DNA of 63,988 bases, filler included, from Hausera hauseri (lineage: Eukaryota): the NCBI GenBank assembly GCA_046269625.1. It is 11 parts of 11 records of this genome, joined end to end, with 100 filler letters (N's around TTAATTAATTAA, not from the genome) between each part and the next. Parts side by side here need not be neighbours in the genome. Positions count along the whole stretch, not along the records: positions 59,994 to 63,988 come from JBJURY010832414.1; 10 more parts are not named here. One strand, written 5' to 3'. Shown here piece after piece: positions 1 through 63,988 of this stretch. The notes below the pieces were generated by a model. That model did not search any database. It was not told the origin of the DNA and saw nothing but the letters and a program-made list of their open reading frames with translations. How positions within the stretch are numbered: position 1 is the stretch's first letter; the number at the start of each line of letters is the position of its first letter. Position numbers and translations under genes: made by a program.

Positions 1-184
1 ATTCAAAAGTGTAAATAAATTTATTGATATAATAAAACAAAAATTTTTATAATACACGTCTTTGCGACATTGTTATACGCAGGACAAGAACTGAACGTAT
101 TACTGCGCTGATCAACGCTTCTGTTATAAATATGTTCACATTTACAAGACTTCGAATAAAGCCGTTTTTTCACAGTGATTTTAC

Positions 185-1360
185 TCAAACAGAACCGAAA
201 TGTAAATACAGATCGAATAGAAATCCCAAATTTCGTACACTCCAAACGAAACACATGCCTACAAAAGTAATAGATATAAAATTCGCTCCATATCCGATAA
301 CGGAAAGAATTGTTCCAATATCACGTACAAAACAAACAATTCGGAAAATTTGCATTTTATAATTGTACATCGTATCGGGATGAAGGGACACGTTTTTCGT
401 ATCATTTTTCAATATTAATTGAGCTTGAATTTGTAGGAAGTAGAAAATCGATAATCCTGCTGACAATAAATGACAGATGATATAACTGAATGAAATCATC
501 AACAGAATTTTCGTTGTACGTTTTTTTTAATTTTCATGTAATACTTGACAATCCTGTCTCATCGACCGACATCCGGGACATACAGCACTGACGGGGAAGA
601 AAGAATGGCTCCGGTCACTCCCAATAGTGCAGTCACTGTCAATATAATAACTTTCTTGGTGAATATTGCACGACACACGATCACGCTTACTGAATAAAGA
701 TGTTTTGATTTTCAATGAATAACAATTGCTGCAATTTGATCTTTGACTCACTCGGACAACTTGAATTAAAATGAGAACATTTAGAATGAGTATTATCGAT
801 CCAGGAAGTAAATATATACGGATAGTTTTGATTAATTCACTAGCAGCAAAACTGGTCTTCAGCGATGGTATATGGAAAATACATTTATTCGACTTAGATT
901 CCGTATAAATAATCCGAAAGATTGGCCTGAAAGTCTGAACAATATTATACATATTATGAAAAACATGAAGTGTTTTCCACGACATAACATACGACCTTCA
1001 ACCGGCCAGTAAACGATGAGAAAACGCTCTACTGTTAAAAACACTGTTGCACAAGCTGATATTAAGAAAATACGTGCTTCACAAATTCTTCAAATTTACA
1101 AACACTGTCATTTTGATGAAATACCGGATCATATAAGTCTAATTTTTATGCCAATTTTTCGACAAATTCCAGCGTCAGAAAGAGTATACAGAATATATCA
1201 CTGGTTGTTAGAAGTATCAAATAATTAAAATAGAACTCGTTGAGCTTTATTTGATCGACAAATAATAATTAGCAAAACGATGTTTTTATATATTGCCATT
1301 ATAGATATTGGAAAAAACAAAAGATAAAAGAATGAACGATGTTAGCAAACAAATCTTCAT
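185..1360 (-). pseudogene. Rhodopsin-family (class A) 7TM GPCR pseudogene
   Basis: Manual translation across frameshifts and stops gives TM1 (ISIMAIYKNIVLLIII), TM2 (YLILLTTSDIFCIL), TM3 with Cys and a DRY-equivalent (CKFEEF...FLTVERFLIVYWP), TM5 (LLPGSIILILNVLILIQV), TM6 (SFSYIICHLL) and TM7 (IGYGANFISI). The 5' end abuts an LTR at 1361. Confidence 0.7.
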
Positions 1361-1595
1361 TGTAGTACTGGCTGCTCGATTTACATAATCACAAAAAGGC
1401 AACTGACAGGGAAGTTCTAAAATGCATACGGTTATAAAACATTATTTTTGTCAAGACCGTCTAACTGCGCAATCGTGTTGTGCCGTTTCGAGGCAGAAAA
1501 CTGGTGCCCGCTTATGTGTCCGACGCGTCGGCAGTGGAAGCGCGGCCGTGCCCAACCAAATGGGCCAGAAAGTGGCGGTCGATATTGGCACTATA
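1361..1595 (-). repeat. 3' LTR of Ty3/Gypsy family A copy 1
   Basis: Termini TGTAGT...ACTATA form a near-perfect inverted pair. It is followed by TCACTCCCGCCCCT (polypurine tract on the minus strand) and then the integrase tail. Confidence 0.6.
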
Positions 1596-3956
1596 TCACT
1601 CCCGCCCCTCGAGGCAAATTTAAAACTATGAAGAGTTAAAGGACAGAGAGGAAAAATCGCAAAACGAAAAGTGTTTGTGTCAGTTGATTTTAGTGTGAAT
1701 AAGACATTGGGTACCTTCTATTGATTTTACCCTGCTATACTTGCTGAATATGACTCTGCGTGTTTTGTCTTTATGCAATGTGTTTGTTTGAAGAGATTGA
1801 GGTTGGGGAAAAATTCCTAGATTTTGGTGTAGGTGTTGTGTCGTGCGAAGATAAGTCGGAATAAATAGAAGAAGAGGGCGAAGAAGGAAAAGGAATTGTT
1901 GAAGAAGGATGGTTAAAAGGTTTGAAAAGAGTGGTAGAAGACGAAGGAGTAATGAAAGGTGTAGTGACGAATAAAGGGAGAGAGGAAAAAATTGGAGTAG
2001 ACATTGGAATTAAGTTGAGTGAAAGACAGGAAAAGGAAAATGAAACGGAGGGAGTGGTGGGAATAGAAGTAGAAAGTTTAGAAAATGATGGGGCAAGACT
2101 AGGAGCAGAACAGGAAGATGGAACAGATGTAGCAATTGGAATAGGAATAGCAAGGAGTAGGGGAGTGAGAAAAGGGGTTGACGTGTCATTTGGTAGGGTG
2201 TCGTCGACAAAGAAAGCGGGCTTTAAGTTGGTAATATGTACTGTAATTTCTTTGCCATCTTTAGAGGTAATAACCCCAAGTACCGAGGTTGGAAACCCCA
2301 AGGTGCCTGATTCTTTAGCCATACGAATTTTTCCGAATACAGATCTTCGGTTAAGTATGTTTTATCTTTGTGAAGTAGCTTGCAAAACGAATCCTTGCTA
2401 ACCTCGACGAAGTGATTTTGCGCCACCCGTATCGTTTCATCTGTATGATAGTCGTTTAGGGCAGTTAGTTTGAATAATGATCTTACAGGAGCTCCGAATA
2501 ATAATTCAGTAGATAAGCATCCTGTAGAAATGGATGGAGTGTTCCGCCAGACAAGCAGAACAAACGGAAGAAGATTAGTCCGACTAGTGTTGTTCTCTGC
2601 GAGGATTCGTAGTGATGTTTTCACTGTTTGGTGGAAAAGTTCTAGAAGGCCATTTGATTGGGGGTGATAAGGCGCTGTAATATATGGTGGATTCCCAATC
2701 GGTTAACAAGGGATTTGAACAGGTCGGATTCAAACTATGGACCCTGGTCCGTGATGATGAAGCGAGGTGATCCAAACCTGCTAATCCATGTGCGAATGGA
2801 AACTTCAGCTATGATGTCGGCGAGGAACGGTCCATCATGGTCAGAATGAACTGATGTCCGTTGTCTGGAGGAAGAGGGCCAACGATGTTGATGTGCGCGG
2901 ATTTGAAACGCGATGTGCAGGGAAAGTGGAATAGTGGTGGCTTTAAATGCTTAGCTGCTTTTTTATTTTTGGCAAGCCATACACTCCTTAACCCATGCCT
3001 GTACATCAGAACGCACTGACGGCCAAATTACTTGTCGATGGAGTAGACAAAACGTGGCTTTAGCACCAGGATGGTGTAGTGAATGCATGCTGTGAAATGC
3101 TTGCCTTTGCAATGATGGTGCTAGGATTGTTACGGAATGGCCTGGTTTAGAAGTGTTTAAAGCCACACCGTCAACGATTGTGCAAGACATAAAAGAATTA
3201 AACATGTCCTGAGATGACTGGTTTTGTTAAAGTTAATCTTGCGTAAAAATCTGTGAAAAACCAATCGAACTAACCGACCTAGATATAAAATTGGCAACCA
3301 AATTGTTAACTCCGTTAATGTGTTTAATATCGAAGTTAAATGTCGATAAGTATGATATTTTTTGTTCTTGGCTTGTGGAAGGGCGTTTTATAGCCATGAT
3401 ATTAATCAAAGGCTTGTCATGGGTCTGTATAGTAAAATGGCGAGCGACAAGTGGGTGAGAAAAATGCTTTAAAGCGAGAACGATGGCGAATAGTTCTCGA
3501 TCGAACGTTAAATATCTGGTTTCAGGAAATGTTAGCTTGCGAGAAAAAAATTCTAGTGGTTGATTTTCTCCCTTGTAGATATGGTGGAGTATAGCGCCTA
3601 CTGCAGTGTTTGACGCGTCTGTAGTAAGGATAAGTTCTGTTTCAGGCTTGGGGAAAGCGAGAATATGAACGGCCTTAATTTCTTCGCGTAGCTTATCAAA
3701 TTTGTCAGCTAATCCAGGTATCCGTTGGATTGGCTTATGTTTTTTGCCGCCGCTTAGGTGTGCGAATGGTGCTGTCAATTCGGAGCAATATGGTGCATAT
3801 TTATTTACAAAGTGTAGTGTACCAAGGAAGCTGCGCATTTCGGTGGTTGTACGTGGCAAGTGGATATTTTTAAGAGCTTCGACTCGGTCTGGTTGGGGTA
3901 AATGACCATCTGGTGAAATAATGTGGCCTAAAAAGTTAATGCGCTTTTTGAAGAAA
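1361..3956 (-). mobile_element. Ty3/Gypsy LTR retrotransposon, family A copy 1 (RT end, RNase H, integrase; degraded, cut by gap)
   Basis: MRSFLGTLHF, LTTDASNTAVGAIL, FDRELFAI, HHPGAKAT...W..C..CQ, HINIVGPLP, PQSNG integrase motifs in ORF fragments 1771-3859. Confidence 0.93.
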
Positions 3957-5255
3957 NNNNNNNNNNNNNNNNNNNNNNNNNNNNNNNNNNNNNNNNNNNN
4001 TTAATTAATTAANNNNNNNNNNNNNNNNNNNNNNNNNNNNNNNNNNNNNNNNNNNNGAAACCTTGTTCCCCCACTGATTTGATTTACCCAAAATTAAAAG
4101 TCTCTCCCAACGCAAATCGGTGAGGTTTGAAGAATATGGTCATGGAAAATGTTTGCTTGATGTAAATTTCGCAACTGTTAAAAATCTAATAAAAACGTTT
4201 ATTGTTAAATTCCATGTACTAAATTTGAATAAATGTTTATGTTGTAAATAGACAGCGATCGACTATCGGTTATTGCAGAGAGACAGTGATAGTTCAGCTG
4301 TCGATTTATATATATTAGTTATAGATTGTACATATTAACTGTTGATTTGCACACATTAAATCGAATTTATCGATAGTATAGATTATTTAAGTACTGATTA
4401 GAAATAACATATGGTGATTATTAACCGAAGAATTGTTAAACAAATGTTGAAAATCGAAAATAATTAGACGGAAAAACAACACATACACTAATCCAAATTG
4501 TATATAAGGCAGAGCTGAAAATGAAAAAGCTGAACAATTTACTTCGACTGTAGCGTCGATTCGATTCCGATTCAGTTTTTATTGAGCGACCAGTTAATTC
4601 CGATTCAACAAATTTTACTGACTGATCGATAAATCGAAACTTGATTTTCTTGGTGATTTGTGTGGTAACTATTATATTGTTATTTTAATTCTCTTTTGTT
4701 CTAAAATCCCGTATAGTTTGCCATCGGCCCTTAAGGCTGATTCGAATAACAATAAGGTTAAAATCTACAATAAATTGTATAGGTACCAGAAATTCTCAAC
4801 TGTGCACAGGATACGGCACGCACTCTACAAGCACGAAATATTTATACATTGAGCACATTCGTTTAACAATAACGTTAAACCGAATTTGCTATTAAGTCAT
4901 TAAATTTAAGAGTAAATACGTTATATATAAGAAGAGTGAGTTGAGGGCCACCCAAATATATAACATTTAACGACCCTAGCAGGACGGTTAATTAACGACA
5001 TATCGGCGATCAGCGCCAAAACATCGATTAATTGTAAGAAAATTAAATTTTGGGATATAAGTTATCAGACTTAAATTAAAGGGATAATTCAAGACGAACG
5101 TTGATAACCAAATAAATGGTAAAAATAAATCTTCTATACGTCAGACACTCAGAGTTATATACAGAACAAATTCTGAAACCAGAATTAATATAGAACCAAA
5201 CGGTAAATTTAAACTTCCTCGACTTAAGGATAAACCTCACAAAAATAAGATAGAT

Positions 5256-6290
5256 ATGGCAGCAGAGAATCCAGCCATAGCACAAAAGCTCGACATTTTT
5301 GCATTTGACTCTTCGAATCTGCCGGCATACGATGGCAATCCGGATGGATTAAACGACTTTTTAAGGACTTACAAATTGCACGCAGAAGGTGCTAGCCTTA
5401 CTCCTGAAGTAACAAAAAAACGCTTATCACTCTATCTTAAGAATTTAGCTGCTGATGCTTATAGTGAGCTTACCAACGACGAAAAAAAATCTTGGTCTTC
5501 CCTGGTAGGAGCCTTAAACCTCATATTATTGCCAACAGTAACGCCGCAACAGAAACTAATGGCATTTCAAAACAGAGTGCAACAGAAGGGTGAATCGGTA
5601 ACCCAGTTTGCTTTTGCATTAAAGAAACTCGCTAATAGTTATGTGAGCACCTTAAGAATAGCTAACGTAGCAAAAGCTAAAACAGATGCAGAGCGTGAGG
5701 CCGCGGAAAAGGCAACGCCACCAGATTTAGACGACATGATGACGACTCAGTTAATAAATGGCATATGGTCAAGAGATTTAGTTAAACAGTTTATTCTGGC
5801 CAGACCTGATAATTTTGAGAGGACATTACAATTAGCCCAACATTTAGAAATGGCATTAGAGAGATATGTCCAGCAAGGTGACAAACATGAAAGGAATAAT
5901 GACCGCAATAACCGTAATAGAAATGATAATCAAGATAACCGACGGTCTAATGATAATAACCGTAATCGAAGTTTCTATAACAGAAATTTCCACAATAGAA
6001 ATTAAAGAAACGACAGAAATTTCAGTTATAAGTGAAACACATACAACTAGTATAATAAACCGAGTTACAATTCAGATAAAAACCAAAGTGGTTACCGATC
6101 TAATAATAAATATACGGATAACAGATATGACGCAGATAATAGACAAATATTTCAGAGCCAGAATAAGAATACAAACAGAGCAAAATCGCCTGTGAATGAA
6201 GATGGCCGACAAAGGATAGGCCGGAATGGGAATTTAATCTGCTTCACATGTGGAAAAGAAGGACATATTGCTAGGTCATATCCAAATCCT
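5256..6290 (+). pseudogene. gag: Retrotransposon Gag with CCHC zinc knuckle (frameshifted)
   Basis: LPAYDGNPDGLNDFL...YLKNLAADAY...FQNRVQQKGESVTQF (Ty3/Gypsy Gag motif), N/R-rich linker, then CFTCGKEGHIARSY. The last Cys is mutated here but intact as CFTCGNEGHIVRSC in copy 2. Confidence 0.88.
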
Positions 6291-9200
6291 ACAAGTGTCA
6301 CATTTACTGAACCCAACAAAACAAGTATGATTAAGAATAACTTAGAAGCCATATATGGTAAACGAGGAGACATAAGCCTGATTATTGAAATGCAAGATTC
6401 ACGCAGATCTGTAAGAAATCTAAGTGAAACTAGTAATCCTCAAGTAATGAACGCTAGAAATGAATATGAAAAGAAATTACGACTAATGGAAGTTTATCAT
6501 GGATTAAGAGAACCACAAACCGAAGAAGAATGGGCTTTGGCACCAAATAATACTAACATGGCGCGTAAAAAGTCTATTCCGCAAGGAATAGCACAATCGG
6601 AGAAACCAACAACATCTAAGAATGTAGATATAGATGCAGAATCCAAAGAGAACTAACCAGACAAAACAACAGATGAAATTGAAAGTGAATTGATTGGGCC
6701 TTTATTTCTTAAAATAACAAAGAACAGAGGCAGAAGCCCTCCCATTAAAAAGAACATAGAAAGAAGAGAAGACATTTATACCGTAGACTCATCCTCAGAT
6801 ATTTCCATTACGCCTATAGGAATTTCAAAAGTGTTAGAAACGCCAGAAATAATAACTGCTAATGATGAAATCAATAAAATTTGCCCATTTCCCGCTAGTG
6901 AGGAAGAAACGGAAGATGATAACGACCTTGATGTAAAAAATGGAAAGTGCGACGTTTATGGAAGAATGCCGATGAACTGAAGAGGATGAGAATTAGATGT
7001 CACGATCCAGAGGTACTTAGACACAATTTGGAAAGGCTCAAGCAGATTAGTAAAGAAACAGATATATCTGGTAAGGAACAACAATTTTCGGAGAAATTAT
7101 ACAAGAGTTTAAAATTGTGGAGTGAAGGGAAACTCGATGAAGCAATTGAAGTAAGACAACCGGAAGAGGTACCATGAGATACGTTGATAAAATGGAACCA
7201 CGAATTAAAGTCGTGGACTAAAAGTGGAGTAGAATTTTCAGAAGGATGGAGTAAAAACGAAGACAGTATTAATGTGAAAGTTACTAAGGCTCAAGCGCTA
7301 CTATCTACCTTAGAAACAAACCCAAAACTGAAGAGAGTAGTCCGTAATTTAGAACGTATGATGGATAAAATTCTCTGTGCAATGATTAATCGGCTTGGGG
7401 AAAAACCGGTTAGCGATCGAAGTAGTATCGATTTAGAGATATTGGGTGTAGACCTGATAGATATTCCTCCTTTAATGGAAATGATAAAAATTGCCTTTGT
7501 CGAAAACCGACGATGTGCGGACTTAGAGAGCCGCATCAAAATGGAAAATGAAAAAAGGTCACAGATCAACAGTTTGAGAAATCGAATTATTTGTATAAAT
7601 AATGAAGAAACCAAATATATAATAAAAGCTTGTATCATAGAATTCGACGAATATAAGGATGAGCTCAATTATGTTAGTCAATTCATAAACTTCATAAAAG
7701 ACCCAGGCGACGAATTGAAAGGTGCCTACAAGATATTATACAAAATGATATTAGCCAAGCCAATAATCGCCAATCAATTGTCAAAATGGTCCGAATTAAT
7801 AACGAGATTAAGTAAATTAGTAGAAGAACGTAAGAAAAAATTTCCGGAAAGCGAACTATCGGTAAAAAGGCAACTGGAAGAAGGTCCACGTAACTTAACC
7901 ACCATATAAGCAGAAATAGACATCCGGGCACGGTTTGAAGCATTACGACTATTAAATTTTATGAAGAAGAAGCAAGAAAAGACAACCTTAGAAGAAATAT
8001 ATAAAATGATTGAAGAGACAAACTTCACGGAAAAGCGGAATATGACTTTCAATCTGTACTCAAGGTTAAGAAGTCTTCGACGAGAAGGAATCCAACACTT
8101 AACAGACAGACCTATCGACGAGATTTCAATTCAGGGCACCGAAACCTTGGATATTTGTCCGGGAGATAGAGCAGCCCTAATAGAAGCTGTGAGATTCCTG
8201 CACAAACCACAAGAATGTATAGCTGGTACGGATCAGAACTGTCACACCGATTTGACGAAAAGAAGAAACAACCAACGTCTTAGATTTGAAGATTCTGATT
8301 TCGTAAAGAAATTGCTGGATGCAATGGACCCCGATTCAAAAATTATAAATGAGATATATGGGTAGAAGTGGCGGAGATTAATGATGAAAGAATGAGTTAA
8401 TTAATGCCCAAAATACAACAGGTTGAAGAAACATTTATCAGAACAAAACAAAGAGCAACGGGGCTAGATAAATCTAACGAAAGAGTTTGAAGACTACCGG
8501 AACAAATACATTCTTACGGAATCAGAAGTTAAAAATAAGCTAGAATTTGTGCAGAGATGGCAAAGAGATGTAATTATTGAACTAAACGACTATTACCAAA
8601 AGGTATTTATCAATGCTAACGAGTAAGGCGAATTACTGAAAAGGATTCAATATGCTCGCGGAAATGGAATCGGTTTCCGGACCACGCAGATAAAAGAAGT
8701 ACAACCAAATTTAAGAGAAATTCGAGAAAATGTGCAAAGGACGAATACAGCTCTAGTAGATTATGGACTTCCAGATATTGGGAATGAACCAGAATAGGAT
8801 ACTTATTTAGAAGAAATAACGGCCGAAAATCTGGTAAGCCCAGTACACCTGGATGAGATACAAATGTATCCGCAGAATAGGAAATTTAATGTAAAAATAA
8901 TCCTAGACTCAGCATTAACCGAGAAGGACTTGATGGAATCACTTAACGTGAACATGACAGAAAATAAGTTCATATAACTTATTCCAACTTTGACTAAATT
9001 ATCTAGTGAGAATACAGTTTACAGCACGATGCCGAAACTTTTGATTAAAAAATATACAGACATCTTGAAGACTAAACCCGAAGTAGGGATGAAAATAATG
9101 ATATCATCCGAGTGGATGAAAGAAAAAGAGTGCGAGTTAACTACTCATTCCTACGTGAAGGATGTAAGAGAATGATTACTAAACAACGATGGGACGAATG

Positions 9201-9472
9201 AGCTAAATTACAGTTTTTATTTTAGAGGAAGAATACTCGATGACTTAGAACAATTAATAGATGTCGAAATTATTTCCGACAAAACCAATCGGATAGTAGT
9301 AATAATAGCCAATGAACAGACAAAGGAGGAAGCCACGCTTAAAGCTAAAACAGAACAGTGCGTAGGACAATTCATTGGAGTACGTGACACTGCAATGTAT
9401 TTCAAGTATTTACAGACGGATGAAGACAAGGAACAATACGACAAGAATCTAGTACCGCTAAGTGGAATGCCA
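6291..9472 (+). pseudogene. Long charged/helical polyprotein region containing a ubiquitin-like domain at 9089-9310
   Basis: Fragments 6690-8365 and 8990-9472 match copy 2 in order. MKIMISSEW...FYFRGRILDDLEQLIDVEI aligns without gaps to ubiquitin residues 1-61. Confidence 0.7.
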
Positions 9473-10939
9473 NNNNNNNNNNNNNNNNNNNNNNNNNNNN
9501 NNNNNNNNNNNNNNNNTTAATTAATTAANNNNNNNNNNNNNNNNNNNNNNNNNNNNNNNNNNNNNNNNNNNNGCTTTTTCAGCAACATTTGAAGCTTTTA
9601 TTCATAAAACGTATCTTGAATTATCTAATTATCGTCGACAATCTCATACATTACTAGTATTTGTCTCGTAGTCATTGTTTTTATACGAAACACATCATCA
9701 CTTAAATAATTATCAAATTTCTTCGGAAATAGTGTTGCACTGACCCAAGATACTATTACATAATCACCAACTTTTTATTTAAATTTCTTACATGTTTTAT
9801 TCTCCTTTTGTAACAATGTAAACATATCATTTTTACATCCACAAACGATAACCTTCTAACCCCCGACGTTCACTGTAATTATATGCCCGGATAAAAATTT
9901 TCAAAACCGTGTACCAGATTTTGTTTGAAATGAAAATACTTTGTTATTTTTCCGCTAAGTGTACAATTAAATGGTTCAACAAGAGCCGCCATACATTGAG
10001 AAAACACTGAATGATGCTTCATGATGTATTATCAAACATTGCCTTAAATTTACTATTATAAAACTTCTCAAATCATTCTAAATAAATTTCGGTTGAGTCG
10101 ACTTCATCATTATTTGAACTGCTGCTAATATATCATTTTGCCTTTTTACTTTCCACTGGTACAGCACTAGCGTAACTACTGAAAACATCAATATACATCA
10201 GAATGTACTTATAGATTTTATTAATACAAGCAAAGGCAATCATTTCCATTAAACCCATTTGCCACACAGTTCACCGATTTAGATAAATATATGCTAGGCA
10301 GATAACATCTCATTATCGGTTTGTTTAGACTCTAGACTAACTGCTATCTCATCCACTGCTCCGTTGTCTATCTGCTTTCCTTTGCTGCTTTTTCGGTTCT
10401 CGAAACTCCTCCGAATCCAGCTGGATTTTCCGGACGGTACCACATCTTCATCATCACTAACGCAACAATTCGATCGAATACTTAAATTTAAACTTGGAAC
10501 CGACGGTGTTGCACCCATAACATCAATTTTGTTATAAATTATACAAATTAAATATTTTTGCTGTGATCATTTATAAGCAGATATTTTATAAAATACCTGT
10601 TCTCTGAATAATTTTTGGTGATTTGTTACGCATTCAGCTAAGTAATTTTGTACTATCATATATCAGAGTTTTATACTACAAGAGTGATTAATTTTAAAAC
10701 GTCATTAGATATTGTTGTACATATAGTTTGACGGTAACAATACTGGATAGAAAAGTGACGTATTTTCGCAACTTCATGCATATATACTTTCAAATTCATC
10801 GTTGTTGATGGTACATTGATGTGTGCGTCAACAGCCAATTAGTATCACTGAATTAAAATGCTAACTCAAAACACTGTTACTGTATGTGGCCTACTACATT
10901 GCAACATAAAATAAATATTTTGCTTTATTTTGTTTTACA

Positions 10940-12792
10940 GAATATCACGAAAACAGTTATTCAGTTTGGTAGAAGCAGTGCCAATGTGCGAGGAAGAAAC
11001 GGTAACATAAGCAGACTTGGTTGTTCTCCCACGAATCCATGTAGATGATCAAAAGTGACTGCTAACGCTGCGATGAACGCTAATGATTTGCTAACTGATG
11101 TCGCTGGAGTAGTTGAAGTGCAGAAGAGAAAGAAATCTGGCAGATGAGAAACAGTAGGGGAATGATGAATGGAGATATTTTATAACACTAACGTCAATTA
11201 GACCGACGGTAAATGGCGGCAAAGGCAGTAATGAATCAAGGAACAAAACAGCTTATGATGTGTGCGGTAAATGCAAAGACCAAAAAAAGAAAATAACATG
11301 AAAGCCCAAGATTATAGACGTAAAATGGATTAAAGTAACCCAAAGTTCAGACTGCATCACGTAAATGTGAAAAAGGAAAAGGTTTCTGAGCTGACTGCAT
11401 TTTTGATACTGAAGACAGAGGTTGAACGTTTTGAAAAATTCTGGGATGGAGAAATGTTTGACTTAATGAGTAAGCAGAGCATGTTATATACACGACAGCA
11501 GAACAGACATGAGTTTGAGATGAAGAACTACCAGTTTAAATGCTTTATTGGTTTTCTGCTCTTCAAATGGTACCACAAACTACTCAGAGAAAGGATGTAT
11601 TGGGAAAAGGCGGACGATTGCAGCGAATATAGTGTCTGAAGCTCTCAGTCGCCAGGAATACATTGATATCAAGCGCAATCTCCATCTCGTCAATAATGCT
11701 GAAATTCATTCATGCGACAAGTTTTACAAAGTCGTTATTTCGAGCTACTTAATGAAAGGTTTACCAAGTTTGGAGTGTTTTCACACAATATGCGTAGATG
11801 AGTAAATAATACCTTACTTCAGTAGACATGTGGGGGAAAACGTGTCAGGTTTGGCTTCAAGACATGGTGTCTTTGTTCAAGTAACGGATACCTCAATAAT
11901 TTCATTCCGTACGCTGGGAGTTGACTACGACCTGGGACTTGGCACTACTGTGGCGATTCAGTTGTTGGACATTGTCAATGAGCCACGTCAGCATGCTGTC
12001 CAATTCGACAACTTTTTAACTTCAGAGCGTCTTCTGCTTGAAATCAGTAAGAAAAATTTTGCGCAACGGGGACAGTCAGAGAATGTCGTTTGATCGGCAG
12101 CATCCTTTAAAACAGTAATATACTGGCCAAGAAGTACCGCGGTTCATTTGATTGCCGTTATGATAACCGCGACAATATCATGGCTGTCAAATGGAACGAT
12201 AATCCTGTGGTGACGCTAACAAGTAACCTTAAAACTTTCCAACCGCTTCTGACTGCAAAACGCTTCGCCCGAACGGCTCAGAAAATCGTTGCAGTTTCAT
12301 AGCCAAATCTGATTGCTTCCTACAACAAGCGAATGGGAGAGGTGGACATGTTGGATAATTTTGTTGCCAAGTATCGTATCACCGTAAAAGGAAAAAATGG
12401 TGGTGGCCACTACTTATAAACTTTGTTGATGTTGCACTTTGCTATGTGTGGTCACTTCATCGTTTGGTACATGTCAAAGAATTGGACCTGTTGGAATTTT
12501 ATCGTCGGGTTGCATTTCGCTGCTGAAAGAGGAGCCAGTTGATAACTGTTCAACAATGCACAATAGTAATCTGTTTGGTCGACCTTCGAATCTGAAGAGC
12601 ATGTTTGATCCACGCTACAGCATTGGTGAACAGTACATCAAGAAGAATCCGGACAACAGACAAATTCAATGCCGTATGTGCAAGAGCACCACCTACTGCA
12701 TCTGTGGACTGTGTTGTTGGAATCCATGCCGTGTTTCGCAGCCTGGACAGGACAATGAGACATTAGATTGGCTTGGCCTATTAGGCCTATAG
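10940..12792 (+). mobile_element. piggyBac (PGBD-like) transposase remnant
   Basis: VDE*IIPYFSRH, FGFKTWCLC, FDNFLTS, VKWNDN, YNKRMGEVDMLD, KKWWWPL and a C-terminal Cys-rich domain. TTTTCGCAAC motifs flank it at 10763 and 12915-12930. No TTAA-flanked TIRs found. Confidence 0.88.
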
Positions 12793-15700
12793 TGTGTGTG
12801 AATTTTTGTCATATTCACAATGAATCAATTATTTGATTGGACAAGTGGTAGACCTGAAGTTTTCTTTTAAGTGAAAAAAAGTTTGTTCATTGACCTAACG
12901 CGCTTGTGTCTGAGGTTGCGTTTTCGCAACGTTCTAGAACTGCAGGTCATCATTGTTTTTCTGAAAAACCTTACAAACATGTGCTGAAGTAGCATATAAT
13001 AGACCGTCTGTATCAGTGTATCATCATCTTGGCAAGCCTGGCAAAAATAATATTAATACAGTCCATACAAAACCATTTACTTCCTAATTTGGTCTTAGCT
13101 CATGAAGAACTTGATCCGAAGAATTCCACTTTTTTCTTCTAATGTCCAACTACATAATGGTGAAATCGCTGTAATAATACTGCCTTTTTCGCCTTTTGCA
13201 TTTGCCATTTCTACCAGTGTTTTTCGGTATCTTTTCAGAGTTTGTTCGTAATTACCAATTTTTAAATTTCCCATTGTTTTGAAGAACTTCATGACGCGGG
13301 CATGATAATAACACTTGCCATTTTGATTGATTTCTCAAAATGGATTCAAAATAAGGCGAACTTCTTGCTATTGAATGCATTGACATCTTTTCTATTGAAA
13401 TATTTACATAAATTTAGTTTATATTCGATTCCATTTTTACACCCCTAAATTCGGCTTTCTTATGAGCTTCTTGAAATAAATAATCAATGGCAATAAAATT
13501 TCCAACCTTTAATCATTTTGTCCAATTTTCATCAAATCCATATATCACTTTTAGACCTTCAATTTGCAAAACTCAGTTTGCGTTAAGCCGCTTTTATCAC
13601 CACCACATCCATGTCAATAAATCTGGTTAAACGTATTCTTAAAGAAATCCGTCTTTTGCAATAGCTTGCAAACAAAATGTCTTTCCATTACCACGTGGTC
13701 CAATCATTTGAAACACTGAATTGTTGGCTAACTCCATTTTTAACATTGGCAAACTTAATACATGTTTATACAAAAAACTTAATAACTGACAAAATTAAAC
13801 CACACACTACACTACTAAAAATCAAATAATTTTGAAGTTTTCGTTTCAATTCATCTTCGATACGTTTTATGAAGAAAGATTTGACTATTAATTCAACATA
13901 TTCTTGTCTGCTCATGATTCTGGTTTTTGTGAGCTCACAAAAACTGAATATCAAACACATGTCCAGTCATTATGTTATCCGTCAGTTTCTGAATCTCACT
14001 TTCAATGTACTGTTCCATTTGATTTGTAATCGAGATGCTNNNNNNNNNNNNNNNNNNNNNNNNNNNNNNNNNNNNNNNNNNNNTTAATTAATTAANNNNN
14101 NNNNNNNNNNNNNNNNNNNNNNNNNNNNNNNNNNNNNNNAATTTACAGTAAAATTCGTTTCCTTGTTAGTTTTGGTTTTATGAATTACTTACATATGGAA
14201 TTACTGAAATAGTGCATTGTATAGTTAGTAAAATACACATTCATTTTTTATGTTATAAAAATTCTGGCAACATGTATGATACTGTAGGGAAATTTTTACA
14301 TCGGGGAACCATTTATGAAGGAAGCACCAATATTACAAAAAATTCATATTGAGGAATCATAAATGCAAGAAGTACCTATATTGCAAAATATTTGTTTTGA
14401 TAATTCACTTACGTAATAGCTATAAATGATTAGATAATGCCATGCGTTTCTCCTAGGCTACAATCCTGGATCTGCCACTCGATTACCAGAACCTGTGTTA
14501 CAGCTGTTGAGGCAAACAGACTTTCCGACATAATATGAATTGGTGGTCTGTGCAACAGCAATGTTAGCAACAGTGAAAAGTAGGAGCGCTGTGTACACTA
14601 AACTCCGAAAATTTTCAAAGGAATAATTTGACGTTAGGAACAGGTAAGAACATGATTAATAATGGAAGGACTAATAAGAAGCTTTTCTATATGGAAGTGG
14701 AAATCACTTACCGTACCGGTACCCACAGTGTTACGGATTCCAAGAATTTGGGCACAAAAAGATTATAATTGGTAAGGTTGAATCAGCCGTTGTGGAATAG
14801 ATCGTGTCTCGCCAAGAAATGGAGAGCTGATCAGATGCGTGGTAATCATCAACTCTCGCCCAAATATGGCGTTGATTGATTCTGGTTGAAGTAAAACAGT
14901 AGTTCGACGGTCTGGTAACTTAGGGCCAACGAATTGCAGGATTGAAATGATGGAGGTGAAGTACTTCACCTCGAAATGTCGGGTTATTTTTAAAATTGTT
15001 CAGTAATTGAGATGTTTAAGAATACCGAACGAAATTTATACAATAAACCGCAACAACTTTTTCCAGTGAGTTGGCCGAAGAATTACATTTTTTCTAGGTC
15101 GACAACAAATTCGAGTCTGACCGATACCCTTTGACCACCGCTCGATGGCACATGACCGATCATTCATCACACACCAGACACCAATACCATTAAACTTATT
15201 ACATAAACTAAAATAAGGATTTTAAAACATTAACGCATTCTCTACTTTTGTTTTCAGGAAATTACTCCATAATCATTTAGCCAGTCCAACTAAATGCGAA
15301 TTTGATTTTATATAGCTTCAACGTAAATTAGTCATCCAAATGACAAAACACAAGAAAAATATCCAGCTCGATGCTCGGCTCAAATTGCCCACACTGAGTC
15401 AATCAGCACGAAGTACTATTTAATTCGCCCATGCTGCACAAGTTTAGTGCCATCTTGTCCGTTGTGTTCGTCATTCATTCTCAAATAGCAGTTTTTTCGG
15501 CAGTTTATAAATACAAAATTTTTCACATCATTCTTAAATTAATAACCAGTAACTGCAAACATAAATATCACCTAATTGTAAATAATCCTTTCATTGTGAG
15601 CAAGTACCGTGGATTGTGCATGACGGAATTAACCCTTCTTTTTTCTTTATAGAAAAGGTTCTACTCCAGGCCCGGCGTTTTAACGCACTCTAACATTATA

Positions 15701-18520
15701 GCAGCAAACACTTTTTTTCTCTCGACAACTTTCGAACTACCGAATCGCAATTTTACTCATATTATGTACAGACCAGATTTTAGGCAGTTCCTAAAAATCA
15801 TCGACATTAAATTCTCCTGCCATTGAAAGGAATTTTTCCGAAACTTTATTCACATTTTGCGGTCAGATTTAGTTCGTTTATCAAAGGCGTTTAATCACCA
15901 TTTACATTATCGTAATTCGATTTCGTGTTCGTTGAAGACGTCAGTCGTTATTATTTTTGCGTATATTTTACACGTTTTGGTACATCCCGAGATTATCGGC
16001 CGTCTATATCAATATGTTCAGTTGAAATCGTAATCCAGACTCACCAGACTTAAAAATTTACGACGCAGTCCCAAAATCGTTCAATTTGGCACACTAGTTC
16101 GAAGACAAAATATTAACTATATATTCCAAAGTTGAACAAAACTTCCGATCGACACATATTCCTATAATTGCTCGAATTGGCCGACTTATCCAGAATCGTG
16201 AAAATTTTAGCTACATATTCCAAAACTAAGCAAAATCTCGAATTGATACACACCTGCTTAAAACTTTTGTAAATGAGAATTTTTGATATTTGTTTATGAA
16301 AAATTATATCAATTATATCTCTTGCTCTTCTTAGGGTTCCTTAATGAGGAAAACCCGAAAATCAAACATCAAAATTTCAGTTTACCAAAATCAGCCAGAT
16401 TATCAGATCAAATTATCAATTCCACCCGAAAATACGATGCAAACATTCGAATTCAAAAATCTAATCGATCCGAGTCCGAAAACCGCAATACAGTTCGAAC
16501 TCAGAAGAAAACCGAACTTTAAAAATCCGAACCCACTTATAATGAACATTTGACCATTTAAGAACATTTATCATTTAATAACAATGATTTTGTGATCAAA
16601 TTTACAGTACAGACATATTTGACTGTGACTAATGTGTAAATTGTGCTAGAAGTAATAAATGCCTGGTATATATAAATGTCTTTCTATTTTGAATATGTTA
16701 AACTCCTTGATGGGTATCTCCTCCATTTCTGTTTAAGGTACATAACTGTTACTCAGAGGCGGCAAAATAACAAAATAACTAATTAATATTAANNNNNNNN
16801 NNTACATCAATAGTAAATGGCGAATACCGAAATCGTATTAAGATGGAATTGGGAAATGTTTTCATGATTGTTGGCTGAATGAAAATCAAGAGTGTTGCAA
16901 AAATAAGTAAAAGTTTAAAAGAACTTTTCTGCCTGGCCGTTTTGCCACGAAATAGCAAGGATTGCTCCTAGTCCCGGCTGAAGAAGCAAATGTATAAAAA
17001 TTAAAATTTTATATAAAATTTTTTATTAATTGTAAAAATTTATTAATTAACTTTTTATGACTCATATGAGTCGTATTGTTATATTTAAATTTGTAATTAC
17101 TCATCTGGGTCATACAGTCACAATGTCTTGTGACTACATAATTTTGAATTTTATAATGATTCATGAGTCATGGAGTTTCTCACCAAAGTACAAGTCACCA
17201 GACAGTGACTCAGGATCAGTTTGCAAATGGACAAATTCAAATTTCAAAATTGAATTCTGATTGGCTCACATTCAAAGGCAAAATATGCCACAACACGACA
17301 ATATAATAAGTGTCAATAACAACTTCCACAACACAACTTTTCCTACTACTCAGAAAACAATTCCATTCTGCGATCACAATTTTTTTCTAGCTTCAACTTT
17401 CAAGCACAAAATCGCAAATTCAATCTTGACAAATTTCGATGACGAAAAATTTTGAAAACTATTCATCTTATTATTAGTGACCCTATTGACAGTTGCTGTC
17501 AACTATAAAAACTACTGGTACCAGTCAATACCACGAAAACATAACTGAAAATTTGACTTCAATCATTGGAACAGAATCTAAAAAATAAAAAAGAATATCA
17601 ACGCAACTTCTATCAAGATTCGGATAATTGCATTCCTCAACCTTTCCAAGTGCAACATCCATTACATTTTTAATAAAATATAAGTTTATGAATAAAAAAT
17701 GATTGTTACTTTGTTTATTGAAATGAATTACATCGTTCCATTCGTTGATTTCAAGAAGACAGTGATCAAAGGTGTTCAGTACGATGTCGTACTCATGCAA
17801 AACTTATAAAGTATAGATAATTTGAGGTGAAAGCAGGTGCAAGTGGTTGCTCTTGAACCACCAAACAACCACAGGACTCAGTCAGAAAAAATATTGTCAT
17901 AAACAGCAGCACTCAGTACAAAAACATTTGTTGGTTAAATTTTTATTTATTTGTCGTTAGGTTTTAAAACAATTTCTACCCGGTAATTACGACGATCCCA
18001 AAACCAAAAATTTTAAGTCTGTCTGTTGAAGAATAAAATTTTCATAAAGTCGTTCCAGAAGTCAAATTTTTCTGGAATCGATCGATGTTAAAATTGGGAT
18101 GTTGCACATTGTACATACTTGGGATAAGCTGCAGCACCAGAAAGGTCAGGCGGTATTCATATCGAGAACTTTTTTGATAATGTTTCACAGAATGGTTGTC
18201 CATATATCCAAATCAACACTCCTTTGCTTAAAATAACTCATTCACAATCATTCGTAGTCGTTTCAAAATCAATTGTATTATTTTATTTCTTTACAGTGAA
18301 TTTTTTTACATTACGCACCGAAAGTAGGTAGATGTGAGCACACTGCCCCAACCCCCCAGGGAAGGAAGGAAAAGATGTGGTTCGATGATGAGACATGGGG
18401 TAGAAAAAACTATACACACATACACTGATAATATGGTGGAGATAGGAGGCACACAGTTATGAAAGTGATACACACAAGCAGGCGTAGTGTATGGATTCGG
18501 TAGGGTTTAAAAAATTTAAA

Positions 18521-18533
18521 TTTCGCGCCAAAA
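18521..18533 (+). promoter_or_regulatory. E2F-type site upstream of RING gene (TATA-like CTATAAAT at 18621)
   Basis: TTTCGCGCCAAAA matches the TTTSSCGC E2F consensus. Confidence 0.35.
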
Positions 18534-18649
18534 ATTTTTTTGTTTAAATTTTTTCAGTGAACAAAGCATTTTGTGGCCTGATCGTGGTTTTACTATTCCC
18601 ACCCCGCTTTGTTTAAATTTCTATAAATACCGCTGTGTAAGTGTCACTT

Positions 18650-18915
18650 ATGAAAATGTCTTAACCAGATATCTTGGCATCATTCAAGGATGTTTTTGCT
18701 GTAGAATATTTTAGTACTGGGAAAGTGTGTACAATTGAAGAACATACAAAAGAGAAGAGTGGAGGCAAAGTTTGTGTATATCATGTAAAGTAAATAAGGT
18801 AGATACGGTATTGCTAATGTGCGGCCATCTGGTTGTATGCCAGATATGCTCAAAGTTAAGTCATTGTCCGGAGTGTAAATGCGCTGTAACTGAAAGTGTG
18901 CATATTTACTATTAA
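18650..18915 (+). pseudogene. Small C3HC4 RING-finger (IAP/Mdm2-type) gene, probably Polinton accessory
   Basis: CV(frameshift)SCKVNKVDTVLLMCGHLVVCQICSKLSHCPECKCAVTESVHIYY* at 18773-18915. It converges on the pPolB stop and is absent from the ORF track. Confidence 0.75.
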
Positions 18916-19740
18916 TAAAGACATACGAAAACTTTTATTGTTATAACAAAATATTTACAATCAAATAGAATAATGTCCATATGCGACACTTTTATTTTTC
19001 TGGATCCACTGCATTTATCATCAAACGGATCCAATGCTTTCTTTTTGATCCGATTGACATAACCTGATGACTTTTGGTCCCAATTTGCTACTGTTCTAAT
19101 CTCGTCTTTAAATTTTCCTATTGTGGCTGTAAAACAAGTCGAGTACAGCGGATCACTCTTGTCATAGTTTGCCGTATCTAACTGTTTGCTTTTTATCATT
19201 GCCGGTAATATTTTTGTTCGTAAGTTAACACCACGACATTCAAGGAAAAAGTCGTCTGTGTCACCAGCAACAATATTTACCTCGCCAATAAACTGGTGCC
19301 TATACGTTTCCAAGTCGATGTAATTCAGCTCATAAATTCTTAACTTGGACAAAGTAAGTACGGCCTCACCAATGTATGAGGTCTTATCTAAGGTGACTAT
19401 ATCTTTATCGAGGAGATATGCAACCAGATCATCGGCTATAATAATGCTCTCTTTAGACTTTGCCTTGCTTGTGTAAGTAACAAGCGTTTTAGCATTATTA
19501 TATAATCTTAAAATTGACCTTTCCAGCAGATTTTCAACTGTTTTGCAGTGTAAGCTGTTGTTCTTAAGTTTAGAAAAGTCTTTCTCAAAAGAATTATTTA
19601 CCGCAGTCCTCTTTACAGTGTTTAGATCGATATAATCCTTAAAGACATAACTCTAGTCAAACTCAACAGCCCGATGTACCTTTTCAACTGTAGCCCCTAA
19701 CTCGATGTCCAACTGTATTAGCCGACTTACGCTCATGTGT
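18912..19740 (-). pseudogene. Polinton/adintovirus protein-primed DNA polymerase B, C-terminal fragment
   Basis: EKVHRAVEF, FEKDFSKLKNNSLHCKTVEN (degenerate motif B), VAGDTDDFF (motif C), IGKFKDE, ALDPFDDK. Confidence 0.85.
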
Positions 19741-20699
19741 AAGCAACAATTTCTTAACTTTCGATCCAGGAGGACATTTATTAATTGGAGCTAGAGGCAA
19801 TTGGTCCAACTTTTCATGTTTGTCAGCCGGAATCCTTAATTCAACTCAATCGCTAAGCCTCGTTTTTCTCTAACAGAGTCAATAAAGGGTAATTGCTCAA
19901 TCAGACTATTTAATTTTTCTATATCATAAATACAAGTCAAATTCGCAAATGTCGAAGTTTGAGATAAANNNNNNNNNNNNNNNNNNNNNNNNNNNNNNNN
20001 NNNNNNNNNNNNTTAATTAATTAANNNNNNNNNNNNNNNNNNNNNNNNNNNNNNNNNNNNNNNNNNNNGTGGATGTCGTGACAGGTGCTGTTATTCATGG
20101 TATTGAAGATGACTTACGAAATTCATGTGGAGACGATTTTAACAATAGGACAAACTCCAGAAACCTCATACATGTCTAGTAATCCCGTCATAGAATTTGT
20201 CTTCTTCTTTGTTGAAAACAAATTTCTCTGCTCTTCTGTCTTACTGAATGAAGATTTCGAGAACGATGACTACTGTATTCACTCGACAAGCATTTTGGTG
20301 AGGACACGAGATGTATCCGTTATCGCAGCACTATATCGCCCTTCGTAGAAAAGGAATGATTAAAACAATATAGATAAAACAATAAATCGCAACCAATGAA
20401 CATTGTTTAGTGCCTATTCGGTTTTATTATGTATCAGTCGTTGTGTACCATCAATGAACTTTTCCTTGCTGTGGGTGGTAAATGTCACTGCGTGCCTTAC
20501 GTGATTGATTTGTGCTTAGCTGTTGAGCGGCATTTTCTGATAGAAGTTTGTGAGATTATGTGGTTCAGTAGGTGTAGCTAATGGAGGTGAAGGAAGTGGT
20601 GATGACGAAAGAGGACAAATGATTGCTGCAGCTACACAAAGTCGTTTAGAAAATCTGAAGACGGAATGGAAGAAGTAAGAGCTGAGTTGGAATTGGAGG

Positions 20700-23600
20700 T
20701 AGGTCGTTATCAATCGGCTATTTTATCTCTATACGCTTCGTCGTCTACAATGGGATTGGACTTCGCAATGGCACTTTTAACGCCAGTTTGCTTATTAGAT
20801 TGTATATTTTTTATTGCTGTGAAAAACTGATTTTCTTGGTCTTACTTTATTTCTAATTTTGCCTTCCTTCTCAATTCCGCTTTGCTTATATTATTTTCGT
20901 ATGTCTGCGCAATTTTTCCCCTCTTGTCTGATTGTCTCTTCCCAACGAGATTCAGCACTTTGTTCCGTATCGTCTGCGTCTTCCCGATTTAGATTCTCTC
21001 TCTCTGGCGTAGTGTTTCTCAAAGACATCAACGTAAACGCATCCTTACTTCATTCTTCGTCCTTTGCTTTTGGTAACTCACTGGGCTGACTTGCCATTGA
21101 TCTTCCGTCTTTCTGGGAAACTCCGGATCGTTCCACCACTCTGTAGTTTCTCGATGCCTAAACCACTAGACAGGTGATCTGCTGGGTTATGTTCTTATTT
21201 CACATAGTTTCTTTGTCCTCCGGTTGATTTCTCGTAGATGTATCCGACTCTGTTCGCAACAAACGTCTTGTATTATTTGCTACAGGCTTTGATCCAGTAC
21301 AGTACGTTGATTCTGTCCGTCCAGTATTCTGTATTCTTTATTGTTGCGCACGGTGTTTCTCACTTTCCTGCCCAGCTTGATCCTTATGCAGGCTGCCATC
21401 AATTTCTGCCTTTCGAACATAATCACTACCTTAATTTCTTCTTCCACTGTAGTTCTTAAATAAGCGACCTCTCCGTACCCCCATTTCGAGGCGTCAAAAT
21501 GTATGAATTTTACTGTCTCCGTTCTCTTGGAATTGTATTTTACTACATTCAAGCTCTCCTAACCTTTTATCCTTGTTCTTATTTTCTCGTTTAATTTCTT
21601 CGGGATCTTTTCGTCCCACTCCACATGCATCATCCACATTTGTTGTGAGTATACCTTACCTAATTAAGAAAGCCTAACGGATCGAATACCTTCGCTAGAA
21701 CACTTAATAGTGTTTTTTTCGTTATTTCTATCTATTGCTTGTCATGATTCTCAAGCCCAAATTTATCATCTACGATTTACCATTTCATCCCCAGCGACTT
21801 GGTGATAAAGTCCGTTTTTTCAAATACTAAATTCCTTAGCTCGACTTGTAGTAGGTATTAAGTTTAGTAGTTCATTGGAATTCGATACCCACTTGTGTGG
21901 CTCCATCGCAGCCTTTTTCCAGACTTTATTTAGCTCATTGTATAGTGAGACAGCTTCCTTTTCGGTACTGACTGAATCAATGCCGTCATCTATGTATGTA
22001 GATCACTCTATTGTTTCCACAGCTCTAGGTAATTTATCCTTAAACTTTTCGGCGTTATGCCTTGAGATCAGTTGCGCCAGAAACGGAGAGGCATTCATTC
22101 CAAATACCAACCGATTGAACTCATCTTGAGTTTTCCATCCTTGTACCATAGGAATCTCAAATATTTTTGATCCTCTTGCTTTACCTTAATCTGCAAGAGC
22201 ATTTCTCGGATGTCACATGACGATCCATGGGCGTTTCTTCATCCTCATTAGTATGTCTATAATATACAGTTGTAATTTTCGACCGAGATTGACAAAGTCG
22301 TTCAGGCATGCCCCGATATCTCGAAGCAGTATCGAAGACTTTTCGACATTATGTAGTTTTCTTTTTAATTTTCATGACCGGAAAATGCGGTATCAACCAA
22401 GCTGTTTTCTATTCTCGTTCTTCCACCACTCGTATATACTCTTCCTGCGTATGCGTTTATATTACCCTCTCGTAGGCTGCCTTCGCCTTTCCATCTTTAT
22501 TCAACTTATTCCGTATAGTTTCTAACCTTTTTTGTGCAATCCATTAATTACATGGCAACGGCACGCAGTACCTATTCTCTTCATAAGTTGTTTCTTTTCT
22601 TACCTGCATTATGATTTCGTCTAGTATGCTTCTCCGAGACTCCTTTGAATAAATGTTGAATTCGACCTCCCACAATCGGTTGAGGTTATTTTGAAGTTGC
22701 TCGGTCCTTGTCCAAAAGGTCCTCACAAAATTGCTATTCACGTTCTTCTTTCCCTCCTTTATTTTTTCTACACAAGTCCAGCCCAACGGACTTAACCGCG
22801 CCACTGGCTCACCCTTTTTGCCGTACACCTTATTTGATCGGTGTAATTCCAAATAATTCGCCCCAATGATACCATCCACTTCTAACCTGTGGGACATCGT
22901 AGGGAATTTTAGGTTCTTTCGATGGATCTACCTCTGTTTTTCTATAGACCATTTCACTGTCCTCATCCTTCCGGTTAGCTTTCTCATGGTCTACGCTTCG
23001 AACTGGACCTCCATCGATCGATCGAGACTTATCAATTCCATTTTTACCCGACCAATGGACGTCTCTGTTTTCCTGCGACGACTGTTATCGTCAGCCTCTG
23101 TCTTTCTATCAACATTTAACTCTTCAAACACTTGAATATACGAAACTCCGCACTAGCACTGTCCAGCAGCATTATTGCTTTCCTCATTTTATTTCCATTC
23201 TTTAGCCATACTTCCACTGTCCTCAGAGCTACCATTTCTTGTTCGTCTTCTCCTGGGAACCTTGGGTTACGTAAGTTCTAACACCTTTTTGTTTATTTGG
23301 TACCCCTTTTCCTTTATTCTTTGACGTCCTTGACGCAGACCTCTTCGCAGGGATCTCCGACTTCTAGTTCCACATTCCTTTTGTTACAGATGTTTTTTTT
23401 CATTTTCCTTTTTACCAATTTTTTCACTTAAAAATTTACAATCACCACCATACCTACAATCTCCATTTACAAAGACCCTGCATACTCTTCTTTGATCATT
23501 TTGCTAGGTTCATGTAAATATTTGCAATCATCCCCGAATCTACATTGACCATTTTTTATCGTAATTCCAACATTTCTGGGACTGAACCTCTTGCTCCGAA

Positions 23601-23990
23601 TTGGTGCGGTAAGCCTGTATCCCATTTTTAACCTCCTTATCATTTTTTCTGAAACTGGGATTCTCGAACTCTTTCCGACTGTGATTTCTTTGTGAAAAAC
23701 GACTGTCCATCTCCTGCCGACAAACGTCGACCACTCTGACTGGTATTAAACACCTCTATTCCTCTTACCATTTCTATAGAATTTCTCCTTACCATCGCCT
23801 CTATTTCTACCCAACTGTTGAATTCTTCTACAGTCCTGCTCGTCCTTTTCTCGACGATATGCCTTTCCCACAGTAACACGGTTGATTCTTGCAGTTTCTC
23901 CATAAGGTTTTGGTACAATAAACCTCACCTAAGCTCCTCTGTTCTCCCCAGATTTCTTAATCTCGCTATGTATCTACCCTAGAATTAATT
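20700..23990 (-). mobile_element. BEL/Pao LTR retrotransposon remnant (gag, protease, RT, RNase H; integrase not seen)
   Basis: MLLDSAS (protease), IIGANY...PVARLSPLGW, FNRLVFGMNASPFLA, TYIDDGIDS, FDASKWGYGEVAYLR, NPADHLS. Boundaries approximate. Confidence 0.85.
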
Positions 23991-24291
23991 TTCTTATCCG
24001 TAAACCCCCTTTTCTTCAAAACTATCATCAACTTATACCGACAATCATCGCTACATGGCGGAAATGTTCATGTTTAATTCTATTTTCAATCTCAATCGTT
24101 ACACTCCATCCAATCATACCAACAGCGTCCCTTTCCACACAACTCACAGTAGCATCCACGAAATCAGAAATTGGGAGTAACAACTACCAATATTATTAAA
24201 ATCACCTCTAACTGCAATAACAGAAACGTTGTTTGACCTTTTCTCGGTTTCATGCCTTTCACAGAAATAAGATTGTTAGTAGATCGCGTCT

Positions 24292-24573
24292 CTACCATCC
24301 CGACCTCAACATCACTTGATGATATTTCCTGATGATATTGTTTTCCCACATGTTTTGAATGGTTTCATCTATTTTGCTTTCTAGATTCACTGGTTGTCTA
24401 TGCAGTTTGATGTTAATTGGTGCGCTTTTTGTGTCTATTCTATGCTTGATCAATGTTGTACAGCCGATATCCCAATTGTCGGCCATTAAGACTTGGTTTC
24501 TCTGTACTATGTCTAATACCACTGAGTTTTCGTTTATCCGTAGAATCTCCTTCACTCTTGAATTGTTCTTCAT
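24292..24573 (-). mobile_element. Ty3/Gypsy reverse transcriptase N-terminal fragment (different family)
   Basis: DIGCTTLIKHRIDTKSAPINIKLHRQP...IDETIQNMWENNIIR. Confidence 0.7.
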
Positions 24574-24941
24574 TCGTCACTTTTCGACCGAATTTTGCTT
24601 CTAAGTTGCATACATAATAACTTTGTTCATTCCCATCTTTCTGTCTCCAACCTAATTCGATTCCAGAAGTCTTGTAGTTCCATTCCTCCGATTATTTCTG
24701 GTAATATTTCTGTCACTACTATGGAAGTTACGCGCTTCTGTACACCCTTGAGTTCCACATTTACGGATAGTTCATCCATGCAGTCTAGGGGGCTACCATT
24801 TGCACGACGGAGCGTGATATCTGATTTCTCCAGCTGAACATNNNNNNNNNNNNNNNNNNNNNNNNNNNNNNNNNNNNNNNNNNNNTTAATTAATTAANNN
24901 NNNNNNNNNNNNNNNNNNNNNNNNNNNNNNNNNNNNNNNNN

Positions 24942-27096
24942 TATTTTGTATTTTTTGAAGTCTCTTCGCAAATTTTATTCCTGGGTAATAATTGTATCGG
25001 ACGAATGCCTTTTCTGCCGTTTCTAAATCTAATTTTTTCAATGCGTGTTCAGCTAACTTTTTCCACATTTTGTTATGTTGACTAAGTTGTAATTGTTGAA
25101 GATTGTCATGTGAAAGAGAAATAGGAATAACGTCGGAATCAGAATCAGACGAATCGGATGAATTACTAGAATCAGAAGAGTTACTAGAAGAATAAAACTG
25201 TTCCGATTCCAACTCTGTTAATGGTTTGTGCGGTGGAATATTCGAACTTTGTTTCCTGATTCTAATTGACTCAATTTTCAAACTGTAACGATCAAATTGC
25301 TGTTGGAAAAATGTGGTAATGTCATTTGGATTTGACAATAAAGTATCGATTTCGCGAAAATTTCCCGGATTATTAGCATAATCGAGATGCAATTGTGAAT
25401 TTAAATGGTCGTATAAATTGGAATATGTGACACTGCAACATTCGCAAAATGCCAATGATTTACGATTTCTTCTCATTGAACCGTCTTCTGATTTCGAGTC
25501 GGTGTCATCGTTATCAACTACATGGATCTCTGATTTTGACTCGACAACAGATTTGTCAGTTTGATCCGTATTGTTAACAACATTGTAAAGAATTTGAAGT
25601 GACTCTTTAGACCACCGAATCAAAGGGAACCGTTGCTTCATTGCTTCAAAAAAGACGTATTCCGTTAAGGTTTCTAACGACAATGCAAAATCGGCAATTG
25701 CTAATATCTGACGTTCACTGATCGTATCATAAATATCAGCGGAATTCATTATCGTGGAATGAACAATTTCAATTATCGTATTCAATTTAACTGACTTTAC
25801 GCTTGTCGAAACCGTTTTGGAATGCTTCAAAATATCTTGCAGACTTTCAGAAGTGTCTGGTGATTTTAAAAGAATCAATGAGTTCCACTTGTTTTTCGCA
25901 AGATCTTTGTTTGAACTGTACCCGAAAGAGTCTATAGAAAACTTTGGGGCGACATCAACTGGTGATAATAAGGTTTCTTGACTAACAGTAAATGTCATAG
26001 TTTCAGAAGTTAAAATCAAAGGCCTAAAATGCATATCCGTTTTTGGTTTGGACAATTTAACGCGTTTTGAATTTGACTGTCTGTCCCAAGTTCTGGAAAC
26101 ATACGGCTGAAATGCACTTTTTCTGAAATCATCGTTGTTAATTTTTATACTTTGAAGTAAATCGTTATTAGAAACAACATATCTGAGTTCTTTAAGAAAA
26201 GATGGATTCTGCTGAAAAAACTCATGAACATCTAGTGGAAGTTTTGTTTCTGTTTTCCTCAGTTTTCCCTTCATATCCCTTATTGAAATATCGTATAAAT
26301 ACTGTTGTTTTAAACTTGAAGCTGAATCTAAGCGTATGTACCACCAATGACTCCATCGTTGAAATAGACTGATGATTACGTTCCGGCACTTAACTCCATG
26401 GAATGCGTGTTGGCTCTTACAAAAGTACAAAACGTCATTAATGATCAAATCAGTGGAATTTTGCATTCGATAAATCATCATAAGAATATGATTTGATATT
26501 TTCACTCTATTATCGTTCTGAATAACATCGATCATAATTTTACCAACTGCATTTATATATTTAATGTCATAATATTTCATGATAAGGCTATCTTTCGAGC
26601 AATACTTACAAATATAAGAAGGGAAATGTAAAATAATTTTGCCGTTTGGTTTAAAAAATATATTGTGGATTGTAATGCACAAACATTTGCTCAGATTTGT
26701 TTCATTAAGAAGGGTGTTTGAAATTTTTCTAAATAGTATGTATAAAAATATAAGACATTCTTGATCGGAGTAAAAAATGGGATCATAACAGTAATTCCAT
26801 AATTGACTGAGACTGAAATAACCGATCTGTAAATAAAGCATGTCAGTGCAATTTTTAGTGATCTGTAAATTTCAAACGTTTTCCTCTGATCCGGTTCCAG
26901 ACTTTTCATTGGATAGAGAACCTAGAGAAAGTCTGCTTGCCGTTACACTTCTATCAGTTTCAGATTCTACGTCAGTTATTAAACTGTTTTCTGTTGAAAG
27001 AAAAGATTCTTGCAATTCCGAATACAATTCTTCATTATCGATCGGAAGAATTGACACTTTAATTCGTTTATTCCCATATTCCAATGGAGCGTCCAT
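24942..27096 (-). CDS. DBF4-type zinc-finger protein with N-terminal KIND-like domain and C-terminal WDR35/IFT121-like segment; two exons, 3' end lost in gap
   Basis: Exon 1 is 27096-26878 (MDAPLEY..., 73 codons). A phase-0 GT-AG intron at 26877-26827 carries CACTGAC. Exon 2 is open to the gap and contains FCECCSVTYSNLYDHLNSQLHLDYANNPGNFREIDTLL (zf-DBF). Confidence 0.72.
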
Positions 27097-27826
27097 TTTT
27101 CTTTTTTGAGAATTTGACCAATAATCAGAGTTAATCAATGTCACCATCCCACTTCTGACACCAGTTTTAGTTATTGAGAAATTAATTCCAATTGAGAAAT
27201 AAATTCCAATAAATTCGAAATGAACTAACAAAGAAAACAGTTGAGACTGTAAAGTTTATTCAAAAGTTTTTTAAATCAATTTTTTTAAATCAGTTAATCA
27301 TTTAACAATATTTACATAAAAGGTATTTGTATATATATACAATGAATGTCTAACACGTCGACTGTCCAGTAGGCGAGGTTGATTTCGGAAAGGAGAATGT
27401 TGAAGAATTGTGAGATGACGTAATCATATATATGTATGTTGCAGCCCACACACTGTCCAAATTCAGATCACCCATTTGATTGTCCAATAGCGGGAATATT
27501 AACAAAGTGTGGAATGACGTAGTTGAAGTAATTGATTGAAGAGGATTGACAAGAAAGAGTATTGAAGAGTTGTAAGATGACATAATCACAGGTTGTTATC
27601 TTCTGATTTGTTGAACGATTTCATTGAGCAGGTTGATATTTTCTGATCTGTTGAAATGACTGTTGACGTGATTGGAAACTCACGAAATCTCTCCGTCGGA
27701 AAAACCAGACGCGCCCACGACCGCGGCACCACAATCACCAACGTGTGTGTGTGTGATTGTTCAATTTGTGTACACATATTAGCGTGTGTCCGTGTCGCTT
27801 TTTCTGGCACCCTGGTCTCAATAGAG

Positions 27827-28375
27827 CATTGTTTCCCAAAGTGTGGTACGCAAACCCCCAGGGGTACGGGAAGAGTTTTGTTGGGGTACGCGCTGCACTG
27901 GGCTTTGGCTGAGCCTGGTGCAATAAGCAGTTTGTTTTTTTCTTTTTATTACATAAATGGAAAAATAATGAAAAGAACTTGTTATTATTGTGCATGTGTA
28001 GTTTTGTATGTATGCGTAGCCGTGGCGTCGTCGAGTGCAGTGATTACGGATATTCCCTCACCGCATAGCCCAGCGAATAGTGTCGTAAGTGCTGCACAAA
28101 AGTCTGTGCCTTTAATGATGTACTGAAAATATTTTCTTTGAAAGAACTTATCATTTAGTAATTTTTCAACAATCTGAGTATTATCTAACAAATGAAACCA
28201 TCAAACCATCCAATTTAAAGCGTCATTTTGAGACCAACCACAATCAGTACAAAGGTAAACCTATCGATTTTTTTTTTGAAAACAAACTTCAGGATTTAAA
28301 TCAGTCTCAAAAATTAATGCGGAGTTTGACAAGAGGTGACAATCAAAAAATCCGAGAAGCTTCGTATCGCATCGG
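27827..28375 (+). mobile_element. hAT (Buster/Charlie-type) 5' remnant
   Basis: TIR-like CATTGTTTCCCAAAGTGTGG and transposase fragment ETIKPSNLKRHFETNH...KPIDFF...EASYRI. Confidence 0.7.
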
Positions 28376-28562
28376 TATGCATATGTAGAAAGTTTGGGAA
28401 ACAGTGCAATAGAGTATTAAAACAACATCTGCTATTCCCCCCCCCAATAAATGAAATATTATTCCACAAGCATTCTGGGATATTTACAAGCTCCATTCCG
28501 GTTTATACGACCAATATTATACTATTCTCACAAGGAACACCCACAAACTCGAAGATTTCGAA

Positions 28563-28923
28563 TTTTGGCACTTGTTCAATTCCCCCACACACACACACGA
28601 TATTTACGAATGTCGAACTTTTACAAAATTTTCCTTACTTCGCTCGACCTATTGTTCTGTTAACATTCAATTTTCTAATGTTTCCTTCATGTTCAGTCAA
28701 CCTAAAATGTATTCGTTGCGGTCTCCCATGCATAGACTATACGCATCAATAACCAGAGATTATAGTCCGAATATTAGACGAGTAGTTTTTATTTCGGCGG
28801 AACATCAAGAAAACGTTATAAACCGAATAATAAATAAACATTAGCCGAAGAAAAGAAACGAAAATTTTGCAAAAGTTCAAAAATTTCTAAACCTAGCGGG
28901 GAGATTTGAACAAGTGCCGAAAT
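28563..28923. repeat. MITE-like element with imperfect ~60-bp inverted repeats
   Basis: GGCACTTGTTCAA...GAACTTTTACAAAATTTT (28568-28632) is mirrored by AAAATTTTGCAAAAGTTC...TTGAACAAGTGCC (28861-28918). Confidence 0.6.
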
Positions 28924-29049
28924 ACCGCTATATTTACAAAGTTTAAATTGCGTTATTTTGACGTCATTTGCACACAGATTTTTCACGTTCCGGTTAACGT
29001 TCTGTCGTCGTTACAAATATTTACTGAATATTCAATCCGTATTGATTAC

Positions 29050-30378
29050 CCTTTCCCACAATATTTTCCAAATAAAACAGAAAGAATGATCCTTTCTCAT
29101 AAGGCACCCTCGAGAACGCATCGTCGGGATCAAGACCGACAAGATGCGGATTCAATTTGCAGAACTCGTGACCCGGTCCGTGAATATCATTGAATGCATC
29201 CAACTAATCCAATGGAAAATAATTCGACAGGCCATAGATCTACTCACCGATTCCTGCAATTCAGCCAGACCACCTTTAATATGGAAATGTCGATAATCCG
29301 TTGAGTTAACATGGGCCTCCAGAATCAACCTCTCAACGTAATTCGTATGACCCTCGTTGACCCAGAAATGATCCCAATTGCTGTTCGTCACCAAATTTCC
29401 CGTCCATGAATGTGCCATTTCGTGGGCAAGAACGTGAACCTGAGACCGATCGCCACTGATTAGACATGGCGTGACAAACGTCAGACACGGATTTTCCATA
29501 CCACCGTACGGGAATGATGGTGGCAACACTAAAACATCGTAAACACCCCATTCGTACGGTCCACAAATCGACTCGGCAATGCTCAAAATGCTTTCCATTT
29601 CGGCAAATTCCCACGCAGCTGCTTCGACCATTTCTGGCTCACTCCAAACTGTACAACGCGGGCCAACATTGATTCCTTTCAAATTACCACAGACAATGGC
29701 GATCAGATATGATGGAACGGGGATCTTCTGTAAAAATGAGTAAGCCATGTGATCTTTGCAGTCATTTTCTTCTAATTTAACGGCACTCATTAGAACTTTA
29801 ACGTTTTTTGGTGCTTCTACTCGAGCTGTAAACGGAGCCTTTACCGATGGTGTGTCTTGACATGGAAGGAGACTTCTTGCATGAACGGCCTGACATTGAC
29901 TGAATAAATACGGCTCCTTTCCACCTAAGGTCATCGATGGTTTTAACCACTGCAGAGCAGTACAACCACTGGTTGTCGAATAGACGATTTTCACCAAGAA
30001 TCTGAACAACCACCATAAAACAACCACCAGAATTAAATAAAATTACTTTTCCTTTTTTAACATTATCGGAATTTCAATGCAACTCCAAATGTCGCCGGTT
30101 TTGCTCACGAATGGAACTTTGTTTCCATCGACAGTTACTTCTTCAATATTCAATTTATTAGCGTCCAAAATCTAAATAAATTATTAAAAAGGCATAAAAT
30201 TAATATCTGTTAAATTTACCAGAACATCGGCTTTAGAATTCAGAGTTCGAATTTCATGCTCGACAAATCCGCTTAATGTTTCGGAAGCGAAATCAACTTT
30301 CCAATTAAAATGAGACTTCTCGGTAACAAAGTCTTCAGCGTTTGCATATGACGTTGGATCGTTCTTAGATAACTCCAT
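29050..30378 (-). CDS. LTA4H: Leukotriene A4 hydrolase-like M1 aminopeptidase, 4 exons, C-terminal domain not found
   Basis: Exons 30378-30220, 30171-30047, 30001-29248, 29203-29050 with GT-AG introns of 48, 45 and 44 nt. Motifs: [42 protein letters not shown]...WVNEG, VPYEKG. Confidence 0.9.
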
Positions 30379-30880
30379 ATTCAATAAGTAGTGAATTCCA
30401 AGAATGTAATAAAATTTATAGTATAATTTTATGTCACTTTAAATACATCCGACAAGTATTACACACACATTGTAATGCCTGGTATATTTGAAGCCTGAAT
30501 GTGTGCAGACTTAAGTAAATTTATGTAAGTGAAAAATAATCTATATAATGTTAATGAAGATGGATGCGATTGTATTTAACACCATGAAAATATGGAAAAA
30601 AAAATTTAATTGTACACAAATAATAATAGCAAAGTTGTTGCGCATGTATCACAGTATCAATTGGCAATATTAATACTGCAAAATATTGCAGACACAAACT
30701 ACAACAAGTAACTGATTGTCCTAAATATCCACAGCTAATCTAGATGTACATTTTCTAAAGTGCATGAACAGTGGAGGGAANNNNNNNNNNNNNNNNNNNN
30801 NNNNNNNNNNNNNNNNNNNNNNNNTTAATTAATTAANNNNNNNNNNNNNNNNNNNNNNNNNNNNNNNNNNNNNNNNNNNN

Positions 30881-31935
30881 TCGTAATTCAGTTTGCATTC
30901 ATTCAATATTATTTCTCTATATAAGTTTCTTATTTCTTGTCGAACGTAGTTAATCAAGTAATCTATTTTGTTATCGAAATATTGCGTTAATTTGATATCT
31001 TTTCTATCTATTTTAATTTTTGCTTAGGATACCTCTCTCGATGAGAGATATAGTCCTTTGTAATTGGTCTTAAACATTTCTTCATTACATTTATTGGTCG
31101 CCCCATAATTTTAAAACGCATCGTCTCTTCAGGGTTCTGTGAATACACTACCGTTGCTACTTCCGTCATTTTTACTTCTTTGACCCCTTCTCTATAGGTT
31201 GTTGTTTCTTTCTCGGCCGTTTTTCCTATTGTCTTATTAAATTTCCCTTCCTTTAATAGTGTCAAATGGCATCTATTTGAAGATGTTTCCCATGTCATTT
31301 TTGATTCTCCGGTATCACATTCACCGCTCTCATATTCGCATTCGCTCATTATTGTCATGAGTCTTGTTTGTGAATTGAATAATTCTTCGTATTCTTTTAA
31401 CTGGACCTGGTAGTCCTCGATTGCACCGTTCTTGGAGCATTCGTTCCTCCGACATCGTAATCTACCCATTTACAAGTACCTTCCATTGTTTTATCTATTC
31501 TTCCTGCTCGAAAAATTCTGGTATATTTTATCTTTCCTCGTACAGCTGGGATTTGAGCATTCTGTATAGTTATGATCCCGATTTTAAAAGCGTCTTGGCA
31601 TTCAGCTCGTGATATTATTATTGGCTCAAAAGGGGTCGTCGGTTCAATAATGGCCGAATTTCCTGAATAATATGCACAATTAAATAAAAAGAATGACTTC
31701 TTCACGTAGCACTCTCTTATCTTGACTTTTATAAATTCTGACTCCTGATACACCTAATATCAAGGACCACTGGTTGTTGTCAATTGTTTTGGGTCCGCTT
31801 CGGGGCATTTTTCTAAATCTATTAGCGAATACTTTTGTCCCTCTTTTGGTTTCGAACAATCATAAGCCACCATTCCCATCGCTTTAGGCATGCATAATGA
31901 TGCTTTCAGTAATATTTGTAGTATTTCCATAAATG
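30881..31935 (-). pseudogene. env: Chuvirus-type (class III, gB-like) envelope glycoprotein N-terminal ectodomain
   Basis: Hydrophobic signal, then VAYDC...YSLIDLEKCP...VYQESEF..VKIRECYVK..F.FNC...ISRAECQ...GTCK...CEYESGEC...W....C.L.L..G. I recognise this Cys spacing from chuvirus glycoproteins and their retrotransposon-captured homologs. Confidence 0.72.
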
Positions 31936-32219
31936 ACATTCCACCCAGACCTTGTTTATTACTGGTTGGTTGGGTTGTGGTTGGTCTTTCCGGTGTTTCC
32001 CTTTCTAATCTTAACCTACCGTTCATCAGACTAGGTATCCATCCACCTCTGCATTGTACCCAACTTCCTAAAGTATCACGCAGGATCTTAACGGTTACTT
32101 TTATATTACGCTCTATTTCCTCCAAATTCTGTTTGGTAATTAATCACTATTACTTTATATATTAAATAGGCCACCGCCGTAACTGCCTTTTACCGAGTAA
32201 TCCCTGTAGCGAACATCTT

Positions 32220-33035
32220 CTATAATATGTCCTGTTCGTGGAGTTCGTTAATTCGTTCTTCATTAATATTTTCGTAAAATTGTCTACTAATTCTCAACAT
32301 GTTATTCCTTAATGTCTGAAACAATTCATGTGGAATAGTTACCTGCATATCGAATGACGCAAATGACGTATGAAGTTTTGCTAATAACGTTCTCAATAGT
32401 GGATCTATATCCACTGATTCCGGTGCCGTTTCTGTTCCTGCTAATAGTAATCGTCGTACAATTTCCTCATTCCTATCCTTTCTATTTCGAATGTCACTTA
32501 TCTTTGTTCCTTTTGGCCTTCCTTTACTCCGTGCTTCTGTTTGTACCGTAACATCCTGAGTATCAGCTAACAACTGTTCTTTCCCTCCTTGGGGTTCCTG
32601 GGGTTCTACTTCTCTTATTATGTTAGCTATTGTTTCTTCCGCCTTCAAATCGGGGCGTATTTCGGTTATAGTGATGATATTGTAATTTTCACTTCGGCAC
32701 CCAATCCTTAATAATTGATCATAACCGTATAATGTTCGGCCAAAGAAACTTAACCCATAAACCTTTTCTTAATAAAATGGCTCTAATTCTTCAATCTTTT
32801 CCCTTAATGTCAAAACATCATCCATTTCATTCATTCTAATGATCCTTATGTCCTGATTTCTTTCCTTTAATGTTATTCTTACTGTCTCGTTCCGTTTCTT
32901 CTTACCTTCGGCTGTCTTGGCTAATATAGTTCTTGCTATTTCTCGTATTGGGCTACTATCATGGGCTAATAGCAACAATTGAAATAGAATCTCATTAATC
33001 TTAACTACTGTTACCTTATTATCTATTAATTTCAA
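32220..33035 (-). pseudogene. Accessory region with ubiquitin-like domain (one in-frame TAA at 32769-32771)
   Basis: ORFs 32769-33035 and 32220-32648 are in the same frame: VRITLKE...DDVLTLREKIEELE...YGLSFFGRTLYGYDQLLRIGCRSENYNIITIT. Confidence 0.65.
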
Positions 33036-33326
33036 TATTGCAGTTGTAGCTTAATTAACGTCTCTTATATTCTCAGAGTTTATAGCAACTACTGCCTAAA
33101 TAATATCATCTTCGGCATCCAAATCTATCTCTATATCCTGCATTACCTGTTCAATGACAGTTTCATCAAATATTTTTGTTGATGGGTTTTCTTCCTCTGG
33201 TGTTAACTCACTAGTGTTGACTTTCTTTCGTCCCCTTTTTCTTTCTATATCACTTTTTTCTATCGACGTTTCCCTTGATTCTGCTTTTATTATTTTCTTA
33301 TTACCCTTCTTTCTCCCTTGTCTAGT

Positions 33327-34400
33327 TTATCCTTCTTTCGGCTTCTCCTCTAATACATAAATACTATTTTCTCTTAGTCTTTTCTGTTGGATTTTGTAAT
33401 CTTTTAACTCCATTGCTAACTGAGTCCTCATGCGTTGCAACAGTACGTTATCAACGTAATTTACCTTTTCTTTCTTTTTATCTTTCTTATTATCTTCGTG
33501 TTCACTTTCCTCATCTTTATCGGAAGACTCCTCTGATGTAGCTGATGTGTAATTCTGTTTCTTCTCTCTCTTTTCATCTTTCGTCCTTGTAGATTCTTTC
33601 TTGCGTGATCTACAAGTTTTTGCTATATGGCCATATTTGTTACAATTAAAACATTTTAACCTACTCTCTGAATCTATACTTGGCAACGAACGGCCGTCTT
33701 TGGTGCAATGCTTCTTTGACTTATCCCCGTCTTTTTTTAACTTGAATCTTACCTTCTTTTCTACATCGGATTAAGCCTCTGTAGCTGACGTTTGCGAGAA
33801 GCTTCGATTTTTATTGTATCTCTGGTACCTTTGTGTACTATTGTTTCTTCGTTTGTAATTGTTTGTATTATCTTTTGACTTTGTCCATTTATACAATTCG
33901 GCGTCCCGTTCAGCTTTTCGAGCCTTCCTAATTGCCTCTTGAAAAGTGGAGGGGTCGGCATGCAATATAATACTTCTTAACTTTCCTTCCAACCCATATT
34001 AAAACTGAGCCAACAACGCATTATTTCGTATTACTGCATCATGATAAGCCCTCGCGGCTAACTTTGGCAGTGCAAATACGACGTCCTGAACTGTCTCGCC
34101 TTTTCGTTGCCTCCTTCGTATAAACCCCTCTATCCTTCCTTTTCCTGAAGGATCAACTAGGAACTTTTGAGGTAACTTATCTTTGACAGTCTTCCAGTCC
34201 ATATTATCTTCTTCTGGCATCTGGCAATAGATTGTTAATGCAGTTCTTTTCAGATGAAGAGGTAACCTCTCCATTCGTTGTTGGTCATTCCATCCGAAAC
34301 TCTTGGAATATACCTCATATTTCATGAGGAAATCTTGTACGTCTTTTTGTCCTAAAAACTTCTTCATGGGCAGGGTGAAGTCAGCTTTTGACTGTATCAC
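33327..34400 (-). pseudogene. gag: Retrotransposon Gag plus CCHC zinc knuckle
   Basis: KFLGQKDVQDFLMKYE...LPLHLKRTAL...RRQRKGETVQD...FQEAIRKARKAE...CFNCNKYGHIAKTC. Confidence 0.88.
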
Positions 34401-34582
34401 CTGTTCTACATTATGTTCATTTCGGGCAATTCAGTATTCCTTTTCTGTACTTAAATTGGCTATAAACTCTAACCAAAATAGTAAATTATTGTCCGAATCT
34501 ACTTTACACGGTGTCCCTTTTCTAGTCGTAATCTTAACGGTTTATTCGGCTACTATCCAAAGGTTTCTTGATTCGTTTTAGA

Positions 34583-34600
34583 TCCCCGGTCACGGCACCA
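34583..34600 (-). promoter_or_regulatory. Primer-binding site, tRNA-His type
   Basis: TGGTGCCGTGAC.. lies two bases after an LTR-terminal CA and is complementary to the conserved tRNA-His 3' end (..GUCACGGCACCA). Confidence 0.8.
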
Positions 34601-34602
34601 GT

Positions 34603-35072
34603 TGTTCAATCTTTACTAATTTCACCTGGGACAGGCTTCGAATACTTAATTTGTGAATTAATGGGTGAACAAGGTTCGGAAGAGATACCCAGATATCCTA
34701 TTCCTACCTAGCCTTAACTTATGTCTGTATGTAGGGGTCGAATAGGCTGTGGGCCTATGAAGATCAATTTATTTACTAAGGTTGTAATTGGCTCTTTTTC
34801 AATTGAAAATTAAACGGGCTGCCGTCAGGTAGGGTGGACCTGGACAGCTGTTTTCCAAATTTACTTAAACTTATACACTTACTTAATTACTTAGAAATGA
34901 TAACGAATATGAATACAATAAATATAATGTATTAAAAGAATATAGTAAAATGCAATTCTCATAAACTTACAGCAATAAGCAGAAATTAGCACAATAATAA
35001 AAATTTGTTCGAACTGTTTCACACAACACTAGTATTTATACTTGGTTGTTCGTCTCATTTTTCATATAATAT
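34603..35072 (-). repeat. 5' LTR of family C (partial)
   Basis: Ends ...GAACA immediately before the PBS. TATAAATA is present on the minus strand near 35040. The outer end is lost in the gap. Confidence 0.6.
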
Positions 35073-35571
35073 NNNNNNNNNNNNNNNNNNNNNNNNNNNN
35101 NNNNNNNNNNNNNNNNTTAATTAATTAANNNNNNNNNNNNNNNNNNNNNNNNNNNNNNNNNNNNNNNNNNNNCATCTCGGACCGTTTACACGGTCGAAGA
35201 AGATGATGCTAGTGCATTGCCCAATGTACCCACGGTACTGTACAAGTACGATGCACGACGTTGATGATTGTCTTAGTACAATGGAGCAATACTATGGTGC
35301 CACAACGGTTCACGGTAAAGGGGCCCACGTTTGTTTCTGTTGTTCAATAGTTGATGATGAAATCAACTATGAACAATCTTACAATGAGCACCAGGGCCAC
35401 TTAAACCAGTTTCAGCGGTGGTCGAAAAAACAAATATTAATGAACTCAACAAAAATCATCATCAGCATCAGCATCCCTTCAATAACAACAACAATAACCA
35501 GTAGGAAACGTAAGACATAAAGAAGTCTGGACAAATACATCAGAACCAGTACCGAGCTGCAAGAAGAAGAA

Positions 35572-38500
35572 GTGCAACAGCAGGATCAGCAGAAGCAGCA
35601 ACAGCAAGAGGAACAGATACAACAGGAACCCGACATTAATGTCAAATACGATCTAAACAGATATTACGTGGACATAAAAGCCACCATGTCGGTGGCAAAA
35701 ACAACAACGCAATTGAGACATGTTCCGCAAAATGTGCGCAACCAGTTGGAATCTGAAGTGGAGAAATTCCAACACCACCACTACCAACACCACAGCAAAG
35801 TGCAATTGAAGGTGACAGGAAACAATGGTACCTGTCACATCGAGCTGTACCTTATGTCAATAATTTTTTTGTCGACATCGGCGAAGAGCTCTATGAGAAA
35901 ATCGCCAGCTACACGGAAAAGTGTAGTGGATGACGAATTCTACGAATTGTCACCTTAGGCTTATCATAACAAAGTCAAGTGACATAATATATTTGTCCGG
36001 ACGATCATGCATACTGACACTTGCAGCTCTAAAGCAGTTTCTGGCGGTAGTGAATCTAAAAAATACTAACGATGAATATTGTTTTGTTTACCGTATTTTG
36101 GCGGTATTGAAATATGACGAAGTGGAGAGACATAATGCATCTCGTCCAAAACGATATCGGAAATATTTTTCCGAATTGGATTTCGATGAATGCTGGATGC
36201 CGATGAAACTGAAATTCATTCCGGCTTTTGAACGGCGTAATCCGACACTGGCAATCAATGTGTACCGGTACAACACAACTGTAGAAATACCGGCGGATAA
36301 ATAAATTTATAAAAATCCACACGTGGATATAATCTATCGAAATCGGAACCTAAATGGCCGCTCGGTAAATTTGTTGCTACTGGAACAAAAAGAAAAGTAC
36401 CATTACGTTGCAGTGACAAATCTGGACAGAGTACTAAATATGGAGCATGACCATTTCCTCCAAAAACGGAAACAGTATAAACGGTGTCTTGTATATCTTC
36501 ATGGATTGAGGTCGGAAACAACATAGGAGAAACATGTGACTCTGTGCAGACAAAATTTTTCAGGAACCACAATGTATGTCATGCCCGTCAAACAAGAACT
36601 CAGGTTAACTGACTGGTCAAAAACAGACAGTCCGGCATATGTAGTATATGCCGATATCGAAGCTACCTTACCACAGCACAACATATATGACCAAAAACAT
36701 GTTCCAATCGCCATCGGTATGTTGGTTGTCCCAATAAAAGCTCCAGGCCGTCAACCTCAGTATTGTGTTTTCCACGGATGGAATTGTGTACGCGATTTCT
36801 TGCAGCAGTTGCAAACCACAGTGGAAACTGAAATCGCACCCTGGTACAGTAGAAATAGCAAAAAACCCTTGATGTGGACAGATGAGGATAAACGCCTGAC
36901 GTTTACAATCACAGATGAATGTTACCTGTGTCACAGAATATTACCGTTTGATGCACAGAAATTGTTCATACCAGATCACGATCATTTTATCGGTCTATAT
37001 CTCGGAGCAGCATGTAATTCATGCAATGTGGCAAGGCGTGTGCGGCCATTCCTGTCGGTGGTATTTCATAACTTCAGGGGTTATGATTATCACCATATTT
37101 TGAAATTAGCAATAAACGGATTTCCGCACTGGGAACTATCCATAATTCCGACTACGATGGAGAAATACCTGTCACTGTCTGCTCATATAAACCGGTTCCA
37201 TGTACGCTTTCTTGATTCATTGCAATTTCTCAATGAATCATTGACAAAGCGGGTAAATGCCTTGCCAGATGTGCCGATAGCACTGACGTAGTTCCCCGCA
37301 CATATTGCACGCAGTAAAGGCATATTTTCACATGACTTTGCAGCATCGTATGAGCAACTGCGGACAGCAGATGATTTACCTCCGCGATGGACAGGTATCG
37401 CAGAAGATGAATACCGGAAAACATAGAGGAGTTGGACAGAACTCAGCTGTAGAAACATGTTGGATTACATGCTTCAGTACCTTAAACTGGACGTGTACTT
37501 ATGAGCTGATGTATTCCAGGAATTTCGGGCGAAAGCGTTGGCTGAATGTAGGCTGGAGCCACTTAACTTTTATTCCATACCGGGAATGAGTTAGGCGTCA
37601 GCTTTAATTTCACTGGATCGAGACATTAAGCTGCTGCAAGAACCGGAAATGTACCGGCTGTTTTATGTTGGTATTCGCGGCGGCGTGACATTTGTCAACA
37701 AGCATCAGGTCCGTGTTACCGATACCACATCACTGTTGTATATTTATATTAATAACCTGTATGGCTGGGCGCTTTCGCAACCCTTACCGTACGGTTCATT
37801 CAAATGGGTTGTCGACAGACAAGATCTGGACGACATAATGGTCAACCTACCACGAGCAGACATGGCAGGCATAGTCGGATACCTGATGGAGGTCGATGGC
37901 GTTGTACTAGATGAGCTGCACGACGTTTTTGACGATTTACCGGTCGCACCATTTAACCAATGTCCGCCAGGCTCAAAAGTGAAAAAACTGCTAATGACAC
38001 ATGAACCAAAGCTGAATTACCTGGTCTGTTGGCGTCTCCTACAGTTCTACATGCAGCTTGGTGTACGTGTCACACAGCTGCATCGTGCAATCACGTTCAT
38101 GAGTAAGGCGCAGTTTCGGCGGTCAATGCACATTGCCGATGGATTAGTTGCGGTGCTGTTAAACCGGGAAGAAGTCGTTCTGGACCGACCAAGTTACATG
38201 GGACAAGTGTTATTGGACCTGAACAAGTTGCAGATGTATGAGCTACAATATCCCGATTTGGCACGTTACCGGCAAATGTTTGACGGCTGTGACATAAGTA
38301 TAATTGCCGGTGACACAGACAGTTTTTTCCAGGAAGTTTTTTGTCAATCGCAAACAGCTACTGCAGCAAATGCAGTCAGATGGATTACTGGAACACGTCT
38401 AACTATCCACTGTATCATCTGTTGCACAGCAGCGCGATCACCAACAAAATCGGCTGCTTCAAGGATGAAAGTGAAAGTCGTGTCCAGTATCGGTAATAGA

Positions 38501-38787
38501 TATTCCTACGCTCAAATTGCTACAGTCTTCTGACGGACTGTGGATCGAAACTGCGGGCAAAAGGAGTCCAGCTGAGACAGACGGAAATCGACCACGGTGA
38601 TTATCGCCGTATCTATAAAGAAGGAGGAGAATCAAAGGCTGTTGTATTACAAACGATCATCCGATCGATTGAGCACCAGCTGTATACGGTGACCAACACA
38701 AAAGTCGCTTTATCACGCAATGATGATAAGCGTAAGTGGGTGGGGCGAAATTAGAGTTGGGCGTACGGACATTGGCGTTTGGAATAA
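35572..38787 (+). pseudogene. Polinton/adintovirus protein-primed DNA polymerase B, near full length, frameshifted
   Basis: NLKNTNDEYCF, YADIEA (ExoI), endonuclease VII-like C..C...DHDH..G.YLGAACNSCN, FHNFRGYD (ExoII), RFLDSLQF, YLKLDV, NNLYGWALSQPLP (motif A), AGDTDSF (motif C), DDKR...AYGHW. Confidence 0.92.
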
Positions 38788-39155
38788 AACACGCACACCA
38801 ATGCAGAATTTGGTGCAGATAGACAGATCAAATTACTGTGACAATTCATTGTGATCTGTTTGTTTTGTATAAATAATGTATATTGTTTGTTGTTTTTGCC
38901 TTTTGTTTTATTATCCTTTAATTGATCTATATACATTTATCTATTTAACTTAACTTGAGGAGAAACAATATAAAAAACAAACAAACAAAACCAATAAGAT
39001 TTATTAATCATCATAAGTTAAAATCAAAAACAAAGTAAATCAAATGAGCGTAAACTTTCCCAGCTTCCACATTGGTGATTTAGCGCCGTGCAGATACGTG
39101 TATCCTTTCAACTTCAATGTTAGATGACCTTTAGCTCCTTCTGGTGGCAAAATTT

Positions 39156-39157
<2 letters not shown>

Positions 39158-39232
<75 letters not shown>
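39158..39232. repeat. (GCT)n microsatellite, 25 units visible, cut by gap
   Basis: Pure trinucleotide run. On the minus strand it reads as poly-Ala leading into a short open frame that ends near 39040. Confidence 0.95.
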
Positions 39233-39539
39233 NNNNNNNNNNNNNNNNNNNNNNNNNNNNNNNNNNNNNNNNNNNNTTAATTAATTAANNNNNNNNNNNN
39301 NNNNNNNNNNNNNNNNNNNNNNNNNNNNNNNNAACATTTCACTCAATTCAATCAGTAAATGAACCTTATTTTCCTCCTCTTATGAATTTCCTCACTTTAT
39401 ATTGGCTGCATGAATTCCTCCTCACAATGGGAAATCGTTATATTTACATTTGTACGTTTATATAACCATTTGTTGATATAAAAGCAACACCAAAGACTCT
39501 TTAACACAGAAAATGAAAATCGATTAACGATGGTCATTT

Positions 39540-39800
39540 AAAAAGTCGAAAAAAATTTTAATAAAGCAAGAAACAGTTATCATATGAAAAGTGTAATAAA
39601 TCCATATGGTTCGATTGAAGCGGATGTGGAAAAAATTTAAGAATTTCGAGTAATCCAAAAGGTTCAGCTTCGCAGATGAAAAGACCTTTGATATAGATCA
39701 AAATGTAATAGAGAAAGAAGGAACGTTGTCTCTATTTAAATTTTACTGAAGTCGAAAAGTTCCATCGTATGAAATAGATTTTGAAGTTTTGTGCAATGAG
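39540..39800 (+). mobile_element. Tc1/mariner transposase remnant
   Basis: FADEKTFDID first catalytic Asp motif at about 39670; otherwise highly decayed. Confidence 0.4.
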
Positions 39801-40299
39801 ATAAATGTACTACCTCACTACTTTTCTCGCAGGTTAATGAATCCGCCCTATTGAATTTCTCAACGCATTTAACTATCATTGGATTATAGAAATATGCATG
39901 GAGAAGCAGCACGTGTTACAGCGAGAATCTTCTGTCTGTAATTTCTCATCAAAGTACTACAATCAATCAATAAAAATGAACACTGAGTTATGGTTATATT
40001 TTACATGTATTTACAAAATAAAAAATAGAAACATAATAGTTAAAAGATAACAGTTTCTTTGTAACTCTACAAATTGTAAGATGTGTCTGAATTCCCATTA
40101 CACACTTGTTGGTTCTGTGTATCGGAAATTAAAATCAAGTGCTAATACTTACTCAGAATGGTCGTTCCACGATTTCGTAAAGTACGGCCCGAAATCATGT
40201 GTCTCATTTAGGCGCTTTATAGGCACCCCATCAAAATGCCAAGTAATTTTGAACTTGGGCATGCATGTGAAATGCTACGTTGTCCATTACCAGTACGAA

Positions 40300-40925
40300 A
40301 TTTGTGGATAATGAATTATTAGACTTCAAATATTAAATCAATTGCCAATTGTCCATCATGTTAAATGCTCCATCTATTAAATGATGAAAAATTGTGCCTT
40401 TTCTTGACAAAATTGCGCACAGATAAATGTTTTGTCTCTTGTTTGAAGGTACATACACATAACTGTTTCTTCTTCTTTCAGTGAATAACCATAATTTGTT
40501 GCTGCATGCAAATTAAAACCGCTTTCATCTACAAAGCGTACATCAGAATCCTTGAATTTCTACAGATCCAAACTGTATTTTAACCGATCTTTAAAAGTTG
40601 GATTTAAATGGAAGCGGCTTCTTTTATGAATTATTTTCCGGATAGTCGGTTACTTTTAAATATCTGGCATATTATGCTTTTTGACATGTTTACATTTTCT
40701 TTTCCCAGTTGTTTCTTGGCTGCAGTTTGCATAAGAGTTATCATTTGTTACTAATTGTTGCATTTTCTTACTAATATCCATATATTCATAAACCTTCCTA
40801 CTTCTCTTGCGTATGTATTTTAATCAGATCTGATTCGGGATATTATTATGGTTATTGTTCGATTCTCTTCGTAGCTTTAAAACCATATTAAACAATTCTT
40901 CTGATACCACTTTTCTTGACATTGA
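40300..40925 (-). mobile_element. IS630/Tc1-like transposase remnant
   Basis: VRFVDESGFNLH at about 40510-40540 within a decayed frame. Confidence 0.5.
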
Positions 40926-42212
40926 ACAATTGTAGATATAGATGTATTATAAATATTGATAACTTATTGAAACTTGTATACCATGTGGTACATTTTATGA
41001 GTACTTGTGTACTATGTGCTACATCGTATTAAACATACATCCTTTAAAATTGTACGTGGGTGAATATGGTACATAAGGATAAGTTGGTTATTCATATCCT
41101 AATATTTGCATAATTAATTTTATAAATTATAACACAAGGGTGCACGTTTATAGTTTATTCATGGATCAAATAACCCTTTGCTAAACATTCATTGCGGAAA
41201 AGGTTATTAAAATATCACATTATATTGTTTGGAATCACATCGGGGAATTGTTTAGAAAACAACAAAAAGGATCACAGACTCGACAATATCAATTACATTG
41301 GTACTGCATGATATAAATGATGTGACAAAATTACTCGCCAAGTATGTCACCGTTTGCTAACAAAAATAAGTCATAAATAGTGGTCAAAAATTAACACGAC
41401 TCATTTCAATATGCGATAATAGTAAATTGCAAAGAGCAATCAAATAACAAATTTAACAGTTCCATTTAATTTTCTCCATAATAGGATAAGATTTCCTTGC
41501 ACATATACATTTTCAGTTTAAAATATATCAATTACTGTTTCAGATACAATAAAAGTATTATTTATAAATTTTGCACAATGAACTAAAAAATTTATACTAA
41601 CAACATAAAAATATCAACGTACAGAAATGATTATTTATTCCGGCATAATGATGACCAACTTCTGAAGAACGAATACCAGGATTATATCCAACCTTCGTTA
41701 ATCAAAAATCATTATTATATGAATTATAAACTAACAAATAAAATATCCAAATTTTTTCTAATATAGTCCGGTAGAATACCATTTTTTGTAGTAAACATTT
41801 GAAACTAATATTTTTTTACAAAAATTTGTTGATAACATTGGACATTTAAAACAATGTAGCTACATCAAAATTTTTCATTGCATATAGTCTTCAATTCCGA
41901 CAAATATTGTGTGAATATTACAGGCTTTATAAAAACAAATATAATTAAATGTTTATTTCATTCAAATTAATGTGATTTGATACAATAAGACCTAAATAAG
42001 TAAGTATAGATTCAACGCATTATCCGAAAAGTATATTATACAAACAAAATAACAATGTTTAACACTCGCCACTTAAGATAGAAGTTATCGAATGGTTTCG
42101 GTAATTTTCCTCTATATTCTTGTATCGAGAGCAGTAGCAGATCCAGGATTGTAGCCAAGGAGAGCAAATTAATTAAATATGTAATATATACATACATACA
42201 TACATATATATA

Positions 42213-42990
42213 TAGTGGTGAGGAAATATAACGCATAATTTAAAAAAAAATTAAAAAATCCATCGAACATGTAATTTGTTGCCAAATTTCCTGCCATATT
42301 TGAGAAAAGCAATTCGTTTATTTTACTGTGTTATTCAAATTATTTTGTCAATTTCTGTGAAATTAAGCAACAATCCGTAGTGGTTTCGGCTGAAAATCGT
42401 GTCAAAATCAGTTTTACATGAATAGGGATATGATCAGTGTGAAATAGCTAAGCGGTTAGGTATTAATCATTCTTCTGTTAGCCGTCTTCTGAAGAAATAC
42501 AAAAATACTTGTAGTATTCGTAATGTGAAATGAACGGGTTGTTCAAAAAAATCAAGTTCCAGAGAGGATAAAATGTTGAAGCGTGCTGTTTAGTTAGATC
42601 CACTTAGTTCTTCTGATAATCTGAAGGCTGAATTTCCTAATTCGAATACCAGTTCCAGATCAATTCGACGTCAGTTGACATCTAACTTGGGTTTACCAGC
42701 TCGCAAGCCTTCTAAGAAGTCTCTCTTATCAACCAAAATATCAAAGGTAGGATTAAATTTTATAAGTACAAAGATTGCGGTGTGCAGCAGTGTAAAAATG
42801 TAATGTTCTGAGATGAAAGTACGTTTTACACTTTAGTTGTTCAAATAAATATGTCAGACGATCATTACATCAAAAAATTTTGTAGTAAAAATCTTAATTA
42901 TCTATAAAGAATATCCTTTCCGTAATGATATGGGGAGCTTTTTATACAATGGGCGAGGTCCATATCAGGAACAATGGTTCTGGAATAATT
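42213..42990 (+). mobile_element. Tc1-like transposon remnant inserted at a TA run
   Basis: SRLLKKY...TG..KKSSSREDKMLKR...IRRQL...GLPARKPSKK..L...VMF*DESTF. Confidence 0.7.
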
Positions 42991-44439
42991 TTACTTTTAA
43001 ACAATAGTAAATTATTACCATGAATGTTTGGGAGCTCCAACTTACTATCGATAGTAGTTACGAGACTCTTGTAATCGTGAAAATAAAACGTACAGGTTGA
43101 TCATTTCGGATGAAACATTCAAAAATGAAGGAGTGCCGGAAATTGTATTAGCGTAGAAAAATGTGGGACTGATACAAGTAAAAAATCAAGTTTTTTTGAA
43201 TATTAAAACAAAAAATAAAAAGGTCGGATGAATCAGACATCATGTACTAATCCTCACGATTCCGTTATTTTTGATGTGGTACGCCGTTTAAAAAATTGTG
43301 AGAATAAGATATTTGCCAAAATTGAGAAAATTTTCTTTTTTTTAGAATGTACAAATTTATTGAAATAATTCGGGTTCGATGATATTGGGTAATTGACATC
43401 AATCTCTGTTACTTCCTATTTTAAATTATTCGTAAAATAATACTAAATCCTAACGGAAACTGTACAAAAATGTATTCAATGAAAATTAATTGTCTTTTGA
43501 TACTTGCTTCTTCACAGACGTTTATTCAGTCATTATATACATCGACTTCCTGACTTAAATAATTTATTCTTGTTTGATAATCTTTAAGAAAAAAAATTTG
43601 CATTTAATGTATTTGGCATTTTTACTACGATTTAATTGAACTGTTCGAGACTAATCATGATATCCACCATATTTGAGATTAAATTCCGAATTGGCAAGTA
43701 ATTCCAACGTAATATTGTTAAGATATGTCTTACATCAGATCGATAATTGGTGATGAGCATTAAGATATTGTCGTAATGAAATCGTGATAATGACACATGT
43801 CAGTCCCTTTCCGTAAAAATCCAGAAATTTTACGGGCCTTAAGATAGCTTTCGTATATTTTGCAAGACTATGCAAAACCTGTGAATTCAGTGAGTATTTT
43901 TCATGCGCTCGAAATGTTTTAGTTGGGCTTGTATTTTCATTCATTACTTCCAACTTCAATCCAGGCTTTTCAACAACGATAAGAAACAAACTGTCAAAAT
44001 AAAAAACAGAATAATTGGTAGCCTGATAAACAACCACATAACAATATTGAATTTATTTGACACTGATATGGACTGTTCGGCTACCAATCAAACACAGGCC
44101 AAAAGGTAAAAGACAGGGCGAAAACAGTACCGGCCTAGCTGCATCAAACGGTGACCCGATTGCCGAAAACGGAGGGTCATGTCCTAGACCGTGGCACTAC
44201 AGGTTCCCTGGCAGGTTTATTTGTTATATCGGCAAATGAACGGTCACCTGCATTTGTACTATTCGGTAATGCATATTAGTAGAATCTTATATTTCTTTTG
44301 GAGAAAATCCCCAATTTAACATATCTTTCATTATGTTAAATTTGTCTTTTGTAATTTTTTCTTTGTTCGTTTTGAAATTGTTAAAATTGTTTCGAATATT
44401 TAAACAAACTTATTATCATTATCCGATTAATTTTTCACA

Positions 44440-45330
44440 ATCAGAGGCGACTCGTTGATCTCGATACCAAACTGAATAAGTTTTTCCTTTGTAATACAGT
44501 CTCTTCCACGGTGGCGGCTCTTACAAATTAATCACAGATTCTCAAGCTGATTTAAATCTGGTGGGTTTCTGGGCCATTCTACGACGTTTTGATCACTTTG
44601 GAAGTGTGGCATGGTGCCAGATCATATTGGAAAATTCCGAATCCATCCGGAAAGCGTTTACAAAGTTCTGGAAGGGTTCTTCGTTGCAAAACCTCAATAT
44701 ATTGCTTACTGCGCATCATTCCGTCTACGGGATGTAAGGAACTCACGCCTTAGTAGGAAAAGCACCCCCAAAACATCTTCTTGTCAGGGTGTTTGACGCT
44801 TTGATTCATGTGACATTCTCGCGGTCTTTCATCAATAGAGGTCCGTACATGTTGACTGCGCTGCCCTTGCACGAAAAAATGGCTCTCATCTCTAAAGATG
44901 ACTTTTCTCCAGTTATCCTGAGTCCATCCCTTATATTTCTGCGCCCATTTGTAACGTTTCTCCTTCATTCCTTTGGTGAGAAGTTGCTTTTTAAGCGGTC
45001 ATTTTGCGCATCTGGCGGCCTCAACGAGTCGCCTTCGGACGGTTTTGGAACTGATTTCAATTCTTCTAGCTTTCAAATGAAGATTCAAAGCATCACTTGT
45101 TTTCCGAGGGTCTTTATTACTCTCGCGCAATAAATATGCGTCATCGCTTGGCGTAGTTTTTCTCTTACGACGACAATTTCCCTTACGATTTGATGAAATC
45201 GAACTTGTTTCCTTCTTTAACTTAAGGACACGGCAAACGGTTGCAACACTAACGCCAACAATTTTTCAAATTCTCTCTGAGATTTTGGCGTATGTTCAGC
45301 CAAAGTAATAATCTGTGTACGTTTCATGGG
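44440..45330 (-). mobile_element. Tc1-like transposase remnant
   Basis: RYKWAQKYKGWTQDNWRKVIFRDESHF...SVKHPDKKMFWGCFS and WPRNPPDLNQLENL. Confidence 0.88.
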
Positions 45331-45640
45331 AGTTGTTGGCGGCGGACGTATCCACGCCGTCCACATCGTCGCCCAGCTTGGGTAGGGTTGGAAAATTCCC
45401 ACCCCTGGTATGTCCGCTAAATCAGAATTTGATCGTTTGTAATTTCTCATTGCAAAGTAACACCAGTTGTTGAAAATTTTTATTGTCTCTCAAAATACTC
45501 ATTTGGAAACAAATTTTCCGACAATTCCAAAATTAAATTAAACTTTTAATATTACATTTTTAATTTAAATTTATAGTCGAATTTTAAAATTTAAAAATGC
45601 TTTTAAATTAATTTTACAATTTCCGTTCTCGATTATATCC

Positions 45641-46371
45641 TCACACTGTGCGTTGTAATGGGTAACGGGCATTTTTTGTTTCTAAGCCCAATCGATGTCT
45701 CATAAGCACAGATGGTTCTATCTTTACTCGACTTACGTATAATCGTGTCTCGGTAATTTTCATTATGGGTTTAAGATTTTCAACTGCAGTTTTCAAACAA
45801 AAGACATTGTCTGTGCGTTTGAGCCACATCATGGCTTTAAAACCTGGCAGTAGGTATTTCGAATGATAGAAAAAGTCAAAGTACAGCGGTCCACACATTG
45901 TAACCACTTTGGTTCTGCCATCCATGCCTGACGGTTTCCTGCAGTGGCGTCATATTAGGTAGTTGTCGTAAAATGAGTCATTTTTGTGTCTGTACTGTAA
46001 TTGAGAGCCGTTTAAATGAGTGCTTTGATACTGTATAGACTGCTGTTGCCTTCAATTTTGACGCTGTTTAGAGTCAGTGAAGCCTCCTGGAACAGTGTGA
46101 GGAAAAGTTAATTTGCCCGTGTAACAGTGTCTGCTGCAGCGAAAATCGTTGATGCACCATTTTTAGCAATGATTTTTACATATAGTAGTGTGTCACTCAA
46201 ATCGAGATATTCATTTTCTGACGCCATAATGTTAAATTGAATGTCAATGTTATCGTCCATTAAAACAGAATCAACGGAGTAGACTTCTTCAAATGCTGCA
46301 TTGTCAATAACAACCTGTGGCGGGGCTTTGTCAAATATACACAAATATACACAAGATTTTGCAGGTGCCAT
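45641..46371 (-). pseudogene. Polinton/adintovirus major capsid protein, N-terminal half
   Basis: IFDKAPPQVVI...IQFNIMASENEYLDLSDTLLYVKI...GPLYFDFF..SKYLLPG...LKR...RLYVSRVKI...ARYP. Confidence 0.8.
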
Positions 46372-46399
46372 TTGCCTGTTTTAAATCAGTCAAAAATCG

Positions 46400-46745
46400 T
46401 ACGACGACGACGTTTGTTTATAGCTGAAAAGCTAGCTGATATACCATGTTTTCTCGAGCCATTACGACAGAATTGTTTTTTGACTGATTAAACGACTCTC
46501 GGTGCAGAGCTCTTTATTTCCGACAAGGCGTGTTCCTTCACAGATGGTAAAATCGATTTCTTTTTATATAGTAGCATTCTGTGTTGTTTTGCTGCGACGG
46601 CTTGAATACGCTTCAACACTGGAAATGCTAAATGTGCCAATGTACGCAACCATTCAGAGCCATACTGTTTACCAACGAAATACAGCAGTTCACCACCTTG
46701 CTGAGGTTTACTGTAAACGGAAACGATTTCAGAATCAATCATGTT
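46400..46745 (-). pseudogene. Polinton small basic core-like protein
   Basis: QQGGELLYFVGKQYGSEWLRTLAHLAFPVLK, located between the minor and major capsid genes. Confidence 0.55.
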
Positions 46746-46749
46746 GATG

Positions 46750-47195
46750 TTGTTGTTGGTTTCGACTGAAATGAGAGTTATAGAGGTTGTGGTACCGTAC
46801 GGAAATTCAATAATGTAGCCAGTGTCACACCTGATATTCATTTCCACACTGTTTATAGACTGTTTATATAGTTGCCACAGGTAAATATATTGAATTATCG
46901 AGCTTGACAGTGACATTATCTTTAGAAGTAAATCGGTTACTTTCCGGACAAACTGAACGTAGTAGTGGTACACGTACTCCACCCACCAGAATCGGTTCGG
47001 TGACATTCGTGTAAATGTACATCTGTTTTAATGCGTTTTTCAGCATTGGTTTAACTGTTGCAACATGTGCCTTTGTGTTCGCCTCAAACCGGTGTTTTTC
47101 AGAACGCAATACCATGGCCAAAGTTTTATCCAACAAAATTTCAACCACGTCCTTATTCAGTTTAAATGTGACGTAGCTATTTGTATCCGACGTGA
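46750..47195 (-). pseudogene. Polinton/adintovirus minor capsid (penton) C-terminal part
   Basis: MYIYTNVTEPILVGGVRVPLLRSV...IYLPV. Confidence 0.75.
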
Positions 47196-47638
47196 NNNNN
47201 NNNNNNNNNNNNNNNNNNNNNNNNNNNNNNNNNNNNNNNTTAATTAATTAANNNNNNNNNNNNNNNNNNNNNNNNNNNNNNNNNNNNNNNNNNNNTAATG
47301 TCAGTTTCCATACATTTCTAATAATTGTCACTCCCTGATGAAAAGACTACTATCCTTATTTGTCATTGGTTCACGCGATACATCTATGCCTCTTACTTTA
47401 ACATGGCTAATGTTTTTTAAATTTTGATACCATATATTCCAACGAATTACACGCAAGAAATTTCTAATTCCACAAAAATAATCCATGTTCTTTTTTACAC
47501 TATTTCTGCAATAAAACAATGAATGAAATAACGAACGCTTTAATATGTGTCTATATGATCTTCACTTGTCAGTCGAAGTGTGCGTCTAATAATAACAAAT
47601 TTTAATTGACTAAACAGTCATGTCGTACAAATCTTGTA

Positions 47639-50600
47639 TGTAATTATTCATAAATTGATGAATTGATGTTTTCTAAGTGGATTTTATGTTTCAGTGGTTT
47701 CAATTGATGGAATTGTTGCAGTTAGGTTTATTGGCCGAAGGACTTATTTTCATTTTTTGTTTATATTCTTGGAATAACTACAAAACCATTGGTAAAACTC
47801 TAAAATCCGACTTGAATTCCACAATAAAAAGAACAGGAATTACACTGAACATTGGTAGTCCATGTATCATGTTGGTTTTGAACGACAAGGTAGAGCTAAT
47901 GAGTTAAGAGACGAACTCAAGCATACGACCGACTTTGACAAAACTAAAATTTAAATAGTCACTACAATATTCCCCGTGGCAAGCTGTGAACTGTAAGGAT
48001 AAACGGGAAGATTAAACAAACACAAAACGAAACAGTGTGGACTAACTATGTGGTCTTATGTAACAGATTTGTGGTTTGGCTATTCAGTTTTGGTATGAAC
48101 CAGACGTTGTATACCTTCGATGTTTCTCTCTACTGTACTTACTGAAAGTGACAGTTTTGTGATATGTCTTTGCTTTTGTCTCTGGTTGTTGAGGTGTTTT
48201 GAGAGGAAAGATGTCACATTCTGTCGCGTTGAGCGTAGTGTCTTGCTGAGGCAAAATAGACGAAGGAAAATAAGTAACTGAAAATGAATATTTGAAATTG
48301 TCGAAGGGAGTTCCCAAAGATAAATAGTTGGAGGAGGAATAATAACGGGTGAAAAAACGGGAGGAGGAAGTGGAGTAGGGTTAGGGATGCGGGAACAAAA
48401 ACAGGAACAGGAGAAAATGAAGTAGGAGTGGGGACAGGAGCAGAAACAGAAAGAAATGCAGGAGTGAGAAAATTTGCCGAAGTTTTAGTTGGAGATGTGC
48501 CGTCTACAAAAAAGGCAAGTTTCACATTATTTATGTTGACTGCTATTTCCTTTCCTTCTTTGAGAATTACAGCGTTGTGGGAATGTAGTTGAATTAGCTT
48601 GTAAGGCCCTAGACATTGCGGTTAAAAACCAAACGGCGTTTGGTTCCGTAGCCAAACGAACTTTGCAGAATACAAATCGTCGAATAAATACGTTTTATTG
48701 TTGTGTAATGTTCTACAGAACGAGTCTTTACTGACAACTACGAAATGGTCCTGTGCTCCTCTGATCTTTTCATCTGTAGGCGTATTATCTAGGGCGCTTA
48801 ATTCGAACAAGGAACGAACCGGTGTTCCAAATAAGGCTTCGGTAGGTGAGCATCCTGTGGAAGTGGACGGAGTGTTTTGCCAGCCGAGAAGGACGAACGG
48901 TAGAAGTGTGGTCCAATTGGTGTTTGACTGCGCAAGAATTCGAAGTGATGTTTTCAAGATTCGGTGGAAACGTTCGAGCAGGCCATTTGATTGGGGATGA
49001 TAGGGTGTAGTATGAATATGATTTATACCTAATAGGTTGACTAAAGATTTGAACAGATTTGATTCGAATTGAGAACCTTGATCCGAGATGATGTAACGAG
49101 GAGATCCGAATCTACTAATCCATATACTGATGAAAGTATCAGCTATCGTGTCAGTATTTGTGCTCCCTAGTGGAATGGCTTCTGGCCATCGTGAGGCGCG
49201 GTCCATCAAGGTCAGAAAAAATTGATGGCTGTTGTCTATTGGGAGAGGACCGACGATATCAATATGTACAGTTTCAAAGCGTGATGTGCATGAAAAATTG
49301 TATAATGGAGGTTTTAGGTGTTTTATTGTTTTATATTTCTGACAAGGCACGCACTCTTTAACCCATGCTTGCACATCTGAATGCATTGTTGGCCACACTA
49401 CTTGTCGTTGAAGTAAGCGGAAAGTCGCTTTGGCACCAGGGTGGTGTAATGCTTGTACGTTATGAAATGCTTGTTTGTGTAAAGGTGGAGCAAGAATTAC
49501 CTTGGACTGTCCTGGCTTCGAGGTATCTAAGGCCACGCCATCTACTATCCAATGAGATTTAAACGATTTGAGAATATCTTGCGATGGCTGATTTTCACGG
49601 AGCTTTGACTGGGTGAAAATTGGCGAAAACTTGATGGAACCGACTGATTTGGATAAGAAATCAGCAACTAGGTTGTCGACACCCTAGATATGTTTGATGT
49701 CGAAGTTGAAAGTTGATAAATATGAAATTTGCCGTTCTTGTAGAGTGGAACGATGCTTCATCGTCATTATATTAATCAATGGCTTATGATCAGTCTGTAT
49801 AACAAAATGGCGTGCCGTAAGTAAATGCAAAAAATGTGTTAAAGCAATGACTATTGCTAACAGTTCCCGATCGAAAGTCGAGTGTTTTGTTTCTGGTTGA
49901 GTTAATTTTCTAGAAAAGAATTCTAGAGACTGATTTTCTCCTTTGTATAGCTGATGTAGTACAGCTTTTACTGCGATGTTTGATGCATCTGTAGTTAAAA
50001 TTAACTCAGCGTCAGGTTTAGGGAATGCAAGTATTTTCACAGTCTTTAATCCTTCACGTAACCTGTCAAAATCATTCACTATTTGTGGCGTCCACATGAT
50101 TTTCTGATATTTCTTTTCTCCACTTAAGTGAGCGAAAGATGCTATGATTTCCGAACAGTACGGGATATACTTGTGGATGAAATGTAAGGTACCAAGGAAA
50201 CTGCGCATTTCTGTGGTTGTCTTAGGTAGTTGGATATTTTTAAGAGTCTCAACTCGATCAGGTTGAGGTGAATGGCCATCTGGTGAGATAATATATCCGA
50301 AGAAATTAACACGTTTTTTAAAGAAATTACATTTCGCAAAATTGATTTGTAGATTAAACTGTTTAAGACGTTTGAAGATAGATCGTAGATGTTCTTCGTT
50401 TTGTTTAATTGACGACGAGGCAACCAAGATGTCGTCAATATAGGGATGTGCAAAAGTGAAGTCTAAAAGTATTGAATATATGTGTCTTTGAAACATCTGC
50501 GCAGCATTGCGAAGACCGAAAGGCATATACAAGTACTCATAAAGTCCAAAAGGCGTAGCGACTGATGTTTCCTCGATGTCTTCCGGTGCGACAGGAATTT

Positions 50601-53130
50601 GGTAGTAAGCCTTAGCTAAATCGATCGTCGAATAAACTGAGATAGTATTAAGTTGATGTAATGTCTTTGACTAATGGTAGTGGGTATGTGTCCATTGTTG
50701 TTAACGTATTAAGTTGACGATAATCGCAACATGGTCGGAAAGATCCATCTCTTTTGTACCTGTAGGGGTGAAGAACATAGTGATTTAGATCTACGGACGA
50801 TACCCGATTGTTCAAGTTCCATAAATTCAGCTTCTACTGCCTGTCTGCGTTGCGGTGACAATGGACGGACCTTTTTTCTAATTGGCCTTTGATGTCTTGT
50901 AATTATATGGTGGTAAATGCTATTTACTGGAGTGAAATTCCTATCTTTCTGGAGTATCCGAGGACAAAAGGTATGAACGAATTGTTGTAGATTTGCGGGT
51001 AGTTGTTGGAATGTTGTAACTTATAATGAACCGAGATTGCTAGCAGTACTTGGTATATGATTAGTTGTTGATGAGGAATCATGTGGAGCGTGAAGTAGGA
51101 TGGCCTGGTCCGGAACCGTGTTTGAGTAAGTGTTAGTGTTCAGTGATTTTACAGAAAATACCAGATTGTTATTGGGATTAGAACGAAATACCGAGTGTTA
51201 TAAAATAGATAGCTTATTTAACGTGGATTGTGTTGTCGTTGTGATGCTGTCTATTTTTGCATTAAGGTTTGCAAATGTATTTGCTTTCAGACAGCGTCGT
51301 TTACAATCAACTGGTAAATTGTAATGTGAAAGAAAATCTGAGCCAAGTGTTGCAGTCTGGACGTTATAGACTGTAAACGTCCAATGAAATGATGAGGGGA
51401 AATTTTGTACAGTGAAATCAAGTTTGCAGGTTCCGGCGACAAGGAGACCGTGACCAGATGCAGTGTATAATGGTTATATTCTAGATGAAGTATGTTGAAA
51501 CGAAAAAGAAAATGGAAGTAATGATATCGCTGCACCAGTATCAATGAGAAAATCTATTGATTGGATGTTAGGATTGGAGATAGTAGTTTTTAATGTAAAA
51601 ACAGCAAATGAAACATGTCGGCGAAAACAATTAGATAGATTGCCATTGCCAGGATCTGCCGAGGATACTGGCGGCGAAATCCGTTTTTTGGATTGGTGAA
51701 CTAGAACGATTGCTATTAGAGATGTTGGTACGTCTATCGATGGAATAGTTTTTTTAGTTTTGAATGTACAGCCGGTAATACAACTCCTAGCATTAGGACC
51801 GAATTTTGAATGATAGACGCAAATCATATTACTTGAATCTAGATTTGGCGAATAATATTTACACCATAAGCAACATTTATTTGCGTTGTTACTAAATTTG
51901 GTGTGGTAATAGCATACGAAAGACCTCGTAGGTGACGGTGTTCGACTTCTAGCAGGAGAACGTGTTCGATTAGATGGAGGCACATTACGACGCTGTAAAG
52001 AAAGATTATTCAATTTATCATTGATAGAGTTGATGGTGTGATGGAGTGCCGCATTTTCGGCGCGTAATTCGTTTAACTGCTGTTCGAGTGAAACATTGTT
52101 GGTAGTAACTGCTGCAGAAATAACTGGTTGAGTGTGTACGTTCAAAACCTCATAGGTTTTATCCGCCAGTTCGGCTAATTTATCTAATGTTGTCGATTCT
52201 TCAACGACAGTAAGGCCCTAATTCGTATGGGCAATGCATTCAGGAAGTAGCGTCGCAAAAGATGGGCGTTATGTTGTTTCGTCACGCCAAGTGTTTGAAG
52301 TTGCACGAGTGACGTTCTGAGAAAATCAGATGGCTTCTGCTCCCCATTGCATTGTCGTTGAAGAAGCTGTGAATTATTGAGTCCATAGATGGTTCCGTAA
52401 GTTTCAAAACGGCGTCGTAAAGATGCGTGTATGGATCAGGTTTCTGGAAGATATCGAGCAAATCATGAATTTCCGTTTTTACAGTTGTTGGTAAAAGACA
52501 GCAGGTTATGGGCCTTAGTTACCGGATGAGTGATGTTGTTGAATTGCAGCCAGAGTTTGTGGAATCTAAGCCACATTTTATTAGACTGGTTGTGGTCAAT
52601 AAAATATTCTGTGCACTGAGAAGTGTGTTTGACTGTCGAGGTTGTAGAAGCATAACTACTGAAATGAGATGGCGTAATGACGGTCGGTGGTTTTGGATGA
52701 AAAGGAAAATGTGGTGATTTTGGAGTATTTTTATCAGTGGTGTCGATGGTGGGTGAAGAATTCATCCCGCCACGTATGCGAATGTGTATGTTAATGATGA
52801 TGCAATGCGTTGAAGGTACGGAAAGGTTACAAAGGTTGCCATTAGTTACTGGTAGATTATTGTATGTAAGATAGAAGTCGGAGATGTTGGCGATGTGTAC
52901 CATGTAGTTGTATAGATAGGATGCATCAACCGAATTTGCTATTCGGTGTGTTAGTAAATGGTAATTGTTTAGAAAGAATAAGAAAGAAATAGTTGGTGTA
53001 AACTCAAATGGTTGGTGTGGTGACGAAACACACCATTGCGTGGGACTCGTTGACTAAACACAGAAAGTTGAGTGGCTGATCATTCTATAGTTTGTTTGTA
53101 ACTCAAGAGTATGAGATGACTGGACCACTT
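47639..53130 (-). mobile_element. Ty3/Gypsy family A copy 2, nearly complete internal region (gag-PR-RT-RH-INT), degraded
   Basis: FLIDTGAAISLLP, CCDYRQLN, MPFGLRNAAQMFQR, YIDDILV, LTTDAS, HIDIVGPLP...ISDQGSQF...HPQSNGLLERFH. LTR end ACTACA at 47966 adjoins a PPT-like tract. The outer LTR edge and the 5' LTR are uncertain. Confidence 0.95.
51474..53083 (-). pseudogene. gag: Gag-protease with N-terminal ubiquitin-like leader
   Basis: Frame starts at ATG 53083 (one TAG), reads ...IHIRIRGG-MNSSP..., then Gag (KPSDFLR, LDKLAELADK), two CxYHxKF..NA..C...C motifs and the DTGA protease. Confidence 0.8.
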
Positions 53131-53311
53131 CATTAATTTCTATGTGACCGTCATCAAGTTCTCGAATTCTTGCGAGTGCAAGGTGTCTCGAAAAACTATG
53201 TAGTGGATAAATAATAAAGTGAAACAACGATTGAATAGAATAGACGGAAATTATGATCTGAGCAATAAAGAAAACAATGTTTTGTTGAAATGATTTAGAA
53301 TTCCCGAGGCG

Positions 53312-53998
53312 TCAGAAGTCATGCCGAAATTGTAGCAACGTCTGCGCTAGGCACCAAATGTATTTCAAAATTTCCAGGTGACAGCCATCGAACTGGATTA
53401 TGAAAAACAAAGAGAAAATGTGATACTGCCAAAACGGTTTGGTGACAAACTCAATAAAATTGAAGTAGCTAACAGACAATGCAATAAATAAATTTTTGTC
53501 AACAACAACTCCTATACTGGAGTAAATAATGACGGGATTTGTGTAGGGAATGATCAACATCGCCATATCAATATAGTAGTAGCAACCGAAATTAAGGACC
53601 TTGCCCATAAACGTTCTAAAGAACTTTGGTATAACAGTGTAGGTGGTCCCATATGATGTCTCGTATTCAATTAACAAAGGCAAAAACATGATTGTCGGCA
53701 ATAGTAATTTATGTAGCCATTTTAAACCAAATACGCCGTTTACAAATTCCAAAAGAATCATACAACTTATCGTGGGCAAACCTGTGGAATATTGATTAAA
53801 ATATGTTTCCGCTGGACCGATTTTCGTTAAATTATGTTTCAAAATGACTATAATACTTATCAGGACCTGATGAAACGTGAATCTCAATTCCCCTTCGGAA
53901 TGAATGCTCAAACGTAAAAGTAAATCGGCAGTCTCAAATAAACTCATATTTAAAGGGAGTAACCCTATAATGGTGAGCATATAAGTTTCAGAGGGCAA
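53312..53998 (-). CDS. Unidentified multi-pass membrane protein ORF (228 aa)
   Basis: Uninterrupted ORF with about 5-6 hydrophobic segments; family not recognised. Confidence 0.4.
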   Translation of the reverse strand: MPSETYMLTIIGLLPLNMSLFETADLLLRLSIHSEGELRFTFHQVLISIIVILKHNLTKIGPAETYFNQYSTGLPTISCMILLEFVNGVFGLKWLHKLLLPTIMFLPLLIEYETSYGTTYTVIPKFFRTFMGKVLNFGCYYYIDMAMLIIPYTNPVIIYSSIGVVVDKNLFIALSVSYFNFIEFVTKPFWQYHIFSLFFIIQFDGCHLEILKYIWCLAQTLLQFRHDF

Positions 53999-54116
53999 TA
54001 CTGTGCCAGCATTGGCATGAACGATAATAAATGAGAGAAATGAATGGAGGGTATTGTTAATGAAAAATATTAAAAAAATATTTGATGAGAGAATGACACC
54101 ATACTACCAGTCTTAC

Positions 54117-54690
54117 CTCGTCGTGTCTCTCCAAAAGGGTTGCCGGTGAACTGACTTTCTTTACAACCGGTTCTTCGTCTTCATTGAAATTTAATGGCGG
54201 AATTTTAGACACATTATACGTTTTGCGTTTTGTGGCCTTCGAGCTTGCTGGAGTCTTTTTGATAATAAGATTCTTTCATTTTTTTGTGACAAATTAGTAA
54301 TCAAATCAAATAAATCATCTTCAGATATTTGCTTTGTTTTGAACTGGGTAGCCTGTTTAATTTTCGATTCACCAAGTTCTTTACCAACAACCAAATACGT
54401 CGTTTTACCGCTAACTGTTTTCGTTACTTTTCCACCATGTTTCTGCATCAGCGTTTCTGCTGTGTCTCGTTCGATACTTTTAAAAACTATTAATGACGAA
54501 TGTCAATCCAAGTAGACAATTCGGGTCGCCGTCCGGAATTTCTTTCGTTCCCAACGCTTCGTGATTCGGCCGATTCAGATACGCATAATAAGCGGCTTTG
54601 CTCGCCGATTTTGGTGAAGACATTGAGGTACCGGATGTTATCGGTGTTTTTACTGGAGTGTATTTCTTTTCTTCAACTTTTGTGCCTGCT
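54117..54690 (-). pseudogene. RFC1: Replication factor C subunit 1 BRCT-domain fragment
   Basis: AYYAYLNRPNHEALGTKEIPDGDPNCLLGLTFVI / SIERDTAETLMQKHGGKVTKTVSGKTTYLVVG...ISEDDLFDLI; frameshifted. Confidence 0.85.
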
Positions 54691-56960
54691 GTTTCATTTG
54701 TTGCTATCTTAACGTCAGATTTCGGTGCAAAAATCGGCAATTCGACGTTATCTAACATTTGATAAATTTCGTTGATTTCAAAATTATCGCTGATGTTATA
54801 AATAAATGCTCGGATTCTGGCTGCAGAATTCACAAAATTGAAATGGTCGGAGTTGTGTTTATTGAATTCTAGTGGAGTTGGACATCGCTTAGTGCCAGAC
54901 CAAAATGGCATACCTCGCGATGTGATAGCGTCAAATGGGAAATTGTGAAGCAGCTGTTTAATATTATTAGAAAATTGCTGTTCCCATAAAATCCGACTCC
55001 AATGAACAGTCTTTGAAAGACGTCGGTGTATTATACAAAGCATTGACAGCATTTTCGAAGTTTTCTGTAGACTGTGAAATGTTAAAAGACTTAATAAATT
55101 CTTCCGTTATGGAAAAATTGTTGCGCAGCAATCGACGGCTGAGTAAACAACCACTCAAACATGTCCCTTGACCATTGGATAGTATGATCGATTGTGTAGG
55201 GGAAATTCTTCAATGTACAAACTGGAATTGACTTTACCGGTGGATCTTGTGATGAACTGTACGATTCAGTCAAATGAGGAATGACAACTTGGACATTGCC
55301 CTTTGTTCCTAAAGTGCCCGACTCGAGCAACGGTTTTTGATAGAAAACACACCGTCTGTCCATGTACATTCGGACATCGATGTTATCCAATGCATTTGCA
55401 ACAATGTCAATACTGTTGAAAAATGAATCGTCAAAGAAAGACTCGGTTTCTTTACCAACTTTCAAATCGAGTGCTTGAATGTTAATACTCGGGTTGATAT
55501 TTTTGGCGGCTTTTGCCGCAGCCAACGATTTCAATTTACCGATATCCGACGGTCGGAAAAAAAACTGTCGATTAAGATTGGACTTTTCTATATTATCCAT
55601 ATCGGTAATTATAACTTCACCATTGCCCTGACCCTCGAACACCGAACCAACACTCATTAGAGCAAAGCTTTTCAACAATTCACAACCAATTGCACCTGAC
55701 CCGACTATAACCAATTTTAAATTGGAAAGTTTTTGTTGAAAATCAACGCCGAAAACGGTAATCTGGCCTCCATATCTTTCGTATGATTTGTACTAAACTT
55801 GAGTGGATTTGAATTCATTAGCAATGTTTTTTGACTCGCTACTGTCAGGTAAACATTCCAGTGCGTCGAAATAAAAGAACTGTTTAATCGGAAAGAATTT
55901 TGATGAAGTTGCTTTCAATACTTCCTGTGCTGTAATACCACCAATTACAGCCTGGATCGGCGCTAGATTTCCATTAGTATAACTGAAAAATGACGAAGCA
56001 AGTTCTTCATTCAACTCGATATTTGGAAACGTTGTTTCACGGATGTCCTTCAACTGTTTTAAGAAACTTTGAAAATCATTCGGATATACTTTATCCACCA
56101 AAGAAAACAATGTGCAATTGTTCGACTCTTTCAATTTTGGCAAAATCACTCATAACAAATTAAAGTGATTTGTAAGCTTCTTCAAAAGACTTGAACGATT
56201 CAATCTTCGGCATTTTCACTTGCATGCAAATACCACCATGACTGTATGATGAGAACTTCGACGTATCACCAATTTTGAAACTTACTGGGCCCTCAACTCT
56301 AGTTTCTCGTGGTTCACAATTATTCAATTCGATCATTCCATTAAATTCGGAAAACGTCACATAGTCACCATCTTCAAAACCGTGTCTTGTTTCTTCTAAA
56401 CAAAGAACGACCCCTTCTCCATCGCGCGAAACACTCTGAATCGTAACAGATAACGGTTCTTCACCAGTAGCATCATTAATTAAATGTTCGGTACCGAAAT
56501 CACAAAAAACTTGACCGAAAAGCCCAGCAGTTCGTGAAATAATCAGCTTTACATTATTACTATGGCAAAATTTTCATAAGTTTATGCACTCTTCGTGAGT
56601 TGAATTCGTCAGAACGACAAGTGTAAATCGTTTAAGAAAATTCAATGTTAAATCTTCTGAGCTTTGGTTCACAATAACATATGAATTGAGTTCGCGTAAT
56701 TTTACCAGACAAGCTTCAGCTCGATTCTTTCCAATATCAGACTTTTTGAAATAAAATTGTGACGAAAGATCATTTGACGAAACCAATTCTTTATCATGAA
56801 GCATAACGGATTTTACACCAGCCAAAATTACATTTTTCGCTATTTCTACACCTAGACCACCAAGTCCGGATATTAAAATATTAGAATTGGCAATATTCAA
56901 CATGCCTTCCTTTCCAATAACATAATTGCCGGCTGTATAAATTTTCGTCAATATTATAAC
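54691..56960 (-). pseudogene. UBA1: Ubiquitin-activating enzyme E1, lacking C-terminal part, frameshifted, no introns seen
   Basis: [85 protein letters not shown] (catalytic Cys), PFWSGTKRCP. Confidence 0.93.
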
Positions 56961-56999
56961 CATTATGAGTTTCACTATGCGAATTCCAATTATTCGTAT

Positions 57000-57365
57000 T
57001 CATATCATTGGCAGATTGTTTTTTGGTACCATGACATGATTTTCAGTTACCGATTGTGTATTATTGTATACATTCAATTTTTTATCCGATTTATAAAAAT
57101 CTGTAGCAGAAATATCTGTTTCTTTATTTTCCGGTTTTTTGTTAAAATACTGCTCAATTGTCACATCTTTTTTATTCAATTTTTTTTGTTCTTCTGCTTC
57201 ATTTGTTTTTGCTTGTTCCTTCTTCGGTTGAAATTTATTTTTAATTTCAGATAAATCAAATTCTACATCCGATTCTGATTCTGATGAAAAAGCTTCAGGA
57301 GCAATTTCAAAACGAAGTATTTTTAACTTTATCTGACACCAATGTAGATTTGAAGATAATTCCAT
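57000..57365 (-). pseudogene. Charged low-complexity segment, possibly RFC1 N-terminal region
   Basis: VTIEQYFN and ISATDFY short motifs in a K/E-rich frame directly upstream of the UBA1 segment. Confidence 0.3.
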
Positions 57366-57670
57366 AATAAAAGTCCACTAAAGCGATAACTAAGTATATT
57401 TTTATTCAAACTAACAATTGTTTGATTCTAAAAAAATCATTATCATATTTATATCTGTACAAAAGTTTATATATGGTTAATAAAAATTTTTCTGGTAGAA
57501 TTCGATAAATATTTTCTTTTCGGTAGAACGACAATTCATTTCGACAGTTAAAGTTCGAAATATTATATTTGACGAGTATTTTCATTTTGAAAGAACATTG
57601 GGAAAATTTCTGAGTGACACTTGTTTAGGTTTTGATTAGCCTGTCTTTGCACTTTATTGTGATCATTCCA

Positions 57671-59893
57671 TGTAGTTGTATTGCCACAGGATTTTTATCT
57701 CGAACTGGAATCCAGAAATTCGAATGATTGTAATCCCGATGAGAAACACTGCATGACGAAGCAACACTACTAGACTGCATCATTCCTCGGCAAAACAGTA
57801 ATCAACAACAAAAAATAAAAAACTTTACTAAAGTAGCATGTCACTTGCTAGGCTCAACATCACCTCCCCCCCAATGTGGCGAAGTGTGACTGTGAAGACA
57901 AAAGAAGTAGTACCGAACGTAGAACGAAATAGTTTGAGCTAACTATGTGGCTTTCGTATGTACAAGTCGTTGTATTCCATCAGTATTTAGCACTCTACTA
58001 TAAGTACTAAAAGTGACCGATTTGTATTTTTTGAGTTGTTAAATCTGACTGACAAGTTCGTGGAGGCAGAACTATGTCAGATGTCGTAGTTGAACTTGGT
58101 ATATTGTTCAGAGACGAAAAAGGGGCTGGAGGTAAAAATGTAGTAGAAAAAGGAGGAAAAATTGGGAGATTAGTGAAAGGAGTTGGAGGAGTAAATTCTA
58201 GTAACGGGGTAGGTGTAGAGTCAGGAGCAGAAACAGAAGGGAATGTAGGAGTCAGAAAATTTGTCAAAGTTTCGGTTGGAGAAGTGTCGTCTACAAAAAA
58301 GGCGGGTTTCACATTATTTATATAAACTGCTAATTGCTTTCCGTCTTTAAGAATGATAGCGTTGTGGGAATGTAGTTGAATTAGCTTATATGGCCCTAGA
58401 TACTGTGGTTGAAAACTAAACGGTGTTTGATTCCGTAGCCAAACAAACTTTGCAGAATACAAATCGTCGGGTAAATACGTTTCATTGTTATGTAGTATTC
58501 TATAGAACGAGTCTTTACTGACCGCGACGAAATGGTCCTGTGCTGCCCTGATCTTTTCGTCTGTAGGCATATTATCTAGGGCGGTCAATTCGAACAAGGA
58601 GCGAACAGGTGTTGCAAATAAGGCTTCGGTAGGCGAGCATCCTGTGGAAGTGGACGGAATGTTTCGCCAACCGAGCAGGACGAACGGTAAAAGTGTTGTC
58701 TAGTTGGTGTTTGACTGCGCAAGAATCCGAAGTGATGATTTGAAGGTTCGATGGAAACGTTCGAGCAGGCCATTTGATTGAGGATGGTAGGGTGTAGTAT
58801 AAATATGATTTATACCTAATCGGTTGACTAAAGATTTGAACAGATTTGATTCAAATTGAGAACCTTGATCCGAGATGATGTATCGAGGGGATCCGAATCT
58901 ACTAATCCACGTACGAATAAAAGTATCAGCTATCGTGTCAGTATTTGTGCTCCGTAGTGGAATGGCTTCCGGCCATCGTGAGGCACGGTCCATCATGGTT
59001 AGAGTAAATTGGTGGCCGTTGTCTATTGGGAGAGGACCAACGATATCAATATGCACAGTTTCAAAGTGTGAAGTGCATGGAAAATGACATAATGGAGGTT
59101 TTAGTTGTTTTATTGTTTTATACTTCTGACAAGGCACGCACTCTTTAACCCATGCTTGCACATCTGAACGCATGGTTGGCCACACTACTTGTCGTTAAAG
59201 TAAGCGGAAAGTCGCTTTGGCACCAGAATGGTGTAATGCATGTACGTTATTAAATGCATGTTTGTGTAGAGATGGAGCAAGAATTACCTTGGACTGTCCT
59301 GGCTTCGAGGTATCTAAGGCCACGCCATCGAATATCTGATGAGATTTGAACGATTTGAGGATATCTTGCGATGGCTGATTTTTCTGGAGTTTTGCCTGGG
59401 TGAAAAATGGCGAAAAGTTGTTGGAACCGACTAATCTGGATAAGAAATCGGCAACTAGGTTGTCCACGTCCTCGATATGTTTTATATCAAAGTTGAAAGT
59501 TGATAAATATAAAATTTGCCGTTCTTGTCGAGTGGAAGGATGCTTCATTGTCATTATATTAATCAACGGCTTGTGACCAGTCTGTATGACAAAATGGCAT
59601 GCCGTAAGTAAATGCGAAAAATGTCTTAAAGCGAGGACTATTGCTAACAGTTCTCGGTCGAAAGTTGAGTATCTTGTTTCTGGTGGAGTTAATTTTCTAG
59701 AAAAGAATTCAGGAGGCTGATTTTCACCTTTGTATAGCTGGTGTAGTACAGCTCCTACTGCAGTGTTTGATGCATTTGTAGTTAAAATTAACTCAGCGTC
59801 GGGTTTAGGGAATGCTAGTATTTCCACAGTCTTTAGTCCTTCGCGTAACTTGTCGAAATCATTGACCAGTTGTGGCGTCCACATGATTTTCTG
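57671..59893 (-). mobile_element. Ty3/Gypsy family A copy 3 (RNase H, integrase, PPT, 3' LTR)
   Basis: ORFs 59195-59884, 58700-59185 and 58007-58597 are closely similar to copy 2. PPT TCACCTCCCCCCC at 57860-57872; putative LTR TGTAG...CAACA at 57671-57859. Confidence 0.92.
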
Positions 59894-59993
59894 NNNNNNN
59901 NNNNNNNNNNNNNNNNNNNNNNNNNNNNNNNNNNNNNTTAATTAATTAANNNNNNNNNNNNNNNNNNNNNNNNNNNNNNNNNNNNNNNNNNNN

Positions 59994-62900
59994 CTTATCG
60001 CAGTCGTAAACAGTGACAGCACCTATGTGCTTTATTAGCATCATTAAGGTAAGTAAGCTGATTAACCAATTGGGTTCATTTTTCCGGTGGGTATTATCCG
60101 TCGTCGTTAAGTTATGTAACATATCTTGGAGCCTATTGCTATTTCCTGATTGTTTGTCTTCTTCCTTATCTAATAATCTCGACCAATTAATTTCTCAGGG
60201 TAATTTTCTTGCCACTCTTTGTGCTAAGCTTGTAGCTCTATTAATTTCATTTTTCTGATTAGGGTTTATTTTGATAGCTAAGTACAATAATACCTTAATT
60301 CTTCAATAGTATTTTCCACCATGATATTTTCGATTACCGATTCATCGGTTAAGTTATTTTTTGATAATTTAAAACGTGAACTTCTCATCATCCTATCTGC
60401 ATTGAATATGGCTTTTTCTTTATTATCTAATATATCGCTTGCGAGGCTTGAATAATTCACAATACGTATTAAATTATTTATTAATTCGTTTAATTCTTCG
60501 TCGTCTGTACTGAAAATAGGAATCGACATCTGCCTCAGTTCTCTAATCAATTCTCCATTATAGTCAGTTTCTTCTTGTGTCTTCGTAGGTCTACCTACTG
60601 GGTCTTTCTGTTTTGGGGCATTGGTTATTGTTTCACTTAGTGGCACTAAATTCTTATCATATTGTTTCCTATCTTCACCGGTTTGTAAGTACTCGAAATA
60701 CATTGCAGCATCTCGGACTCCCATGATTTGTCCTACGCATTGTTCTGCCTTTGCCTTACGCGTAGCTTCTTCTTTAGTCTGTTCATCAGCTATTATTATT
60801 ATTATTCGATTTCTTTCGTCGGGGATAATCCCAACGTCTATTAACTGTTCAAAATCGTCTAGTATTCTACCTCTAAAATAGAATCTGTAGTTTAACTCGT
60901 TTGTTTCACCATTATATATTAACCATTTTCTTACGTCCCTTACATATGAATAAGTAGTTAATTCACATTCTTTTTCATCCATCCACTCGGATGATACCAT
61001 TACCTTTATCGTTACTTCAGTTTACCCCTCAAGATTTTAGCTTATTTCCTTATCAAAAGTTTCGTCAACGCGCTGTAAATTGTGTTCGCACTAGATAATT
61101 TAGTCAATGTCGGAATAAGTTGTCTTAAATTACTTTTAGTAATGTTTACGTTAATTAGTTCAATTAAATCCTTTTCAGTTAGCTCTGAATATAGGAGCAT
61201 CTCCACATTGAATCTCCTATTTTGCGGATACGTTTCTATTCCATTTAGCTGTACCGGAGTCACAGGATTCTCGGTTGTTAATGCATCTAAGTACGCATAC
61301 CATTCCGGTTCATTTTCAAAATCTGGAAGTCCATAGTCTACAAGTGCTGTATTCGCCCTTTGTACATTCTCTCGAATTTCTTTCAACCTTGGCTGTATTA
61401 CGTTCATCTCTGTTGTCCAGAATCCTAATCCGTTTTCACAAGCATACTGAATCATTTTCAGTAATTCACCTCATTCATCAGAACTGATGGATCTCTTTTG
61501 GTGATAATTAGCTAGTTCAAGAATTACATCTCTTTGCCATCTTTGTACAAATTCGCGCTTATTTTTGATTTCAGATTTGATAAAAACATATTTGTTCCGG
61601 TAGATTTCCAGCTCTCTTACTAATTCGTCTAACCTCCGTGCTCTTTGTTTGATTCTAATGCACATTTCTTCGACTTCTCGTAGCTTGGGTATCAATTGCC
61701 TCATATTCTCATCATTAATCTTTTTCATTTCTACTAATAGGAAAGCTAACTCATACATTTCATTTATGACTTTTGAGTCGGGATCTATTGCATCGATCAA
61801 TTTCTTTACGAACATATATTCTTCAAAACTAAGATGTTGGTCATTTCTTACTTTGTCAACTCGGTATGGCAATTCTGATCTGTTCCTATCATCCATTTCC
61901 TGTTGTTTGTGCAAGAATCTTATTGCTTACTCTAAAGCTGCTCTATGTTCCGGATAGATATCTCAGGTTTCGATATCTTGGACTGAAATTCCGTTGATAA
62001 ATTTATCTGTTAGATGCTGAACTCCTTCTAGTCGGGCGTTTCTTAATCTTGGGTAAAAGTCGCATGTCGTATTTTGCTTTTCTGTAAAATTTGTTTCTTC
62101 GATCATTTTATAAATCTCTTTCAGTATCGTCGTTTCTTTCTGCTTATTCATAAAATTTAATCCTCGTAATGCTTCAAATTGCGTCGGAATGTCTATTTCG
62201 GCTTGTATTGTATCTAAGTTCCGTGCATTTTTTAATTGCTTTTTAACAGATGGTTTGCTTTCTAGAAATTCTTTCCTACGGTCTTCTACTAATTTACTTA
62301 GTCTCATTATTAATTTGGACCATTCCGACAATTGATTGGCGATTATTGGCTTTGACAATATAGTCTTGTCTAGTATCTTATATGCATCCGGTAGTTCGTC
62401 ATCTGGACCCTTTATGAAATTCATAATCTGGCCGACATAATCGAACTCATCCTTATATTTGTCATATTCTATGATACAAGCTTTTATTACGTATTTGGTT
62501 TCTTCATTATTTAGAAACATAATTTGGTTTCTCAAACTACAGATTGGTGTTCGTTTTTCATTTTCCATTTTGATACGATTCTCCAGGTTCGTATATTGTT
62601 TGGGTGCAGCGAAAGCGATTTTTATCGTTTCCATTAAAGGAGGAATGTCTACTTGGTCTATGCCCAATATTTCTAAATCGATAGCACTTTGAATTGCTAA
62701 CCGGTTTTTCTCTAAGCCGGTTAATCATTGCACAGCAAATTTCATACATCATACGTTCTAAATTTCGGACTACTCTTTTTAGTTTTGGGTTTGCTTCTAC
62801 GGTGGACATTAGGGTCTGAACTTTAGTGACCTTTACATCAACAATATCTTTATTCTTGCTACATCCTTCCGAAAATTCGACTCTATTTTTAATCCATGAT

Positions 62901-63988
62901 TCTAATTCACACTTCCTTTTCAGCAATGTTTTACGCGGTACTTCTTAGGTTTGTCCTAAGTCGATTGCTTTGTCGAGCTTTTCTTTACTACATAATTTTA
63001 AACTTTTACATAGCCTCTCAACAAACTGTTGCACTTTACCGGATATATCTACTTGTTTGCTAATCTGTTTAACCCTTTCCAAATTTCGTTATAATGTTCT
63101 GGATCGTGACATCTAATTCTTATTCTTTTCAATTCATCGTCATTTTTCCACTAACGTCGAACTTTCCATTTTCTCGGATCAAGGTCATCAATATTTCCTG
63201 TTTCTTCCTCACTAGTGAGAAGTTGAAAAATCTCGTTAATTTCATTGATCGACTCTGAAGATACTTTTACCTCGATGGGCATAAATGGACCACTTTTTGC
63301 TGTATTTAAGCTAGGCTCTATGTGGCTCTCTACAGTGATGTCGGTATTTCTTGTTTCTTCTATTTTCTCTGTAGTTACTTGCGAACGCGAACGACTTCTA
63401 CGTTTCGTTTTCAGTGAAGGACTACAGCCTCTGTGTTTCGTAATTTTAAGTATTAATGGCTCCATGAATTATTTTTTAGCAATATCCTCTTCAGTAGTCT
63501 TATTTACCTTTTCAACCGTGAACTCAGGTTCTGCATCTAAGTCGACTTCTGTCGAAATGCCTGGTTATATACTGTTTTATTAATTGTCGGAATACATTTT
63601 TTCCGTGTCATCTTAATTCGCTTAGGTGCGATTGCATACTCGTATTCAGTTTCTGGTTTTGCTAAATCATGATACACTTCTAACAGTCTTAGCTTCTCTC
63701 CGTACACTTTTCTGGCCGTCAAAATCTGTAGATTAGTAGTTTCGGGTTGAGCATCTAGAAATTTTCTCAAATCCTGTATGTCGATAATAGTACCTATGTC
63801 TCCGCGAACACCATATTTCGCTACTAAGTTCTCATTGACTTTAATCGTACTAGTCTTATTAGGTTCCGTAAATGAAATGCTCCGTGGGTTTGGACATGAC
63901 CGTACAATGTGTCCTTCGTTACCGCACGTAAAACAAACTAGATTTCCATTTCTGCCAACTCTTTGTAGACCGTCTTTGTTCACCGGTG
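59994..63988 (-). mobile_element. Gypsy-Gag element family B copy 2 (knuckle, helical region, ubiquitin-like domain, signal peptide and glycoprotein start)
   Basis: CFTCGNEGHIVRSC, colinear with 6192-9472, UBL at 60790-61009, and WLISLLTLMMLIKHIGAVTVYDCDK running into the gap. Confidence 0.85.

Follow-up and report, generated by a model that had tools for sequence, protein, structure and literature searches.

A ubiquitin-like domain (UBL) encoded within a retroelement has already been described in planarians. In the giant gypsy-like elements Burro/GYPSM1, ORF1 comprises Gag, CCHC knuckles and Smc-like as well as other cargo, a Ubi2/SUMO-like domain sits next to BCL-2 with MATH on its other side, and Env, which is related to mononegavirus fusion proteins, lies in frame between gag and pol, as outlined in the review by Arkhipova and Yushenova (2019; PMC6431247). 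Interference with host apoptosis and ubiquitination was put forward as a suggestion for Burro in the same review. GAG-ENV-POL errantiviruses with an HSV/gB-type Env are reported from Nematoda, Bryozoa and Platyhelminthes (Chary and Hayashi, 2026; PMC13524379); the word “ubiquitin” was not found in the main text of this paper. An engineered case comes from work on budding, in which ubiquitin fused to Gag replaces the late domain and, without its Gly-Gly, drives ESCRT-dependent release, for which Leu8 and Ile44 are required (Zhadina and Bieniasz, 2010; PMC2958808). The sequence-only reading of the DNA analyzed here had referred to this substitution of a late domain, and the report by Zhadina and Bieniasz bears it out. 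Troyka elements were considered as a further comparison and rejected as not relevant, since they have no envelope (PMC12440569). A literature search outside most subscription papers and Repbase revealed, beyond the Burro review, no other paper on the domain and no function test.

For the present analysis, a stretch of 63,988 nucleotides from Hausera hauseri (GCA_046269625.1) was used, referred to as the window. It consists of 11 short contigs joined by 10 N-linkers (N-runs around a six-frame stop cassette). Two copies of one retroelement family (family B) and a distant further element (element C) carry a candidate UBL, as does the database protein P0008. Element C and P0008 appear to share with Burro/GYPSM1 the order Gag-CCHC-UBL-Bcl-2-Env, their Bcl-2 matches being weak, a likeness drawn from the published description, and family B matches this order up to the UBL and the likely start of Env (PMC6431247). 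Family B copy 1, element C and P0008 each contain one CCHC knuckle, in contrast to two or three in Burro/GYPSM1, and the pieces of the present elements that were scanned gave no MATH, BIR or ankyrin match. The present UBLs fit PF00240/RAD23-type domains best, whereas the review names PF11976 (PMC6431247). Family B differs further from Burro by a stretch of about 950 codons between knuckle and UBL in which no family was matched, and by the lack of a Bcl-2 match. The present elements are thus classed as Burro-like and not as Burro, as they have a single knuckle and gave no MATH, BIR or ankyrin match, and as pol, LTRs and total size lie outside the visible contigs.

In element C and P0008 a gB-type Env follows directly after Gag, with no pol or protease motif between them, which is also the arrangement of the GAG-ENV-POL errantiviruses, and the Env of element C shares motifs, as judged by eye, with two Schmidtea ENV rows in the supplement of that study (PMC13524379). 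The errantivirus grouping, however, rests on pol phylogeny, and the present contigs (B copy 1, B copy 2 and C) all end in or before Env. Like the engineered Gag-ubiquitin, the elements join Gag in one chain with a likely ubiquitin fold that lacks Gly-Gly; the engineered fusions use true ubiquitin at the end of Gag (PMC2958808), whereas the present UBL is only about 18% identical to it and lacks Leu8 and Ile44. Type and place of the UBL were already published for the planarian Burro elements, so that the present case chiefly extends their known range: one genome contributes two divergent families, and P0008 is an intact relative of compact size. New here are the loss of the binding patch and a spacing to Env that stays fixed in three divergent sequences.

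RAD23A, ubiquilin and the ISG15 lobes are integral (type II) ubiquitin-like domains. The present segments resemble them in the sequence pattern of the fold core, in their best PDB matches and in the absence of a cleavable Gly-Gly end. Unlike RAD23A-type UBLs, they are internal in a retroelement polyprotein, have lost the patch of the Leu8/Ile44 type and score below the family cut-offs.

Organization and decay of the family B elements

The contig of family B copy 1 (4057-9472) ends 54 codons past the candidate UBL. Its Gag (5088..6653, plus strand) contains a Ty3-type capsid-like region, an Asn/Arg-rich stretch and the CCHC knuckle near 6240-6290, which matches zf-CCHC (PF00098) with an E value of 2.5e-4. 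Family B Gag alone gave no Pfam capsid match; it is homologous to the Gag of element C (blastp, E 2e-17), and the Gag of P0008 finds that of copy 1 (tblastn, E 1.9e-16). Gag is followed by an orphan region of about 700 codons (6950..9088, plus strand), helical-looking by eye, which is interrupted by stops and, near 8361-8474, by a frameshifted stretch, and has its counterpart in copy 2 at 61021-63160 (minus strand). No Pfam family was detected in this region, and its copy 2 part had no usable match in the Atlas. In a frame-aware comparison of the two copies it shows a dN/dS of 0.23 over 692 codons, indicating purifying selection.

The candidate UBL of copy 1 is located at 9089..9310 (plus strand) and is interrupted by one in-frame stop (9173-9175). 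The second copy lies on a contig (59994-63988) which is 76% identical to copy 1 over 2624 columns, and its UBL (60790..61009, minus strand) is part of an open frame of 247 residues and is open where copy 1 has the stop, as had been noted from the sequence. The region after the UBL (60173..60789, minus strand), at the place where the relatives carry a Bcl-2-like domain, gave no Bcl-2 match. At the end of the contig (59994..60065, minus strand) a hydrophobic, signal-peptide-like stretch (hydropathy 1.94 over 19 residues) is followed by a YDC motif and cut off. Stretch and motif look like the beginning of the relatives' fusion protein, with an E value of only 0.14 against element C. Judging from these roughly 20 visible residues, family B likely continues into Env. 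Homolog searches with copy 2 yielded no accepted candidate (0 of 2067 and 0 of 388), and none of the 13 viral-contig and 591 metagenome-contig stretches from the locus searches was confirmed.

The segment had been assigned to a family B polyprotein. This holds in so far as the UBL continues the reading frame of the long region behind Gag, but the frame is broken in copy 1 by eight stops within 6200-9467 and by frameshifts. Since both copies carry stops and frameshifts, they are pseudogenes, and copy 1 most likely makes nothing. One stop occupies the same codon in both copies (8624..8626, plus strand, in copy 1; 61471-61473 in copy 2), with different stop codons. It is the only shared stop in the frame-aware comparison and is located 150 codons before the UBL. 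It may be a programmed readthrough site or a coincidence, with a probability of chance between 0.05 and 0.48 depending on the model. An alternative genetic code was rejected, because all three stop codons occur, most of the stops are not shared between the copies, and frameshifts accompany them. Neither a tRNA gene nor an LTR pair was found, and no terminal repeat pair was seen inside the contigs of 4.0-5.4 kb. CpG is not depleted across the window (observed/expected 0.89-1.17).

Between the two copies, the UBL shows a dN of 0.13 and a dS of 1.17 (dN/dS 0.11, frame-aware). Amino acid identity amounts to 54 of 73 positions (74%) in the UBL versus 463 of 692 (67%) upstream (Fisher p 0.24); of 630 overlapping windows from the upstream region, only 3% reach the conservation of the UBL. 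The 52 codons downstream of it are as conserved (79% identity, dN/dS 0.08). The segment is kept under purifying selection; the expectation that it is better conserved than its flanks is only weakly borne out, as dN/dS is lower than upstream (0.11 vs 0.23), amino acid identity is not significantly higher and the downstream flank is equally conserved.

Relatives inside and outside the window

Element C (30881-35072, minus strand) is a distant Gag-CCHC-UBL-Bcl-2-like-Env element. Its Gag (33609..34430, minus strand) consists of a capsid-like region (Ty3_capsid, E 0.0017) and the knuckle (zf-CCHC, E 3.2e-4). The UBL (32655..32891, minus strand; PF00240, E 0.026) contains one in-frame stop, and the Bcl-2-like domain (31970..32300, minus strand) is split by a frameshift, its last piece matching PF00452 with E 0.018. 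The envelope (30881..31876, minus strand) is a Monjiviricetes-type fusion protein (PF24664, E 1.9e-13), broken and cut by the contig end; it is also found by P0008 in tblastn. When this Env piece was used as query for homologs, none of 79 candidates passed.

A profile search against 1.84 billion representatives returned a single protein, P0008. It comprises 1130 residues in an unbroken frame, originates from one contig of 4786 bases and ends inside Env. This one frame encodes zf-CCHC, ubiquitin (473-522, E 0.031), Bcl-2 (651-748, E 0.055; covering positions 6-100 of PF00452) and the fusion protein (E 6e-19), and the Gag part resembles the dArc2 capsid (E 0.0068). P0008 is 32% identical to element C over 776 columns, and none of 5000 shuffles matched its residues 463-540 as well as the UBL of element C. 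It belongs with element C and not with family B, its link to the latter being weak outside Gag. In both element C and P0008 the UBL is followed by what we take to be an AT-hook-like motif.

Evidence for a probable ubiquitin fold

The ungapped alignment of the copy 1 segment to ubiquitin, from which the domain had been recognized, is correct: all 13 named identities hold against ubiquitin in PDB 8q7r_U, and 12 of them against a giant-virus ubiquitin variant which differs at position 16. Overall identity is about 18% over positions 1-76 (14 identities). Against ubiquitin, 3 of 3000 shuffles scored as high as copy 1 and 72 of 3000 as high as copy 2. Among 2124 six-frame tiles of the window, a ubiquitin profile placed copy 1 at rank 3 (E 0.3), and two off-frame regions equal or outscore it. 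Taken alone, the ubiquitin alignment does not exceed what chance yields in this window, and PDB searches with single sequences returned nothing ubiquitin-like.

The domain is nevertheless likely to be real because of the relatives found later, and not because of the first alignment. PF00240 is matched, each time weakly, by all four segments (both B copies, element C and P0008), with a best E value of 0.0038; the B copies reach E 0.11-0.12 at about 12.6 bits, and every segment (12.6-14.7 bits) stays below the curated cut-off of 25.4 bits. As a control, 60 tiles were scanned, namely 57 of 90 listed ones and three added following the coding frame. While 20 of these match some unrelated family at E ≤ 0.15, none matches any ubiquitin-like family. 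A profile built only from the segments of element C and P0008 finds the B copies among the 2124 window tiles with E values of 3.9e-4 and 5e-3, compared to 0.97 for the best unrelated tile. In the opposite direction, a profile of the B copies ranks the UBL of P0008 first of 42 tiles (E 0.006); against element C it is not significant (E 0.21-0.3), and blastp between the polyproteins of family B and element C gave no hit. Pairwise comparison, too, links family B only modestly to the C-type segments (P0001 versus P0008, E 0.015; 24 and 70 of 5000 shuffles).

With a profile of all four rows, 22 PDB matches were obtained, of which 18, including the entire top 11, have a ubiquitin fold. The best match is the UBL of RAD23A (E 0.024), over positions 4-76 of 80 (73/80). 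Positions 3, 5, 17, 23, 26, 30, 43, 45, 50 and 56 of the core are hydrophobic in all four segments, and G47 is kept. In the MAFFT alignment, the B rows are displaced relative to the Pfam register in their first half. In the Atlas, the features of the copy 2 UBL place it among ubiquitin-like clusters (0.92; a score of 0.9 is reached by 4-10 in 100 shuffled proteins, and protein parts are uncalibrated), and its best family-bearing matches share a family or clan in 10 of 10 cases. AlphaFold models were unusable, with a pLDDT of 41.7 for copy 2 alone and 39.8 for the four-row alignment. The latter model has the order strand-strand-helix-strand, as in a beta-grasp, and is too poor to search; Foldseek gave no match at E ≤ 0.001 and VIA-align a best Z of 3.1, which is uninformative on the fold.

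The position within the polyprotein is a further shared feature. From the UBL to the YDC motif we counted 290 codons in B copy 2, 294 in element C and 305 in P0008, whereas the distance from knuckle to UBL is 2846 nt in family B and 771 nt in element C. The UBL thus keeps its spacing to Env, while the cargo in front of it ranges between about 260 and 950 codons. Taken from sequence comparison, the segment is very probably a true ubiquitin-like fold, a fold that structure prediction left unconfirmed.

A ubiquitin-like domain that lacks Gly-Gly can serve neither for conjugation nor as a cleavage signal of the ubiquitin type. No Gly-Gly is present at the end of the UBL in P0008 or in either B copy, in agreement with what had been noted for family B, and in element C the nearest one is located about 25 residues further on. 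Because the UBL lacks Gly-Gly, it would act neither as a modifier nor as such a signal, and a role as cleavage signal was rejected on the same grounds. The earlier view of an integral, non-conjugatable UBL is supported by the four segments, as far as their sequences indicate.

Possible role of the ubiquitin-like domain

Our preferred reading, to which we assign a probability of roughly 0.55, is that the segment is a real built-in UBL of a decayed, Burro-like Gag-Env retroelement, which in the ancestral elements docked host proteins in the cytosol via a surface other than the Leu8/Ile44 patch. In active ancestors the UBL would have been a cytosolic docking module for host proteins, and docking may have occurred on another side of the domain, perhaps near the Arg at position 48. 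At an overall identity of 18-25%, all four rows retain this Arg, at the position of Lys48, and also an Asn ahead of the last strand. The signal sequence of Env would leave the part consisting of Gag, UBL and Bcl-2 on the cytosolic side of the membrane. A host-facing role is suggested because the neighbours of the domain in Burro elements are modules of apoptosis and of the ubiquitin system; these neighbouring domains come from one review.

Resemblance by chance, with the family B segment adopting some other small alpha/beta fold, is very unlikely. It would agree with the chance-level likeness of the single sequences in the window, with the absence of any match above the curated cut-off and with the two unusable models. 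The reciprocal profile links with the C-type segments, the PF00240 matches in 4 of 4 segments versus 0 of 60 controls, the same position before the YDC motif and the Atlas result all speak against it. The sequence-only reading had proposed a ubiquitin mimic for budding or for recruitment of the proteasome or DUBs. The equivalents of Leu8 and Ile44 are E/Y in both B copies, R/S in element C and Y/H in P0008, so that both residues are lost in all four segments, which weakens the proposal and makes an ESCRT mimic unlikely. More generally, a mimic that acts through the usual patch and recruits ESCRT for budding, or proteasome receptors or DUBs, appears quite unlikely, as the residues it needs are neither kept nor alike across the four segments, even though ubiquitin without Gly-Gly on Gag drives ESCRT-dependent release (PMC2958808) and the UBL of RAD23A is the best PDB match. 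In favour of a mimic, P0008 lacks PTAP, PPxY and YPxL motifs, so that some substitute may be needed.

Loss of the host-binding patch would fit a UBL that binds the element's own proteins, as an assembly adaptor contacting the basic nucleocapsid region. The three segments of the window are net acidic (D+E 13-14 versus K+R 9-11), and a precedent exists in the Ubl1 of coronavirus Nsp3, which binds N in competition with RNA (PMC9938351). The acidity is slight, however, and the knuckle lies between 771 and 2846 nt from the UBL although the distance to Env hardly changes; we regard such an adaptor as doubtful. The fixed distance to Env would also suit a small stable domain without a binding partner, either an aid to the folding of the long polyprotein or a rigid spacer before the membrane anchor; the core is conserved whereas the surface is largely variable, and the flanks are conserved to no lesser degree. 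The invariant Arg and Asn hint instead at a kept surface, and a mere spacer is unlikely.

The intact P0008 provides a natural unbroken domain usable for structural and binding work, and the lost patch narrows the options. A further reading, which we consider improbable, is that UBL and Bcl-2-like domain form an ancient cassette, a fixed Gag-Env module that stays about 300 residues before the Env signal whatever cargo precedes it, and which would replace short late-domain motifs by binding host machinery for membrane scission or extraction via a new surface distinct from Ile44. If true, endogenous retroviruses of invertebrates would naturally encode a ubiquitin-fold pathway of their own for releasing particles. 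The module would gain weight if it proved to drive particle release.

Other elements in the window

Several further genes and elements were identified in the window. A broken ubiquitin E1 gene, UBA1-like, is located at 54480-57000 (minus strand) and matches ThiF (E 5e-55), FCCH and SCCH. It has no obvious introns, is flanked by two gypsy pol copies on one contig and looks like host cDNA cargo; the pieces on either side of it are presumably RFC1-like. The family A gypsy pol (reverse transcriptase, RNase H and integrase) occurs at 48422-50106 and 58209-59893 on one contig, with 90% identity, and a third copy at 2287-3956 shows 69%. An ORF of 661 residues with a DBF zinc finger (24886-26871, minus strand), which presumably ends in a WDR35-like peptide, and an uninterrupted piece of an M1 aminopeptidase (29152-30042, minus strand) are possibly more captured host cDNA. 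DNA polymerase B fragments were detected as well (PF03175, E 1.4e-4 at 36527-37288), and the pieces at 35500-38533 (plus strand), 18912-19652 and 45600-47247 (both minus strand), including capsid-like ones, are taken by us to be Polinton-like.

Follow-up and report, generated by a model that had tools for sequence, protein, structure and literature searches.

The stretch of DNA analyzed here (the window) comprises 63,988 nucleotides (nt) from Hausera hauseri and consists of eleven contigs joined by N-linkers; contigs adjoining across a linker are unrelated. One of them, contig A (30881-35072), is a single gap-free contig of 4,192 bases between N-linkers and carries an element on its minus strand. 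In the direction of the element, a primer-binding site (PBS) is followed by a Gypsy Gag, a CCHC knuckle, a charged and helical region, a ubiquitin-like domain (UBL), a signal peptide, and a chuvirus-type glycoprotein (Table 1). This order on one contig had been proposed in a first-pass annotation and was borne out by the PBS match, Pfam, profile searches, and fold comparison. The domains listed there are present, but a probable Bcl-2-like domain and the end of the contig inside env had been missed. Copies of a second family are found on contig B1 and on contig B2 (4057-9472). B1 and B2 were 76% identical over 2,624 nt, and neither showed nucleotide likeness to A. In a six-frame Pfam analysis (18 of 18 frames, E ≤ 0.01), no protease, reverse transcriptase (RT), RNase H, or integrase was detected in A, B1, or B2, confirming the earlier statement that no protease, RT, or integrase lies between gag and env. 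The pol genes elsewhere in the window are located on other contigs and come from a different, envelope-less Gypsy element. What contig A contains is the 5' half, in decayed form, of a Ty3/Gypsy retroelement with a high copy number; this copy is dead.

Table 1. Features of contig A and of the two family B contigs, in positions of the window.
Feature	Position	Strand	Basis and remarks
Putative 5' LTR	34603..35028	-	Deduced from the PBS; 3' end adjoins the PBS, far end uncertain
tRNA-His primer-binding site	34583..34600	-	Sequence match to the tRNA-His 3' end
Ty3/Gypsy-type Gag capsid, one in-frame stop	33870..34400	-	PF19259, E 0.0014, below cut-off
Single CCHC zinc knuckle	33609..33656	-	PF00098, E 3e-4
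Conserved four-helix domain of no known family, directly before the UBL	32892..33134	-	Profile and P0004 model
Internal ubiquitin-like domain with one in-frame stop; lacks a di-glycine tail	32655..32885	-	Profile and fold match
Probable Bcl-2-like helical domain, BH2-type W-x3-GGW at its end; two stops and one frameshift	32012..32435	-	PF00452, sub-cut-off
Internal signal peptide, weak in A	31874..31939	-	Sequence; clearer in P0004, L001, and P0065
N-terminal half of chuvirus/gB-type (class III) Env with two stops and two frameshifts; truncated where the contig ends	30881..31873	-	PF24664
B1: from CCHC through the long helical insert, the helical domain, and the UBL to an eroded Bcl-2-like stretch (by eye), then signal peptide and VYDC, where the contig ends	59994..63988	-	Pfam, profile, by eye
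B2: from Gag and CCHC through the long helical insert to the helical domain and the UBL (8894-9352); the contig then breaks off	5256..9472	+	Profile, sequence

At the 5' end of A, the putative LTR terminates in ...AACA two bases before the PBS, and a matching TGTT.. start was found by eye at 35028. No second LTR copy for A was found in the window. The reverse complement of the PBS was identical at 12 of 12 positions to the His_GUG 12-mer (3' end) given in supplement 1 of PMC13524379, and an identical tRNA-His PBS is located ahead of a related gag in L002. As in Ty3/Gypsy elements, a tRNA PBS lies directly behind a putative LTR ending in CA. Of the LTR and tRNA-His PBS annotated previously, the PBS was thus found, while the LTR itself is placed by means of the PBS. 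The Ty3/Gypsy combination of capsid and CCHC nucleocapsid was recognized by PF19259, PF00098, and a match between the Gag of the related protein P0004 (see below) and the dArc2 capsid (E 0.0068). Gags related to that of A sit on PR-RT-RH-IN pols in P0064 and P0015.

For the homologue search, the first frame of A was compared with 1.84 billion representative proteins. There were 1,037 Gag-like matches at E ≤ 0.001, and among the 150 matches listed, nearly all lie over Gag. One full-length match to A is among these 150: P0004 (1,130 aa, 37% identity, E 5e-101), which contains Gag, knuckle, the cassette of helical domain, UBL, and probable Bcl-2-like domain, the signal peptide, and Env in an unbroken frame and ends inside Env. 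Env is in frame with gag, as in Burro-type elements (see below), in P0004, whereas in A this frame is broken by lesions. The cassette of A is also present in P0006. The contig of P0006, L001, continues in frame past one TGA to a signal peptide and an Env (PF24664, E 2.8e-42), which runs until the contig end. The in-frame TGA is located just before the signal peptide, and the 4.2-kb frame is otherwise open. Three more proteins, P0010, P0039, and P0041, have the helical domain and the UBL in common with A.

A further relative, P0065 (1,352 aa), has one frame in which a related Gag is followed by a full Env, including its signal peptide and a membrane segment (PF24664, E 2.7e-95), and then by an aspartic-protease motif (PF00077, E 0.0018, below cut-off). 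It has no UBL/Bcl-2 cassette. Its Env is 38% identical to that of L001, which is the same distance as that between the Env of P0004 and that of L001. The source contigs of P0039, P0041, and P0065 are 23.5 kb, 14.8 kb, and 9.0 kb long, respectively. A capsid tree computed in quick mode from 64 of the 150 matching rows was poorly resolved; it contained no supported grouping of P0065 with A, nor were the cassette-bearing sequences recovered as a single clade.

Of the 150 listed relatives, 20 were analyzed with Pfam. Among the 150 matches listed, the cassette profile found its own five members only, and the Env profile its own two only. When 7995 proteins were scored with the cassette profile, P0004 was the sole match. 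Word-seeded protein searches yielded nothing among 5931 candidates with the A cassette and nothing among 464 candidates with the A Env. No relative was found in phages or viral contigs or, using P0004 as the query, in metagenomes. A scan with a Gag pattern gave two loci from 341 stretches.

The four-helix domain of A was found by a profile built without rows from the window (iE 2.3e-6 over 32892-33080), and in the P0004 model, this domain has a pLDDT of 81-86. A cassette profile of eight rows retrieved ubiquitin-family chains in all 60 matches listed, the best single UBL being hPLIC-2 (ubiquilin; E 2.8e-6). The cassette model of P0004, with a block pLDDT of mostly 81-91 across the helical domain and the UBL, was superimposed on ubiquitin with a Z score of 13.2 and an rmsd of 1.4 A over 75 residues.

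The stretch between the UBL and the signal peptide is helical and probably corresponds to a Bcl-2-like domain. PF00452 (Bcl-2) was the best Pfam match of A at 32018-32140 (E 0.0092), the sole Pfam match of the equivalent stretch in L001 (E 0.031), and the second-ranked match of P0004 (E 0.013 over profile positions 6-100 of 100), in each case below cut-off. The three sequences with these matches are about 21-26% alike. A profile of the domain preceding the signal peptide matched BAX chains over the BH1-BH2 region at E 0.2-0.5, again below cut-off. The P0004 model has a pLDDT under 50 over this stretch, which is low confidence. Bcl-2 was not among the matches listed in the fold searches, where the listings were filled by the UBL and the Bcl-2-like part was barely covered, and an Atlas search with P0004 600-755 gave no usable match. 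Since every match is sub-cut-off and the model is unreliable in this part, we consider the Bcl-2 assignment probable only. An RGG before the signal peptide was considered as a ubiquitin cleavage site and rejected: it is located about 200 residues past the UBL, inside the BH2-type motif.

The internal signal peptide of A starts with a Met. Its hydrophobicity profile had no window above the cut, and that of P0004 had one. The Env of A contains the AYDC motif and matches PF24664 at positions 4-163 (E 6.4e-16) and 266-341 of 653 (E 3.3e-6). An Env stop had been annotated at 31008; the frame instead continues over two frameshifts to the last bases of the contig, where position 341 of 653 is reached. 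Contig A stops about halfway through env, and the 3' half of env and everything beyond lie outside the contig. Since A is cut off inside env, it says nothing direct about what is located 3' of it. The Env sequences of A and P0004 are 46-54% identical, in three pieces. A gB/chuvirus-type Env behind gag with no pol between them, as found here, is characteristic of the GAG-ENV-POL group. The unbroken P0004 supports the earlier proposal of one ancestral Gag-UBL-Env polyprotein. P0004 itself demonstrates a Gag-UBL-Bcl2-Env polyprotein, with the Bcl2 part probable only.

Family B is longer between the knuckle and the cassette, by about 700 residues of helical sequence without assignment. A direct BLASTP comparison of A with B1 over the cassette was not significant (E 1.6). 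However, similarity between the accessory regions of A and B, which had been set in advance as a test of their relationship, was detected with a cassette profile built without B rows: it found B2 with iE 3e-16 and B1 with iE 4e-10, with 0 matches in 66 reversed frames. The profile of the helical domain alone found both B copies (6e-5 and 7e-4). In profile-profile comparison of A with B, the probability was 19% with two rows each and 89% with six non-B rows. The single-sequence fold of B1 had a pLDDT of 33 and was unusable. The sequence profiles show that families A and B share a homologous helical+UBL cassette. Among the motifs reported earlier as shared around the UBL, the GRP motif was rejected as proof of kinship, being short, basic, and variable in position. 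Family B had been described as having the same order as A. This holds for B2 through the UBL and for B1 to the signal peptide; the Env of B1 is limited to VYDC at the contig end.

Both A and B are highly repeated families. In run X1, all 30 bins of A were covered, by 8,132 contig records, and so were all 30 bins of B1, by 7,899. This run could stem from the source sample itself or from a close relative and is hence not independent, and its summed depth is not a copy number. Five of the 11 counted stops of A are at sites where at least 98% of the X1 depth differs (among the best 40 of approximately 1,000 differences), which makes these lesions look private to copy A.

The layout had been regarded as unlike anything described, which turned out to be incorrect: an in-frame Ubi/SUMO-like domain, BCL2, and Env were reported in 2019 for Burro (PMC6431247), and GAG-ENV-POL errantiviruses were described in 2022-2026. 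Burro, or GYPSM1, is a giant planarian Gypsy (Arkhipova and Yushenova, GBE 2019, which also reports Jurka 2007 and Grohme 2018). According to the description in PMC6431247, its frame of roughly 5,000 aa contains Gag, CCHC, Ubi2/SUMO-like, BCL2-like, mononegavirus-type Env, and PR/pol; it is present in thousands of copies, and decayed copies with stops and frameshifts occur in Dugesia japonica. The order Ubi-like, then (probable) BCL2-like, then Env is common to Burro and to A, P0004, and L001, and the UBL among these is firm. In contrast to the two or three knuckles described for Burro (PMC6431247), A has one. The approximately 240 residues from knuckle to UBL in A leave too little room for giant cargo of the Burro kind (MATH, BIR, ankyrin, Smc), and Pfam matched none of these domains in any of the 18 frames of the three contigs. 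With one knuckle and no giant cargo, A is not Burro proper.

We know of no UBL/Bcl-2 cassette in the non-canonical nematode endogenous retroviruses. In these, env and pol are flipped in a metavirus (Sacco et al. 2022, J Gen Virol 103:1739, as cited in PMC13524379). Chary and Hayashi (eLife 2026; PMC13524379) describe flatworm, nematode, and bryozoan errantiviruses as GAG-ENV-POL with gB-type Env only, and list Smed_errantivirus_1 to _6 of Schmidtea mediterranea, which are of HSV/gB type (C1a) and have 1 to 215 copies. The Schmidtea elements and A are both multi-copy and both have a Gypsy Gag followed by a gB/chuvirus-type Env; in the Schmidtea elements, env precedes pol. By eye, the six Schmidtea C1a envelopes and that of A share VYQES, REC, C-TGES, MRF, and TNYKG-type motifs in the same order, whereas the nematode envelope rows of PMC13524379 are without these motifs and clearly different. 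The Schmidtea errantiviruses span about 14.5-18 kb with flanks, which leaves room for a compact cassette. They differ from A in that PMC13524379 assigns no PBS to the six elements, and the word 'ubiquitin' is absent from its main text. By this envelope likeness, seen by eye, A is probably a member of the flatworm C1a errantivirus group. A flatworm is also the probable host, judging by the same likeness. By analogy, A is best understood as working like Burro and the flatworm GAG-ENV-POL errantiviruses.

Other published elements are more distant. Anakin of mosquitoes (Dezordi et al. 2020, PMC7642597) has also captured a chuvirus-type glycoprotein, but on a BEL/Pao backbone in the order gag-pol-env, while A has a Gypsy-type capsid and no pol between gag and env. 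For arthropods, PMC10084718 gives no clear Gypsy capture in the text considered, and the corresponding text of PMC11410931 added nothing on domains. Troyka was rejected as a relative since, as described in the available text of PMC12440569, it has no envelope.

Pol was not seen for any cassette-bearing sequence; A, B1, B2, and L001 end at contig ends, and P0004 ends inside Env. The Gag-Env-protease frame of P0065 and the published GAG-ENV-POL elements indicate that pol most likely follows env. We therefore consider it likely that an A-type element is a single frame of Gag, knuckle, helical domain, UBL, probable Bcl-2-like domain, signal peptide, and Env, continued past the contig end by PR-RT-RH-IN. 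Of the two options offered by the first-pass annotation, a satellite or pol downstream of env, the second is thereby favored.

From general retroelement and membrane biology, the following mechanism can be proposed. A single LTR-driven RNA, primed by tRNA-His, would be translated as one polyprotein. Gag and the cargo would be made in the cytosol, and the internal signal peptide would then thread Env into the ER and be cut. The membrane anchor of Env would halt translocation and leave the Pol part in the cytosol again, where the protease of the element would trim it. The Bcl-2-like domain could keep the producing or the receiving cell alive. Having no di-glycine tail, the UBL would serve as an adaptor that binds the proteasome or other proteins and not as a conjugated tag.

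An alternative is that A belongs to a non-autonomous, pol-less enveloped satellite, which provides its own Gag, cargo, and Env and obtains RT and integrase from a helper with shared PBS and LTR ends. That pol was seen in none of the cassette-bearing sequences and that the pol genes of the window come from a different, envelope-less Gypsy would both be in line with this. However, in each sequence that can be read, the contig breaks off within env or ahead of it, which makes the absence of pol uninformative; P0065, with a sister envelope, runs on into a protease, and the published elements with such a cassette and such an envelope type carry pol downstream. We consider this explanation, for which nothing positive was found, unlikely, and it keeps this level of probability solely through the truncation of all copies that can be read. 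If true, the satellite would be an infectious non-autonomous LTR element amplified to very many copies: it would encode the Gag that packages its RNA as well as a fusogen and anti-death cargo, and a helper errantivirus would supply the RT and integrase for its copying. This would be new.

The location of pol after env is retained in a second alternative, according to which Gag-cargo and Env are separate products, with a leaky stop or an independent start ahead of the signal peptide dividing them and setting the Gag:Env:Pol ratio. The TGA that immediately precedes the signal peptide in L001, whose frame is otherwise open, and the Met at the start of the signal peptide in A are compatible with such a switch, but P0004 reads through without a stop, and a lone stop in a lone contig can be a lesion. 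Its probability is lower still. Finally, internal deletions are common in LTR elements and the copies are decayed, but it is very improbable that they arose by deletion of pol from an ordinary gag-pol-env element, given the recurrence of the same gag-cassette-env junctions in four divergent lineages (A/P0004, B, L001), the X1 records over all 30 bins of A, and the unbroken frame of P0004, which largely refutes this reading.

We thus prefer the single frame with pol after env. Its layout has been published already, and A and B most likely add two divergent, compact lineages to it; Repbase entries or figure panels may already describe the cassette in compact elements. The helical+UBL(+Bcl-2-like) cassette is old and common to elements just 15-35% alike, which suggests selection for retention of the cargo. 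To learn whether host cell death is blocked by a retroelement, P0004, being compact and unbroken, would be much easier to work with than Burro and its 5,000 residues.

The cassette of these elements opens with a four-helix domain that precedes the UBL. This domain was kept in every cassette bearer, and the model, built on the cassette of the unbroken relative P0004, was confident for it. The bundle might resemble those of the TFIIS N-terminal type. In family B, approximately 700 residues of helical sequence separate the knuckle from the cassette, and a Pfam search of this insert gave no match.

In L001, the contig in which cassette, signal peptide and Env share one frame, the 4.2-kb frame, elsewhere open, is interrupted by a sole in-frame TGA (L001:3058-3060), which follows the Bcl-2-like domain and precedes the signal peptide of Env. 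This TGA may be a lesion; alternatively, it may act as a control point for read-through. P0096 is a 1,061-aa Gag-like protein from another source. Its C-terminal end looks like a signal peptide followed by the start of a cysteine-rich ectodomain; the profile built from related envelopes did not match P0096.

Features located in the window
Feature	Position (strand)	Evidence
Four-helix domain preceding UBL	32892-33134 (-), 8894-9076 (+), 61024-61179 (-)	Conservation, model
Helical insert of family B, knuckle to cassette	61200-63700 (-), 6400-8850 (+)	Sequence, Pfam
Open stretch 5' of envelope-less Gypsy gag-pol	52463-53053 (-)	By eye
Decayed element, BEL/Pao-like in appearance	20069-24841 (-)	By eye
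Ubiquitin-activating enzyme E1 gene, broken	54200-57377 (-)	ThiF, E1_FCCH, SCCH
Host gene	24943-26871 (-)	643-aa open frame with DBF zinc finger
Host gene	29152-30042 (-)	Partial M1 aminopeptidase

The E1 gene is apparently intronless, and its 3' end continues into another stretch, which may resemble the BRCT region of RFC1. Two CCCH-type zinc-finger motifs were found near 23500-23600, inside the decayed BEL/Pao-like element. Matches to a DNA polymerase B of the protein-primed type and to endonuclease VII at 36527-37288 (+) mark a putative fragment of a Polinton-like or related DNA element.

The open stretch upstream of the envelope-less Gypsy gag-pol had no Pfam match. Read by eye, it terminates in IRIRGG, with Met as the next residue, an arrangement resembling a ubiquitin-type cleavage tail placed before Gag.

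Follow-up and report, generated by a model that had tools for sequence, protein, structure and literature searches.

The GAG-ENV-POL elements of nematodes were reportedly first described by Sacco et al. in 2022. Errantiviruses with this gene order and an HSV/gB-type env occur in nematodes, bryozoans, and flatworms, as described in the accessible part of the work of Chary and Hayashi (PMC13524379). The locus analysed here resembled these elements in that env was located directly behind gag, the glycoprotein was of the gB type, the capsid was of the Ty3 type with a CCHC knuckle, and a tRNA primer site was present. The described elements have a Ty3/gypsy pol behind env, whereas contigs 7 and 11 of the present material ended inside env. 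The locus differed from the descriptions in the accessible part of PMC13524379 by its ubiquitin-like domain and by the joining of gag and env in one frame in its intact relative, the protein P0002. Within that catalogue, 23 elements used the His_GUG primer, and none of the His_GUG rows listed in its accessible part came from Nematoda, Bryozoa, or Platyhelminthes. The word “ubiquitin” occurred 0 times in the main text and the 7 readable supplements of PMC13524379, and 0 times in the available texts of PMC7642597 (Anakin) and PMC5408684 (extra ORFs of rotifer elements). The literature covered contained no pertinent report of a ubiquitin-like domain in an LTR retrotransposon, gag, or errantivirus; subscription journals, Repbase, and Sacco et al. 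2022 were outside its scope, and the last of these may annotate the region.

The same glycoprotein family was captured by another LTR element, Anakin, which belongs to BEL/Pao and carries a chuvirus glycoprotein (PMC7642597, available part). In that description, pol (PR-RT-RH-INT) is located between gag and the glycoprotein, whereas none was found there in the present element, and the capsid here was Ty3/Arc-like with one knuckle, unlike that of Anakin. Ulp1 and OTU proteases have been found in the DNA transposons Ginger, Mutator, and Helitron, according to the accessible part of PMC2836005. Those cases are ubiquitin-system proteases on transposases, whereas the present case is a probable ubiquitin-fold module in a Gag-Env precursor, which would add such modules to the ubiquitin-system parts taken up by mobile elements. 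In engineered retroviruses, a ubiquitin lacking the di-Gly and fused to Gag substituted for the late domain, and budding by the fused ubiquitin required Leu8 and Ile44 (PMC2958808, available part). The present domain was similar to these fusions as a putative non-conjugatable ubiquitin moiety behind Gag; however, the fusions in the available part of PMC2958808 were artificial, terminal, and Leu8/Ile44-dependent, whereas the domain was natural, internal, and divergent. With type II ubiquitin-like domains (UBTD2/DC-UbP, Rad23, and ubiquilin) it shared a length of about 75 residues, a ubiquitin-like pattern, an embedded position, and the absence of di-Gly, but unlike them it scored below the cut-off, was not conserved at the Ile44 position, and was located inside a retroelement precursor. 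How the capsid and envelope of gag-env-order invertebrate retroelements are joined, and how these elements leave the cell, was not worked out in the cited papers.

The Gag-Env locus of family C

The window, that is, the whole stretch of 63,988 nucleotides from Hausera hauseri that was analysed, consisted of 11 unplaced contigs with artificial linkers (N44-TTAATTAATTAA-N44) in between. The linkers were located at 3957-4056 and nine further places, and sequences across a linker were not true neighbours. Because the contigs were joined artificially, the real neighbours of the family C domain were only those inside 30881-35072 (contig 7). A 114-nt “repeat” was found to be the assembly linker and was rejected as a genomic repeat.

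A conserved and selected domain, probably of the ubiquitin fold, within the Gag-Env precursor was a real feature of this material. In family C, it was located at 32664-32882 on the minus strand, within a decayed, envelope-carrying Ty3/gypsy-like LTR retroelement with env right behind gag. The peptide that the first-pass annotation had read through one TAA was present on the minus strand, with the TAA at 32771-32769. A single frame running from 34430 to 32160 contained the capsid, knuckle, spacer, domain, and following region, with 8 point stops and 0 frameshifts. The features of the locus were as follows.

34601 to 35072, minus strand: probably the 3' portion of the 5' LTR, as judged from its location immediately ahead of the primer site; terminates in CA plus 2 nt
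34589 to 34600, minus strand: tRNA-His(GUG) primer binding site, matching 12 of the last 12 nt of the tRNA
33900 to 34430, minus strand: Gag capsid of the Ty3/Arc type, 56-57% identical to P0001 and P0002, with a stop at 34001
33612 to 33653, minus strand: single CCHC zinc knuckle (Pfam zf-CCHC, E=3.8e-5)
32883 to 33611, minus strand: 729-nt spacer, collinear with P0002 residues 212-462, with stops at 33329, 33098, and 33053
32664 to 32882, minus strand: ubiquitin-like domain in the Gag frame, homologous to P0002 460-535 and, very probably, to family B
32160 to 32663, minus strand: post-domain region, score against P0002 reached by 0 of 3000 shuffles, with stops at 32222 and 32192
30916 to 31948, minus strand: hydrophobic leader and gB-type fusion glycoprotein (Pfam PF24664, E=2.2e-16)

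The 12-nt primer site, defined by the 3' end of tRNA His_GUG as given in supplementary file 1 of PMC13524379, occurred once in the window. No second LTR was found on contig 7, which begins at 35072 and stops short of the 3' end of the element. The spacer (32883-33611) consisted of a charged low-complexity part followed by a probably helical stretch and showed no significant match to family B. The post-domain region contained a conserved, probably helical domain (window 32160-32500; P0002 600-750), and a frame change relative to P0002 was found near 32135. The glycoprotein, which was Monjiviricetes/chuvirus-like, started at AYDC (31867-31856). Its env contained stops and frame changes, was 46-49% identical to P0002 over three frame segments, and was cut by the end of the contig. 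Neither a protease motif nor an RT motif was found between gag and env of family C.

When the family C capsid was used as the query, two proteins, P0001 and P0002, were found among 139 candidates. P0001 terminated before the position of the ubiquitin-like domain, and its capsid matched Pfam Ty3_capsid weakly (E=0.0036); residues 25-178 of P0002 matched the Drosophila Arc2 capsid 6taq, also weakly (E=0.0068). P0002 was a stop-free Gag-domain-Env protein of 1130 aa, collinear with contig 7 from the capsid into env, and its single frame came from a database gene call. The domain occupied residues 460-535 of the 1130 and was thus embedded in a larger protein, and a hydrophobic peak (786-802) was located immediately ahead of AYDC. 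The sole GG of P0002 was at 746, with none following on the domain. A GRP (AT-hook-like) motif occurred after the domain in family C (32514-32522, minus strand), in family B (about 60595, minus strand), and in P0002 (586), with a further one in P0002 at 307. When the whole of P0002 was searched against 7998 candidates with lengths of 621-1978 aa, no protein other than P0002 itself was returned. Residues 651-748 of P0002 gave a Bcl-2 match (E=0.055), which was discarded, as it was not reproduced in the family C copy or the PDB.

Conservation and fold of the domain

Two copies of a second family, B, were located on contigs 2 and 11 and shared 76% nucleotide identity over 2624 nt.

5328 to 6281, plus strand, contig 2: capsid and knuckle, with 30% identity to P0002 by tblastn (E=1.5e-16) and a zf-CCHC match (E=2.5e-4)
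6282 to 9082, plus strand, contig 2: 2.8-kb coding spacer, no significant Pfam match in the ORFs scanned
9083 to 9310, plus strand, contig 2: ubiquitin-like domain with one TGA, sharing 73% identity with the contig 11 copy
61022 to 63935, minus strand, contig 11: knuckle (63935-63894; zf-CCHC, E=3.7e-6) followed by a 2.9-kb spacer, several frame changes
60788 to 61021, minus strand, contig 11: ubiquitin-like domain, stop-free (Pfam ubiquitin, E=0.12)
59994 to 60787, minus strand, contig 11: GRP-containing post-domain region, then the hydrophobic leader and the env start (VYDC, 60011-60000), where the contig ends

The contig 2 knuckle had Tyr at the last Cys position, and no primer binding site was recognised upstream of gag on this contig. 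The domain was known from 4 copies in total, all of which (4/4) were located behind a gag knuckle, and all 3 copies that extended far enough were followed by a YDC glycoprotein, contig 2 ending earlier; the association with gag and envelope that the first-pass annotation took as a test was observed. Its estimate of the distance from knuckle to domain, about 0.7 kb in family C versus about 2.8 kb in family B, agreed with the measured 729 nt versus 2875 and 2801 nt. The distance from the domain to YDC was near constant (797 nt in family C, 780 nt in the contig 11 copy of family B, and 281 aa in P0002). The family B motif of the domain was found at 60889-60860 (minus strand) and 9209-9238 (plus strand). 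The pattern Y.[FL].F.GR.L occurred 3 times in the six frames of the window, exactly in the three domain copies, which is a description rather than a test because the pattern was drawn from these copies.

The domains of families B and C were, with high probability, homologous, as judged by profile comparison. Direct comparison was marginal: the local score between B and C was reached by 31 and 124 of 5000 shuffles, and pairwise BLASTP between the two domains was not significant. The HMM built from family B ranked the family C domain first outside B, at E=0.19 with noise at 0.21 (1224 chunks). An HMM of this kind missing family C had been named beforehand as grounds for giving up the homology; formally it did miss, whereas the reciprocal profile from C and P0002 succeeded, and the miss was attributed to the lack of power of the B-only test. 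The P0002 domain linked the two families, since its score against C was reached by 0 of 10000 shuffles and its weaker scores against B by 33 and 49 of 10000. With B left out, the profile of C and P0002 detected the B domains at E=3.7e-4 (contig 11) and 1.9e-3 (contig 2), and the next best match after B was at 1.2 (1224 chunks). As a control, 17 sliding 80-residue family C profiles, built alike, were searched against family B. Five of the 17 reached B at E<1e-3, of which three were from the capsid, one from the knuckle, and one from the domain (8.6e-5), and the best of the other 12 reached E=0.074. The search and this control together indicated that the domain is homologous and the sole detectable island shared by B and C between the knuckle and env. 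The proposals that a homologous domain was kept in family C and that it forms a core module were thus borne out, the former with the aid of P0002. For the helical stretch ahead of the domain, the B-C scores were reached by 16 and 1014 of 3000 shuffles, and the post-domain region showed no significant homology between B and C (227 and 496 of 3000 shuffles). Searches with the domain ORF of family B found no relative among longer proteins or 1.84 billion representatives.

Purifying selection on the domain, which the first-pass annotation had called selected, was evident between the B copies (dN/dS 0.13; pN/pS 0.22, 95% interval 0.12-0.39; 75 codons), and the 53 codons behind the B domain gave a dN/dS of 0.08. 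The same annotation had regarded the spacer as an expandable helical linker, and this part did not hold, as the B spacer had no internal repeats and was about as constrained as the domain. Four of its segments gave dN/dS values of 0.16, 0.29, 0.18, and 0.25 with intervals overlapping that of the domain, and the two knuckle-proximal segments gave 0.28 and 0.40. Repeat expansion was rejected as the origin of the long B spacer owing to the absence of internal repeats, and, together with the constraint, this argued for an extra coding region gained, lost, or replaced rather than an expanded linker. Within the family B Gag region, some 930 codons of coding sequence (6282-9082, plus strand; 61022-63893, minus strand) were selected and free of repeats; the ORFs scanned had no Pfam match, and two ORFs of the contig 11 spacer had no credible match in the PDB.

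The domain probably has the ubiquitin fold, as suggested by several sequence searches. Pfam listed ubiquitin as the sole family for the family C copy (E=0.027, 14.7 bits) and gave the same family for the contig 11 copy (E=0.12) and P0002 (E=0.031), although the scores (14.7, 12.5, and 14.5 bits) missed the PF00240 gathering cut-off of 25.4 bits; the contig 2 copy had no Pfam ubiquitin match. A profile of P0002 and the contig 11 copy, in which the N-terminal half was poorly aligned, retrieved 26 PDB sequences at E<=10, of which 23 were of the ubiquitin fold, many being ubiquitin variants and therefore not independent. The best match was UBTD2 (0.021), and Rad23, ubiquitin, ubiquilin-2, and ISG15 were also present. 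In these alignments, the domain length and the strand-strand-helix-strand spacing agreed with ubiquitin. Searched singly against the PDB at E<=10, the C, B, and P0002 sequences gave 0, 8, and 5 matches, and ubiquitin was not among them. By Atlas features, the B domain scored 0.93 against a ubiquitin cluster (rank 3), with 163 shared features, below the guide of 170, and P0002 at 0.86 (rank 10) was a lead only. A C-terminal di-Gly was found in 0 of 4 domain copies, and the position of ubiquitin Ile44 was occupied by Ser, His, or Tyr, as read by eye from the PDB profile alignments. Because the di-Gly was missing and the Ile44 position was not conserved, the domain was considered to be integral and non-conjugatable.

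It is improbable, in our view, that the domain is homologous between B and C and yet has another fold, the likeness to ubiquitin being a match of a small alpha/beta pattern. That every ubiquitin score was under threshold would fit such a pattern match, as would the structural comparisons. AlphaFold without an alignment gave low-confidence models (pLDDT 43 and 50), of which the B model had no helix; VIA wide gave a best Z of 4.0 with no ubiquitin-family entry in the top rows, and Foldseek gave no match at E<=0.001 for these models. About 17 of the 41 among the matches listed for the low-confidence P0002 model were ubiquitin or elongin-B, but at E 2.7-9.4 they were not taken as evidence. On the other hand, Pfam gave the same family for three copies that were only 23-30% identical, the PDB profile and Atlas concurred, and the length and strand-strand-helix-strand spacing fitted ubiquitin.

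Possible roles in assembly and egress

Read from gag and env alone, the element may be of the GAG-ENV-POL errantivirus-like type and encode a Gag-Env precursor with a ubiquitin-like docking module, a reading with about an even chance of being correct. A docking role of the domain in assembly or egress is judged to be evenly balanced as well. The internal hydrophobic leader would insert the precursor into the ER, a topology predicted only from hydropathy, and Env would be freed into the lumen by a cleavage likewise predicted only from hydropathy. The Gag part would remain cytosolic, with the leader as its membrane anchor. Since the capsid began about 20 residues from the N-terminus, there was no matrix domain, and the part that follows the knuckle may take the matrix/late-domain job from the opposite end. 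As an integral beta-grasp module that is not conjugatable, the domain would dock a partner while assembly takes place at the Env-bearing membrane, the candidate partners being the element's own proteins and a host trafficking or ubiquitin-system factor. Canonical ubiquitin receptors were considered unlikely partners because the Ile44 position was not conserved, whereas Leu8/Ile44 were needed in budding by fused ubiquitin. The domain outlasted all else between the knuckle and env, which makes it the likeliest part for joining the capsid to the envelope and for exit from the cell, and it provides a marker with which the roughly 1,500 errantiviruses of the published catalogue could be screened.

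A wider proposal, which we put forward tentatively and with a low expectation, is that in a lineage of envelope-carrying retroelements Gag is “inverted”: with no N-terminal matrix and a membrane-anchored module behind the nucleocapsid, the encoded ubiquitin-like domain would replace both Gag ubiquitination and peptide late domains and couple capsids to the co-translated gB-type envelope for egress. If true, it would be the natural counterpart of the engineered Gag-ubiquitin fusions. The probabilities attached to the readings of the role overlap in part.

Besides docking, the domain may be a built-in late domain, a mono-ubiquitin mimic that recruits ESCRT receptors (TSG101, ALIX, and HRS/STAM) for membrane scission. 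The domain accompanied env in 3 of 3 informative copies, and the three canonical late motifs (PTAP/PSAP, PPxY, and YPx(1-3)L) were all absent from P0002. Engineered fusions of Gag with ubiquitin can bud in the absence of late domains, but they require the Leu8 and Ile44 patch (PMC2958808, accessible part), whereas the Ile44 position here was Ser, His, or Tyr and the domain was internal, not terminal; because of this requirement, such mimicry was considered unlikely. A degradation or extraction signal was likewise held to be unlikely; here the domain, in the manner of the Rad23/ubiquilin type, would deliver the precursor, or the spacer once cleaved, to the proteasome or p97 and so set Gag:Env levels or uncoating. 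Its integral position suits a type II domain, and Rad23, ubiquilin-2, and UBTD2 were among the best PDB profile matches, but these reached only E 0.02-0.7 and identify no donor. The patch equivalent to Ile44, to which proteasome receptors bind, was not conserved in the domain.

More doubtful still is a nuclear or chromatin role, in which the part behind the knuckle would be an accessory protein and the domain would act like SUMO as a scaffold, either for import or for the targeting of integration. The region contained basic stretches and GRP motifs, one of them following the domain in each of C, B, and P0002, and Rad60-SLD clusters were found among the Atlas matches (0.92, 36% of members); however, GRP tripeptides are short, and the post-domain region was without significant B-C homology. 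Some RNA and DNA viruses carry inserted ubiquitin that host deubiquitinases cut. Such a processing signal between Gag and Env would be useful in a place where no protease was found, but it is highly improbable here, as 0 of 4 copies ended in di-Gly and the internal leader already gives a cleavage route. Docking at the Env-bearing membrane was kept as the preferred reading, at the even weight given above.

Other elements and host genes in the window

Several other mobile elements were found in the window. Related, decayed PolB-like sequences at 36000-38800 (plus strand) and 19200-19900 (minus strand), with weak matches to Endonuclease_7 and DNA_pol_B_2, are presumably Polinton/adintovirus-like. 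Broken ORFs at 45600-47195 (minus strand) had no Pfam match, and we assume that they resemble Polinton/adintovirus capsid proteins; a Tc1/mariner-like transposase remnant was located beside them at about 44500-45400. A decayed LTR element at 20800-24841 (minus strand), with CCCH-type zinc-finger-like stretches near 23450-23600, contained motifs that we take to be BEL/Pao-like. A piggyBac-like transposase remnant was found at 11300-12730 (plus strand; DDE_Tnp_1_7, E=1e-6).

Exons of UBA1, an RFC1-like BRCT protein, a DBF4-like protein, and an M1-peptidase in the window indicated a eukaryotic sequence with the standard code. An alternative genetic code was rejected, as three host exons contained 53 CAA/CAG versus 0 TAA/TAG in 1171 codons, exons that were chosen as stop-free, so that the 642-codon exon carried the weight of the argument. 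TGA stops were also present in the family B frames, against an alternative code. The UBA1 exons (ThiF and the SCCH start) were located at 54130-57100 on the minus strand, with the RFC1-like BRCT exon a few hundred bases on; UBA1 seemed shortened here, which may reflect a compact genome, a fragment, or a misassembly. Host genes with short introns were located at 24942-30420 (minus strand) and encoded the DBF4-like zinc finger protein and an LTA4H-like M1 aminopeptidase. Ordinary Ty3/gypsy gag-pol copies with RT, RNase H, and integrase were found at 2100-3956, 48400-52300, and 58000-59893, all on the minus strand, and the two ordinary copies on contig 10 were 90% identical.

Follow-up and report, generated by a model that had tools for sequence, protein, structure and literature searches.

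The DNA analysed here (the window) is a stretch of 63,988 nucleotides from Hausera hauseri, consisting of 11 contigs with 10 identical linkers between them. The last contig (59994–63988) carries on its minus strand a copy of a gag-containing element, termed family B, and its last 28 codons (60077–59994) encode a hydrophobic stretch, a signal-peptidase-type site (IGA/VT, the slash marking the predicted cut) and the motif VYDC. A second family B copy and a related element, family C, lie elsewhere in the window. The features are as follows.

63894–63935, minus strand: gag CCHC zinc knuckle (PF00098, E 3.7e-6); the remaining gag lies beyond the end of the window.
61022–63890, minus strand: helical or coiled-coil-like insert of ~970 codons, broken by stops and frame changes, with 76% nucleotide identity to the second copy.
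60779–61021, minus strand: predicted ubiquitin-like (beta-grasp) domain, from an HMM, a PDB profile and an AF2 model.
60069–60600, minus strand: helical segment located where relatives have their BCL2-like domain, interrupted near 60300 by a frame change and at 60197–60195 by a TGA.
60033–60068, minus strand: predicted signal h-region WLISLLTLMMLI, best 12-residue Kyte-Doolittle mean 2.45 (relatives 0.77–3.61).
60018–60032, minus strand: c-region KHIGA, with I at -3 and A at -1; signal peptidase is predicted to cut between 60018 and 60017.
59994–60017, minus strand: VTVYDCDK, the first 8 ectodomain residues of a putative gB-type, Monjiviricetes-like env, ended by the contig end.
59894–59993, no strand: contig linker of 100 bases, N44-TTAATTAATTAA-N44, one of 10 identical, outside the element.
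5256–9472, plus strand (4057–9472 in a wider delimitation): second family B copy, found by blastn, with gag capsid, degenerate knuckle, helical insert and ubiquitin-like domain.
30886–34430, minus strand: family C, with gag, CCHC, ubiquitin-like domain, BCL2-like domain, signal (AMG/MV), AYDC and ~330 codons of gB-type env, from Pfam and comparison with the database protein P0003.

The minus-strand frame 60299–59994 reads exactly as the sequence-only reading had quoted it, with the single TGA listed above and VYDCDK at the contig end, and the parallel that it drew with family C is confirmed by an equivalent junction at 31933–31850 (IGA/VTVYDC in family B, AMG/MVAYDC in family C). Its expectation that closing the gap at 59894–59993 would reveal the continuation of family B does not hold. 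The linkers appear to be artificial, since their 12-mer has stops in every one of the six frames, and the supposed gap is most likely a joiner between unrelated contigs. Across it lie RT-connection, RNase H and integrase sequences, 89.8% identical to the copy at 48422–50106 of a different, ordinary Ty3/gypsy element that has its own gag region. Reading family B across 59894–59993 was rejected because this is a linker, because the pol beyond it comes from another family and because env plus PR-RT would not fit into 100 bases. Three decayed copies of the ordinary Ty3/gypsy pol, 69–90% identical, are present at 2281–3956, 48422–51020 and 58007–59893 (minus strand).

A phmmer search with a family C piece recovered 55 database relatives. 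A word-indexed search with the family C piece found nothing, and the sensitivity of that index is therefore low. A junction profile of 28 ungapped columns (22 residues before the motif and 6 from the motif on) was built from 33 of the 55 relatives only, with no sequence of the window included; dropped were 9 lacking x[YF]DC, 2 having an internal motif only and 11 with fewer than 22 amino acids upstream. Family C served to choose these relatives and the motif to anchor them, and the ranking over the whole window is independent of the focus of the sequence-only reading. Among 123,969 six-frame segments the profile ranks family B first (27.5 bits) and family C second (26.7 bits), the next best reaching 4.1 bits. 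None of 60 shuffles attains the family B score (best 12.5 bits), and leave-one-out scores of the relatives span -10.8 to 45.1. Valine is the first motif residue in 4 of 40 relatives. The full env HMM matches family B at positions 7–31 of 622 with an iE of 0.049, and hhalign aligns the junction to env with a probability of 31% (E 5e-4), weak values that are expected for a piece of 25 residues. Pfam gives no match for the 102-residue family B piece, which covers only ~25 positions of PF24664. The profile ranking supports assignment of the stretch as a predicted signal sequence followed by the N-terminus of a gB-type (PF24664) env, of which 8 ectodomain residues are present.

The env of family C matches PF24664 with E 5.8e-16 over profile positions 4–163 (58 bits against a cut-off of 27), and no pol lies ahead of it. 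The relative P0003, a single protein of 1130 amino acids, covers gag through env collinearly with family C. In the ten long relatives examined, the 650 residues past the motif contain 15–18 cysteines, and a TM-like segment follows the motif by about 520–570 residues, so that the anticipated cysteine pattern and C-terminal TM helix are seen in relatives only, the family B contig stopping after its 8 ectodomain residues. Searches for family B relatives among longer proteins gave 0 matches at E 0.001 among 2069 candidates for ORF 60281–61021 and 0 at E 10 among 146 candidates for the junction piece, both weak negatives, and no family B sequence past VYDCDK was found in these homolog searches. Upstream of the family C gag, at 34600–34588 on the minus strand, a stretch starting with TGG resembles a tRNA primer-binding site.

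The two family B copies are 76% identical in nucleotides over 63245–60631, and their mismatches by codon position (20/14/34%) indicate, at the level of sequence comparison, that they diverged under coding constraint. The gag of the second copy matches P0003 (E 3.8e-18), P0019 (5.7e-8) and the family C gag (1.3e-9). For the ~970-codon insert Pfam gives no family above cut-off, and in the open-frame family B pieces scanned there is no Pfam match to MATH, BIR or ankyrin; Atlas feature searches with family B pieces, including one 253-residue insert piece, also gave no match, a weak negative. With tblastn, contigs 2, 7 and 11 yield 0 pol matches at E 0.05 between gag and signal. No repeat that would mark an LTR was found for the 5' region of the second copy, and 3' ends are absent from the copies.

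The ubiquitin-like domain is predicted with moderate confidence at 60779–61021. An HMM built from three hand-picked sequences scores 13.9 bits in family B, with 0 of 300 shuffles as high, and it outscores 300 of 300 shuffles in both family B copies and in family C. A PDB profile search returns ISG15 and ubiquilin as its top five matches (best E 0.049); a single-sequence PDB search returns unrelated matches only (E 0.62 or worse). One of five AF2 models has a pLDDT of 56 and beta-grasp topology. The Foldseek matches listed for the domain model are nearly all ubiquitin-like (best E 8.4e-4), and its best VIA match has a Z of 7.8, a value that the tool classes as common, with an rmsd of 2.5 over 79 residues. 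A single-sequence fold of 60281–61021 gave a pLDDT of 33 and no usable model. The number of codons from this domain to the motif is 289 in family B, 293 in family C, 303 in P0003, 288 in P0014 and 368 in P0007.

In family C a BCL2-like domain (31967–32537, minus strand) stands directly ahead of the signal, with BH1/BH2-like features and WVQCRGGW at 32062, and scores 67.8 bits. A BCL2-like profile of five sequences matches Bcl-xL (E 4.9e-5), and 5 of 21 relatives match Pfam Bcl-2 below cut-off between the ubiquitin-like domain and the signal (E 7.7e-5 to 0.012). The corresponding segment of family B scores 5.1 bits, a value reached by 21 of 300 shuffles, in a register that fits; the BH2 W...GGW motif is absent from 60069–60600, and hhalign gives no match of the helical segment to the BCL2-like domain. 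A GRP[KT] motif occurs at 60595 in family B, as at 32522 in family C.

The sequence-only reading placed the signal inside a longer protein. This holds for relatives, in which a gag-...-env(-pol) polyprotein is seen; these are predicted proteins, and one or more of them (P0016, which includes MRP-L47) appear to be chimeric. In 22 of the 40 relatives the motif is not reached before residue 81. P0003, P0007, P0019, P0040 and P0044 are each predicted to carry gag ahead of it in one protein; pol (PR-RT-RH-IN) follows env in P0006, P0017, P0044 and P0045, and P0044 has the complete layout gag-env-PR-RT-RH-IN. The family B copy itself cannot show an internal position: its signal comes after a switch of frame and a stop, and 37 codons ahead of the motif there is an in-frame Met (60122). 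The upstream ORF 60278–61021 is not in frame with 60299–59994, the switch falling near 60300, and the second copy ends before the signal and before these breaks. In 841 aligned codons the two copies have 6 and 7 stops, of which one is common to both; since the stops are mostly private to one copy, decay is the simplest reading of the breaks. The common one is TGA at 61473–61471 (minus strand) and TAA at 8624–8626 (plus strand), with conserved residues on both sides, and it is possibly either a read-through site or a coincidence. An alternative genetic code was rejected because all three stop types occur and one stop is shared. Programmed frameshifting near 60300 is unsupported: two slippery-like heptamers (60373 and 60362) lie upstream of the change in family B, and family C yielded none.

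Four other explanations have to be weighed. The env might have its own ORF and a conventional N-terminal signal peptide, starting from the Met at 60122 or expressed from a spliced or subgenomic RNA, in which case signal peptidase would cut but nothing would be freed from a Gag precursor. The breaks ahead of the signal and the in-frame Met fit such an arrangement, as do the 18 of 40 predicted relatives that have the motif at residue 67 or earlier and the frame change that family C also has, ~90 codons before its motif. However, P0003, a close relative of family C, is continuous across that point, the family B copy is full of breaks that are mostly not shared, its spacing from ubiquitin-like domain to motif agrees with that of continuous relatives, and Burro ORF1 is described as continuous in the sections of PMC6431247 covered here; a separate ORF is thus improbable, although it is the likeliest of the four. 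Scarcely more improbable is programmed recoding, in which the stop common to both copies would be read through at low frequency, yielding more Gag than Ubl-env-pol while the signal would again be internal and host-cut. Chance alone would give about 0.05 stops in common (6x7/841), and conserved residues resume right after the stop, without a Met in the second copy. Yet this chance figure ignores codon mutability, only two copies are available, their stop codons differ, and the predicted downstream folds are weak and unlike each other (-15.0 and -13.8 kcal/mol).

The signal and VYDC could also be a remnant, family B having lost most of its env or being a non-autonomous derivative that is not enveloped. 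Nothing past 8 residues is seen, the BH2 motif is absent and no further env piece occurs outside family C in the window, but the sequence ends at a contig end and not at a stop or junction, and the family B junction scores as well as that of family C, which makes a remnant less probable still. That a hydrophobic run next to a motif of four letters is a chance likeness might be suspected from the 7 [AVGI][YF]DC matches across six frames and the weak sequence-search scores of the junction piece alone. The family B score stands far above both the next unrelated segment and the best shuffle, however, and the motif occupies its expected position relative to gag and the ubiquitin-like domain; chance resemblance is effectively refuted by the junction ranking and gene order.

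Small residues at -1 and -3 of the cleavage site, the (-3,-1) rule, are the established signal peptidase pattern. When the cut is set two residues before xYDC, A, G, S, C or T at -1 together with a small or aliphatic residue at -3 is found in 35 of 40 relatives, against a background rate of 0.117; the count was taken over the 40 of 55 relatives having at least 10 residues upstream of the motif. Family B has the substrate features of signal peptidase I, namely its hydrophobic h-region and I-G-A at -3 to -1. Release by host signal peptidase is accordingly well supported as a prediction from the conserved pattern. The earlier proposal that this host enzyme frees the glycoprotein, with no element protease needed for the cut, agrees with the site pattern in both families and in most relatives, and cleavage itself remains a prediction. 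The protease of the element is encoded after env in 9 of 21 relatives scanned; such an element protease would be cytosolic and so presumably unable to reach a luminal site. In P0005, P0006, P0007, P0008 and P0040, env is apparently followed by at least two aspartyl-protease-like domains.

The closest known systems include the giant gypsy-like elements Burro/GYPSM1 (Arkhipova & Yushenova, 2019; PMC6431247). As described in the parts of that article examined, planarian Burro has Ubi2/SUMO-like and BCL-2 domains and then an env with mononegavirus-like matches, in frame between gag and pol and ahead of PR-RT. Family B shares with it a Gag with CCHC, a long helical or Smc-like insert, a Ubi/SUMO-like domain, a BCL2 position and then the start of env, whereas MATH, BIR and ankyrin are undetected in its insert and it has one CCHC in place of 2–3; this comparison is by description and not by sequence, and the BCL2-likeness in family B is not significant. 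GAG-ENV-POL errantiviruses with an HSV/gB-type env, flanked by a signal peptide and a TM or by two TMs, are described from Platyhelminthes, Bryozoa and Nematoda (Chary & Hayashi, 2026; PMC13524379, in the parts examined). Family B resembles these in having gag with CCHC and then the start of env with no pol between, but they are intact with pol, whereas the family B copy lacks pol and any ectodomain beyond 8 residues. The family C ectodomain resembles, by eye only, six Schmidtea 'C1a' rows of the PMC13524379 supplement, the rows of which, in the part seen, start after the xYDC motif.

Gene order and flanking signal or TM segments are thus described in the examined parts of PMC6431247 and PMC13524379, and the gag-env-pol architecture itself is already published there; processing of the kind proposed here is not described in those parts. 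A keyword search of PMC6431247 found no discussion of a signal sequence for Burro, although published figures or the Burro sequences may already show one. Literature searches found no other paper on the processing of such an embedded env, and Sacco et al. (2022), on nematode elements, may cover it. The conserved signal-peptidase site two residues before xYDC offers a concrete answer to how an env located between Gag and Pol could reach the ER lumen.

The signal and xYDC N-terminus of families B and C are as in the Monjiviricetes fusion glycoproteins of PF24664; unlike in those viruses, the gene here lies within a retrotransposon, and in family B only the first ~25 positions are present. In flavivirus C-prM and hepacivirus core-E1 an internal signal follows a cytosolic capsid precursor and is cut by host signal peptidase, and the upstream protein is membrane-tethered. 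The proteins are unrelated to those of family B, and the analogy is one of working only.

The preferred reading, with a probability of roughly three in four, takes family B for a Ty3/gypsy LTR retrotransposon in decay, with the Burro-like gag-env-pol arrangement and an env whose signal is internal and host-cut. The observed part of this reading consists of the motif with its rank, the site pattern, the ubiquitin-like domain, the order of genes as far as the signal and the polyprotein layout seen in relatives. The word 'enveloped' used for it in the sequence-only reading is overstated and should read 'env-carrying lineage', enveloped particles being conjectural. The ancestral precursor would have comprised Gag, the large helical insert, a ubiquitin-like domain, probably a BCL2-derived helical domain, the signal and a gB-type fusion glycoprotein, in a frame presumably continuous across 60300–60195. 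By analogy with relatives, a full env would have followed the signal, and protease, RT, RNase H and integrase would have come after the env membrane anchor. The glycoprotein may have been captured from a Monjiviricetes-type virus together with its own signal peptide, which thereby turned internal. The precursor would be made in the cytosol and enter the ER membrane with its hydrophobic stretch, leaving Gag cytosolic; host signal peptidase would then cut after IGA, making VTVYDC the mature N-terminus in the lumen. In this topology the upstream product (Gag-insert-Ubl-BCL2-like) would stay tail-anchored through the remaining hydrophobic helix, and Pol would be back in the cytosol after the env anchor.

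A more tentative extension, which we consider possible yet doubtful, is that a single hydrophobic helix serves gag-env-pol elements in three ways: it would be the signal peptide of the captured virus, it would anchor the BCL2-like domain upstream by its tail, in the arrangement of cellular Bcl-2 proteins, and it would tether Gag to the membrane of its own Env. This would amount to a flavivirus-like host-cut polyprotein in an LTR retrotransposon. Family B would then be a separate lineage in which no relatives are detected for the ~970-codon insert, the BCL2 fold has degenerated and the Gag:Env ratio is possibly set by a read-through stop. With family B the gag-env-pol elements gain a divergent lineage; the copy being dead and truncated, its own value is modest.

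Other elements and genes occur in the window. An apparently intronless, stop-interrupted ubiquitin E1 copy (UBA1-like, with ThiF and SCCH) at 54191–56999 on the minus strand, followed by a BRCT-domain piece, adjoins a Ty3/gypsy element. An M1 aminopeptidase piece at 29152–30042 (minus strand) is presumably leukotriene A4 hydrolase-like, and a 661-codon ORF at 24886–26871 (minus strand) contains a DBF zinc finger (PF07535, E 2.9e-12). A DDE_Tnp_1_7 transposase fragment at 11334–11639 (plus strand) is one that we take to be piggyBac-like. Pieces resembling protein-primed DNA polymerase B, with an endonuclease VII-like motif, lie at 35927–38533 (plus strand) and 18912–19846 (minus strand); their contigs match each other, and the pieces suggest Polinton/Maverick-type elements.
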